From NCBI RefSeq assembly GCF_000143415.4, contig NW_003314290.1, forward strand, positions 1,395,897 to 1,459,896: a stretch of DNA of 64,000 nt. Reading direction: 5' to 3'. The position numbers were made by a program, and so were the translations under genes. Position 1 is the stretch's first letter; each line of letters starts with the position of its first letter. Shown piece by piece: positions 1-64,000 of this stretch. The notes under the pieces are model-generated. The model saw only the letters and a list, made by a program, of their open reading frames with translations. It did not search any database and had not been told where the DNA came from. This DNA comes from Selaginella moellendorffii. Taxonomy: Eukaryota > Plantae > Lycopodiophyta.

Positions 1-1582
1 TCTATTACCTCACATGGCCCACTTGGCCAATTCGTACCGAAGATGTGGTCTTCGTGATCAAGCCTTGGATGTTCCATTTGCATTTTACGGATGTTGGTGT
101 TGGATGTCGAAAGAATGGGCAAAAAGATGTTCGAGGCTTAAGCATACTATGGGTCATAAGAATTTGTGTTGAGGTGAACCTATGTGAAGTTGTTAGTAGG
201 AGGAAATTGGTTGAGTCTTGAAAGTTTGCATTTCTAGACTGAGAGTCATTCTTTCTCTAGAATGGAAAGATTTTCCACAAATTTTCTTAGACTTTTCCAA
301 TGGCTGATCTGTTATCACTTTATCCGAAAACCATTCCATTTTCGTAAGCCAGTACAAACTAGTGAAAGGGTTGGAGTTGACTTCAGTTGGCTTAGACCTT
401 AGTAGGTAGTTTGTATGATGCAGCCCGAGAGGGATGCTAACTTTTGGGGCTAAAGCAATTGAGTTGGATAGAGTCTGGAGTTAGTATAGAAAAGTGGCCG
501 TTGCACTTTTCTAGAAAGGTGACCTTTGTGCCTTTCTTTTGTAGCGTTATGCGTGGTGGCATGTTGCACTTTGCATTTCGTTAGACTCTATGAGAGTAGT
601 GAGCTCTCACTGATCTTGACTTGGTCTTGGTGGCCCTGCGCCTTAGCTGAGGATGGTGATGTTCAACTTAGTTGTTTGAGTTTGAGATGTTGGTACCCGT
701 ACTATAGCTTTGTTTATGAGGAGGTTGTGTACCAATATGGATCCATCTCATGGTCTTCACTTTAGTTTTGACTAAGTGTTGATTATGCATAGCTAGCCTC
801 TTCAAAGCATGCTTAGAGCTGTTGGCTAAACGTGTTTGTGAGCTTATCGCGATTGCGTTGGATTCGAGTGGTCATTTGGTTTGTGCTTGTCTATGAACTT
901 TATCTCAGTCTGGGATATTATGTTCATGTTGGTCAAGTATATGACTTGATGACAAGAGTTTAGCGTTTAGGTCTTGTGAAGGTGAGTTGAAAGGTGATTG
1001 TTGGTTGCTTTGCGACTAGTGATCGCTTATAGACTTTGTTAAGGACTGTTAACACTTGCTTCACTCGATGATGATTTAGCAGTGATGGGTTTGCTTTACC
1101 TGATGGTGTTGCGGAGGATCGTGTCATTAGTCTTACATGGGTTTTCCATGTTGGCATGTCGACTCTACCTCTGTCGATATCATTTGGTTGCGTTTAGTTC
1201 GTAGTGTTGGATTTCATTGAGTCTTGGGTGTGGTGATTCACTCCTTGATGAGGTGTTATCTGTAACTGAGTTTTGCTGATGATTTTGTCTCGGATATTGG
1301 GTAAAGTATCTTCGACTTTGGTTAGCTTGGTTGCAAGAGAGTTTTGAGTGGTGATTCACTCTTGCTTTCTTTTAGCTTTGTTCTGATGTTGATGGCATTG
1401 AGGTGATGCCTTGTCGTTGACATTGTTATTGTTGAGATTCAAGTGAAATAAGATGTCTATCCTAAAGATTGACATTGAGTTTCATTAGTCTTGATGAAAA
1501 TAGTGTTAATGATTTGGCTATGGCTTTGTGTTATTGGCATTCATGCATTTGCTAGATAGCAACTATGTTGACGTCAAACGAG

Positions 1583-2579
1583 NNNNNNNNNNNNNNNNNN
1601 NNNNNNNNNNNNNNNNNNNNNNNNNNNNNNNNNNNNNNNNNNNNNNNNNNNNNNNNNNNNNNNNNNNNNNNNNNNNNNNNNNNNNNNNNNNNNNNNNNNN
1701 NNNNNNNNNNNNNNNNNNNNNNNNNNNNNNNNNNNNNNNNNNNNNNNNNNNNNNNNNNNNNNNNNNNNNNNNNNNNNNNNNNNNNNNNNNNNNNNNNNNN
1801 NNNNNNNNNNNNNNNNNNNNNNNNNNNNNNNNNNNNNNNNNNNNNNNNNNNNNNNNNNNNNNNNNNNNNNNNNNNNNNNNNNNNNNNNNNNNNNNNNNNN
1901 NNNNNNNNNNNNNNNNNNNNNNNNNNNNNNNNNNNNNNNNNNNNNNNNNNNNNNNNNNNNNNNNNNNNNNNNNNNNNNNNNNNNNNNNNNNNNNNNNNNN
2001 NNNNNNNNNNNNNNNNNNNNNNNNNNNNNNNNNNNNNNNNNNNNNNNNNNNNNNNNNNNNNNNNNNNNNNNNNNNNNNNNNNNNNNNNNNNNNNNNNNNN
2101 NNNNNNNNNNNNNNNNNNNNNNNNNNNNNNNNNNNNNNNNNNNNNNNNNNNNNNNNNNNNNNNNNNNNNNNNNNNNNNNNNNNNNNNNNNNNNNNNNNNN
2201 NNNNNNNNNNNNNNNNNNNNNNNNNNNNNNNNNNNNNNNNNNNNNNNNNNNNNNNNNNNNNNNNNNNNNNNNNNNNNNNNNNNNNNNNNNNNNNNNNNNN
2301 NNNNNNNNNNNNNNNNNNNNNNNNNNNNNNNNNNNNNNNNNNNNNNNNNNNNNNNNNNNNNNNNNNNNNNNNNNNNNNNNNNNNNNNNNNNNNNNNNNNN
2401 NNNNNNNNNNNNNNNNNNNNNNNNNNNNNNNNNNNNNNNNNNNNNNNNNNNNNNNNNNNNNNNNNNNNNNNNNNNNNNNNNNNNNNNNNNNNNNNNNNNN
2501 NNNNNNNNNNNNNNNNNNNNNNNNNNNNNNNNNNNNNNNNNNNNNNNNNNNNNNNNNNNNNNNNNNNNNNNNNNNNNNN
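1583..2579. other. Assembly gap (run of N)
   Basis: 997 consecutive N. ORFs spanning it in the ORF track are artefacts. Confidence 0.99.
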
Positions 2580-4604
2580 AAAAAGAAGAGGTCTTCAGTT
2601 TTTTTGGAGAACGGCAGGTGCTACTCTCGCGCACAGCTCCGTTTTGTTGATTGTTGCTCGAGTTAGTTCTGATAGATTTGGGATGTTATTTCCTTTAGGT
2701 GATACATTCACGAGCATTTTGCTTGCTAGTCGATGATACTTTGTGTTCTTTAAGTTATCTTTGGTAAGTTGTTCGGCATACTATCTGCCATCTTCAGTAG
2801 TTAAGTTTCATCATTGAGTTTCCTTGATGATATACTTGCTATTGAATTTTGTTGCATGGCCAAACGTGATGATCTTGGTGGTTCCTATACTATACTATTA
2901 GTTTATCGGATGATAACTTACTTGGAATACTTTTGTGTTCTAATCTAAGATATACTCATTGATAATTAAATCTCTAAGATATCATTGTCTATGACTTTGA
3001 TATTGTCCATCTATTAATCTTTGATTTTGGGCCCCGAGAGATCAAATAGTTGATGCTCTCAATCCAAGTGTGGGTGGCACTACCTACTTGGATACCAGGC
3101 GTGGCTCAACAGAACCTTGCTCTAAGCCCATGGCTAGAGCACCCAAATGCGGAAGGCAGGGAGAGTACCTTTAAGGCCCGCGTAGGGTCACAGTGTTTTG
3201 AAATGTTGTCCCAAAGTCCCAATCTGTGGAAAGGAAGAGGAGTAACCCTCTTGTGTGGTGACCAAGGACACAGTCACACAGTGAGGAAATCCTAGAGGAC
3301 CATGAGACTTAGCAGTCAGGCCTGTGGGCCTTGATACAGTGGCAGTGTTGGCGAATATGACCATGGAAAGAAAGGGACTTGGTGTGGACTGGAAAGGAGG
3401 TATTGGGGAAGGCTATTCCCCATATCTGTGGGCATCCTAAGGATGGTAAGGAGTGGATCTGAGATGACCACTTATGGACAGATGGCCCAGTCTTGAAGAT
3501 ATAGGATTGCAATGCCGGTGGTGTTAGACCATTGATGTGACCAAGGTGAATGGGCATGGCTTAGCTTAATGGGCTGATATGTTGGTGGTACCTTAGGGTG
3601 TTCATCATGAGATCGGACACGTGGAGCACTTGGACCAAGTGCAAAGGTTAAGTGGCATGGATGCCTTTCTCAGGGCAAGCAGGCCCCAAGTCCTGAATTG
3701 GACTTATGGAGGGTGTGAATAAAACTCCTCCAAGTGGTTGAAGGTATAGTTAAGTGACTAAAGTAGAATGGAAAAATTAATTGCTTACAGCTCAATTCTT
3801 TTCTAGAAAACCTTGTTATTACTCCTTTTAAGTTATGGGATTCTTGATGAACATTGTGATTTGATATGTATAAGTGGTTCTTTGTTCAATGGAAAGGATT
3901 ACAAATTTGGCATAATATTCAATAAGCTAATCCTCCAAAACTTGTATATATACAACAATTAAAGTCACAAATCCATTAATACCTTTTTTTGATATTCCTA
4001 TTAGCCCATCAACAAAAGAAATTAACTACCTTGTATCCTTCTAAGAAGAGGCAATGATGTAAAGTCCATATATATGGCTATGAGCATATTGATATTTTAA
4101 TAGTTTTAATTTAGATTATTCTCTCTTATATAAAAGCTAGGGTTTTTAAGTTAATTGAATGTGCACATTTCTATATTCCATGTATTTATAATTTAAATTT
4201 ATAATTCTTTATTTATTTTTTAATTAAAATAAAATTGTAATTTAGAAAAATTAATTTCCTAGCCACTAGCACTAGCCCTAGGAACTCTAACTCCAGTGAG
4301 CTAGGGTCATCCTCTCAACTTGATTGAAGCACCATTACTAAATATTAAATAATATTTATTATTGTCTTAATAATACTTTAGAAAAAATTAACAACATGAA
4401 AAATCAAATATTGCTTTTTCAATAGTAAATTATTTTAATATTTTTAGCTATAAATGAATTTTTTTAAAGAAATCTTATTTAAATCTTACTCATATTAGCG
4501 CATTTTACAACACCTCGATGCCAGTCCGTCCAACTTGCGATGGCTACTTGTTTCTTTCAGATTTGTCCTGATCGGTTTCACAGTTAAAAGCGATTCTGCA
4601 GTGC

Positions 4605-7235
4605 TTAAAGATTACCTTTGCTCTTGGGAGCAAATTTGGACGGGCACACTGAAAATGCAAGCCGCCGCGCGGCAAATGCGAGAGTGAAACGCTCCTCTTC
4701 TGTGAGCAATCTCTCAATCACTTTAACCGTTATGAGGTCCTTGAAAAAGAAACATGTAAGAAAAACTTGAAAGAAGGAATGGACAAAGCACCTGTGGCAT
4801 TGGCGAATGGATCACACCCTCGGGTGTCGTTGACGCTCGACCACCAACAAACAAGACGTTGTTTACGTTTCCCCATCTGTCCATCTCAGTTGGGAGACTG
4901 TTGGAGTGCCTCCACTGTCCGCCAACGATGAACTTGTATTGATACCTGCGAAGTTTTGATGATCGATCATGGTTCTATATGAGATTCCGAGATCCATGAC
5001 ACATACTTCCCCTGTGGGACTCGAAGATCAACAATATACTTTGGCCCACTCGCGTGCGTAGCCTTTATAGGCTCGTTCCATCCGCCACCTTTAAAATCCC
5101 CCACGATCAAAACCTCTTCCCCCTGGGCTTCAAAAGATTACGTTTCACTCAATGGCTGAATGGTGGCTATACGTACCTCTTTGCAACCATGGTTCCACAC
5201 AAACTGAACAGCGTGAGTAGGAGGTCCATCGTGGTTTCGTTTCTCCACCATGGCGATCAAATCCCAGGTGGCCCATACCAATGCTGGCCTGTAGCAACGA
5301 GCAAAGAAAGCATGAGTTTTAACGCCATCAGGCTTGAGAGACTCACCTGTCTGGACCACAGAGATGAAGGTTCGTGACGAAATCGACGGCACTCTGAAGC
5401 GGAACGTCTTGTATCCAATGCAAATAGGCAATGACACAAGCGGGAGCTCTATCCATGCCGCTCGTGCATGTAACGTATACGTGATGTCCGGCTCTCAAAA
5501 GCCGGTACAGAATTCCCACTGCGAGTGGGAGCTTTCTTCTCAGGTCGACGGTGTCGACGTCTCTGAAACGAAGGAAAACGGATAACTTTGCTCCGACACA
5601 CTAGAAAGTAAAGTGCGTGCCTGATTGGACAATGTGCCAGGACCATTCCGTTTGCTTGAGCAGCTTCTGTAATAGAGCTCTTGTCAATGCCCCAGTTGAG
5701 TTGCTCGCTCTCGGATTGTAAGTTGAGAATTGCAGTGATACCCTGTGCAAGACAAAAGCAAGTTAACCAAGACCTGGAGATTGTCAAAGCTTGAAGCATA
5801 CCATTTGTTTGAGCTGTTGCATTTCTGCTCCATTTTGTAAACAAGATCCCACGACGATGTGCTCTGTCATCTGGAAACAAATAACGTTCGGAAAAAAATG
5901 AAAGACAATAAAGTAGAAACGCCATACCTTCGTGTAGCGAAGACCAAAACGATGGCTGTAAGTCAAGTCCTTTGAAGCTCTCAGCTGAGCGCTTGTAAAC
6001 TCCTGAAGTTGAAAGTTGCCGTGCGACCACTCCACTTGTCCGTCCAGGTCTTCGTCCGTGCTGTACCTAGCTATGACCTCAAACGACGCTTCCAAGTTGT
6101 GCCATATATCTAGCTCGGCTCTCTCGGACCGTTCATTCTCGTCGTCATCGTCATCTTCATCGTCGACACCCGTAAAGAAGATCGCGAGCTGCCTGATCCC
6201 TTTGGGAAGCAAGAACCTCCAAGCGTATGTAACGAATCCCACATTTCCACCACCATACTCGTCGGCACTCTCAGGTTGATTGGGAGAAGCGAAGCCGCTG
6301 TTATTCCAAGTTGCCGATCCCACTGCCCCGTAGTTGAATGTATTCTCTAGCTTGGATTCCAGTATGAGCGCCTGGATGTGTGATGGAAACAGCGATCTCT
6401 CTAGGACCAGTGTCACTTCTCCACTCCGGGTTTTCATCGTGTTCCTGGAAGTTACACGTTTAGAGTATAGCAGAACATTGTCAAGAGATCAATCAACTAT
6501 CATATCCAGAAGAACATCCAGATAGAAGTCCATTGTCAAGAGATCAATCAACTATCACATCTAGAAGAACATCCAGATGGAGTATAGCTGTCAAGAGATC
6601 AATCAACTATCACGTAGTTAGAAGAAGAAGAAATAGAAATCCAGAAGCTCATGAAGAAACTAAAGGAGAAGAAGGTGGTGGAAGAAAGACGTACAATACC
6701 CGGCCAAAATCATCCACATTCCACACAGCATCGCCAAACAAGACCTTCTTGAGCACGTCGCCTACCATGATCAGCCGGGAATTCTCCGCATTGCCCTGGA
6801 ATCACGAGAAAAAACCATGTAAATTTTCCTTTCTCTTCTTCAAGCCAAGAAGAAAAAAGAGGAAGAGGAAAGAACTACCTATGGAGAGCTAACCTGCTTG
6901 GCGAGAGCATCCACGAACACCTTGCCACTGAGCGTCTGCGCGAATCGAATGCCCAGCGGCTTGTGGATTGTCACCAGATACTCGTTGAGATTCATCTTGA
7001 ATGCGTTGCGCGCACCGACGAGCGGCGAATCCTCCCGCTGCTGCGCCCTGGCGGATAATCCCCGCCGCCGCCGCCACCGCCACCGCCGCCGCTCCGCCAC
7101 AATCGAGCGATGATCGCCCCTGGCGCCGGCGAGACGGACCTTGCGCGGCAAGAAATCGCCCCAGCCGGCAGCACCGATCATGGATCGATGATCCAGTGCT
7201 GCGCACGCCATCGCCGTAGCTCCAGCTTCCATCAT
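4605..7235 (-). CDS. LSF1: Phosphoglucan phosphatase-like LSF1 (PDZ-like + DSP + CBM48), multi-exon, plastid transit peptide-like N-terminus
   Basis: Exons give KMNLNEYLVTIHKPLGIRFA (PDZ-like), GITAILNLQ, DLRRKLPLAVGILYRLL..VYVTCTSGMDRAPACVIAYLHW (LSF1-type TCx5R lacking the His), RPALVWATWDLIAMV..PPTHAVQFVWN (CBM48) and the C-terminus KVIERLLTEEERF..AFSVCP. All are colinear with Arabidopsis LSF1 as recalled. Confidence 0.93.
6480..6612. repeat. Intronic tandem repeat, about 55-bp period, 3 copies
   Basis: gtcaagagatcaatcaactatca at 6480, 6535 and 6590, inside an LSF1 intron. Confidence 0.85.
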
Positions 7236-7254
7236 GGAATATTTTGTGTGCGTG

Positions 7255-7280
<26 letters not shown>
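7255..7280. repeat. (GA)n microsatellite in the ~100-nt divergent promoter between LSF1 and the ORG4-like gene
   Basis: About 13 GA units between two head-to-head ATGs (7235 and 7338). Confidence 0.85.
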
Positions 7281-7285
<5 letters not shown>

Positions 7286-7337
7286 TGGGGCATATATTAA
7301 GCTAGGCTAGGGCGAGGAAGAAGTAGAGCTCTTGGCG

Positions 7338-8335
7338 ATGGCGTCCGCGAGGCCGCATTACGGCGCTGGAGCGCTCCAGCGGTCGGGAATGCTATCCAAG
7401 GAGCAGCTGTTTCGCCTCTTCCTCGAATTCGCGCATCTCGTCGACAAGCCCGGTTTGTGTGATTTCTTTCTGGGAAGAATGTAGCTGCTAGATCGCTCTT
7501 GATTTCTCGAATTCGTTGCATTCATAGAACTCCGAGTGATTCACCATCTCTAGCTTCAAATCTCTCGAATTTCTTTCCTATCACTTCTTTGGATCTCTTA
7601 CAATTCTTTGCACTATTGCAGAAGTAAAAAAGCGAATCTCGGACGCAGTACAAGCAAGACAGGCAAGTTCTTCCTCCTTTTTCCCTGGACTTAACACAGA
7701 CTTTAGGAAGCAGTGGGGGTGACGACTGAGATCCAGGAAGAAATCTTTCTGCGAATGGGTGTTGGTAAGCAAAACATCTCTCACAAGAGCAGCAGTGCTT
7801 TAATTTCTTCTTTGCAGAGCCAAAGTTTGGGATTGCATCGCTGGGGAAAGTGAACACAGTTTACAAGGACGACCGAGAACTCATGCTCAAGTTCTACGAG
7901 TTCGTTGCCAGGTATGAAATGCCAGTCGCAAGTTTCTGATCCACCAGCCGCTCGCATCGCAGAGAAGAGATGGCGTGTGACGAGGCGGAGCTCGGAAGAG
8001 ATGCATTTCAGCAAAAGATGCAGCAGTTCACAAAATCTCAAGAACAGGTTAAGCTTGGTCTTGTTAAAAGGATTGCAACTCAAACACTCTCTTTGTATCG
8101 CTCTAGCAACTCAAGTTATTACAGCAGCTTCGAAATCTTTCTCTAGACAGGCAGCAAGCCTTCTTCCAAGACGTAAGTCCATTCCTTTTATAAATACCGG
8201 TCTAATCTTTTCTTGTTTATTTTGTTGTTGTAGCTACAAGCTCGAATGCAGTATCTTCACAAGCAAGGAGCTCCCAGCATGAGCACGAGAGACATCCAAG
8301 ATTTTCACCAGCAGTTCCTCATGCGCAGTAACTAA
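7338..8335 (+). CDS. Conserved plant protein, OBP3-responsive gene 4 (ORG4)-like, multi-exon
   Basis: Spliced product MASARPH..LSKEQLFRLFLEFAHLVDKPEVKKRISDAVQARQEAVGVTTEIQEEIFLRMGVEPKFGIASLGK..YEFVAREEMACDEAELG resembles Arabidopsis At2g06010 as recalled. Confidence 0.8.
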
Positions 8336-8460
8336 ACACTGAGGTAAGATCTTTGGTCGCTTCGTTCGATCTGATCAGCATTCCTGTCAATCCTAGCAGC
8401 GTGATTACCGTGATTCTTCTGTGTAGGGCTTCACTCTCGATTTTATTCACAAAAACGTTG

Positions 8461-9296
8461 TCAGTTTGACGTTGCTTTTCTTTTCCTCTTCTTGGTCTTG
8501 TGTTCCTTGCTCTTGCTCTTTTTCCGCTTGCGATCCTTGCTATCCTTCTTTGAAGATCCACCATCGTCTTCGGACTCAGTCGCCTTCGCCTTGGCCTTTG
8601 TCCATGCGTCCGCCACCTTGTCCGGCAACCGAGGCCCGATGAGCCGATCTTCCCAATCTTCCTTTGTTCTCGACACCTCGGACGCATTCGTCGACGTCGT
8701 GGCCATCGTCTCTGCTGGATACGGGCCAGTGTCATCCATTCGTGATCCAACCGAGCCCCTCCCTCGTTTGATCCTCGTGTTTAGAAACTCCTCCACTTCG
8801 TCGTCCCGGAGATCGTTGGAGCACGCTGCCTGTGGATCGATCGAGTTCTCCACCGCTCCTTCCTCTTCTTCGTTCATCTGTCTAGCTCTCGAAGACGATC
8901 GGGGAGACTGATGCCGCCGCCTCCTGTCCAGATTGAGCTCCGCAGTTCTTCGTCTCCACATCTCGTTGATCTCTACAATTCGATTTGCTGCGAAGGAGAA
9001 TGATAGAATAAGCGTTACGGTTTGTAGAAGAAAAAAGAATGAAAAAATCAAAGGTCAAAGGAAAAAATTTGGACAATCCAAGCAAGGCTAGAGGGATCAG
9101 TATCAACACAGAGGAGACATCACTTACATTGCTCAACGCTACGCATTGTCGCCTGGAGGAACTGTGGATTAGGCCTCACGCGGACGGTGGGCTTGGCAAG
9201 GTAGACATGGACGCCTTCCTTGTCCGCCCGCCGCCGCAGCAGCGCCGCCTCCTCCATGATCATCTTCGCGAGCCGCCTCTCCGTCTCCTCATCCAT
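8461..9296 (-). CDS. Conserved plant protein of unknown function with Lys/Arg-rich C-terminus (probably nuclear), 2 exons
   Basis: MDEETERRLAKMIMEEAALLRRRADKEGVHVYLAKP..RPNPQFL | NRIVEINEMW..EVEEFLNTRIKRGRGSVGSRMDDTGPY..KKRKRKATSN, with a canonical GT-AG intron. Confidence 0.8.
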
Positions 9297-9390
9297 CCCT
9301 CTCTCTCTCTCCGCTCCGCGTCCTCAAAACCCTAGCTCCAAAGAGCCCTAAAAACCATTTGACTCACACAGTACCATATACTCGTGAGTC

Positions 9391-12300
9391 ATGCCTTTGG
9401 TTTGGGTGCCCGTTGGCGGCAAATCGGCGATTGCAGCTCGAAATCGCCCCCCAGCTGCCATCGCTGCTGCCGCCGCTGTGCCTGGATCGCCGCGGGATAG
9501 GAAATGGAAGTTTTTGGAGGATTTGAGCGCGCCAGTGCCGAGTTTCTTGGAGAATCTCAAGCTCGTCTGTGCCGCTGGTACGATTTCAATGCATTCATCG
9601 TGGTATACGATCAAGCACAAAAAAAATTTCCTCCGCGCTATTCGGTTTTCCCGAAGTTCTTCATCGTTCTCTTGCGATAAGCAAACCAGTTTTCTCAATT
9701 TTTTGTGCCCTGCATCTTTTTTTCCTGTTTCCCAGGAAAAAAATCTTCATAAGAAAATCTTCTCTTTTTTTTCTCGTTCTCTCTGACTTTTTTTCTTGCT
9801 AGTTCTTCATCGTTTCTCTTGATCGACTAAAAAGGTGATAAATGTTTTTCGCTTTTTGTGCCTGTTTCTTTGCCTGTCTTTTGCTTTCCCAGGGAATAAA
9901 TCTTTTTTTTTTTCTTGCTACTTCTCATACTTTTTCCTCGTTTGATGTCCCAGGAACAGGAAAGAAGTTTCACGTAATCCGCCGCGAGCTGACCAAGGCA
10001 CTGGAGAACTCCCCAGCGCCGGGGCCATGCACATTCATCGCGCGCTGCATCGACGCGCTACTCCGCCTCGAGGATCCATCCGACCAGACCCTCGGTCACC
10101 TCATCACTCGCTCGCTCGACGAGCTGGATGAATCCTTCAAGTCGGACTCGCAAGACATCTCCTGCTCCAAAAGAGTAGCCGCCAAGCTCGTCAAGTCGGC
10201 CATGTCCGGCGATCTCACGCTTGACGAGCGATTGCTCGTGAGGCTGGTGACCACTTTCGGAGTGGAGTTATCTGATCTTGCCGAGTCCGATCAAGACGAA
10301 GAACACGACTGCTCTTGCATGGACGAGAAAAAAGAAAGTTCCATCAGCGAAGCGAGAAAGCTGGGCGAGAACCTTGTGCTTAAGCTGGTGAAGGGGCGAT
10401 CTTACAACAGCGCGGTGGCTCTCCTCAAGAGCTTTGGGCTGGAGGAATGCACGGGGCGAGAGTTTCTCGTCACCATGGTACGTGATAACCAGGTGGACTT
10501 GGCGGGGCAATGGGCCTGGCACTTGGGGCCCGAGAGCTGCCGCTTCCTCGTCCAGCATTGCACAGACAGGAAGCTCTTCAAGATGGCGTACAGGCTTGTC
10601 GACCGCTATGGCATGCATGACGAGTTTCCAGAGGCGTATCACCTTTACAAACGCAGGTATTGGAAAGTTTTTGCTCGTTTTTCTCGTTTTGAGAGTCGGA
10701 CTTTGCAGCTCGCTCAGGAAACTTGTCTCCAAAGGCCTGTGGGTTTTTGCGGAGAGCATTGCTAGTTCGGACCGTGTTCTACAGGAATACCTGGTAAGTA
10801 ATGTGTTTTTTGTTCTCTTTTTGCTGAAACATATGCGTGCTGCACAGATTTCTTTGGCACTGGGAAGGAAACAACACAATCGAGCTGCGCAACTTTGCGA
10901 GCTGTTCCACCTCGACGATCTCGACTTATCTTCAAGTTAAGCATGCCTGTTTTCTTATTGTTTTCTCGATCTTGTTTTCAATCTTGTTCTGGTATTTACA
11001 ACGAAAGTTACGTGCAGTCACAATTGAAATACTAGAAGAAGATCCGGTTGGCGACTACATTCAGCTCGAGAGCATCGTCGACTTGGACAGAGTCGTATGG
11101 GTTGATGATGCCGAAGGCACGAAGCTCGTCACCAAGCATCTAATCGAAGCTGAGGCGATTGGAATCGACTGCGAGTGGAAACCAGTGAGCACCAAAGGCG
11201 AGCAAGCTAAGGTTTGATCTTAGTTTATCTTTCTCAAGCTTCTTTCACTGTTTTCTTTTCAGGTATCCATCTTACAAATGGCCAGCAAGGAAGACGCCTT
11301 CGTGCTCGATTTACTCGGACTGTCCGTCACAGCACCCCAAGCTTTAAATCTTTGCATCAGCACCCTTTTCCAATCAGAGGAAATCATAAAGCTCGGTACG
11401 TCTCCATCGCTTTTTCTAAGTGTTTCTCTTTCTCTCGCTTCACTCACAGGCTATGCCGTACACAATGACTTGGAGATGCTAGCAGAGTCGTTTCCGGAAG
11501 TGGACGGTTTCAGGTCTTGTAAAACGATAATTGACCTGCAAGTTTTTCCTGACAAGCTTTCGGCGGGAGGACTCTCTGGACTAACGAAGGTAATAAATTG
11601 CAAGAATCGATTTTTTTCCCTTTCCATTCACTCAGCATCAGCTTTATGTGTATGAAGTTGACGATGGGAGGCCATCTTGACAAAGACGTGCGTATGACTG
11701 ATTGGAACCGGCGTCCACTCTGCAAAGAACAGGCAAGTATTTTTCCATTTTTCTTATAAACTTCGATCGAAAAGCTAAGCCTGATCGTGGTTCCAGTTGC
11801 ATTACGCAGCATTGGATGCAGCGATTCTACCCTTGATCCACGAGAGCTTGTGTTCGTCGCACTGCCTAAAGGATCAAGGACGCAGCCGAGCCAAATCATG
11901 GAAATATGTAAGTTAATCTTTGCTTGTTGCTCATGCTCCATTGGTCACCTTTCGCTACCAGAGATTCAAAGCTACAGTCGATTCCTCGAGAGCAGCAGTG
12001 GTCAGTAGTACTGTTTTGTTCTTTCCTGTTTGTTTTCTCCAACCTTTTGCTCGTGATTTTGTCTCTACAGGATCAAGTGAAGAACGAGCTCCAAGAGCTA
12101 GCTCTCGCGGCTGGATTGCCGCGGCCGATTTACAACACTGTTTTCTCAGGGCCGGATCACTCCAGGAAGTTCTCCTCCACCGTCACTGTTGCTGGCCGGA
12201 TCATCCAAGGAGGCCCCGCGAGCAAAAAAAAAGACTCGGAAGTCTCGGCAGCGAAAGTGGCGATCGCGTTAATTCACGAAGGTATGATCTTCTTCTCTTC

Positions 12301-12405
12301 TTCTTCTTTCGCGATTGTCTATAACTTGGTTTGACCACAGGAATTCTTACCACTGATGAAAGTGTAGTAACTAGTCAAATAGAAAATTCCAACGGCTGCG
12401 ATTGA
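9391..12405 (+). CDS. DEDDy 3'-5' exoribonuclease (EXD3/mut-7/Nibbler-like; plant Atrimmer-type) with C-terminal dsRNA-binding domain
   Basis: Helical N-terminus (PAPGPCTFI), ExoI IGIDCEWKP, ExoII GYAVHNDL and ExoIII DWNRRPL..LHYAALDA. In-frame splices lead to KNELQELALAAGLPRPIY..GPDHSRKFSSTVTV..SKKKDSEVSAAKVA (dsRBM). Stop at 12403-12405. Confidence 0.85.
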
Positions 12406-12481
12406 GACTGGGAAAGTTAAAAGGTAGAGATACCACTACTATTGGCTTTACTCTTTTTTTTCCCTCCTATAGCAGTGCGCG

Positions 12482-13575
12482 ATGGTTTCTTCTTCTTCTC
12501 CCTCCCAATCTCCCACTCGCGATCGCGAGGCTTGCTCCCGGAATGACGATTTCGATCCAAATCGCTACGTCGAGAGCTCCGGCCTGAGAATTGCGCTCGC
12601 GTCGGGGCTCAAGATCGTGGCGTGCTTCGTCGTCATGGCGATCACCACGGCTATCTGGACTGGCGTGATGCTGCTGCTCCTCCCCTGGCCCTACGAGAGG
12701 ATCAAGCAGGGAAATCTCTATGGCCACATCACTGGGAGGATCCTGGTAGGCAGGGAGCACGAATATTTCATCGTGATTTTGTGTGGATTTCGTCTTCTCC
12801 CAGCTCTGGATTCTTGGAAACCCTATCAAGATCACTGGCGCCGAGCACGCCAATGCCAAGGCGATCTACATTTGCAATCACGCGTCGCCGCTGGACATCT
12901 TCCTCGTGATGTGGCTCACGCCGCTGGGGACCGTCGGGATCGCCAAGAAAGAGGTGAGAATCGCGATTTCCTGATCGATCAATCGATTATCGCTCTCTTT
13001 GTGGTAGATTATCTGGTACCCGCTCTTCGGCCAGCTCTACGTGCTCGCCAATCACCTGCGAATCGACCGCTCCAATCCCAATGCCGCGATTCGCTCCATC
13101 AACGAGGTGAGGATCAATCGATTTGGCGATGATTCAGTCACGATTCGTCGCAATCTCTTCTCCCAGGTCGCCAAATCCGTGACGAAGAAAGACCTATCGC
13201 TCATAATCTTCCCCGAGGGGACGCGATCGGCCAGTGGCCGACTCCTTCCATTCAAGAAAGTAAGCTTTACACGGAAGAACACACACAGTACCGTACGGTG
13301 TGGCTTACTCTCGTTCTCTTTTATCTTCTCTTCCACAGGGAGTTGTTCACATTGCCTTGCAAACAAAGCGTCCCATTGTTCCAATCGTGATCACGGGCAC
13401 CCACCGCGCCTGGCACAAGGATAGCCTCAAGATCCGCCCAGCTCCACTGACAGTGAAGTTCCTTCCTCCAATCGAGACGCAGGAATGGCTTCCAGAGAAG
13501 GCCGATTCATACCTGGAGATGCTGCGCTGCCTCTACGTCGATAACTTGCCCGAGTGCCAAAGGCCACTGAACTGA
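12482..13575 (+). CDS. 1-acyl-sn-glycerol-3-phosphate acyltransferase (PlsC-like, class-B LPAAT)
   Basis: Motifs NHASPLD, IAKKE, HLRIDRSN, IFPEGTRS and PIVPIV, plus an N-terminal TM segment. 5 exons. Confidence 0.92.
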
Positions 13576-13634
13576 GCGTTTCTACTCGACCGTACAAGGT
13601 ATAGTAAGGGAAAGAGGATGCTCTGTTCTTAGGG

Positions 13635-15982
13635 ATGGTTCTAGGGGTGGCAGCGGCTCCGGCCTTCTCTCTGCTGTGGCCGCCGCGGCACAGCGAGAAT
13701 GCGGTGCTGGGAAACAGGTTTTGTGGCTCAGGCAAGCTTGGGCAGCACAGAAATCGTCTGGGTTCCAAGGTAGGCTGTAGTTCTGAATCGTATAGTCGAC
13801 GACTAGAGGGAGTTCATAGATTCGAGGCTCGAGGAGAAGCCTATGGTAGTGGCAGCGAAGAATTTGAGTCTGGAGCTTGGGGTGAACTAGGTGGTGAAAG
13901 CAGGGCCTTTGACGACGAAGAAGCAAGAGAATATGGTGATGGAAAAGAAGAGCTAGAGTCGGAGGAAGAAGGTAGTGAGGAAACCGAAAGGGGATATGGT
14001 GAAGACAACGACGACGAGGAAGAGGGATTAGAATCGGATTATAGTGATGAGGAGGACCGAGCAGACGAGGAAGACTTAGAATCGGATTATAGTGATGAGG
14101 ATGGACAACAGAACGAGCACGAAGAAGAAGGTGGCAGCGAGGAAGAAGAGAACGAGGACGAAACGACTAGTTTGGCTGCAACCAGGGTAGACCGACCGTT
14201 TCCGCTGCCTCTGGTGACTGGCGGACGAGGCCCATATCCGGGACCGAGTAGAGTGGATCCTAGGAGACGAAGAGGTGGTCTCGGGCAACCAGTTCACAGA
14301 CTGTTCATTCTCAAGCCTCCAATGAGCGAGAGGCAGCTTGCTAGGAGAATTCTAGCCAGTCCCCAGCTGAGGCTAAATTCACTGCCTGTTCTGAGCTCGT
14401 TGCTGCCGGTGGCTCCTTTCACGGAATTCGACAAGGAGTGGATCCACGAGAATATGGTGGAGGTGAAGGACATCCTTGGATATGGGAAGGTTGGCGAAGA
14501 TTACGACCGGGACGTGGAAGATGACGAGAAGTTCTGGCAGCACAGCAGTCCGGATCCAAAGGCACATCTGCACACATTTTTGTACCTTGCGTTCCAACAC
14601 GAGGAGAGCTACAGGGCCAAGAGGATGCGGCACACACGAGTCGGACACTACAGGCTTGCGTTCCTTGGAGAGTTCGTGTTGGATCTGGCAATGGCGGAGC
14701 TGCTACTGCAGATGTATCCCCGAGATACGCCAGCAAGCTTGAGAGAACGAGCATTTGCAGTGACGAACAAACGGGGCCTCGAGCGTATTCTGTCCGATGC
14801 CGGGCTTCACCAGCTTGCTTTCCCAGAAGACGAGAATTTTCGTCCGAGGTTTCCGCAACGGTGCCTGCTGTCCAAGTAAGCGTGTCATTCTTCACGAACT
14901 TTGCAGATGTGTGCTTGTTCTCTCTTCCCTGCAGGTCTGTGTTCCTTGCTCTCATTGCAGCCGTTTATTTGTCACTCGGTATGTCCGAGGTGTACAAGCT
15001 GCTGTTCGAGACGTTCGCATTTGATTTGGACGCAAAGTCGGCACAGCCTAAAGTGAGATCAAAACACGAGGATGTGGATCATGTGTCAGCGGACTTCGAG
15101 GGCCGACGACTCACCTGGAAAGATATTGCATTTTACAAGGTAGAGTAACACATCCTTCGAACTGACTCCTGATTTGACTTCATCTATCTTCCCCAGCCAC
15201 CTGAGGATGCGTTATTTGCCGCTCCGAGGCTCTTCAGAGCTTGTGTACCACCTGGCATGTACCGTTTCCGGAGAAACCTGTGGGACGTGGAGTCTCGTCC
15301 CAAAGTCATGGACATACTGGGCTACCCTTTGGATGTAAGAGACGAGAACCTGGATATGACAGAAGCCAGAGAAATCGAGCTGGGCTTGGGACTCCAGGTA
15401 ACTTCCTCAAGTTTCCACGAAAGCGCCTTGTCATCCTCTCCTTTGTTTTTAACAGCTGTGCTTCATGCATCCCTCGGCTTACAAGAACGACCACCCCCGG
15501 TTTTGTTACGAGAGACTGGAGTTCATAGGATCAAAGATCCAGGTAATAGCAAATTTTCGTTCGTTTCTTATGGTTTGGAAGGATCATACTCGAGAAAACA
15601 GGACGTTGTCATGGCGGAGAGGCTACTGATGAAACACCTGGACGCCCCGGCGATCTTCCTCAACAGGATCCACCGGGGAATTACAATCAACCGGATCTGC
15701 GGGAGGCGACTGCGCATGAAGAGGCTCCACAAGTTCATCACCTACGGCGAGGAGCGGCAGCTTGAGTTTGCGAGGTGCCACCGTCTGAGGAACTTCACGC
15801 ACTCAGCCACCCAACAAGCGCTACACGGCCTGGGCTACATTGTTTACGGTAAGGCGGAGGTGAGGCGGCTCATGTTTGACGTGTTTGAGTTCGAGAAGCC
15901 GCTGCCGACGCAAGCGGACTTCAATGACATGCTGGCGTCACAGGGTCGCCGGTTTGTCAACACCTTGCAACCCACTTATTAA
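13635..15982 (+). CDS. RNC1: Chloroplast RNase III-domain group II intron splicing factor RNC1
   Basis: Two degenerate RNase III signatures (RLAFLGEFVLDL; ERLEFIGSKIQD), PPEDALFAAPRLFRACVPPGMYRFR and HPRFCYERLE, plus a transit-peptide-like start. Confidence 0.88.
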
Positions 15983-16514
15983 GTTAAAATCACATAACCA
16001 ATGTCAGATTTTATTTGATGTGTAAAACATTTTGATATTTGTGCTTGTGTTTAGGAGTTGAAATATACTATTTATATTTGAAATGATTTAACAATTTATA
16101 GTATAGCTTTTATTAAATATATTTCAATTTTCTTACTGTTTTCATAGGTATTGTTATGCTTAAATTTACTTTTTCTTTTGATCTTCATTGCATTCTTGTT
16201 TTTTGCCATGCCATACTATCATTAATCAAAAAGTATGCATTTAAGGTTGTTGATGTTACTCCATTACATCAAGTTTTTGGTATTGTGGGGTGTGATCATA
16301 TTAATGTTGCACCCATCTTTGGTGTATTGCCATCTCTAGTTTCTATAAGACATGATTACATGGTTTATCCTATTCTTGGTGTTTTGCCATCTCTTGTTGA
16401 TGTTGAATGTGATCATGACATTAATTGACAAACTATGAATGATGTAATCCAGTTTTTAGAGAATATTCAAAAATCAAGTTTATAAGAAGACAATATGTAC
16501 ATGCTCAAGTGGAT

Positions 16515-16642
16515 TCTAGATTGTGATGATAAACTTGATTATTATAAAGATAGTTTTTCTAGATTGTGATGATAAACTTGATTATTATAAAGATAATTTT
16601 TCTAGATTGTGATGATAAACTTGATTATTATAAAGATAATTT
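16515..16642. repeat. 43-bp tandem repeat, 3 copies
   Basis: tctagattgtgatgataaacttgattattataaagata at 16515, 16558 and 16601. Confidence 0.9.
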
Positions 16643-17370
16643 TGGAGACAAAATAAAGATTTCATAGAGTAAGTGTTAATCTTTCAATTTGCTATTTAAT
16701 TCTCCCTCTTTATCTTCTATTCTTTCCCAACCTTCTATAAATAAATTCTTTTTTACAATTTTAAAAGCTAATGATTGAAATAATTTTTTTCATAAATATT
16801 TTATATTAAATGTTTTCATATATATATATATTATACTCATTAATTAATAACTTTGTTTTTATAAAATTGCTCCCTGTAGAATACATAGTAAAACTTTTAA
16901 CTAGTAGCTATTCAACAATAGTTTTAAAAAATAAAATAAACATCCTTAAATGTATTTCAAAATTAATTTAACTCTAAATTTTTTATATTCTTTTTTAAAT
17001 TAAAATTTATATAAGAAAATGTGACCACTCAATTCAACAAAAACTAAAAGTTACATAGATAACCCTAAACAAAATAATATGTAAATATACGTATAATAAT
17101 GCTCAAATAATCATATTCTAGAACTCAAAATTACTTTATCAAGAAACACTATCCAAAAGTTTATATTACCTTATTAAGAAACACTATGTAAAAAGTTAAA
17201 AGTTTAGAGATTTACAATAGTTTAAATAAATATTAAAATTTATTTTAATTTAAAATTATGAGTGTTTAGGATATAGTAATAGGTATATTAAGAATGGATG
17301 GACCAAATTCAATCCCAAATAAATGGTTTATATATTATAATATTATAATTAACATATTATCTAAGCAAAG

Positions 17371-17402
<32 letters not shown>

Positions 17403-19409
17403 CCAAACCTTACACCATCCTCCCTTTTAAAATATGAAAAGGTGATAACAATAAGTCAAGTGGACAATTATAAAGTACTATAAGAATCTGAAGCTCTCAC
17501 AAAACCACCAACATAGTTGTTAATAAATATAACTAAAACAAAACCCAAAGGCATAGCACAAACATTACTTAATTATGGAACCTTTATGAATTAATTACAA
17601 CTCTATGTGCAACTACTAAATTGTTGAATTAACCCCAAAGCCATAACTTTGAATAAAAACAAGGGACTTTGAGAGTTAATGTAGTTTATAAAGCACTATT
17701 GCAATAACTAATATATCCTATTTTTAAGTCTGCCTATTAATGATTTTCTAAAATTATTGTTAACTCAAACTCACTACCATAAGCAAAACTTGCCTTTGCA
17801 TCTTCCCTTCAATCAACATCTAAAAACTCAAACTCACAACTTTGTTTACCATTACACATAAAAGGTTTGACTCACTTCATTTATCCTTTATATCATCTTT
17901 ATCCCTTTCTCAAAGGAAAAAAATTGTGAAGCATTAACTTTGTTTTGATTTACATTTATCCTCACTCTACTATTTATATTCAGCTTCACTCTATTATCAC
18001 ATTTATTCAGCCTCATTACATCAAGGCTAAATGTTTTATTTGGACTTACTATGTTTGTCCTTACTTCACAATTTATGTCATTCGTCTTTGTTCCATTATT
18101 GTATCTGTTTGTCCTCACTCTATTATCGGGGGCCGAATTTTGTCTCTGAAGAAAAAATAATTTGAAGTGTTAGAGCAAAGAAGAGAAAATGAGAAAAATT
18201 GGGGTGTAAAAGAAGAAAAAGTGGATGAAAAAGCATTGAAAGAGGAATTTTAAACAGTTGTCAAAATATAAATAAGGAGAAAGGGCATAAATATGATCAA
18301 AACCTAGATATTAGGGTATTTTGGCCACTATAAAATAAACAAAAGATTCACACTATTCAACCTCCTTAACACACAACTCAACACTTAAGAAAAATTAATA
18401 AAAAAGTTTACACTCTCAAAGTAATACATAAATTTTGTAGTAGCAATAATAAAATAAAAGCTTTCAATAGCATTCTCGACCAGAGCCATACACTCAACCT
18501 AAAACTCTGGCCAAAGTGACTTAACCCTTGCAACAAAGGAATATTTAATGCCAGAAATCAAAGATAGAAAACACTCAACTCAACACTAGATTGAGAATGA
18601 TAATTATAAAAGTCATAAATGATTGACATACCATGAAAAACAAACATTGCAAATAAAGAAGAAACACTAGAAATATAAAAAGGTGGCTCAAGCTAAAAAA
18701 ATAAAAAGGTTAAAATTCTAGATTTTGTAAAAAAGTAATATAGATCTAAATTTAAAAGAGAATGAAGAAATAAGAACAAAAAGGAATACTAGAGTAAAAC
18801 ATTGTCAAAAAGTTTTACCCTTCAAGGATAAATTATAATGTTCCTCACCTCCACCAATTAAAAATAAATATATTAGGTTTAAACCCTTATTTATATAAAA
18901 GAATGGATGGCCCAAATTTAATCCTAAATAGACTTGTTGAGGTCTAGGATGGTAGTGAATATACCTAGAATATGCTTAGATATTCTAGAATATTCTACCA
19001 TCAAATGGTTGTTATTCATTTAGATTAATCTTGTATTTATAATTTATAAATATATTTATGATTATACTTTCTTAAACACTTTTTAATTTTTTTTTTTATT
19101 CTACCATCTAATGGTTGATATGCAATAAGATTAATCTTGTGTTTATAAATTATAAACATATTTATAATTATAAATTTTTATTTGATCAATTGGATTAATA
19201 AGTAAGAATAACACTACTATCAAACAAACCAAACATTAACGCATAACAAATTATTATATACATATATTTATAAACCTTACAAAATGTTTATAAATATCAT
19301 TCTTATAGATGTTTTAAAATAAAGATATATTTAAGACCTTATTAGCAGAAGAGTGTCACTAACTAGTTTTTAGTAGAGAAGCAGTGAAATTGTCATTAGA
19401 AACCTCACT

Positions 19410-22400
19410 CTAAGCATTATATTGCAAGTCGATACGTTGCCTCGTATCTGGAGGTTGCCAGCAGCAACCGATGGACCAATTCAAGATCCCATCGATCATA
19501 TCCATACTGGAGCATGCTTCCCACTAGCCAAAACAAAGGCATGAAGTATGAGCCAGTAATTGGTATTTCTCAAACTTACCAGATTATCCGTGCTACCTTC
19601 AATGTGGAAGAGCATCGTCCCTAATCCCTTCACCCCATCTGTTTCAGCCTAATGACAGACAATGTGTGATAATATGCGAGAAACTCCAGGCTCTTAAGTC
19701 TTACCACACAGGCGCAAATTAAGATCCCAGCTCCGCCTAAAGCTCCTGTTACTTCCGCAAGAATGTCTGATAAACACCTCTTCTTAGCGGAGAAAAAGCA
19801 AGGACAGGAAAACAGCTTACTTCTTCGATCCATGCAGCAAATGCTGAACCATTGCACAGAGCTTCCCAGGCATTGCCAGTTCTTTAGCCGGCCAATCAAC
19901 CAGTCTTCTCGACTTCGGCTGGCGTCCGTTACGTTGTTAATGTAAGTATACGTTCTCTGGCTGTCCGAGGCAGCACTCCCAATAACGCAAGTCCCTCGTC
20001 CCAGTTTACCGGCTAGCTCGCCCCTCTTGGCGTGCTTCCCGTTGATCATCCGTCCACCGTACATCATAGCGTCTTGGACTGGCAGCAACTTGGCAGCGTA
20101 GGGATTCGAAGTAGCCAGATCGTTCATGCTGAAGTGTCCACTAAAACTGGCCATAGCCCGATCCCGATCCCTGTCCTCGTCAGTCACTGGATGTCCTTCC
20201 CCGCTAGTAAGCTCTTCGGAGTTGGAAAGGAACTTTTTAACAGCGTCAGCTGTCAGCTCTATCGCGGATAGAAGTGCCTGTTCCTTCAGAAACTTCGTCA
20301 GCTTGTGTCTGGCGCTTCTCGTCCTCGCAAAATGCAGCCACCGCTTGTGCCGTAAGAATTGCTTCTTGTTTGATAGGCCCTGACGTTGCAAGCAACGAAA
20401 CGTTGAAGAGGCGAGATAAAAGTGAACTTTATTACCTCATATGTCAAAATCTCCACCACCTCGGCATTTGATAAAACGTGTGTTGGCGATACAAGGTTGC
20501 CATTGACCTGACAAAACAAATACATGAATTGATAGACAGTAAGATTTAGCTTACCTTTGCTCCAACCATCTTGTTGCCAACATCCGCATGCAATTGGTAC
20601 GCGTAGTCCACAACTGTTGCGCCTCTTGGAAGATTTTTGATCTGCGCAAAGCCAAACCTTAGCAACGTGGTGATGGTTACTAACTATCCAGCTAACCTCT
20701 CCCTTTGGAGTAAATACAAAAACTCGGCTCCCCAGTAGATCAACAGTCACAGTGTCAACAAACTCCCTTGAGGTCATATTACCAACAAATTCTTCTTGCC
20801 ATTGTCGGATAGAGTTCAGCCAGCTAACCTGAGAAAGAAACAGTTAAGTATACTTCAGGAAAGAGAAGATCTGCGTCCCTACACTTCTATACCCTGCGAG
20901 CAAGATCTGCAGCATTCAAACAGTTAGATTGTTGCCTTGAACCATTTATAGCTGGTGTTAAGGCTATGCTTCCACTGAAGTGCACGGCAATGCCATACTG
21001 CGCAATTTTGTCCATTTTGTCTGTTCTAATCTGCAAACAAAAGTTTTTAAGAAAATAGACCAACATAGCAACTATTAAGCACCTGAATTTCCAGCGGGAA
21101 AAATGTCTTTGAACCAAATGGGATGACTTTAGTGTGTAGACTTTGGTAGCCATTGGGTTTTGGGGTAGCAATGTAGTCTTTCATCTGAGCACGAATTTTA
21201 AGTTCAGTGGCATTACAAAGAAAAACTTACGGTTTGCGGTACAGGAGACCATAATGTGTGTACCAGTCCGAGAACATGATAGCAGACCTGCAGCAATCAT
21301 TTCAAATTACCAAAAACAAACCGATAATAGACACGATACTTGTTTGGCACTGCACAGACGATCGATGGAATCCGGCTTCGGCTGCAGCACAATCCTCACC
21401 TGTAACACAGTGGAAATTCAGGTGGCATAACCGGTAAATATTACTACCTGAGCAACGTCTCCAGCTTCTTCTAGATTTTTCTTTTTCTTGTATATGCTGC
21501 ATGCAAACCCGCTCCTTCACAATTCCAATACGTATTTTGAAACAATACCTATAAAGGTCTTTACATAAAGTAAAAATGTTGACACCATCAATTACATGAG
21601 AAAGAAATTGATCGCTTTGCACAGACTTTACCAACGCATTTTTGGCCTGTTCACAACGTGTCAAGAACACAACAAAGACAAAACAAACTTACCTGCAAAA
21701 TCAGATCGCTTTGACTTTTAAAATGCTTCTCGACTTTTTTTTTCATGTCAATATAATCTGCAGGATACGCATACATAAAAGATAGCTCTTCCAGTTCTGA
21801 CTGAATGAAAAAAGAGCACGTCATTGTTAGGACCAAGACCAAAAAGTGCATTTCAGTACCTTGATTTTATGTATACCTAGCAATCTAGCCAATGGTGCAA
21901 AAACCTGAAGCGTTTCAAGAGCAATATGCCTCTGAAGAAATAAGTGTTAGCACCGTGAGCTCGCTTAAAGTGAACGCCTAACTTGTTTGTGTTCTGGCAT
22001 GAACGACAACGTGCGCATATTGTGCAGTCTGTCAGCAAGCTTCACAACGATCACGCGCACCTAAAATAAATAAAGGCAGTGATGAGATGACAAAGATTTA
22101 AAAAAATCAAGTACAGAACCTCCTCTGTCATTGCAAGAAACATCTGTCGCAAATCGTCCGCCTGAGCATCCTGTACTGCAGCCTGAGAATCAGAAAATTG
22201 AATCTTTCCCAGCTTAGAAACCTGCAGATTTGAATCAGTTGTATTTGTATTCTTTTCAAAAGATGTTACCCACGACGTACCTTCGTTTCACCTTCGACGA
22301 TCCTGCGGACATTAAAACCAAACTCTTCCTCTAGCTTTTCAAAAGTTACAAAGTCCGTGTCCTCCACAGTGTCGTGAAGAAGTCCAGCCGCAATAGTTTC

Positions 22401-23116
22401 CCAATCCATTTCCTAGGCATGTACGTAAGCGTGAAGCTAAAAACGGCTTCTGAACTACTTACAAGCTCGCCAAGTATACGTCCGACCTCAACCGGATGGA
22501 TGATGTAAGGCTCACCACTCCGCCGTTTTTGCCCGTCGTGTGCATCGAAAGCCAACTGCTAAAGTACTGAGCCAAAAGAAAAATCCGTGCATATCTTCGT
22601 ACCTTTAGAGCTTCTTTCACCCTGTTAAGTTCTCCTTGCGAAAGGTAAGAGATGCTAGTCCGCAGTTTCTGGTGGCGTGAGAAATCAAGAACTAGATACA
22701 AGAAAACTCAGGAAGAACTTACATCCCATAGTGAACTGAATCCATATTCCTCGGAGGTATCCGATCCATTGTGAACACGACAGCTCCGCAGCCTTTTATA
22801 AGCGTAAGACTTCTACGAGAGCACGCTTTTCTCAGAGATAGAAGAGATTGATGGGAAACTTTACGCACCTTTAGAATAGCAGCTGTTCGAAGAAATCCCC
22901 TTCTCGACTTAATTTCAGTCTGGAGATGAGAATCAGCGGTGTTGGCTAGATTGCCAGTGAGTTGCCGGGGAGCAATCCATGCAGAGATTGTACAGCAACA
23001 CCTTCTACAGCTCGGAGCTGCCTCCACCAATGCTGAGGACAAGAAAATGCAGTGAGCGCTAGCTCATCGACAAGAGCGCCATTCCTCGAACCTGGATAGT
23101 GAGCCGCGCATGCCAT
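19410..23116 (-). CDS. RSH1: RelA/SpoT homologue RSH1 ((p)ppGpp hydrolase/synthetase; HD, SYNTH, TGS, ACT), many exons
   Basis: [11 protein letters not shown] in the N-terminus, [47 protein letters not shown] ([29 protein letters not shown]) and a C-terminal ACT. Start MACAAHYP at 23116 was deduced from splice phase. Confidence 0.93.
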
Positions 23117-23725
23117 ATCCCTGCGATCGATGTGGATTCCAATTCCTCGTCACGGTGGAACCGGCGGCCGGATGCAGCATGCAAGCAGATTTTCCTCCAA
23201 AATCTCCATGCCTGCTACACAATTCGCGAAATGCGATGCCCGGACACTGCCCGCGCGCTGCCAATCGCTCGAAAATCCCTAATCGCTCTCTCGCCTTGCG
23301 GCATGCACTGCAGCGCCAGGCGAAACAAAATCCAAAACCCTAAGTAGCGCTTCTCTGTTCTAGGTCGAGCACGAAGGACGTGTGTGTGTGGACTGCCCAA
23401 GCATGGCCATAGGCACACGTAGATATTTGCAAGGAGCGTGTGGACTGTGGAGTATGGTGTTCGATCCCTGCCCATGGCAAACCATGAATTTAGCATATTC
23501 CACCGCAAATAGCGGTAGTATCTCCGCATATTCTATCATATGATTCAAGTGGAGTGAGGTGTTCGATACCTCATATAGATAAGTTTTTTACAATTTGCAT
23601 ATTCCACCGCAAATTCTCGCGGTGGTATATTCGGAGGGCCATTTGGCATATTCCACACATGATTCAACCCCTTCTTCCTCGCGTATTAAAAGCCTAGCTA
23701 GGAACAACGAGAAAATTAGATTGAT

Positions 23726-25030
23726 ATGGGCGAGCTTCTACTGGCGCGGCCGCTGGTCGTGGTGGGATCGGCGAATGCGGACATCTATGTGGAGCTGGAT
23801 CGAATGCCAAAGGAGGGCGAGACGCTGGCTGCGAGGAATGGACAAACTTTACCAGGAGGAAAGGGAGCGAATCAAGCCGCTTGCGCTGCTCGCCTCTCCT
23901 TCCCAACGTTCTTCGTTGGCCAGGTATGAGAAAGCGATCTAGATCTTCGGGAAACTCTAGCTCCTCACGAGGATAAGATCAGAGTTCCTGGAAAGGAAGT
24001 ACCAAAAAAAAAAAAGGACTGAACACTGTGTCTCGATCTTACAGGTCGGGAAAGATGGAAATGCGACGATGTTGAGAGATGCACTACAGACCTCTGGGGT
24101 TCGCCTCGACTATCTCAACACAGTCTCGGGGCCAACAGGTCATGCCATCGTCATGCTCCAGCCGAATGGACTAAACTCCATCGTCATTGTTGGAGGCGCG
24201 AACACTGCGTGGAAGAAGCGGACGGGATCGTCGAGCATTCCCGTCCAGGCCGAGGAAACCATTCGAAAAGCCGGCGCTCTTCTCCTGCAGAGAGAAATCC
24301 CAGACGATGTCAACATCGAAGCCGCAAAGGTACTCAAAGTTGAATTTTTACCGAGTTTCTCTTCTTTGTTCTTCGTTGCGAAGCTCGCTCATACTTCGGT
24401 TGCCTTTTTCGGATTGCAAGAGAAGCGGACATTCCCGTCATCATGGACGCAGGAGGCTTCGATTCGCCCATTCCGGAAGAACTTCTCAAGTATATCACGG
24501 TTTTGAGTCCAAACGAGACGGAGCTTGCTCGTCTCACGAGCATGCCGACGGAGACAACGCAGGAAGTCGTCCGTGCTGCAAACAAATGCCTCGACATGGT
24601 AATAAAAGAGAGAGCGAGAGAGAAAAAGGAAAAGATCAAACTAAGAAACAAACCTTTGTGACAGGGAGTGAAACAAGTTCTGGTGAAGCGAGGAGTTCAA
24701 GGCTCTATGCTTGCAAAAGCTGACGAGAGTCCCATTCTCCAACCAGCGATTCCAGCCCCGGCTGTTGTCGACACTACAGGCGCTGGAGATACTTTCACTG
24801 CTGCCTTCACGGTCGCAATTCTCGAAGGCAAAGAGCCAGCCGAGGCCTTGAGATTTGCAGGTATTGGGAAATCAGTCTTTCGCGTTTTGTTTTTCGACCA
24901 TCTTGTTCTTGCTGTTGTTTTCTTCTCAGCTGCTGCTGCATCAGTGTGCGTGAGAGCAAAAGGAGCGATTCCAAGTATGCCGAATCGGAAAGCTGTGGAT
25001 GAAGTCTTAAAACACGAGCAGTACGTGTAA
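23726..25030 (+). CDS. RBSK: Ribokinase (PfkB family)
   Basis: VVVGSANAD, PGGKGANQA, GPTGHAIV, LLQREIP, LSPNETEL and VDTTGAGDTF. Confidence 0.93.
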
Positions 25031-25181
25031 ACGAGCCAAAACAATTCCAAAGAGCTCACAAGCAACAACCAGGAACACTTGAAATGAAAAACAACTCACA
25101 TGTTTCACCGCAGCTTTAGATTCACAGAGAACTCCTGTCGAAAATCTCATTACCAAAAAATGTCTTCTAATTGACACCGGA

Positions 25182-25822
25182 TTAGATCTCGGTATGCTTC
25201 GGTTTCACTTTCTGTTCTAAGAACTGCTCGATATGCTCCATTTTCCAATTGTCAATCCTACAAGGCAAGACGAACGAAAACAAGACGATAAGAATGGGTT
25301 TTTCTTTTTCTCTCATCGACACAAACCTGACTGTTTCCTTCTCGTTACCATCCTCGTCAAGAAGTATGAGCTTGGGCGACGCATTGAATCGATATTGAGC
25401 TTGGACGGCCGGGAATTTCTCCAGCTTGCTCTCGATAAAGGTCTGGACGTGGGGGTAAAACATGAGCTTCCTCATACAAACTTCCAAACGAGCTCCAGAG
25501 AAAGTAAGCTACAAAATAAAAAAAGAAAAATTAACAGGATTCATTCCAGAAGAACCCTATACCTTGCTGAGCGACTCCTCGTTCTCTTCAGCGCAGCATT
25601 TTCGACAGTCCAATTCCAGCTCTTTGAATCGAATCAAATGAATTCACCAATCATGGAAGAACAGCAACAAATTTTACCTTGATCCTTGACGATTTCGGCG
25701 AAGGCATCGCAGTCGGAGCAAAGCGCGAGGCCAGTGAACCCTAATTCCTCACACGTCTTGTCGGCACGGCCACACAATGCGACGGCGCCGAGCACCGCAA
25801 GCACCAAAAAATGGAGCTCCAT
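25182..25822 (-). CDS. Sep15/SELENOF-like ER thioredoxin-fold protein (non-Sec plant form)
   Basis: Signal peptide, Cys-rich CEELGFTGLALCSDC..CRKCC, LEVCMRKL..YP redox motif region, and RIDNWK. Confidence 0.88.
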
Positions 25823-25889
25823 GACCTTTTTCCCGAAGCGACTCTGCTAAACTCCTAGTAATCTTATCCAAATAAACAACAAAAACGAT

Positions 25890-25949
25890 TGCACTGCCCG
25901 GGAATCGAACCCGTGCCAGGGAACTATTCTACCGCTAGACCAGCAGTGT
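25890..25949 (-). pseudogene. tRNA-Gly-derived pseudogene, about 11-nt internal deletion
   Basis: Minus strand ACACTGCTGGTCTAGCGGTAGAATAGTTCCCTGGCACGGGTTCGATTCCCGGGCAGTGCA has an acceptor stem, A-box, B-box and a downstream T5 terminator. It is only 60 nt, and the anticodon-loop position reads GGC. Confidence 0.8.
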
Positions 25950-26194
25950 TTTAGTAAAATGTTAACTATTTATCAAACTGATATGTTTTTCTAGCCTCAT
26001 AAGCATCGTTTCGGGCTGAGCGAGCTTCTCTGCTTCCTTTCTGACACGTTCATCTTTTCTTTGTTGATCAACCCTGTCCGCTGGTCCTATCTATCTACTA
26101 TCTATCTATCTATCCATCTATATGTCAAAATAAGAATATCTCACCCGATTTGGTTTGGTTACTTAATTTGGTTTGAAAAAAAAGAGGGGATCTT

Positions 26195-27695
26195 ATGAAG
26201 CAAATGAAAGGAAGATTGCTTATATTTATTATATTTTGTGTGCTCATCTTTGCTCTTTACTTCCCTGTGTTTGATTTGATATTGAAAAAGCAAAAGTTTT
26301 TGCAATACCTTCGCCAAAATCATCAACAATTTGATCACACAGCTTTTAATGGTTTACTTCTTGGTAAAGGAAGGGATGATCATTGCAAGTCCCGTCTCGA
26401 ACAGCACCACTATCGGAGGAAAAGCTCACAATATGTGCCATCACCATACCTTCTCAAAAGGCTTCGAGCATATGAAGAACTCCATGCTCATTGTACTCAT
26501 GACTATGTTGAAGCTTTCCATCATTTTAGAAGTAATACTAGTGATTCCCGGTGTAAGTTTATAGTGTGGAAAAGTTATAGTGGTCTCGGGAACAAGATTA
26601 TCTCCATCACTGCTACTTTTGCCTATGCTTTATTGACAAATAGAGTTTTGCTGATTGAGCCAGGGCCAGAGAATTACATGGCACAACTATTTTGCGAGCC
26701 TTTTCCTACCAGTTCTTGGTTTCTCTCCACAGATTTTCCAATTTATTTGTTCAATCATGCCAAGCATAGACTTCAGTTTGATAATTGTAAGGGTGATCTC
26801 AAAGTTCAAGGGTATGGTTTGATTGAAATTATTGATAGTTTTGATGGTCTTGGAGATAAGTTTTTCTGTGAGCACGAGCAGCAGATGTTAAGTGAGAAAA
26901 TCCCATGGTTGGCAATCGTTGTTAATCTTTATTTCATTCCAAGCCTGTACAACGTTCCAAGTTTCAAGTTAGAACTAGATATGTTATTTCCAGAGCAAGA
27001 GACTGTGTTTCACCACCTTGGAAGGTATTTGTTTCATCCCTCAAATCAAGTTTGGAGTAGAACGGTGAGAATTTATGAGGATTACATGGCTAATGCAAGT
27101 AAAGTGGTTGGTATTCAAATGAGATTGCTAGAGCACCTTGGATCTGGTCATGAACATTTTCTAAACAAGATGATCGACTGTGCTCAAGACAATGGCCTCC
27201 TTCCAAAATCCATCAAGTCCAACAATTCAACTCAAGCTTCTAGAATTCCCACACAATTCATTACTGCTATAGTGACTTCACTTGATGGGATGTACTTTAA
27301 GAGGTTGAGAGAACTCTACTTGAATTCTGCAAAAGATGGATCATTAGTTCGAGTTTTCACTCCAGAGCCAAGAGAATGAGCAAAAGGTTGATAATCAAGA
27401 GCATGAAGAGAAAGCACTTGCAGAGATGTTTTTGCTTTCTTTCTGTGATGAGCTAATAACAAGTCCTGGATCAACTTTTGGATATGTTGGCCACGGCCTT
27501 GCAGGAATAAAGCCTTGGATCCTTGATAACAAGAAGAACTGCTCTAAGATGGTGTCACTTGAGCCTTGCTTCCATGCGAAAGTTACATATGGATGTAAGT
27601 GTATGCCTCCAAAGGATGCTCTTAGTGTTCAACATAATATTCAAAGCTGCCAAGATGTTACTTGGGGAATTCAGTTAAAATCAATAATATTGTAA
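26195..27695 (+). pseudogene. Xyloglucan alpha-1,2-fucosyltransferase (GT37, FUT1/MUR2-like), intronless, single +1 frameshift near 27365
   Basis: N-terminal TM segment, PSPYLLKRLRAYE, SGLGNKIISI..ALLTNRVLL, LFCEPFP, ETVFHHLGRYLFHPSN and GIQMR. The C-terminus (EKALAEMFLLS..STFGYVGHGLAG) lies in another frame. Confidence 0.85.
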
Positions 27696-29261
27696 TTTTT
27701 CCCACTTCAAAATAATATAACACATTTTTTTTATTCTATGGCCAAAATTAATATCATTTTTTAATCCATAAACCTTAGAGGCTTTACAAGGGACAAGATA
27801 TTACATTATAATATTTATTGTGGCTTTAAGAAGAGATGTTAGGAATAACAAAAAAGTTGCTATACTTACTAGTTTACTATTAAATTGTTGATGTCCCTTT
27901 TTCCTAATTATGTTTGGTGCACCACAAACCATGCACTATATGATAATAGTTAAAAAAAATTTCTTAGCATTGCATTTTTTCCTACTTAACCTCTTAGAAC
28001 ACCTAAGGAAAATGAATTGCAACAATGCAATAGTATTATGAGTTCAAGAAAAAAATCTCTAAAGAAAGACTCATAGATGGATCACAAAGTTGAGGCATGA
28101 ATAAAGCCCACAATAGAATATATTAATAAAACTTATTAGGGGTGAACACCTTTTAGATTTAGTAAAGCAAAACATTTGCTATGGAATCAAAAAGATGTAT
28201 CATGGATTAAAATAATGATTTTATGTTATATGGTGTAACAAAGGATAAGAATAAAAGATAGATTAATAGCTTGGCTTTGTTATGACAGAATATACAAATA
28301 GCACACACAATTGTTTTGATCAAAGGGAGAAGGGAGATGTGAACTCTTTCATATCAAAATGTTAAGTAATAATGTATTTAGTAACAACTAATTTATATAA
28401 AATCTAGGAAAACACTACTAATGTTTTTTTTTTTTTTTTGGTGTGATTTGGTTATGTTGTGCAATAAAATCACTATTGCATCTCTTAGCCCTTGAATCAT
28501 AGGAAGAAAGATTACAAGAGTTAAAATTACAAACACTAGAACATATAAATATTTATGTGTATTTTCCTTTTTTTGAATGAAAGTGTGACTGAAGATTCAT
28601 AAATTCTAAATAGTAAACTATGACAAACCCCTTAAGAATGTATTCTAGAAAAGAACAAAATTTCTCTTTTATATGTAACAAGCTTATATTAATGATTTTT
28701 TTCCTTTCAAACAGTTATATGGTTTTATATAGAATTTTATTTCAAATTTATTAATTTTAAAATTCTGAAACACTTGACATTTACTAGCTAGAAAGCATAG
28801 AGTACAAATTTAAAGAAGTGACAAGGATACTTTTTCTGCAAATATTTTAGTTTATGTTCTAATAAACATCCCTATTATAGCATGTAGTAAATATTTAAAT
28901 TGTTAAAACAAGAAGTGTCCTTTAAAACATTTTTATTTATCTAATATATAAAGAGTTGTGAAATTATTAAGTTTGCCATAACCTTAATATTTTAATGTTT
29001 ATAATGTTCATATTAAAGTATAATTGAAACTTGAGTTCAACTCATGAGTTTAACTCTTGAACTCGTGAGCTCAAATATAATCCACACTCCAGGTTTTGGA
29101 ACCGAGATAAACAAACTCTTGCCATAGCATATCTTTAATATGTTACAAATAAACTCTTGTACCTCTCTTAATCCCATGACGTTCCAAGTTTTAGAGAGCT
29201 AGACATTTGTCCATGGAAGTGACTGTCTAGAGATTAAATAGTTTCTACACAAAATAAAACT

Positions 29262-29306
29262 TGCACTGCCCAACTTGTGGCAGGGAAACCACTAGACCAG
29301 CAGTGC
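29262..29306 (-). pseudogene. Second, more deleted tRNA-Gly(GCC) relic
   Basis: Minus strand GCACTGCTGGTCTAGTGGTTTCCCTGCCACAAGTTGGGCAGTGCA followed by a T-run. It has the same acceptor stem as the relic at 25890, with the GCC anticodon retained and the T-arm lost. Confidence 0.7.
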
Positions 29307-29525
29307 CCTTAAATTTATTAATACAAAAAAACGTATTATAATTGCCTGCGCGTATGTTCTGTGTACATAGCTAATATTATACTAATGGAAAATTATGAAT
29401 CGTGTTAGCTTCAAAACTGTCCTGCTAGCAGAAAAGAATTACAGTAGAGCTAACGCTCCATATTTGTACCTGACGTCCAAGGAGAAAAAATTTGTTTGCT
29501 AGCTCTCGTACCTCTTTCTGTAATG

Positions 29526-31055
29526 TTATACATCATGGTTCCCACTTTGATTACGCTGAAAACGACTAGAGGGAATGAGAGGGGCCTCCTCGTCTCCAAC
29601 AGGCATGCTTGCATTGGCTGGAATATCTTTCTCGAGCACGTCGGAGTCTTTCTTATCGAGCCGCCATTCCTGAGAAACATACACGCGTCTTTAGTAAAAG
29701 ACTTGAGCAACCGGGTCGCGGTTCCAAACCTTTGGCTTGTCTACATCCACAAGAGAAATCTGGTGGACAATGGTTGCGTCCCGCATTTTCAAATAGTTGT
29801 AAAGCACAACTCCGGAGAGTGCTGAAAACACCGAGTTCCAAAATATTAGCACTGATGCATGATTTGAGACAGCGTTACCAATAGCGTATCCGATGATATT
29901 TAATCCCGTGAGCTTGGATTCTGGGAAAAGGATGGTTCCAAGCGCTATCAGCAGCCAGTCTTTCAGGACTCCCGCCACTCTGACAGTGAGAGCCCCTGTC
30001 CTCCCAATCACGAGGAAGATTGAGAAGTTCAGCGCCAGAGCACACAGTGCATTCGTAAAAAACACCCAGAAGCTAAATTTCCAGTGTTCAACTTCCATAG
30101 CCGGCTTCTCCAAAACAATCCAGGGGAAAAACAAGAACAAAAAACTAAAACAAAAACAGAATTTTACAATCTAAAGGGGAAACCAGAAGTCACATACCTG
30201 CATGGGGCGATGTAATATAAACTGGTGATGGGGTTCAATGTCAGGCCCTTCTTTTGCAGAAGTACTTGCGTGAGTACTAGTCGCAGAGCTTCACAGACAA
30301 TCCCTGTCACTTGGAAGAATGTACCGATGACGTTGAAGTGGATTTCACCGTAAGAAGAAACTGCCACTCCAACGCTGACGAGCAGCATGTTTAGAAACAG
30401 ATCCCATCTAGCTTTATCCGTTCCGCACGAAACAGCCATCATGAATGTTGCTACAGGCACTAGCAACAAAGAAAGTGTGAGAGCATTATGCAAACGGAAG
30501 CTGGAAACTTACTCAAAGCTTTGAGCATCTGGATGAAAGCCACGGAAATGTAGAGATAAGCAGTGTTTCCAAACCTGAAACCATGCAAAAGCTTAGGGAA
30601 ATGTATAGAAACGTTTATACTATACCAAAGGCTGGAAGCAAAAAACGCGCTTATCGGCACAACGCAAGATATATATCTGCCAAAACAAAAAACCATCCTC
30701 AGGAAACGATTGAAACCGCTTGATAATACTCACATATCGAACGTCATTTTGACTGGAGTGACCACCTGAAGAAAAACGCTAGAACATGTATTCCACGGAA
30801 AAAAATAGCTCACCTTCAAAACACGCACAAGGAAAAACGTGACAACTCCAGAGAATCCCATGTGTATCATCGTAAGTGAGATGGGATAAGGAAATCCATA
30901 GTGTTTTTTCGACAAGACCCACTGGAAAAAAAAACATCAGAGCTTTACTAAAAGGAACACCGACACAATACCTTGTTGAAGAGAATCACGCCAGAAGAAA
31001 GCGTGATGTAAATTAGAAGGTACAAATACGTCAACAGCAGCGATCGATTGATCAT
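29526..31055 (-). CDS. Nucleotide-sugar / sugar-phosphate translocator (TPT/NST family, At1g48230/At3g17430-like)
   Basis: LSSGVILFNKWVL, FPYPISLTMIHMGFSG, FGNTAYLYISVAFIQMLKAL, LNPITSLYYIAPC, GRTGALTVRVAGVLKDW and C-terminal DEEAPLI. Confidence 0.92.
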
Positions 31056-31493
31056 CTTTGCGGGCGTCTCAGGCACTGCTGGAAAGAAAACACACCAAAA
31101 TTCCATTGCCTGGCACTCGCATTTGCTAATCAGTGTACCTCAGATCTCTAGGTTTCCAAAGATCAGCGATGGCAAGAACCTGGCCGCGGCAAATCCACGC
31201 ATCCGCGCCCCCGATCTCCTGACTAGGGAATGCGCGATCCCGCCTCACAGCTGTATCCATGGCGCTATGGCGCGAGCTAAACATTCCTGCGAATGCCGCC
31301 CACATTTCCTCATTGCGCTGACAAAGCCGGCATCCCCTATCTCACGCTTTGTGAGTTGTCTCCACCGTTAGATCCAACGGTTGGATGCGCCAACAGGCTG
31401 TCAGGGTTGTGGCCGTTGGATGTGGATGTGACGGGCGGCGGCGATGCGTCTCCCTGGTCTTTTTCTTTCACAGTGTAGTGCCCGGGAGCGCCA

Positions 31494-34400
31494 ATGGAGG
31501 CGCCATTGACAGGCCGCGTAAGAGAAATTCTAGGTCATTTAGATCCTCTGAAAATGTGGCTTTGATCAGGTGTCGCTGCGCGGCGCCAGCGCCAAGGAGG
31601 ATTCCAGGGATGTGTTGCTGGAGAAAATCGCCAGGGATCGAGCTTCTCGAGTCCTCCAGAGGAGAACGCTGGCAGCAACACTGACGGTTCAGGTGAGCCA
31701 GGCCGATCGTTTTGCCCGGAAATCGCATAATCTCTGGTGTTTTAGAGGATCTGGAGGAGCCGCCGGGCGGCGAGAATTGCCGTGAATGCCATCCAGCTGC
31801 TGTGGGACGAGCGGGTTGAGGAAATTCATCGATCGGGCATTGTCAGTGCCGAAGCGTTTGCAGATGATATTCTCAGGCCATTTATCTTCTTTACGAGGAA
31901 CTTAAGCTGGCTTACACGAAGTTTCTTCGTCAAGGATCTCCAGCGCGTCTCAATTTGTTTCCAAGCTCTTCTTCAAAGCGTAAACTTTCCAGGTGTGAGT
32001 AGCAGCATCGATTTTTCTCTATTTAACTTTCTTCTTTAGATGCCAGGAATTTTTGCAAACTTGCTTGCGGCACACCGAGTCGAAAAACTCAGTGGTTCTA
32101 TCAAGTTCATCGACTCTTAACAATCTGCTCGGCTATTCTCATAGGAAGGCGACGTAGCGATGCGGTTTCCACTTCCTTACTGGCACTGGCCATGCGACTA
32201 TTGGTAACACTGACCGATTCGAAGTTGTGGAACGGGTTTGAGGACAGACAGCGAGAAACAGGTGCCGTAACTTCAGAGATAGTGCAGTGGTTTGGAGCAG
32301 GAAACAGCGGGTTTTACTACGCAGCTCATGCGTATCTAATGGAAGGCAATACGGCAGATCTTGAAACCAAGGAAAGCTTCTTAGTGACTGCCAGTTTGAT
32401 CACCATGGCATTTCGTCCGTTCCACGCTATTGCTGCCGAGCTTTCGTGTCAAAGGTACGCTCGAGATTTGGAAGACTGGAAAGGCAAAGCAGCAGCACAA
32501 ATATGTAGACACGTTTTAACAGTTCCATGCCTCATAGAACGTCTTCCTGCAGGTCTCGTTCCTGCCTTTCAACATGAAAATGTTTTGGCTGTTTGCCTTC
32601 GCGCGTACAAGGTTGGTTGCTCAAGAGATTCTATGCTAGATGAAAACTAAGTTTTTTCTACTTAAGCAGACTTTTGGCATTACCGTTTTGTCAGAAAAGG
32701 ACAGCAATGTTCCACATCAAGCATGGAGTCTCACCAACGTCGTAAGCATTGTTTCAGTTGGATCTCTGAGCGAACCAATGTACAGTCATTTCGTGGAAGC
32801 AGTTTGTTGCCTCCTGCACAGTATGATACCTTGGATTGAGGAAGTTCGAGAGAGGAAAAGAAGTTATGAAGACTCCGGCGATGAGGATACTGAAGATTAT
32901 ACCGAGCTGCATTCTCGGTGTGGTGGCGCTGCTTTGGACTCCTTCATTCGTCTCCTAAGACCACTGTTTGATCAACGACAAGTGTTACAGCTTTTCGAGA
33001 AGGCTACATCATCATCCGTTGGGCTCCCAAACATTGCAAGGCTCTACTCTTACTTGCTCACAACATTCTCAGTTTTGAACTTTGGAGGAGGTGCGCTACC
33101 CGTGCTAAACGTGCTAGCATTTACCAAGGAACTTCTTCCGCAGCTTTGGAACTGGTTCATGAGCAGCATACAACTAAAAATTGTGAAGATGCCAGAGAGC
33201 AGGGGAGCCTTACCAGCAAAAGAACAGAGTTCACGTCAACTTTCAAGCAAGCTGGCTAATACTTTCCTGAAGAGAACAAAGTCTGCCTCCAGCGAGTCCA
33301 TTTCTGAAGTGCATGACGATGGTCAGTGGCATATTGAACAGTTGAAGGGTGGCCCGGCTGCTCTTTCAGAGGATGCAGCTTCAGTTCTAACGCTTTTCTG
33401 CACGCTGTATGCGCATTTGCTACTCGTTCTTGACGACAACGAGTTTTACGACAAGCAGGTACAGCTCGTCCTTTTGATGCATGGCGGGTTGTCTTAGCGA
33501 TTGTTGCAGGTTCCCTTTTCCATCGACGAGCAAAGGCTGATAAGTGCTGCTCTAAACACTATGCTCTATCATGGCTTCTTTTTGGCTGGAAGGACTCAAT
33601 ATGCGACGCTGATGGAAGCTTCGACTAGGTGTTTACGAGCATTGTATGAAAGGGATAGCCGGCGCAGCTTCTGCCCAGCTGCATTATGGCTTGCGCCTGC
33701 CACGGAAATGCGACCTGCTATTGCTGCAGCTGCAAGAGCACACGAAGCCGCGTCGGTCTCGAAAGCGGGAGAAGCGTCAGCAATTGGCTCCATATTGACG
33801 ACCATGCCTCACGTGTTACCATTTGAGGAGAGGTATCTCATTCTCTGTTGCATGCTCGTACTGACTACGTTGGCAGAGTGCAAATCTTTCGGGAGTTTAT
33901 CAACAGCGATAAAACTTTGAGGAAAATAGAAGGGGAAATAGTAGGACCGGGTCCCGGTTCGACAGAGATTTCGATTCGAAGAGATCGTATTGTCGAAGAT
34001 GGCTTTCAACAGCTTGGTGCCTTGGGCGCAAGATTTAAAGGCTGCATCAACGTTTCCTTTGTGAACGAGCATGGTCTTACGGAAGCAGGGCTCGACTATG
34101 GCGGGCTTTTTAAAGAGTTCCTTACGGACTTGGCGAAAGCTGCATTTGATCCTGGGTAAGCAATCAGACTTATAATTTATATAATCGGTTTAACGTACCT
34201 CCTGTAGTTACGGCTTGTTTCAACAAACTGCCACGGAAGAACGGTTTTTGTTTCCTCATCCAGCTGCGAGCAGCCTTGGTCAGGGATTACGAACGATTGA
34301 GTTTTTGGGTCGCATCGTTGGGAAGGCCTTGTACGAGGGTATTCTGCTGGAACATTTATTTTCTCCAGTATTCGTATCCAAGATCCTGGGTCGTTACTGT

Positions 34401-35449
34401 CCTATTGACGATCTCTCTAGTCTCGATGGAGAACTTCATCGGAATCTGATGTACCTCAAGGTTGGTTTTGGTCGTTTTCAAAAACTTGGCTGTCTAATGT
34501 TTTGTTGACAGAATTATGAAGGTGACGTTTCAGATATGGCTCTGGACTTCACTGTAACGGAAGAATATTTTGGAAAGCGAAAGGTTATTGATCTGGTGCA
34601 GGGAGGAGACAAAATCCCTGTGACTGACGCTAACAAGCTGCAGTATGTCCATGCTATGGCCGATTACAAGCTAAATCGTCAGGTATAGTCGCCTCTTGCT
34701 AGCTTCTTCTCAGCACCGTTTGTCTTTGTTCTTAGGTGCGACCAGTAGTTAATGCGTTTGTGAGAGGCCTTACGGATTTAGTCTCTCCTTCGTGGCTGGG
34801 TTTGTTTAATGCCAAGGAATTTAACCAGGTATGCTATCTTTTGTCTATAGCACCGTCCTGAAGATCTCGTTGCAGCTTCTTTCAGGTGAAGAGCACGACT
34901 TCGACGTGAACGACTTGAAGGCCAACACCCGGTACACTGGAGGTTACAGTGTAACCAGCCGCACGGTCAAGCTGTTTTGGGAGGTAAGGAAACTACCTTC
35001 TATTATTTGGTGCTGTTCTGAGCGTGGAATCTGTTCCAGGTGCTTGAGCAACTCGATGTCAAAGAAAGATGCGCTGTGCTCAAATTTGTAACGAGCTGCT
35101 CTCGTGCACCTTTGCTGGGATTTAAACACTTGCAGCCTCCGTTTACAATCCACAAGGTTTGGCAATCTTAAGCATCAACGTTTTTAGCTCGTTCCCGTTT
35201 TTCTTTCTTAGGTGACAAGTGATGCTCCAGTGTGGACGTTTCTAGCTGGCCAAGATGTCGATCGACTCCCAAGCGCGTCTACCTGCTATAACATATTGAA
35301 GGTTTGCTGCGCTCCCTACTTTTCTCACCGCATTTTCACTTACTCTCGGTTTCGTTGCGACGAAGCTACCTGCATACAGGCGCATTGGAACTCTCAGAGA
35401 AAAGCTTCAGTACGCAATCCGCTCCAATTCTGGTTTTGAGCTTTCCTAA
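31494..35449 (+). CDS. UPL7: HECT E3 ubiquitin ligase UPL7 (UBE3B/C-like, N-terminal IQ)
   Basis: [16 protein letters not shown] (IQ), [27 protein letters not shown], the catalytic [10 protein letters not shown] and the terminal GFELS*. Confidence 0.93.
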
Positions 35450-35593
35450 CTCCAATTTAATATTAATCCAAGCCAAAAAATTAATGAAATGCCACGTCAT
35501 CTCAAAAGGTTACGGAACAGTATAAAAATCCCTCTTTAGAACCCTTGCTCGCCCCTTTTGCGTAAGAATAGACGCGCTCATTTCTTCGGAGCT

Positions 35594-36373
35594 ATGGCGT
35601 GTGCGGCGACTGTTGTTATGCCGGAGTGGGTGACCGCACACTACGACGTTCTTCGTGAGCTTGGGCGAGGCGCGTACGGTGGAGTGTTCGAGCTGCGGGA
35701 GAAGTCGAGGTGGATCAAGAAGAAAAAGGTGGCGTGTAAGATACTGGACGTTGAGAGGGAGAAATCTCAAAGCCATGAAGCGGCGATAATGAAGAAGCTT
35801 CATAACCTTCACGGAGTGGTGTGCCTTAAAAAGGCGCACTGCGATTCAACGTGTTCCTGCATGGTTATGGAATTGTGCGAGTGCGACCTAGTCACGGCCA
35901 TGGCCACCGGCGTGATCGAGTACGATAAGATCCAAATAGCCCAACACTTTCGGCATCTCGTCAAGACAATCAAAGCAATGCATCACGCCGGAATTGTTCA
36001 CCGGGATCTCAAGCCCGAGAACGTTTTGGTAACGAAGAAACGGGAGCTCAAGGTCGGCGATTTTGGCACGGCTGTGGAGATTGAAAAGGGAGGCAAGCTC
36101 CACGAGGTGACGGGCACCTGGAACTACATGGCCCCAGAGATGATATTCCAGGGAAGCTACGATGAGAGGGTGGACGTGTACGCGTTGGGACTCATCCTTT
36201 ACTTCATGCTAGAGCTAAAGACTCCCGAAGATCGGAAGATAGATTTCCAACAGTGCCCAGCCGCGGCGATGGATCTTATCAACAAGATGATCGACAATGA
36301 TCCGGCAAAGAGAATAACACTGGACGAAGCCTTGAGGCACCCTTTCTTGCAACACCACCACAAGGGATACTAA
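35594..36373 (+). CDS. Intronless minimal Ser/Thr protein kinase (CAMK-like), 259 aa
   Basis: LGRGAYG, VACK, HRDLKPEN, DFG, GTWNYMAPE and DVYALG. A TATA-like tataaaaa lies at 35521. Confidence 0.85.
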   Translation: MACAATVVMPEWVTAHYDVLRELGRGAYGGVFELREKSRWIKKKKVACKILDVEREKSQSHEAAIMKKLHNLHGVVCLKKAHCDSTCSCMVMELCECDLVTAMATGVIEYDKIQIAQHFRHLVKTIKAMHHAGIVHRDLKPENVLVTKKRELKVGDFGTAVEIEKGGKLHEVTGTWNYMAPEMIFQGSYDERVDVYALGLILYFMLELKTPEDRKIDFQQCPAAAMDLINKMIDNDPAKRITLDEALRHPFLQHHHKGY

Positions 36374-36508
36374 ACAGTTGTATGAAACGAAAAACTATAC
36401 TATGTGTATGTATAAAAGGCTTACCTCAAGAGATTTCGATTGCCATATTCTTCATCCATTCTAGTAAAAAGTTAGAATGGTTTTCTTGAATGAATGGGAA
36501 ACTCACCA

Positions 36509-39500
36509 CTAGTGGTGGACCATTTCTTTGTACAAAGTGCTTCTCTGTACCGGAACTCGTCCCATGGAATGGATGAGCTCCTTAATCGCCGAGGCTGTAA
36601 GTTCTTCACCTAGTTTCGCAGAATTATATCAAAGATATGAATGCAGAGCTTTCTATTTACCATGTAAAGCCCCTGCCGCTTTTGAGATGCTCTCGTTCAT
36701 CAAGCAGCCGCCCATGTCGTTACAGCCAACAGCCAAAAGGAACTGAGCTCCATCGGCTCCCATTTTCACCCAGGAAGCCTGCAACGTTGAAGGAAAAAAT
36801 ACGTTAAACTCTAGCAATACATCGATAGTACCTGTATATTTGTGATGTGGGGATGCAGCACCAGACGAGAGACTGCATGCATGAGGACGCATTCCCTTCT
36901 TGTTGGCCCCTTTCTCGCCCGGCCTTTGACAAAAATTGGAGCCTAGAGAAGCAGTATGGTCAGAAAAGAAAGAGCTTTCAAACAACGTCTCAAACCTGCA
37001 TGTGTACAAACGGTAGTGGCACAAACTCTGTGAAGCCGCCGGTTTTCTTCTGTAGGCTTTTAATGAGTTGCAGATGCGTTGCCCTGAAAGTGAACGTACT
37101 TTGAACCAGCACAAGAATGAGCCGAGAATTGAAGTCCTACCAGTGAGACGGACAGTCCATATGTCCGAACATAATGGTTGATGTAGTCTTCAATCCAATA
37201 CTATGAGCAGCTTCCATCACCTAGTAAAAATCTTGGCAAGTTTCGATATGGAACTCGAACACGCATTACCTCGAGCCACTGGTTTGTTTTGAGTTTGTCA
37301 GGACACAAAACGTTTCGCACCTCGTCGTCTAAGATCTGCTACCATCACTGATCAAGTCATACAAGCACACCGAAATTTGTTACCTCGGCTGCAGTTCCAG
37401 GAAGAGAACCAAGTCCAGCGGCCTTCAACTGCACAAGGAACTCTTCAACACTGGAAGCCAGAGAATTAAAATAAACCGAGCCACGGACGTTCACATCTCG
37501 ACAATTGAGTACCTCATGTTGCTGGTTGAAGCACCTTGGTAAACTTCCAAAGGCGAGAATGCATGCACGTGGATACCAGGCACCGCTGATTTCACAGCTT
37601 TCAGAATTTCCAAGTATGTTTCGCCAGTGTAATCGGGGTGAATTCCTCCCTGAAACAGCTCGTCGCATCTCATACCCTGAAGATCTTGTTACCTGCATGC
37701 ATACTTCCGTCGCTCCTCTTTCACGGGCTTCAATAGTCCTACGAGATATTTCTTCCAGTGACAAGCTACGAAAGGACATAATTAGAACTGAGAGCATCAA
37801 AGCAATCAAGTATCAACCTGTATGGCTTTCCTCTTAGATTCTCGTTCTGCTTTCCTTTGCTGATACATACAAGTTTAAAAGGTCTTATTTCACAGTGCGA
37901 CAAGATACCTGAAAGCGCAGAATTGGCATTTGTAGCTACAAACGTTGGTATAGTTGATGTTTCTGTTTACAACATATGTTACCTGAAAATACAATCAAAA
38001 TGTGCGCGCGTCAAAACTTCGTTACCTTATTCCCATTTACTGATTCACGTAGCCTATTCGCTGAAGAACATATATAGTCAAAATCTGGTCCCATGGAATA
38101 GAATAGCATAGTTATTTCATCCTGACACAAGAAATGGATAAGTCAGTGAGTCGACAAAGCAACAATGTACTCTGGTCAAATCCTCTCCTGCCACGCCCTT
38201 ATCCACTATATATTCCACACGGCTGCTTGCTCTCGCGGCTATTAAAAAAAAACACAAACAGAAGTTTAACAGACGCAAGGAAAACTGAAGCCTACGTACA
38301 GGCATTGCACGAAACATTTCCCTGTATGCCGACATAAACAGATGAGGTTGTAGCGTTGTTCATTTGACTCCAGTCAGTGGTAGCATTGCAACCTGGTGAC
38401 CAAGGATCCGCTCGACCGTAGCCCAGACTGTTAGAGCTTGCGAGTGCATATCGCAAGACGTTGGGATCCTGGCAAAACGTAAGTCAAGAGGAAGTGGACA
38501 AGCTTTTCCAAAAACAACGCTATACCAGCCACGACGAAAAGTTGCGAATATATGACGGGTATACAGGCAGCCTTGGAACGAGTAGTTTGTCGCACTGCAT
38601 TGTCGCACTGGCTAAGCTTCTGATGTGCGGCCACGGTAGCTGCAAAACAGGCAATCAGAGTATGACATTAGAAGAAATGATAAAAGAAAAGAGAATCAAA
38701 GAAAGGAAGCACCTCGGGATTCACCCAATCTCTTGTTAAGGGAGAAATTCCGCCCCAGTCGTTTATTCCTGCATTGATAAGAAGCTCCCACTCAACTCCT
38801 TCTTTTGTGTCATCTCTGCAACATCGTTAAAGTCCAGTGCAAACTGAGGTCATGGTTCACTTGCCTTGGTGTCAAGTTTGGTGGCGCTTGAATGCTCATG
38901 TCTGGACCGAATAAAATCCGTGCCATGGCTACAGTCCACAGGAGCTCGTCAATATTTGGCTCTGCTGCATTTTCCATTGGAGTGCCTTTCTTTGCTCGAA
39001 AGTTCTGAATGATGAGCTCCTGGATATGGCCATATTTTTCATGAACCCCACGTAGGAGCAGCAAGCTCTTGATTCGATCGGACCTGGTTTCACCAATACC
39101 AACCAGCAGGCCGGACGTGAAAGGCACCTTCAGCTCACCTGAACAAAAGTTTAGAGTATAGAAAGGAAAGAGTTAACAAATGAAAAGTTACATGCCTGCG
39201 ATCGCAATAGTTGCAATCCGGGCGGAGGGAACTTTGTCTGGACAATTAAAGTGCGGGCCGCCGGGTTCAGCGAGGCTCGAAGCAGTCGACTCAAGCATCA
39301 AGCCCTGACTAACGGAGACGCTTCTCAGAAGTGACACGTCTTTTTTGCACATCACCCCCGCATTGACATGAGCAAGAAGTCCAGTTTTCTCGAGCACTAA
39401 CTTAGCAGCCTCAGCAACATACTCAATAGTCGTGGAGTGGCCCAGTGACGCAAGCTGCAAAAGCACAAAGGAAGAAAGAAAGTAAAGGTCATTGCAGAAA

Positions 39501-40037
39501 CATGAAAGTCCTCCTTTTTAAAAACTTCGAAGAACTTACCTCTTCTTTGGCCTGTGGATAAAGAAGTTCTGGCTTGTCCCCGAGTGTAAAGAGTGCCTCC
39601 GTGCATCCCAGCTCCGCAGCGCGGCTAGCAACGCTCAAAACTTCGTCCAGAGACATATAAACCGGCTTCCCAGGCTTTGGAGCTCGAGCAAAAGCGCAGT
39701 AGCCACAGGAATCCCGGCATGCTCTCGTCAAAGGAATAAATGCCTTTGGCGAGAAAGTGATGATACTAGAGTCGGGCCTAGAGTCACGGATTGCGGCAGC
39801 GGAGGTCATGAGCAATCGGAGATCGAGGCCACCGACGTCGAGCAAGATTCTCTCATCAATCTGGGGATAGCTCTCACCTTTTGCGCAGCGCTGCACTATC
39901 AGTGCCAGAGATTCCTTGGCGGAAGAAGCCTCGCATCTGATTCTACTCCTCCTCGTCGAAATGCTGGTGGCAGCAATGCTGGCAAGATGGAGGTAGCCTG
40001 GATTCCGATGGCGCAGCGCCTGGCACACGTCTAACAT
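36509..40037 (-). CDS. fbiC: Bifunctional FO synthase (7,8-didemethyl-8-hydroxy-5-deazariboflavin synthase; CofG-CofH fusion, FbiC-type), multi-exon
   Basis: CofG half: [76 protein letters not shown]. CofH half: [80 protein letters not shown]. Confidence 0.95.
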
Positions 40038-43000
40038 TGCTTGATCGAGCGAGTGTTAACCCAAGTTACAGTGCTTTTTCTTGGTTCCCATCACATGCAT
40101 TTTTAATAAAAGGTAGGTGTTTAAAGTGTCACTTCAACAACTGTGAAGTAATAGTTAAGCCCCCATGTGATTGAGCTTGACACAAACCACAAAAATATTT
40201 TGAGGATATTTTATAGTATATTTGACGATGACAATGCTCATTAGCCAATCTTTTGTCTTGATTTTGAGTTTGTCTTATGTTCAACTTTGCCAACCCTAGC
40301 TTGTTTTGCATATCCTCCAGGAAATCATAAGCATGAAATACTCAAACCAAACCCAAACTCAAACTCACAAGAGACTTAGGTTTATAATAGTACATTGGCA
40401 TAAATGAAAATATATTAATTGCCAATTGATGAACACTATTGTGAGTAAATTGAAGCAAAGGCAAGTACTTCTCCCATGCTCCCTATCTAGTTAAGTTTTC
40501 TACAAAAGACTTTAGCATATTTTCCAATAAGTGATTCATATGCTCTGACTGCCTATATGAATGTGGATGCTCACCACTACTCATGCTCAGGTTAGTCTCT
40601 AGCTTCTCAAATACCATTTGCTAAAACCTGGATGTGAATTTGGGATCCCAATCATTCACAATATCATATGGCAAACCATAAAGATTGAATAACTAGTTTA
40701 CTAAGCAAGTTCAAAAGTTTTAATAGTCATCTTCATTGGGAAGAAGTGAGCCATCTTTGTCAAATGATCCATAATAACCTAAATAACATTATTTCCTTGC
40801 AAAATCTTAGGTAAATCAATGATAAAGTTCATTAAAATGTTATTTTATTTATTCTTGGGTACACATAGAGGATGATAGAGGCTAATGAGCTTCTGATGAT
40901 CAACTTTACTGTTGGCAAGTCAAACAATCACGTATATACTTCTCAACATTTGATTTTATCCAAAGCAAAAAAAAAAAATGCCTCTTCACCAACATATACA
41001 TTTTTAGTACCCTCAGATGACACTTGGCACATCATAACATTCAACCAAAATCTATTTGATGAATTTGTTAATACAAAGAACCACCACACATCCCTTCTTC
41101 GCTAGAATTTCATTTTATGTCTCAAATGATACAAATTTGTCACCCTTCAAATCTATAGAGGTGTGTCTTAACAAAACCTTTGTGTGAAATATCAATAATA
41201 AAGGAGTTGAAGTCAACAAACTTCTTAAGTTCATCCAAGAGATTGTTGGATACCTTCATGAATGAAATAGAATTTTACTATCCTGAATAATACATCTGCC
41301 ACTTTATTGTCACCTCCGTGCTTGTACTGAATCTTAATAGACATTTCTTGCAGGAACTTTTACCAACGAGCAAGGTAACCTCAAAAATCCTTTTGCCAAC
41401 TGAAATACTAGAGAAATTAATGATTTGAATCCACATGGAAGTGCGATCCATATAAATAATAAAGCCATTCCTTCACAGCATACAACTCCTTATCTCGAGT
41501 AAGTTAATTCTGCTGTGTAGCATCAAACTTATGGCTCATATATGCAAAAGGATGCCCAACTTGAAGCAATACAACTCTAATAGCAATATCACTTGCATCT
41601 ATCTCGACCACAAAAAGTTTCTTAGGAATAAAAATTTTAATACAATATTACTTCAAATGTTGAAATGCCACTTCACACTTCTCATCCCAATTATGAATAG
41701 TAGTATATTTGAACTTGTTTTGGAGAAGATGGGTCAAGAGGGCTGTTATCTCTAAAAAGTCCTTCACAAATCATTGAAAAACTTTAGCCATATCAAGGAA
41801 TCTACAAAGATCGTGCACTATTGAAAGTATAAGCCAATTATCCACGACCTGAATCTTTATGGATCAGCTCTCACTCTATGTATGGAAATCAAATGCTCGA
41901 AATATCCAATTTGCTCCAAGAAAAACTCACACTTTAATAACTTCGAGTAGAGTTTGTTGTCCCTCAAAAGTTGCAAAATACTTCACACATACATCTCATG
42001 TTCCTCCATTGAAGAGATGAATACTAGAATATCATCAAAATAATCAATTGCAAACTTTCCCAATAAGGCTGTAGAACTTGATTCATCAATCTCTGAAAAG
42101 TTACACAAGCATTTGTCAAACCAAATGGCATCACTAAAAACTCATAGTAACCCATTCTTGTCCGAAATGCAATTTTTGGATCCTTTGGCTTGACATAAAT
42201 TTGATGATACTCTTACCTCAAATCAATCTTCAAAAAATATCAAGCATCATGAAGACGATCGAACAAATCATTGATATAAGGGATTGGGAATATATTCTTC
42301 ACCGTCCTATCATTCAATTCCTTTTAGTTCACATAAAGACACCATATACCATCTTTCTTTTTGACCATCACCACTGGAGCAACCCAAGAAGACATACTGA
42401 TCTGTAACTACCCTTTCCAAAGGTATTCAGCAAGCTACTTATTAATCTCCTCATCTTTAGCGGGATTAGTATGAGTTGGTTGTTGCTGATAAGGAGTAGT
42501 TTTAGGAACCAAGTCAATCTCATGCTGAATTTCACGTTTTTGAGGCAAACCATTAGGCAATTTATTTGGAAATACATCACGGAACTCCTCCTGAATGAAA
42601 TCCACCCAAGCCCTAGACCCACAAATGTACTCCAAATCAGATATGATCATATTAGAAAAAAATGGGTACACTACAAAAGAATTAGCTATCTCATATGTGG
42701 AAGTCACCAACTCCAAAGCATTAATCAATGGAATATTACTATTGTCTATCTTAATAATCTTTTTCACAGTGCCACCAACTTTAATATCTAGGATATTATA
42801 CTCTCAATTGATTCTTAGCTTCCTATCATAAAACCATTCCTTCCCAAAAATAACATTTTTACGACCAAGATCCATAATTTGGAACGAATGATGGTCAAGA
42901 ATCCCTTGAACCATCAAAGGAACACTCAGAGCCCATTTACCATAAACATAAGTGCTATGACCATCTACCATAACCACCTCATAGATTACTAAACTTTTTT

Positions 43001-43111
43001 CCATAGGCAAACCAAGTTTCTTCACCACTTTGGAGCTCAAAAAGTTGTGAAAAAAAGTCAAATAGTTGACTATTGACTAACAACTTTTATTGAGCCAAGG
43101 GGAACCAACAC

Positions 43112-43431
43112 CTCCATTTCTGCACTGAATCTATCAATCTTTCCATTGTGTAGACCAGCTATCCATGTAGTCATCCACTTGTACCGCAGTCCCACGGTGG
43201 ATACCTTTGTCTGGGATGCTCCACAAAAGAAAGGACATAAGCATGGATGCCCAATATGTATGATTTTCAAACTCCATTTCCGCACTGAATCTATCAATCC
43301 TTCCATTGTGTAGACCAGCTATCCATGTAGTCATCCACCTGTACCGCAGTCCCATGGTGGATACCTTCATCTGGGATGCTCTACAAAAGGAAGGACGTAA
43401 GCATGGATGCCCAATATGTATGATTTTCAAA
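43112..43431. repeat. 160-bp tandem duplication, 2 copies, inside the gypsy element
   Basis: ctccatttc(t/c)gcactgaatctatcaatc...atatgtatgattttcaaa starts at 43112 and again at 43272. Confidence 0.9.
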
Positions 43432-43881
43432 TTTAAGGGTAGGAATATACCTTGCTCAAGGGTATATTATATTTTAAGTAGCCATTAATCTATGGAAATC
43501 AAACCCATGCCATTTACTCCGATACCAACTATAGCACACCCTATCTCTTTCCCCTTAAGCCAACTGGAAAAAGGGCAATTGCTTAATGAAAGAGCCCTTA
43601 GTGGCTATTTTATCCTCATTTATCCCCCAAGGTTCCAAGGATCCATGGTGACAGTATATCCAAATTTCATCCCTTGATCACATGCACTATAGTGGAAGAG
43701 CCACCATAGCAAATGCTTAATTTGTATTCATGATAAATTCCACTATATTCACCTTAGCATTTTTTAATCCCTTCACAAGAGGATAATCCTTACCGTGATG
43801 TTTAGCCTTATGACAACAAAAACAATTACCCTCCACTTTGTCTTTCTCACGCTGATCCAAACGCACATGGAACAATAGATG

Positions 43882-44076
43882 TGTAAGCTCCTGAATTTGG
43901 ACTTCCCGGGAGGTCACCCAGCCCAGTACTATTCAAACCCAAGGACGCTTAACTCCAACTATCCCAAAACCCTTAACCGATTGAAAAAGGGGGTGCATTC
44001 TTATTCATGGGCCCTTTCCCTCTATATTTGAACCCCTATGGATCGTCTCTCGAGTCGTTCCCTTTGGTTGCTTACA
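43882..44076 (-). mobile_element. Cassandra-like TRIM solo LTR carrying a 5S rRNA-derived segment
   Basis: 195 bp with TGTAAGC...GCTTACA termini and a perfect 5-bp TSD AGATG (43877-43881 and 44077-44081). Internal 5S-like AGTTAAGCGTCCTTGGG..TAGTACTGGGCTGGGTGACCTCCCGGGAAGTCC at 43899-43954. Confidence 0.85.
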
Positions 44077-45350
44077 AGATGTTTCTTCCCTGAAGATGAA
44101 GTTTTGGTAAGTTGGTCATCAATTTCTTAGTTGGCTTCAGTCTTATTGATAATAATGTTTTGCCACTCACTTGACAGAAAGATCACTTGCACAAATACCC
44201 TGTAGACCATCCTATTGACCAGAGTTGATTGATAGTTTCGGTGAAAAGATCTAAGCCTTGGTGATAGCATTAATCAATGTGGCTGGAAAATCCTTCTTGA
44301 CCTTGTATTGTACATCCATAGAACTCAAACTTTTGATGAAACATTGCACCTTAGCAACTCATTATAAATGTCTATAAGACTAAGGCAAAGATCATGAAAC
44401 TTGCAGGCATACACATCCAAAGACAAAGTCCCCTATTGAATCTCTAACAGCTAGTTTATGAGATCAGCCTCTTCAAACTTCTTGACAAACGAAGCATAGA
44501 AAACCTTCATCAAATCAGTCCAAGAAGTTAGCTTTGGATTAACTTTGATGTAATTTTTCCATCATGAAGAAGTATGGCCAGTAAGTTTCTTTATAAAAAA
44601 ATCAATCTTCACCTTATCCTCACAAGGATTGTAAGACGAACAACTTTCCCACAATTCTAACCAAGAATCAACCTCCTGACTATCATAAATATTCAGTGAT
44701 GACTTTCATTCCACGATACTATAATCTTTGGCATGCTTAACATACCAATGGTAATCATGGATATGAGATTGATTAACCTCTTTAATGTCATTTTGAACCT
44801 CAGAAATCTTGTGGCAAGGCAACATTATCAAGAGTTTTTTATGGCCATTATCATTAATGCCATACTCATCAGGATCAATATCTTGCTCACCTGCCATCCC
44901 CACAAGAACATGTGTCACCAGGTTGTAATGCTTTAAGGGTTGGGAGGTTGGCCTAGGGTTTTCTCTTTTGTTTGTTTCATTGGTAGTAGAGCAGAGGTTT
45001 TCCTTAAGTTGTCAGATGCATAATAGTTTCTAAAAAGAGGTGGTAGTGCTAAGTTGTCTTTATGGTATTGTGAGCCTTGGACAATTTTATAGCATATAAG
45101 GGATCTTTGGAATTGCTAGCTAGTTCAAAGATTCATCTAATGTTCCATGTGAGCAAGCTTAAATGTTTGCACTTTAGCGATGTTGTGGATCAATCCATTT
45201 GGCGATGTTGTGGATGATGGTCATGAGGGAGGGGAAAATGACATGAACCATAAAAGTATTCCAAGAATATCCATGGTATGTGGGATTTAAGGCTATAATG
45301 CCTTAAGGGTTGGGAGGTTGGTCTAGCATTTGCTCTCTTGTTCGTTTTAG

Positions 45351-45873
45351 AGCTCACCCATGTTCAAGCACAAGGGAATTGCCTGTCCGAATCCAGACTC
45401 AACAATTACAACATAATAAAGGGTGTGTGCTTGGGAGGGGTTGTGTGGCTACTTGCAACATCACACTCCTTGCTTGCCACCACAATGCACATTGGGATGG
45501 ATCCTGGTGAAGGCCAAGAGACTTGGTCAGACCTAAGGTTGAGATCTTTGCATGTGATGGTGGTGGGCTAATTGGCAATTAATCCTCTTGATGTGGTGGT
45601 GTGTACCTTTGGTAGAGGACTGCACACCCATTGTTATGGTGCAACACATATGCTTGTGCTGAGTCTTGGCCAATGCCTTGGTAGAATCAGGAGATTCAAA
45701 TGACCAACATGTATAGTGTGCCACAGCTCAAGCTAACCTCTCACTTTTGTAGTGTTTTGGGGCAGTAGGGGTGTTCACACCCCCTTCTAAGCACACACCC
45801 CTTGTTGTGCTGTAATTGTTGAGTCTGGATCTAGGTGGGCAAAATTCCCTCATGCTTGAACGTTGGGTGAGTT
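45351..45873. mobile_element. MITE / foldback-like element with ~95-bp imperfect terminal inverted repeats
   Basis: 45351-45445 (ctcacccatgttcaagca..atccagactcaacaattaca..gggtgtgtgctt) is the reverse complement of 45776-45873. Confidence 0.7.
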
Positions 45874-46188
45874 CAGTCGCATGGGGGCTTAATTAATGCT
45901 TCACAACCTCTACCCTTTGTTAAAAAGGCATGTGATGGGGGTAACAAGAAGTCATATGCTCTATGAATGACCGTTTGGAATCTCAGGCAAGATATGTATT
46001 TCTGCTTGGCAAAAGGATCAATCACTCCATAGTATGGTAAAGTTTTCTCCTCTTGTGTTGTCCCTGATGGGTGATGGCTCCATTTACTTATGATGCTGAA
46101 TGAATTGATGACCACCAAGTTCAGATCCAAGTGGGCAATTCCCTTGTAAAGGTTAAAACCCTAAAATGAGGGAACTGGAACCCCAAGT

Positions 46189-47168
46189 TTATTTAATTGT
46201 AATTGGAGGTGCCAAATAACCTCTTCTGTCAAGGAACGTAATCACTGTGGTGGCCATTTCGTCTGGAGTGCCATTCTCAACTCCCATTGTAATCTAGGCA
46301 GAGATATAACATTAAAAATGCTGCTGAAAACCTCAAGAGTTAATCTACCTCGCAGTCGAGAGGCTCCTCATATGGATCATCTATACCAGTAAAACCTGTG
46401 AATCCAACTGTGATGCCAGCAATCTTAAAGTAAAAGAAAACTGACCTTTGATTTTCCCGGCACGAGCAAGCTTGTAAAGTCCCTTGGGATCTCTTTTTTC
46501 GCAAATGCTCAATGGAACTTTGAGGTAAACCTCCTCAAATGAAGAAACTACTTTAGGAAATAGTTCGTAGAACAAAACTGTATACCTCAATGAAATCTCC
46601 AGGAGGAAGTAGCTCGCGACATAAATTTCTGTCGTTTCTATACGGTGAAATGAAGCTCGCAATGCATATTAGCCCTGCATCCGCAAATAGCTTGGCCACT
46701 TCACCTAGAAAAAAAATTTAAATTAAAGGGATTATCCACATAAGCTAAGAACACAATTTAGAACTAAAGAGCTTAAAAACTAAGAGGAACAAGATCAAGA
46801 TCAGAGAATTATAAGTCTCACCAACACGTCTAATGTTTTCAGCACGATCTTTAGTGCTAAAGTCCAAGTTTTTGTTGAGCCCATGGCGAAGATTATCACC
46901 ATCGAGGACATAGCTGAGCTTGTTCCGGCTCAACAGTGCGTGATCAAGCTTGCAAGCCAAAGTACTCTTTCCTGAGAAAAAGATTTCAAGCAATCATATA
47001 AAAAAACAACAGAAAAACCAATAGAACTTTGATTTTACCTGAGCCACTGAGACCTGTGAGCCAAATTACACATCCCTTTTGCCCTAGTGCTATTTCCCGC
47101 TCTTGTTTCTTCACCACGCTCTTGTGCCAAAAGATTTTCGGGGAGGACAACAACTTTAGCGAGTCCAT
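46189..47168 (-). CDS. APK: Adenylyl-sulfate (APS) kinase, probably cytosolic type
   Basis: [52 protein letters not shown] and FTGIDDPYE. Confidence 0.94.
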
Positions 47169-47828
47169 TACCAGTGAAAAATAGAAATATAATATAAAAA
47201 ATAAGTCTTTCATACGTATATATAGCTTTCCACATTTAAAGACCAACTTCTTTAAGAAGATTAGGGTTCAACTTTTTGGGGCATTGAATTGGATGGACAT
47301 TGCCAAAAAGAAAAGTATGCACAGGATCAAATCTCGCCCACGTAGCTCTCATGGCTTTTGGATGAAGAGAGTGAGGACCACTCCAACCAAATTCATCGCC
47401 CTGCGTGAAGGGATCTCTCGCATATACACGACAAATGCTCTACTTTTTCCCAGCAAACCCAGCACATCTTGCGATTAAACAAGGTCTGTGCGTTAGCGTG
47501 TATAGTGTCGTGGGTGAGGACAAAGACGCTCTTTTGAGGGTGGAAGCTCGCTCTCCAGTAGCTTTGCAGCTTTTTCGTTTAAATGCTGGCCACTGGGGCC
47601 TCTGGTGTGTTAATTCTCGAAAAGGAGGAAAGAGGCAGCTATCAATCACGGCCCATGCCTGGAGAGCGCTAGAAATCGCGCGAGCGAGCGAGTTTGGTGC
47701 ATCATGTCTTGGCTGTGATCCTAAAATTCCTGGCTCATGGCCGCGATGGAGTGTTTAGATTTCTCCTTCTAGCGTTGTGGAGTTTGGAGGGAAGGATCCT
47801 TCCTATCAGTGGAGTACCAAATTGGATC

Positions 47829-49097
47829 ATGATCCGGGTAGAGGACGGCAAGGAGTGTCCGCCAAGCAAGCGCCCCCGGCCAGATCGTCAAGGATCGTCA
47901 CCAATTCTGGATCCCCTGCTTCCAGGCCTCCCGGATGATCTAGCGCTGCTGTGCCTGGCTCGGGTCGATCGAATCTCCGCGCTGTGGGGAGTGGCGAGGT
48001 CCTGGCAGCGCCGCCTGTACGATTGCCCTTTCTTCTTCCCCGCTCGCGCGAAGCTGGGGCTGCCGGGCGGATTTAACTGGCTCTACGTTCTCATCGCGTC
48101 CAAGAACACCAATAACAGCTTGGATTTGGATGATCATCGCACCGGAGGCGCCGCCGCCTTCCAGTGGTACGCTTTCGATCCTTTGGCGGCCAAATGGCAT
48201 CGCCTCCCTCCCATGCCACACGACGTGAGATTTGAGCTCTCGCGCCGTGGATTCTTGCCGGGCCCTTATTCGCTCTCCTCCATCCAATGCGCCAGCACTA
48301 GCGACAAACTCATCGTTGTCGCCGGGACACGTACCGCCGGCGCCGGCACCCAGACAGCACCATCATCACGCGCCGCCACCGCCAGCGTACCGCGGGCGCC
48401 ACCTGGCGGTATGCCGCCGGTGGAGCCTGCGCTGGACAGCCCGCTCGTCTTCCACGTGCGCACCGCCAGCTGGAGCCGGGGCCCACGGTACACCGTCCCG
48501 CGCCGCTGGTGCAGCTGCGGCACAACCGCCGGCGGCCAGCTGCTCGTCGCCAGCGGCTGCGGAAACGAGTGGGACCTGCGTACCGCGCGGCAGGCGGAGA
48601 TGTGGGACACCAACGGCGGCGCCGTCGCGGGGTGGCGCGCGGTACAGCCGCTCGAGTCTTCCAAGCTCAGCCGCGAGGCGACGCCGGCGGTGGAGTTTGA
48701 CGGTAAGCTCTATATGGTGAGCGCGCGCAGTGGGCTGGTGTTTAATCCGGGGAGCGAGACGTGGGAGCCCATGCAGAGCGGACTGACGCGCGGATGGAAC
48801 GGGCCCGGCGTCACCTCCGGCGGTAAGCTGTTCGTCATGGATGATACCGCCGGGCGGATCAAGGCGTACGACGGCGGTACGGAGAGCTGGGTTTGCGTGC
48901 TCGAGGACAAGAGGCTCAAGAACTTGAGGAATGTGGTGGCGGCGCATGGGAAGATCTGTGGATCGGTAGGGGGATTGATCAGGGTCGTAGACATTGGGAA
49001 GAATCCGGTGGAGTTTAGGGACATTGAAATTCCTGTGGAGGGACAGATCATGGGGTTGCAAATTCTCTCCAAATTGGAGGGAAGTGTGGAATTGTGA
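47829..49097 (+). CDS. F-box/kelch-repeat protein, SKIP25/KUF1-like, intronless
   Basis: PPSKRPR, F-box LLPGLPDDLALLCL, IQCAST..KLIVVAG, PRRWC, SREA and GWNGP follow Arabidopsis At1g31350 as recalled. Confidence 0.85.
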   Translation: MIRVEDGKECPPSKRPRPDRQGSSPILDPLLPGLPDDLALLCLARVDRISALWGVARSWQRRLYDCPFFFPARAKLGLPGGFNWLYVLIASKNTNNSLDLDDHRTGGAAAFQWYAFDPLAAKWHRLPPMPHDVRFELSRRGFLPGPYSLSSIQCASTSDKLIVVAGTRTAGAGTQTAPSSRAATASVPRAPPGGMPPVEPALDSPLVFHVRTASWSRGPRYTVPRRWCSCGTTAGGQLLVASGCGNEWDLRTARQAEMWDTNGGAVAGWRAVQPLESSKLSREATPAVEFDGKLYMVSARSGLVFNPGSETWEPMQSGLTRGWNGPGVTSGGKLFVMDDTAGRIKAYDGGTESWVCVLEDKRLKNLRNVVAAHGKICGSVGGLIRVVDIGKNPVEFRDIEIPVEGQIMGLQILSKLEGSVEL

Positions 49098-49364
49098 TGA
49101 GATTGTCTTTGAATTTTTGCGATGACATCTGTCTTTGATTTTTTGCGACTTTCCAACCATGGAATCTGGTACCTTGGCTCAATTATTTTCAAATCAGCAG
49201 TGCCCTTTAGAGGCAAATGTTCCAAGCACAAAAGAAGACTATCATCGCATCTATGGGATCTTATAAGATTCAAGTGTGGGAACTTTTTTTTTAAGAGAAA
49301 AAAGTTACAAACAAAAATTGTTTTGGAACTCCGTTACAATCACTTAATAGTGACTCTATTTTTA

Positions 49365-49727
49365 CTATGCGGGAGTGGAAGATCGATCGGGGATTTCTTC
49401 CAGAGAGTGCCACCAGCATCCGGAAGAGACCGCCGGCATTTGCGAGTGCTCGCATCGCTCCTCGCGGAGCTTGGCGTGATCGGCCTGTTGGGCGCTCGAT
49501 TTCCCACTGGGGGCGTAGAATCCGGTCGCTGGATCGGGAACCCACCACGATTTGATCGAGGGCTCCTTGCTCGTCTCCGCCGCCGCCGTCCCGATTGATC
49601 TCGTCAAGAACATTCTAAAAAATCGAAAGAAATGAGGCAAAAACATCGAAGAAAAAGCCAAAACTTACATCGATCTTCCCTGCGATGATGAGGCGATCGA
49701 TCTCTTAGCTACGATTGCCGCCGCCAT
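49365..49727 (-). CDS. LEA_3 family protein (LEA5/SAG21-like), 2 exons
   Basis: Diagnostic W-motif WVPDPATGFYAP and a short Ala/Ser/Arg-rich targeting-like N-terminus. Confidence 0.85.
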
Positions 49728-49885
49728 GGCTAGCTAGAGATTGGGGAAGAAAAAAAATCTCTCGAGCTACCGAAAACTGTGAGACAAGGCCGCCTCTTTA
49801 GGCTCTTTAAAAATAGCAGTGTCTGGGAGCGGAATATTCCGCCGCGTCGACAGCCGTGAGCGAACTGTGTACGCCGCCGTCAGTG

Positions 49886-49984
49886 AGCACGTGGAGTCGG
49901 CACTAGGTATAGGGCTACCGCCAGATTCAGCGCGTGAGCGCTCCGCTAGATTTGGCGGCATACCTGTGCATGCTGCCACGCGTT
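49886..49984 (-). promoter_or_regulatory. G-box/ABRE and CE3-like elements upstream of the LEA_3 gene
   Basis: cacgtgg at 49888 and gccacgcgt at about 49974, 160-250 nt upstream of the LEA ATG. Confidence 0.45.
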
Positions 49985-50531
49985 TGGCGGCATCGTTAAA
50001 CCCCGTTAATAAACCTTTGTCTTTAGCTAAACCCCATGCCAGTTTTTAGGGTTCTTCGATTCGCGCATTTCTGGCGAGATGATCGTTCTAGGGAGCTAGC
50101 TTGGGGCGGCGAGCGCATGATCTTTGCTTGGATTTCTGGTGGAGAGATCTTTCGTTTCTCTCATGTGTCATCGCGAGCGGATGCTTCGGGGAGCGAAAGC
50201 CCCCAAACGCGCCCCAAGGCCGCTGCCGCTGCTCATCGAGGCGGTGCGATTCATCGGTCATGAGCGCTGGGATTTGGAGGAGTATCCTCAGCTGAGCTGA
50301 TCCAGGAAGGAGAGGGGGAAGGATTTTCATCCACCGCCAGGTCGGTTGTCCCGGAGATCTTGCTCGAAATTTCGAGCGGCGACAGCGGCAGCGGAAGGGC
50401 CTCGCTCGAAATTTCGAGCGGCGACAGCGGCATCGGAAGAGCCTCGCTCGAAATCGAGCGGCGGCCAGCGGCATCGGCCAGATCTTCCTCGAAATCTCGA
50501 GAATCTTGCTCGGAATTTCGAGCGATCGGCC

Positions 50532-52142
50532 ATGGGCCAGCAGGATCTGAGGCGGAATCGTGCCCAGCAGCAGAGGAATCAAACTACATTGTTGCATGGC
50601 CGATCGAGGAGCGGCGGTGGCCGCGGCGGCGGCGGCAGTGGCAGTGGCAATGGTGGGCGATTCTCGGTGTGCTCTTCGTGGTTCGATGTGCGCGTGCTCT
50701 ACGCCCGCGTCGCGTTCTGCGCCGTGGAGGAGGCGCCGGAGCTCCTCACGATCTGGTTCCCGCCGCGCGGCATCGACATCGCGCTGGAGGTGAATGGAGG
50801 CCGCGTCGCGCCGTCCGAGGAGGCATGCATCGCCCTCCGGCGGGACCGCCTGGACTTAGAGTCCGAGGAGGTGACGTTCGTGAGCACGGACAACCTTCGG
50901 ACGTCTGGATCGCTGGCTTTCGAGATCTACCATCGCCACGACTTCCTGGTGTCGGGCTGCCTCAAGCAATCGGTGATCAGCAGCCACGATAGCTCCAGCT
51001 TCTGTGAGGGAGGTATGCCGGGGATTAGAAAGCTCGGGTGGCGGATGGAGTGTAGCTGCGAGGCCGGTAGCTCAAAGTGCTCGTTTGTTCGCGTCCAGCA
51101 GCACCACTTACGATCGCCACCACCACCGCCATCGCCATCGCCCTCTTCTTCTTCCAGTTCCAGCTCGAGCTTGACGACTTTGATGGAAGTTTGCGTGGTG
51201 GGGAGGTATATCGGGTCTCCGGTGATTCTAACCCAGACTGTCCAGCTTAATGCGAGGAGAAGCCGGCTCAGGTGCACGGTGCTAGATGTCATCCCGGAGG
51301 ACGAGGAGTGCTGTGGCGCCGCCACCCCGACGCCCAAGAACAGGTGCTTTGGCAGCGGTGGCGGTGGTGGTGGTGGAGTGCCGAGGAACTGTTTCGTGAC
51401 CGATCAACAGCAGCAACAACTGGTAGGTTCCCTTAGCCTTTTGGTTTCTTGCCTTCCTTCCGGCCCCTCTCGTTTTGTTGGTTTGCACTGGTTTCTAGGA
51501 TTTGATTCCTGGGTGGAGATGGTGGCTGCGATTGTTTAGAGTTTTATAGGCATTGTTTTTGCTCTCTCTTTCTCCAGCTCTTTTTCTTTTATTCCTATTG
51601 CTGCTGCTTCTCTCCCTCTCTCAGTTATTATCTCCCAGCCAGCAGCATTCATCAGTTTCTCCGAGTGTTTTCTTGCGACAGTCTGTCCATGATTGCCTGC
51701 CGCTGTCTGGCCACCAGTTTCGTTTTCCCGTGTTTTTGTTTAGGTCCGGAGATTCTCTCTTCCCATGGACCCGCGCTGATCCCTCGCTTGATTTGATGGC
51801 TTTGACTAACAATATCTCTCGCACTCGCTCTCTAAAATCTTATAAATCTCTTTGTCGCTGCAGGGCAAGAACTTCCCAGAGGCTGCCGAAGTATCCGTAT
51901 CAGCCGTCAAAAGCAGAGACGGCGACGACGGCGTGGATCGCGACGACGATGACGACGAAGAGTTTCGCAAGCTGTACGAGAGCGACTACGAGGAGAATGG
52001 AGACGTCTCGTGGTTTAACGCGGGCGTCCGGGTTGGAGTTGGCATCGGGCTGGGGATGTGCTTGGGCGTCGGGCTGGGAGTCGGGCTCATGGTACGCACT
52101 TACAACGCCACCGCCAGATCCTTCCGCCGAGGTCTTCTCTGA
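50532..52142 (+). CDS. At1g01500-like uncharacterised protein with C-terminal Gly-rich TM anchor, 2 exons
   Basis: WFDVRVLY..LEVNG..LRRDR..VTFVSTD and the C-terminus SWFNAGVRVGVGIGLGMCLGVGLGVGLMVRTY. Confidence 0.85.
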
Positions 52143-52492
52143 TCTTCATGCTTCTCCCTCTTGTGCTTGTGAATAGAGCGCTTTCTTTTTTACTTTCTTT
52201 CTTTCTTTCCTCAAACTAAGAGAGGCCGTTAATAAATAGGTAGAATCCGCAAAATTTTGTTTGTATCTATTTTTATTTTTTTCTCCCATCTTTCTTCTGC
52301 TTGATTATATATATTTTGTTTCTGTACGTTGGGAATATCAATAGAGAAAAACGGCAGACCGACGGATCTAAAAATTTTTGGTTGGGATCGTGACATTGTC
52401 AATTTGTCACGGGAGAGAGAGAATGAGAGAGCTCGAGCTTTTAAAAAAGTAAGCCGCGGATTCTTTTTTGGGTATGCTGCGGCTTCTATCGG

Positions 52493-54896
52493 CTACATGC
52501 CGAGCCGACAAATCGGGTTTGACTTGATTAGCTTGAGGTCGACCTGCGCAGCAAACACAGGTCAACACATGTGTCTACTCTCTTTCGTCACAGCTCACCT
52601 TGTGTCCAAAGAGATCTCTTATGTTGTCGATGCCATATAAAATCATCGTGGGCCTAGAAAGCGAAGCGAACATGAAGAACAAACAAGAAACGCGAAAACC
52701 AAGAAATACCTTTCTAGAGATAGCCCCCATGCAATCACAGAGACGTCATCTGGAAGTCCCATTGGAAGGAGCATCTCGGGTCTAAACATGCCCGAGTTTC
52801 CGACTTCCACCCACTTATTCAGCTGCTCGTGATAGCTGTTGCAGCACGAAATAAGTGTCAGCAGCGCGGACGATCCGTAGAGAGGATATACTTGCCTGAA
52901 AATCTCCATGCTCGGTTCGGTATACGGGTTGTACGCCGGCTTGAATCTCAGCTTCTTCATTCCTGTCAATGCGTTTTAAGCCGAAGAAGAAAAGAGTCGC
53001 TGGGTGGTAGAAAGTGTGGCTCACCTAACCGAGAGAAAAAGTCATTAAGAACCCCAATGAGATCTCCGAGTGTTAGGCCCTTGTCACAAATCAAGCCTGA
53101 AAATATTACGGTCATTTTGGTGACACAAGAGAAAAGAGACCGCCTTAAACTCACCCTCAATTTGATGGAACTCTGCCAGATGCGTTCTGTCTACTGCTTC
53201 GTTGCGAAAGACACGATCAATGGAGAAATAACGCTTGGGAACAAATCCATCCTATTGGGAAACCAAACAAAAGGTCAGTTGGCCAGCTAGTTGATGCCTT
53301 CAAGACCCCCGTACCTGGGCCAATTTGTACAGCATACGAGAAGAAACAGCAGTCGTATGTGTACGTAAAACATTCTTCTCGGCCTCCTCCCTTTTCCAAT
53401 CGTACATGTATCTGCTCCAGGTACAAAGTTTTGAGTGCAAGAAGAAGACGATAGATAAATCATACCCAATGGAACCAAAGCCACCTTGTTCATGGATTGT
53501 CTTCACACGCTCCAGGTAGTCTTCCGGGAATGTCTGCGTTTTACAAGGACCTACATGACCATAAAATGATAAACATATCACGAACACACTTACTTTTTAA
53601 GAAGAATGTGTCGTGTGAGTCCCGGGCAGGATGCTGCTGCGGCTGGAACAAGGCATCGAAATTCCAGAAGCTATCGTAAAGACAAATGCTTAAACTCGAC
53701 GCAATTGTTGTCAAGACAAGTACCTGCTTTCAACAAAATTGTTCGTAGGCATCTCCTCAAACCTGTAACCAGTATGATTGCAGTTTTATATAAATAAGGA
53801 AGTCACGAAACCCACCCCATCTCCAAGAAAATCTGCCTGAACTTTGTTCGCACCTGAAGGAGACTGTTAACAATGGAGAAGAAAATGGCAAACTCCTGCT
53901 ACCTTCAGCAATGGATGTAAATGACCACCTTCCGTTGGTTGTCCAAGAGCTTGGAAATTGTACGGTTTGAATGCAACCTCTGACCAGGTTTCCCTGGAAA
54001 AACAAGATTGTATCAATTTCCGAAGTAACACTCTTAGATTTACTTTAGTAGCATCTCACGAGTAACCTCAGTTGCCGCTTTCGTTCTCGTTGGAGCGTAA
54101 TTCGCTCCCTTTGTTATGGAATACGCCTTCCATACCCTGTAAGAACGTTTATCAAAAACGAAACTCTTGATCCCCGAAAAAAGAATATATACTTAGGAAC
54201 TATAAGCTTCCGTTTTTTCAAAGCATCAATGTCAGCCGCTGATAAGTTCTGGAAAAAAGCAGACAAATATGAAACTTAGACTCGCGACAATATAAATTTC
54301 TTCACCTTGCCATCCTTAATGTCTAGTAGCTGTTGTTTCACAACATCCTCAACCTTCAAAACCTTGTGAAGAAAGAAACGGAAGTTAGAATAACACAACA
54401 AAACTTCTATAGTCTTACCTTACGAGAAACCAATGGCTTGGTCTCCAGCCACTTGTTACTCATTGCTTTGCGGAAACCAATGGAAAACACACTGTCATCC
54501 AGCTTTCTCTACAAATAGAAGATAGAAGATATCAAAGGAATCACAATAGCGTGACACAAACCTGCAAATCTTCTCGCGAAATCCCTCCAGCCGGAACCGC
54601 GTCAAACACTTGTACCTCGGGGGAGCCATTCCGGCTGTACACCAGCCCCTCCTCCGTCAACTCCCACGACTCCCGTCTCACATCCTACACAATGCGGGCG
54701 TTGCCGACCACAATCCTCGCGAAATCGACCTCACCTTGGCCTCAATGAAGCCAAATCCGTGCAAACTCTTGATCGTCCCCGCCAGCAGCTCGTGATCCAC
54801 GCCTAGATCCCGCGCAAACGCCTCGGAATTGGAAATCTCGGCATTCGACTCCAGGAAAGCGAGAAGCGCCCTCTCGGCGCCATCGGCGTCCCTCAT
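52493..54896 (-). CDS. FARSA: Phenylalanine-tRNA ligase alpha subunit, cytosolic
   Basis: [71 protein letters not shown] and [12 protein letters not shown]. Confidence 0.96.
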
Positions 54897-54972
54897 CCCC
54901 ACTACAACCCTAAGTTTCCACTAAACCCTAAATCCCCGAAAACTTTAATGCATTAGTTTTATTCCGTACAAT

Positions 54973-56221
54973 TCACTTGTAATTGTACGCCATTGGGCCG
55001 AGGACCGCTTTGACAACATCGCAGCCGTCGGTCACGTTGTAGCTAAAGGGGAGTCCGTACGAATCCGCCGAGAACATATTGCTGTTAGAGCCGCCAGTTC
55101 CCAGGCAGCTTGGAACCCACAGCCCCTCGTCCGCAGTCCCGTTGCTCCCAGCGAGCTTGTCCTTGTACCGCGAGAGCCTGTTCGTAAACTCCGCCACCGA
55201 GATCTTGTATGGATAGACGTTGTGCTGGAAGTTCTGGTAGAGCACCGTCCTGATCACCATCTCCTGCCGGGCTTTGGCAGCGGCGAGGGATCCACAGAGC
55301 TGCAAAGACAAGGATTCTGTGAGTTAGCGAGCTCTCTTCTGGCTCTTCCAACTCTCTCCTGGGTAGAAGTAAAAAGAAAGAGCTTACTCTGTTGGTGGCT
55401 GGGCCTTCGCATCTGTCAAGGATACCAGTGTAGCACTTGGTGAGGAGGCCAGAGAACCAGTAAGCTCCCAAGAGTGTGGTGTAGTCGTTCTTGTACCAGT
55501 CGAAATCCGGCCACAGTGTGTGTCCCATAGCATCGTTGACAATCCTGCTAAACCTGGAGCAGCTCACGTCGATCCCCGGCCGGTTGCAAGACTTGTTACT
55601 TCCAAGAGATAACTGGATCGCCCTGGAAAGGAAGACAATGAGAAGGAGAGCTTTGCAGCTAGCTTACTTCAAGTGATCCAGGCTCTGGTAAGCGATCTGC
55701 CGCATCATATCCTCGGCGCTGGGAGAGAGGTACGCCTTCTCGCCACCTCGCGGAGGATCGGTACAGTTCCCAGCGAGGCTAGAGTCCAAGTAGTCCATAG
55801 TCCTCCCCATGGACGCCTGAGTGTAGAACTCAGTAGCCACGTACTCTATGTTGGCGCAGCAGCATAACAGCGTTGCCGACTGCGGGCTTGGTTCGCAACG
55901 TGGCGGCGGTGGACGAGTTGGTGCCGGAGCTGGTGGTGGCGTTCCCGTACTAAAGATCCCGCTTGTTGTTGATATTTGGTGATTCTGGGCTCTCGTGCTG
56001 TTTGTGGATTTGTGAAAACTCTGGAAAACCACCGAGGACTCCGAGCTTCCAGCGGGCGGAGGCGACATTGATGCAGGATGCGGATGGGGACATCCTTTTG
56101 GAGGTTGATAAACTGCGGCCGAGTCCACACAGCACTTATCGTCATCGACCGGCTGAGCATGAAAAGAGCTCACAATCAGTACTAGAGTTGTTGCTGGAAG
56201 AAAGAGACGTTGGAACGCCAT
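54973..56221 (-). CDS. Secreted desiccation-related protein PCC13-62-like (ferritin-like fold), divergent, 3 exons
   Basis: Signal peptide, NIEYVATEFY, LAGN..PPRGGEKAYL, RPGIDVS, VIRTVLYQ..VYPYKISVAEFTNRLS and DEGLWVP. Confidence 0.82.
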
Positions 56222-57241
56222 AGATAGCCCAGGTACCTTCACAAGATTTTATACTCGTACTGCAATGCTCTTTGCCCCTTCGAGGATGAGGCGGAAGACC
56301 CGCGCACTCCAAAATCATGGATTTTATTTAAACGGTCTGCTTCTGCAAGCACAGTAATAAGTAAGCAGTGAGTCAGCGACCAGAAAACTTTTTATGCTTA
56401 ACTGCGCTTTCGATGGTTCATCTCCGTAGCCAGCCTCCCTGCAAAATCCAAGAAAAAACAATCTTCTCTTGAATCCCCGACTGTGACACCTGACGATGAA
56501 ACAACTGTGACTCAAGACAGACATCTTTACAAAGAGACAGGATGCTCCAAACAAGTACATACAAAAACGTGACGAGAAGAAGTTACAACCAAAAGGAAAG
56601 CTGAAATGATCGACAGAGACAACGTTGAGTTTTTAGAGACTTGATTGTGGAAACTAGTGTAGGATATTGCAGTGCTGTTGATAAGGTCGGCCAGCTCTGC
56701 AAAAGCTCAGGCGTTGCTTTCACAAACTTCCAGCTAAAGAATGCATCAAATAGAAGAGTAAGCAACTAAAGCGAAGCGATTCACGTTGTTTAATCACAGA
56801 CCATCCACAGATGACAGCGTCGATGTTTACGCCCACGGCTGCGGAGCAGCACCACCCAGGCAGAACTTTACATAATGGACACATTAACAATTCAGGACCG
56901 GACACGCCAAGAAGCCAACCTCAACAAAAAACAAGGACGAAGAATGCGGCAGCAAACGACTTCCGAGAAGAACAGCTGGTGTCTGTCCTGCCTTGGACTT
57001 CACACACCAGTTAATGATTCTCAGATACAATCCGTTGCTTTCCAAAATCTTGTACAGGAAGCCCGCAGTTTAGTAACAGCAGTGGCAGCCAGAGGCATGC
57101 AGAGACACACACGTTACACGCAGGGAAACAAAACGAAATGCCTGTCTAATCAAACTCAGGAAAAAAAGGACAAGGAAAAGTTTCTTTACATGCAGAAAAG
57201 AACATAGAAAGGCTATGGGATCATAAAACAACAAATAGTAC

Positions 57242-59076
57242 CTATTCAAGACGCCTTGCCACGCTTGTTATCTTCCCAGTTTTCTGGCCATGACATCCTC
57301 GCAAGTGAACCTTCAGAGAATCTGGCTTGAAAGTTCGACCACATTGCCTAGAACAAGAAGACTTCCGAGTAAGTGTAAGCGGCTCCGGGCAGAAACTTAC
57401 GGGCATTCTTGCAGCAACAATCTGAAATCCACGGGAGGAGAACTTGCATTGACAGCCTCTTGGAGGGTCTTTTCCCAATCGAGTCGGCTTCGTCCTGGTG
57501 TTAGAGGCCTGCAACGAAAAAGCTAGAGGAGTTTGAAACTTTGCGAACTAACGGAGTCCTACCTGTCTTCCTTGCACTTCATTTCCTTTTTCGGGGGGCT
57601 GAACTGCACCTTTAGCGTTGGAAGTTCCACATTAACACGTTTTATCGCAGGCGATAGACGGGGGCTGTTGTCTTCGACCTTCCGGGCTTCCTTAGTTGCA
57701 ATAAGCATACTGTTCTGTAACTTTCTTGCCTCCTCGCGAGATGCCTTGTCTACCAAGGATCGTCGGTCCGCATGGCTTGCAGCCGGGGAGTTCGTCGTCT
57801 CCTTCACAACTTCTGGAATAGATTCAGGATCCTGACTCGAGCTGACCAAACGAGCTGGCATCCTAGGAGACTCCCAAGAAGGAAGAACATCGTGTGGAAT
57901 CTTGGAAGCACTCTCCGCTTCGGACCTGGTATCTGCTTTGGACTTGCTCCAAGCCCATGCTTGCGGTGGATAGTGCAACCTGTTGTACTGCATGGAGGAA
58001 CAAGTGTTCGTATCGATCCCACCACAGGAGAGCAGCTGCCGAAGAACCGCAGTGCTTGTTTGCTTCCGGCTACTCTCCTCCAGTTGCTTCCTTACGGTAG
58101 AAACCAAACCAGCTCTCTCAGACTTCGTCCTGGAGCTTTGAGTTTCCTGATCACGTTGACAGCTTCTCTCCTGATCGTGCTGAACATCTCGGTGAAACTG
58201 GAACTCGTGAGTGTTTTTACCAGAATGCTCCTCCGTCTGCGTTGCTGCATCCTTGCCGTGGTCCGCAGTCACAGGAGATGCCGGAGTCTTGTACACTTTG
58301 ACGTCAGTGAAAGTGTTGCCGTTGCTTGATCCATCCGAGTGTGGGTTATCGTAGAAGACTTCGTCCATGGATTCGGTCTTTGCCTGCGTGAGCGTCTCCA
58401 TGAGCTGCCTGTTCACTCTGAGAGCGCCTTCGCAGTTGAAAGCTTTGTTCCTGTTCCTGGGCGATCTGCTGCCAGCGACGGAAGAAGAAGACAATGAGCT
58501 CCGCTTGTCATAGCCTTCGCTTGCTCGCATGGGAGTGTGGTGATGATAAGACATTGGACTCTCGAAATCCTTGTGTTCCTCCTGGATGCTTGGAACTCTT
58601 CCCCGATCGCTACGACTCTCTGGAAGGACGAAACGAATGAAAGATCATCCAAAGAACCAAACTGACCTTGTCTTCCATACACATTCTCCGATCCTTTGAT
58701 GATATACTCATTGTCGCGAAGCGGTAAGATCAGGTCATTCTCTGTCACGTCGTTCCAGATGAAATCGTTCTTGTAGCTCCTGGCAAGAGAAAATCACGCG
58801 AGGAACCACATAAAAAGGGGAGAAAGAAAGAACACAGCGAACCTTTTGTAGGCCCAGGAGAAGGCATCCGGCATGCCTTTCCCTCGCAGCACCGTCAATC
58901 GCTTCTTCACCTCTGCAGCACGAAATTATCTCAGCAAGTCCAAGATATCGACGATCGATCCCATCGAAAATACCGCTCAGGCAGAGACGATTTCCCTCTT
59001 GCTCCACCTCGATGAGATGCGGCTGCTCCATCCGTCCCCCATGGCTGAGATAATACACGACCTGGACACGACACAT
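57242..59076 (-). CDS. SOK: SOSEKI polarity protein (DIX-like DUF966, CG motif, C-terminal C2HC zinc finger)
   Basis: VQVVYYLSHGGRMEQPHLIEV..RLTVLRGKGMPDAFSWAYKRSYKNDFIWNDVTENDLILP..EYIIKGSE, LRQLLSCG, and CSRQCGRTFKPDSLKVHLRGC. Confidence 0.9.
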
Positions 59077-59517
59077 CACTGCATCGATCGATTTGCCGAG
59101 ATGATCGAGCTACAAGGCCGCCGGGATCGATCCAGCTGCTTGCCGATGGCCACACGCGCTGCCGCCACCGCCGCCCGGCCGCCGCCGCCCCAGGCGTGAA
59201 AACAAGAAAGAAACTAAGCAAGCCTAGCTCTACTTGAGTGTGAGTGTGAGACATGGGATATACGGAGGGCCCAGATTAGCAGGACCACAAACGGTCATTC
59301 GGCCCAAACCTTCCGTACGGTCATTTTCTTGATATTTTTTGGAAATATTGTTGCTATACATTCTCATCTTGTGTGATTGGGGCCTATACAATGTAGCTGG
59401 TGGAAAGAGCACTGTGATCGCTATTAGATCGTTTCCTCAGGCGGGAAATTTCTAGGGTTTATCATTTTCTAGGGTTCTAGACGATGAAGGTAACGTTCTT
59501 TCTCGATTCCCAGAGAG

Positions 59518-62500
59518 ATGAAGCGTCTTGTGTTCTTGCAGAGGCAGCATCCTCCCGACGACGACGAGGACGGTCGCGGCAAGCCGAAAGCCAGGGAAGA
59601 TCAAGCCCAGGCGCTCGACTTGAATGCGACTCCGCGAGGATTCGATCTCAATGCGCCATTTTCGGAAGAAGAGGGGCAGGAGTGGATTGCTGGCAGTGGC
59701 CAGGAGGATGCTTTGCATCGCGAGATTTTCAAGCAGCATCTGGAGCCAGCAGCTGATTTGGGAATTGACGAAGGTGTGCTTTTTTGTCTTTGCTTGATTC
59801 CTCATCTCACTTTGACGCTCTCATTTAGATTTGGATATTCTACATTCGATTTGGAGCGCGTGGACACAGGAAAATTGGCAGCGGCTAGACGAGATTCTGG
59901 AGTCTGTGCTTGATGAAATCAGCAGATTTCCATCCTCGCCTCCGAGATATCAGTACCTTACTTGCTTTTACATTTCCAAAAAGCTGCCAAACGCTTTCTG
60001 TCTTCCAAGAACATACAAGGTTCGTCCTCAAGGATATGACTGTTTTTCACTTTCAAGGATTTTCCAGGCTTTGCTTTCCTTCCTTGATTCAAGTCCATCT
60101 GAGGCTTCTACAAAGAAACAAAACTTTCTACCTGGTTTTTCTTGCAAGCTCTTGTTTCGAGCTTTTAATGAAAAGCCCGAATGGCCTTTAGAATTTGTGC
60201 AGGTACGCTGTGGCTGTTTGTCTCACAGAAGGTCTCGTGCTTGGGTTTGAGTGCAGGCCTACTTAGACGATGCGATCAACTTGCGTAACTGGGTGGACAG
60301 TGAGCACTGCAAAGAGTTTGTCGCTAACATACTTACGTCATTTGATGAGGTAATGCTCGATGGTTTTGCATCTTATTTGTACGTGCTTCTTGCTTTTAGG
60401 ACCTGACAGTGGGCACGGAAGATCCATCAGATGTCAAGGGCGATACTGCTCAGGTACTTCGGTTTCCAGTTTACAGCATGTCTAGGAATGCTTTTTGTTT
60501 TATGTAGCAGTGTAGCCTTAAAAACCGATACCCTGGGGACGAAATTCGTCAGAAGGCTAAGGCTGAGTTTATGCAAGCCCTCAATCATCTCTTAAAGGTT
60601 CCATTGATCAAAGAAAATCCCCGTATTCTAAGGTTTTCAACATTTTTTTTCCTTCGAGGTTTATCTCTAAGTCCTGCTCTACAGGATGTTGACACTAGGT
60701 GTAAACTACGAAGAAGTTCGGGTCATTGCATCAAGCATGATGGAGGGCTGGTTGAATACTCCCTTCCATTTTCGTCGCGCGAAACTTCTGCTGGATCGTG
60801 TTCTACATTTTACAAATGGCACAACAATGAAAGATTTTGAAACGGTTGCAAATATTTTATCTCTACGATTGAATCAGGGCGTTTCTCAGGTTAGTGACTT
60901 GTTGGTGCCTAAGTACTTAACCGTGGCACTGTTCCCAGATGAAGAATGCGTCGACCTCGTTTTATACAGAGCTTGTCATTCAGATAGTTCAGAAAAGACC
61001 AGAATACTCGTCTCTGGCATTAAAGGTACTTCGCTTCTAGTGCGTGTTTGATAGCTAATCTTATATACTCAGACATTTCTTACCGCGGAGCTGAATTCGA
61101 CGGGCCCCCATAATATGAAAGGCATTTCAGTTGTTTTAAAGGCTTTGCCGGATTCGCTTTCTCCGGAGAGAGCTTTGGCGTTAGTGATCAAGGTAATACA
61201 TCAGAAAGGATATGCTCTTCCGAATAATGTGCTGCTGTGCAGGAATTGGTTTTAAGTGACGATCATGTAGGACGGCTGCAGGAAGCCGTGACCAGGTACG
61301 TTTTCATCAACGTTTTCGTCATGTTCAGTTTCGTGTAAACTTCAGGGTTTTGAAGCAACTAAAAGAGATTAGCCCTTGTCTCTTATGCCGGGCTCTACTT
61401 GAACCCTGGGATTCTATATTGCAGCAGCAGGATTCAGCCAGGCAGTCATGGTTCAAGCAGGTAAGAATATTATCAAAACGATATCAACCTTTGTTTTAAT
61501 TCTCTACTACTTGGTTGCTGCTACAAGGTGATAGAGCTATCATGCCATTTTCTGATTCAAGCGGCTACTCCTTTTTCCTCCGATGAAAATTTCTCGTTGC
61601 CATTTCTGCGACTGGAAAACGATCTAGAGATGAATCTCTCAAGGAGATATTGCCTCTTTTTAAAGATCTCAGCATGAAGATTATGACCTTTCAAGTAAGA
61701 GCTCTAGAGCTCTCTTACTTGAAGCTCTTTTTCTATTTTGTGTTCTCAGGAGGAAGCGTTAACGTGGTGTGTTGACGTGCTTAGCTCACAGCTAAGCGCT
61801 GGAGATTGCAAGTTTTTCACTACTGCTGTACAGAAGCTTATGTTCTTAGAACCTGTTGAGGTAGGCAGTAGTGCATTGGCTTTTCGAATTTTGACGCTTC
61901 CACCAGGAATATAACTTATCATCGTCGAGTGGTACCGTCGAGCTAAACTCTTTCCAGCTTGTTGCATTCTCCATGCACGCTTCCGAGGAAGTACTTGCGC
62001 GAATAATTTTGATGGGAATATCGGTATTCTCTCTCTTTCGAGTTTTTGGGGACTTGTAATGAAGTTTAGGAACAAACAGAATCAGTTCCCGATGCAGCAA
62101 GAAGATGCTCTTCACATAATTGAGAAGCTGGTGTGGCGGGCGGCCGCTTCGGATAAGCATGCCTTCGGGACGCTGTTTGCTGATAGCTTGCAGGTGAATA
62201 TCAAAGCTTTTATCGTACTTTATCTGCCTAATTTTGGTTTGTAGTTACCTGCAGCGATTATGAAGCTTTCATCGTTTTACTTACCAAGTGTCTCTCGGCA
62301 GCCATTGCCGCAACTTGTCGTAAGCATTGCTGCTTTGAGTTTTGCAAGACCTGAGAAACTTTTGACAGATAAAAGATTTGTACTGGAGGTCTTGCCTAGT
62401 TATTATAGTTATCGCTGCTTATAATCCAGCGACAATTGGTAAGAGCGTTTGGGAGAACTTCCCATCAGTCAGATATCTTCTGCAGTACCTTATAACAGAA

Positions 62501-64000
62501 GGCACAAAGTCGGGGTTTGTTTTTCATGGAATGTTAACGTGACTCTAATGTTTTTGAGCTTGATGCAGTTTGTCGGCAGCAGATATCCTTGAAGACAAAG
62601 AGGCTGTACTAAACGATATCAAGGCTGAGGAAATATTAGACTCTTTTCTGATAAAAGAGTTGGAATGCGAGCCCACGAATGTGATGGAACCATGGAAAGG
62701 AAATATCATGCTCTTAAACACCCAGACCAATCGAAGAAAACCTCCAACTTACATTTTGGAAGAGCTAAAAGATATCGAGCCATCTTATGACTTGGGCAGA
62801 AGGATCCGCTCCTGCACGGAACCAAGCTTTTTGTGTAATACGGTCAGTTCGCAGGTACAACAGATGATAGGTATCACCTGCTGGTTTTCATTTCTATTTT
62901 CCTTAAAGCAGGACTTCAAGGAAGCCTGGGAATGGATCCAGAAGGTCGCGGGAAAACAGCCAGAAGTACTGGGAATGCTGCCTTGTGATTGGCAGGTAAC
63001 TTCGTTTTCAGCTCCTAAACTTTAATAATCAGAATTTGAAAGCAGTGCAAGCTCCTCTATCGCTTCATATTTCAAGCTGCCAAGTCTCCTATACACGATT
63101 TTCTACATAACTTGAGAAAGCTGTTTTCTGAGGACAAAGCTTCCGAAGGTGACGCTGTTAGTGTTATGAAGTTCCTGTCCGATAAATTGGTATCTCGGAA
63201 TTCTCATGTCCGAGCTTGCGGGCGAAAATGCATCTCTGGTATTATGAACGGCATGGTGTCGAAGACTGCGGATCCTACAGTAGATATTTATGCTCAAAGT
63301 GCCGAATTTACTTGGCTTGAGGCACTTGAGATTGCAAAACAAGCGGCAACGGTTTCTAGCGCCATTCAGGAAGCTTTACAATACGAGTCCTCCATAGACG
63401 TGGTATGCAGTTTCAAAAGTATACTTTAGAAGTTTTAAGTGCGCTGCTTTTCAGGTGTGGGCATATCTGAAGTTTCTAAAGAAGCAACTATCAACTTCAT
63501 CTTTGGCTTATCTCAGTGCGCGCTTGCTTGTATCAAGGAAACTTTTGGCCTCTAGCCTTCTGTCGACATCAGCAAAGGAAATTATTTCAGGTTGGAATGG
63601 CGAGAATGCTTTTCCCATCTTGGAATTTTTCTTGGATGCTTTCAACACAGTCTGCACACAGCCTTTATCTAAATGGGATGATGTTCCTGGTTCTTTGGTG
63701 AAGCTATTTTCTAAACGACACGATGGTACTGTGTTTCATATGGAAATTCCAAATATCGTGGTCGAGGCAATGGTGAAACTTCTGGGTTTCATTGGCTCCA
63801 ACGAAAATGAATCTTCCAGGGAGATGGTCTCATATGAAAACATCGTTCAGTTTCTCCTTCCAGGCTTTTTGGCCAAAGATGGGGACTTATCAATGGCTTA
63901 TATTGAGCTCAGCACCGGAGAGAAACTATCAATTCTATCGAAGGAGCAACAAGACTGTCTCATCAGCACAAAGGATGCGCGACTGGTTAAAGCTGGTGAG
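59518..64000 (+). CDS. INTS1: Integrator complex subunit 1 homologue (5' part; runs off the window)
   Basis: WPLEFVQAYLDDAINLRNWVDSEHCKEFVANILTSF, YEEVRVIASSMMEGWL, LYWRSCLVIIVIAAYNPATIG..WENFP and RRKPPTYILEELK..LGRRIRSCTEPSFL are colinear with metazoan INTS1 blocks as recalled. Confidence 0.85.

What the first reader, a model, noticed from the sequence alone, without database searches (positions are those of the whole stretch)
59518..64000. Integrator scaffold subunit INTS1 in a land plant
Seen: several ordered blocks match INTS1 across more than 4 kb of exons. Established: the Arabidopsis snRNA-processing DSP1 complex has homologues of only some Integrator subunits (INTS3/4/7/9/11-like), and I know of no angiosperm INTS1. 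Inference: this lineage may retain a more complete, metazoan-like Integrator, possibly with the INTS6/8-PP2A arm, that seed plants reduced.
Basis: partly seen in the sequence, partly recalled or inferred. Interest (0 to 1): 0.72.

Follow-up and report, generated by a model that had tools for sequence, protein, structure and literature searches.

The report
Spikemoss Integrator subunit 1 gene, short form
This is the expressed spikemoss (Selaginella moellendorffii) gene for Integrator subunit 1, already named so in public annotation; its protein lacks the last 40% found in moss and human, and whether flowering plants have the gene stays untested.

Summary
On the + strand, from ATG 59484 to past the window end, lies a 25-exon gene. 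Twenty-two exons are in the window, with GT..AG introns of 46-67 nt. RNA contigs from four studies show it spliced.

The window is S. moellendorffii scaffold GL377594.1. RefSeq already calls the gene "integrator complex subunit 1", but as two models (495 and 703 aa). The split sits at a 1-nt deletion behind 61585. All RNA contigs and the other haplotype lack that deletion.

The products pass two Pfam INTS1 domains above threshold: RPB2-binding (43 bits) and INTS2-binding (47 bits). In the PDB they significantly match (E below 0.5) only human INTS1 (E = 2e-54 and 3e-25), in the same order.

The mRNA encodes about 1,220 aa, matching human residues 1 to about 1,300. The R3/R4/C-terminal part is absent here and for 10 kb downstream. 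A moss and another plant keep it.

The inference is only partly supported. The scan noted the other haplotype copy before, plus INTS2 and INTS5. A conifer has an INTS1-like gene, so the loss is not at the base of seed plants. My searches could not test flowering plants.

It is an ordinary, already annotated gene. The short form is the only curiosity.

The parts
59484..64000 (+). INTS1 gene body within the window: start codon to window end. The gene continues 407 nt further, with exons 23-25 and the stop at window-equivalent 64407.
   Evidence: Spliced RNA contigs of 4 runs. Locus L004 with RefSeq gene ranges. Exon translations match RefSeq proteins exactly. Tail exons read.
59484..59489 (+). 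Exon 1 (coding part, Met-Lys). The 5' UTR extends roughly 140 nt upstream, judged from contig lengths.
   Evidence: In-frame TAG at 59478. Intron 1 is 59490-59541 with GT..AG. Contig pieces start at 59540 with 51-146 nt of record upstream.
59542..60632 (+). Exons 2-7 (59542-59773, 59829-60019, 60068-60202, 60257-60349, 60400-60453, 60508-60632). N-terminal region; no Pfam family except the RP2B-bd match, which begins at 60622 in exon 7. Exon 2 holds an acidic stretch and a motif that is 82% identical in the unknown plant L003.
   Evidence: Joints. Phases. tblastn to L003. Pfam blank.
60622..61153 (+). Region coding the INTS1 RPB2-binding domain (Pfam PF12432; residues 276-403 of P0014). It spans the end of exon 7 and exons 8-10 (60685-60889, 60939-61025, 61073-61192).
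   Evidence: P0014 E=5.8e-11, 43.1 bits against cut-off 25. Exon 8 alone E=7e-4 and human INTS1 354-416.
61243..62995 (+). Exons 11-20 (61243-61295, 61346-61460, 61528-61694, 61750-61860, 61907-62023, 62086-62193, 62245-62319, 62369-62514, 62569-62854, 62912-62995). This middle helical region is collinear with human INTS1 up to about residue 918.
   Evidence: P0016 267-836 against human 340-906, E=2.3e-54. P0008 3-327 against 582-918. Exon 19 alone hits human 835-880. Introns.
61585..61586 (+). One-base deletion in the window (A4 where RNA and the other haplotype have A5). It shifts the frame inside exon 13 and is the cause of the two-gene RefSeq split.
   Evidence: All contigs of 4 runs put an A in behind 61585. 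The hapB scaffold has the extra A. P0016 reads through. P0014 ends and P0008 starts on either side.
63046..63996 (+). Exons 21 (63046-63402) and 22 (63455-63996). From about 63160 they code the INTS2-binding domain (Pfam PF22929), which runs on into exons 23-24 beyond the window.
   Evidence: P0001 358-659 on profile positions 2-307 of 335, E=2.6e-12, 47.1 bits against cut-off 27.2. Exon 22 is homologous to moss and other plant fragments that carry the same Pfam hit.

Best explanation
The stretch is the first 22 of 25 exons of the Selaginella moellendorffii orthologue of Integrator subunit 1 (INTS1). It is one transcribed, correctly spliced gene. The public annotation cuts it into two models because the reference sequence of this haplotype misses one A behind 61585.

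The mRNA encodes about 1,220 residues. Shown here: these correspond to the N-terminal region of human INTS1 (about residues 1-1,300). That region comprises the arm carrying the RPB2-binding domain and the INTS2-binding domain. Also shown: the protein ends about 40 residues after the INTS2-binding domain. The R3/R4/C-terminal part that moss and another plant retain is absent at this locus.

Inferred, not shown: the protein acts as in animals. It would dock on RNA polymerase II through its N-terminal arm and tie it to INTS2 and the rest of an Integrator-like complex. That complex cleaves nascent RNA (snRNA 3' ends, promoter-proximal termination). The protein would do this with a reduced backbone.
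For: Expression and splicing: 20 runs in 10 studies hold about 0.6 of the sampled words, which is the fraction expected for exon-only sequence. Contigs of 4 runs skip 15 listed GT..AG introns.

Model check: all exon translations are exact substrings of the RefSeq proteins.

Family: Pfam RP2B-bd scores 43.1 bits and INTS2-bd 47.1 bits, both above the gathering cut-offs. The PDB search hits only human INTS1 significantly, collinear, at E=2.3e-54 and 3.1e-25. RefSeq names both pieces INTS1.

One gene: the allele model P0016 bridges both pieces. The RNA and the hapB scaffold carry the extra A.

Short form: the stop lies 85 residues after the window end. RNA contigs run only 683 nt past 63996. There is no tblastn or HMM similarity to the moss or L003 C-terminal exons in the window or 10 kb downstream. 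P. patens L001 and L003 carry Pfam INTS1_R4.

Roles of the human regions: residues 143-906 bind Pol II, and 143-1318 form the N-terminal region (PMC11062913).
Against: There is no biochemical evidence for any plant Integrator containing INTS1. Only the DSP1 complex, without INT1, is described in Arabidopsis.

The missing C-terminal part belongs to the INTS1-INTS2-INTS7 backbone in human structures, so a protein without it may not assemble in the same way.

The rest of the genome could not be searched for a separate C-terminal gene.

The reference of this haplotype carries a frameshift. If that is real, this allele would be null.
Confidence: 0.85

Rival explanations
1. Split gene: the C-terminal R3/R4 part of INTS1 is still made in S. 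moellendorffii, but from a separate gene elsewhere in the genome. The complex would then have a two-piece INTS1 and not a truncated one.
For: Moss and L003 keep a well conserved C-terminal part, 50-64% identical between them, which suggests it is needed. I could search only the 64-kb window and 10 kb downstream.
Against: Nothing similar lies next to the gene. None of my searches returned a Selaginella protein with that part, but they were not designed to find one.
Confidence: 0.15
2. Decaying relic: the gene lost its C-terminal part, has a frameshift in one haplotype, and is on its way to being lost, as in Arabidopsis. It would have no Integrator function left.
For: The protein is truncated relative to moss. 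The reference of this haplotype has a 1-nt deletion.
Against: The gene is expressed in 10 studies, and the introns seen (15 listed joints of 21 in the window) are removed precisely. The reading frame is open over about 1,220 codons in RNA. Similarity to human is strong at E=2e-54. The truncation falls at a domain boundary. RNA contigs that carry hapA alleles at 62434, 63046 and 63872 still have the extra A. This points to a reference error, not a dead allele.
Confidence: 0.07
3. Annotation or assembly artefact: the true protein is longer, and the annotated stop comes from a second sequence error or a mis-called last exon.
For: One indel error is already evident in this gene. The other haplotype has a 644-N gap inside the gene, so it cannot confirm exons 21-22; it resumes before the 3' end.
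Against: RNA contigs splice from 63996 into the annotated next exon, and their loose ends match it. They end 683 nt later. The three frames downstream show no further INTS1-like exons. The next genes are unrelated: HMA and B3.
Confidence: 0.08

Closest known systems
Human INTS1 (PDB 7CUN chain A, 8RBX chain a; 2,190 aa)
   Same: Collinear sequence similarity from human residue 340 to 918 (E=2.3e-54), with a weaker match at 1044-1109. The same two Pfam domains occur in the same order: RPB2-binding, then INTS2-binding.
   Different: The spikemoss protein has about 1,220 residues and ends just after the INTS2-binding domain. Nothing corresponds to human residues from about 1,320 to 2,190 (R3, R4, C-terminus). 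No Pfam R3 or R4 hit was found.
INTS1 of the moss Physcomitrium patens (contig L001 from SRR191864) and of an unidentified plant (L003)
   Same: The INTS2-binding-domain exon is homologous at 27-33% identity. In L003 the whole N-terminal and middle part is collinear with the spikemoss protein.
   Different: Both go on for roughly another 900-1,000 codons, including Pfam INTS1_R4 (33-34 bits) and a conserved last exon. The spikemoss gene stops.
Arabidopsis DSP1 complex (DSP1-4 plus CPSF73-I)
   Same: It is a plant machine for snRNA 3' end cleavage, with subunits related to INT3, INT4, INT7 and INT9 (PMC5079582; PMC10533338).
   Different: It is described without any INT1-like scaffold. The authors state that INT1 is missing in plants. 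The gene here shows that this statement does not hold for lycophytes or mosses.
Cryptomeria japonica SUGI_0492850
   Same: It is reported as an INTS1-like gene of a conifer, with substitutions listed up to residue 1047.
   Different: I did not have its sequence, so homology to this gene is untested. Its table shows no Araport11 counterpart.

Membership tests
Integrator subunit 1 (INTS1) | N-terminal RPB2-binding domain (Pfam PF12432, formerly DUF3677) above the gathering score | tested here: met
   P0014, the RefSeq product of exons 1-13 of this locus, gives E=5.8e-11 and 43.1 bits against cut-off 25. Exon 8 alone gives 20 bits.
Integrator subunit 1 (INTS1) | INTS2-binding domain (Pfam PF22929) above the gathering score | tested here: met
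   P0001, the RefSeq product of exons 13-25, gives E=2.6e-12 and 47.1 bits against cut-off 27.2, covering profile positions 2-307 of 335.
Integrator subunit 1 (INTS1) | Best and collinear match to an experimentally defined INTS1 | tested here: met
   Among 177,635 PDB sequences only human INTS1 is hit significantly. E=2.3e-54 and 3.1e-25, in the same order along both proteins.
Integrator subunit 1 (INTS1) | C-terminal R3 and R4 domains (Pfam PF22927, PF22928) and a full length of about 2,000-2,200 residues | tested here: not met
   P0001 has no R3 or R4 hit. The protein is about 1,220 aa. No similarity to the moss or L003 C-terminal exons was found in the window or 10 kb downstream.
Integrator subunit 1 (INTS1) | Reciprocal best hit in complete proteomes (orthology) | tested here: inconclusive
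   The only relatives found in the genome are the allelic models on GL377575.1, which share the same neighbours. A full proteome search was not possible.
Integrator subunit 1 (INTS1) | Physical membership of a complex with INTS2/INTS7, the cleavage module and Pol II | not testable with these tools
   This needs affinity purification and mass spectrometry.
Arabidopsis-type DSP1 complex subunit | Homology to DSP1-4 (INT7-, INT3-, INT4- or INT9-like) or to CPSF73-I | tested here: not met
   The Pfam and PDB hits are to INTS1 only.

The most novel reading that the evidence does not exclude
S. moellendorffii runs its Integrator with a natural minimal INTS1. This protein keeps only the Pol II-binding arm and the INTS2-binding domain, and no separate gene supplies the C-terminal backbone part. 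That would mark an intermediate step in a stepwise loss of the INTS1/2/5 backbone in vascular plants, ending with its absence in Arabidopsis. It would also give a natural test of which INTS1 parts are dispensable.
Probability: 0.3. Interest if true: 0.5.

Novelty: already known. Interest (0 to 1): 0.3.

Why it matters
Papers on plant snRNA processing state that the scaffold INT1 is missing in plants (PMC5079582). This gene, the moss contig and a conifer report show that the statement is an Arabidopsis-centred view. Lycophytes and mosses, and apparently conifers, keep INTS1. The databases already say so for Selaginella, so the identification adds little.

Two points are useful. First, the two RefSeq genes at this locus are one gene, split by a one-base reference error. 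Second, the spikemoss protein is a short form that ends at the INTS2-binding domain, while moss keeps the full-length type. If the short form is real and functional, it bears on which parts of INTS1 an Integrator needs. It would also bear on how the complex was dismantled during plant evolution.

Tried and rejected
Exon-by-exon Pfam scans gave one weak INTS1 hit (exon 8) and nothing else. Exon-by-exon PDB searches gave weak but collinear INTS1 hits for exons 8 and 19, and none for exons 21 and 22.

The Atlas search with exon 22 gave no usable hit. With P0016 it gave mostly other helical-repeat families and one INTS1 cluster without taxa.

The word search with exon 22 was blank. With P0001 and with P0016 region 260-520 it returned only Selaginella models. 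The length filter excludes proteins of about 2,000 aa, so these blanks say nothing about flowering plants.

It returned the gene's own model and six unnamed fragments of 184-265 aa.

I looked up run accessions in papers to name the source organisms. This worked only for SRR191864, which is Physcomitrella patens.

A mixed alignment (A1) meant to serve as a long profile was dropped. MAFFT pinned the fragment ends to the first and last columns, so the N-terminal columns would have been lost.

Paper hits for 'integrator complex subunit 1' in barley and strawberry were really subunit 11. No open paper describes plant INTS1 apart from the Cryptomeria mention. My last paper search was badly framed and gave nothing.

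The joined step is left out. Whole-protein evidence comes from RefSeq proteins that the tools returned.

Structure prediction was not run. The Atlas model of P0016 has pLDDT 0.48, and no deep alignment was available.
Full report
WHAT IS THERE

The region is an intron-rich gene on the + strand. Twenty public runs from ten studies hold about 0.6 of the sampled 31-letter words of 59400-64000. That is the share expected if they hold only the exons.

Contigs of four runs from four studies, laid on the stretch, skip 15 listed GT..AG introns of 46-67 nt. They run on past 63996 into sequence that is not in the window.

Using these joints and the record arithmetic I placed 21 introns and 22 exons in the window. 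Fifteen introns are seen directly as joints; the other six are inferred. The start codon is ATG 59484, preceded by an in-frame TAG at 59478.

Every exon translation is an exact substring of the RefSeq proteins found later.

WHOSE GENE IT IS

The exhaustive protein search with exon 22 returned a 702-aa protein that is 99% identical. The cluster look-up names it XP_024536749.1, integrator complex subunit 1 isoform X2 of Selaginella moellendorffii.

Its locus is scaffold GL377594.1. The fetched stretch L004 is identical to the window where they overlap, and L004 position equals window position minus 51673.

The upstream neighbour on the other strand is a SOSEKI gene (Pfam SOK). That fits a land plant.

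An earlier scan note had already called the genome a spikemoss. It placed a zinc-finger-GDH gene 5,847 nt beyond the window end, and L004 shows that gene there.

ONE GENE, ANNOTATED AS TWO

RefSeq has two adjacent genes at this locus:
- a 495-aa 'integrator complex subunit 1 homolog' (P0014, window 59484-61633);
- a 700-703-aa 'integrator complex subunit 1 isoform X1-X4' (P0008 and relatives, from window 61674).

The break sits at a run of A behind 61585. The window has four A. All RNA contigs of the four runs have five, and so does the other haplotype scaffold GL377575.1. The allelic RefSeq model P0016 reads straight through.

The RNA contigs that carry the window's alleles at 62434, 63046 and 63872 still have the fifth A. 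Contigs do not keep phase. Even so, this pattern fits a reference error better than a dead allele whose mRNA is degraded.

The allelic model stops at 849 aa because that scaffold has a 644-N gap inside the gene.

The isoforms X1-X4 differ by tandem acceptors at introns 15 (62079 or 62085) and 19 (62908 or 62911).

IS IT INTS1?

Yes, by sequence.
- P0014 passes Pfam INTS1_RP2B-bd at 43.1 bits against a cut-off of 25.
- P0001 passes INTS1_INTS2-bd at 47.1 bits against 27.2.
- Against all PDB sequences, P0016 hits only human INTS1: E=2.3e-54, residues 267-836 on 340-906.
- P0008 also hits human INTS1: E=3.1e-25, residues 3-327 on 582-918, with a weak further match of 420-479 on 1044-1109.

The single exons 8 and 19 already gave INTS1 as top or only PDB hit, with the same offset.

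THE SHORT FORM

The mRNA codes for about 1,220 residues. That is 3,410 coding nt plus the missing A in the window, then 85 more residues in three small exons.

The protein ends about 40 residues after the INTS2-binding domain. RNA contigs extend only 683 nt past 63996.

The INTS2-domain exon has relatives in six unnamed fragments. One lies on a contig from SRR191864, a Physcomitrella patens genome run according to PMC5021289. Another lies on a 14.8-kb contig of an unidentified plant, L003.

L003 is collinear with the spikemoss protein from residue 24 to the INTS2 domain.

Both contigs then continue for several more exons. Those exons are 50-64% identical between the two contigs. They include Pfam INTS1_R4 above threshold and a conserved last exon.

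Nothing similar is found in the window or in the 10 kb downstream of the spikemoss gene, by tblastn or by small profiles. The next genes there are HMA, an unnamed gene, B3 and the GDH fusion.

So the full-length type exists in land plants, and the spikemoss locus encodes a truncated type. I could not search the rest of the genome for a separate C-terminal gene.

HOW IT PROBABLY WORKS

In human Integrator, INTS1 residues 143-906 form the arm that binds Pol II. Residues 143-1318 are the 'N-terminal region'. INTS12 binds the flexible N-terminus. INTS1-INTS2-INTS7 form a well-ordered core (PMC11062913).

The spikemoss protein corresponds to that N-terminal region. The likely role is therefore to bind Pol II and INTS2 within an Integrator-like complex. 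This is inferred from homology only.

The earlier notes on INTS2 and INTS5 in this genome fit that picture. I did not check them.

THE EVOLUTIONARY CLAIM

Liu et al. 2016 state that INT1 is missing in plants, and they found Arabidopsis counterparts only for INT3, 4, 7 and 9. A 2023 review repeats the reduced complex.

A 2026 Cryptomeria paper lists an INTS1-like gene. Its table gives no Araport11 hit for it.

Together with the moss contig, this means INTS1 is present in mosses and lycophytes and apparently in a conifer, and is probably absent in Arabidopsis.

Whether any flowering plant has it could not be tested. The three word searches cannot see proteins of about 2,000 aa. The unnamed fragments could not be assigned to organisms.

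VERDICT

The scan has already reported the allelic copy, with the same short-form reading.

This report adds the merge of the two gene models, the likely reference error, and direct evidence that the truncation is specific to this lineage relative to moss.

Noticed in passing
window 61585-61586: The reference has A4 where all RNA contigs of 4 runs and the other haplotype have A5. This frameshift makes RefSeq split INTS1 into two genes (XP_024536569.1 and XP_002975956.2 with its isoforms).
   Followed up: yes
window 57242-59076, minus strand: The divergent upstream neighbour is a SOSEKI gene (Pfam SOK DIX-like domain, with a weak zf-C2HC_2 hit). Its first coding exon ends about 400 nt from the INTS1 start, so the two genes probably share a promoter region.
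   Followed up: partly
window 62079/62085 and 62908/62911: Tandem (NAGNAG-type) acceptor sites at introns 15 and 19 add or drop Asn-Gln and Gln. They explain RefSeq isoforms X1-X4.
   Followed up: partly
window 62682, 63357, 63608, 63815: RNA contigs of some runs carry letters (T>C, T>C, G>A, T>C) found in neither assembled haplotype. The sequenced plants may differ from the reference genotype, or these are contig errors.
   Followed up: no
L010 about 9736-10380 (GL377575.1, other haplotype): A 644-N assembly gap sits inside the allelic INTS1 gene. The allelic RefSeq model ends at 849 aa by reading into intron 20. Several mismatches cluster next to the gap (window-equivalent 63626-63737).
   Followed up: partly
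L004 12735-13249 (window-equivalent 64408-64922): RNA contigs run about 427 nt past the INTS1 stop. That would reach into the annotated 86-aa HMA gene, which starts 196 nt after the stop. This could be an overlapping 3' UTR or a contig that merges two transcripts.
   Followed up: no
L003 1037-12200 and 12735-14562: An unidentified plant (run SRR33208241) has a compact full-length-type INTS1 gene with short introns, next to a Ty3/gypsy-like reverse transcriptase. An N-terminal motif of about 23 residues is 82% identical to spikemoss exon 2. It might be a conserved partner-binding site.
   Followed up: partly
window 1-4000, 16001-20000, 26001-30000, 40001-44000: Blocks of low G+C (0.24-0.38) alternate with gene-like 0.45-0.57 stretches. 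They are probably repeats or transposon remains.
   Followed up: no
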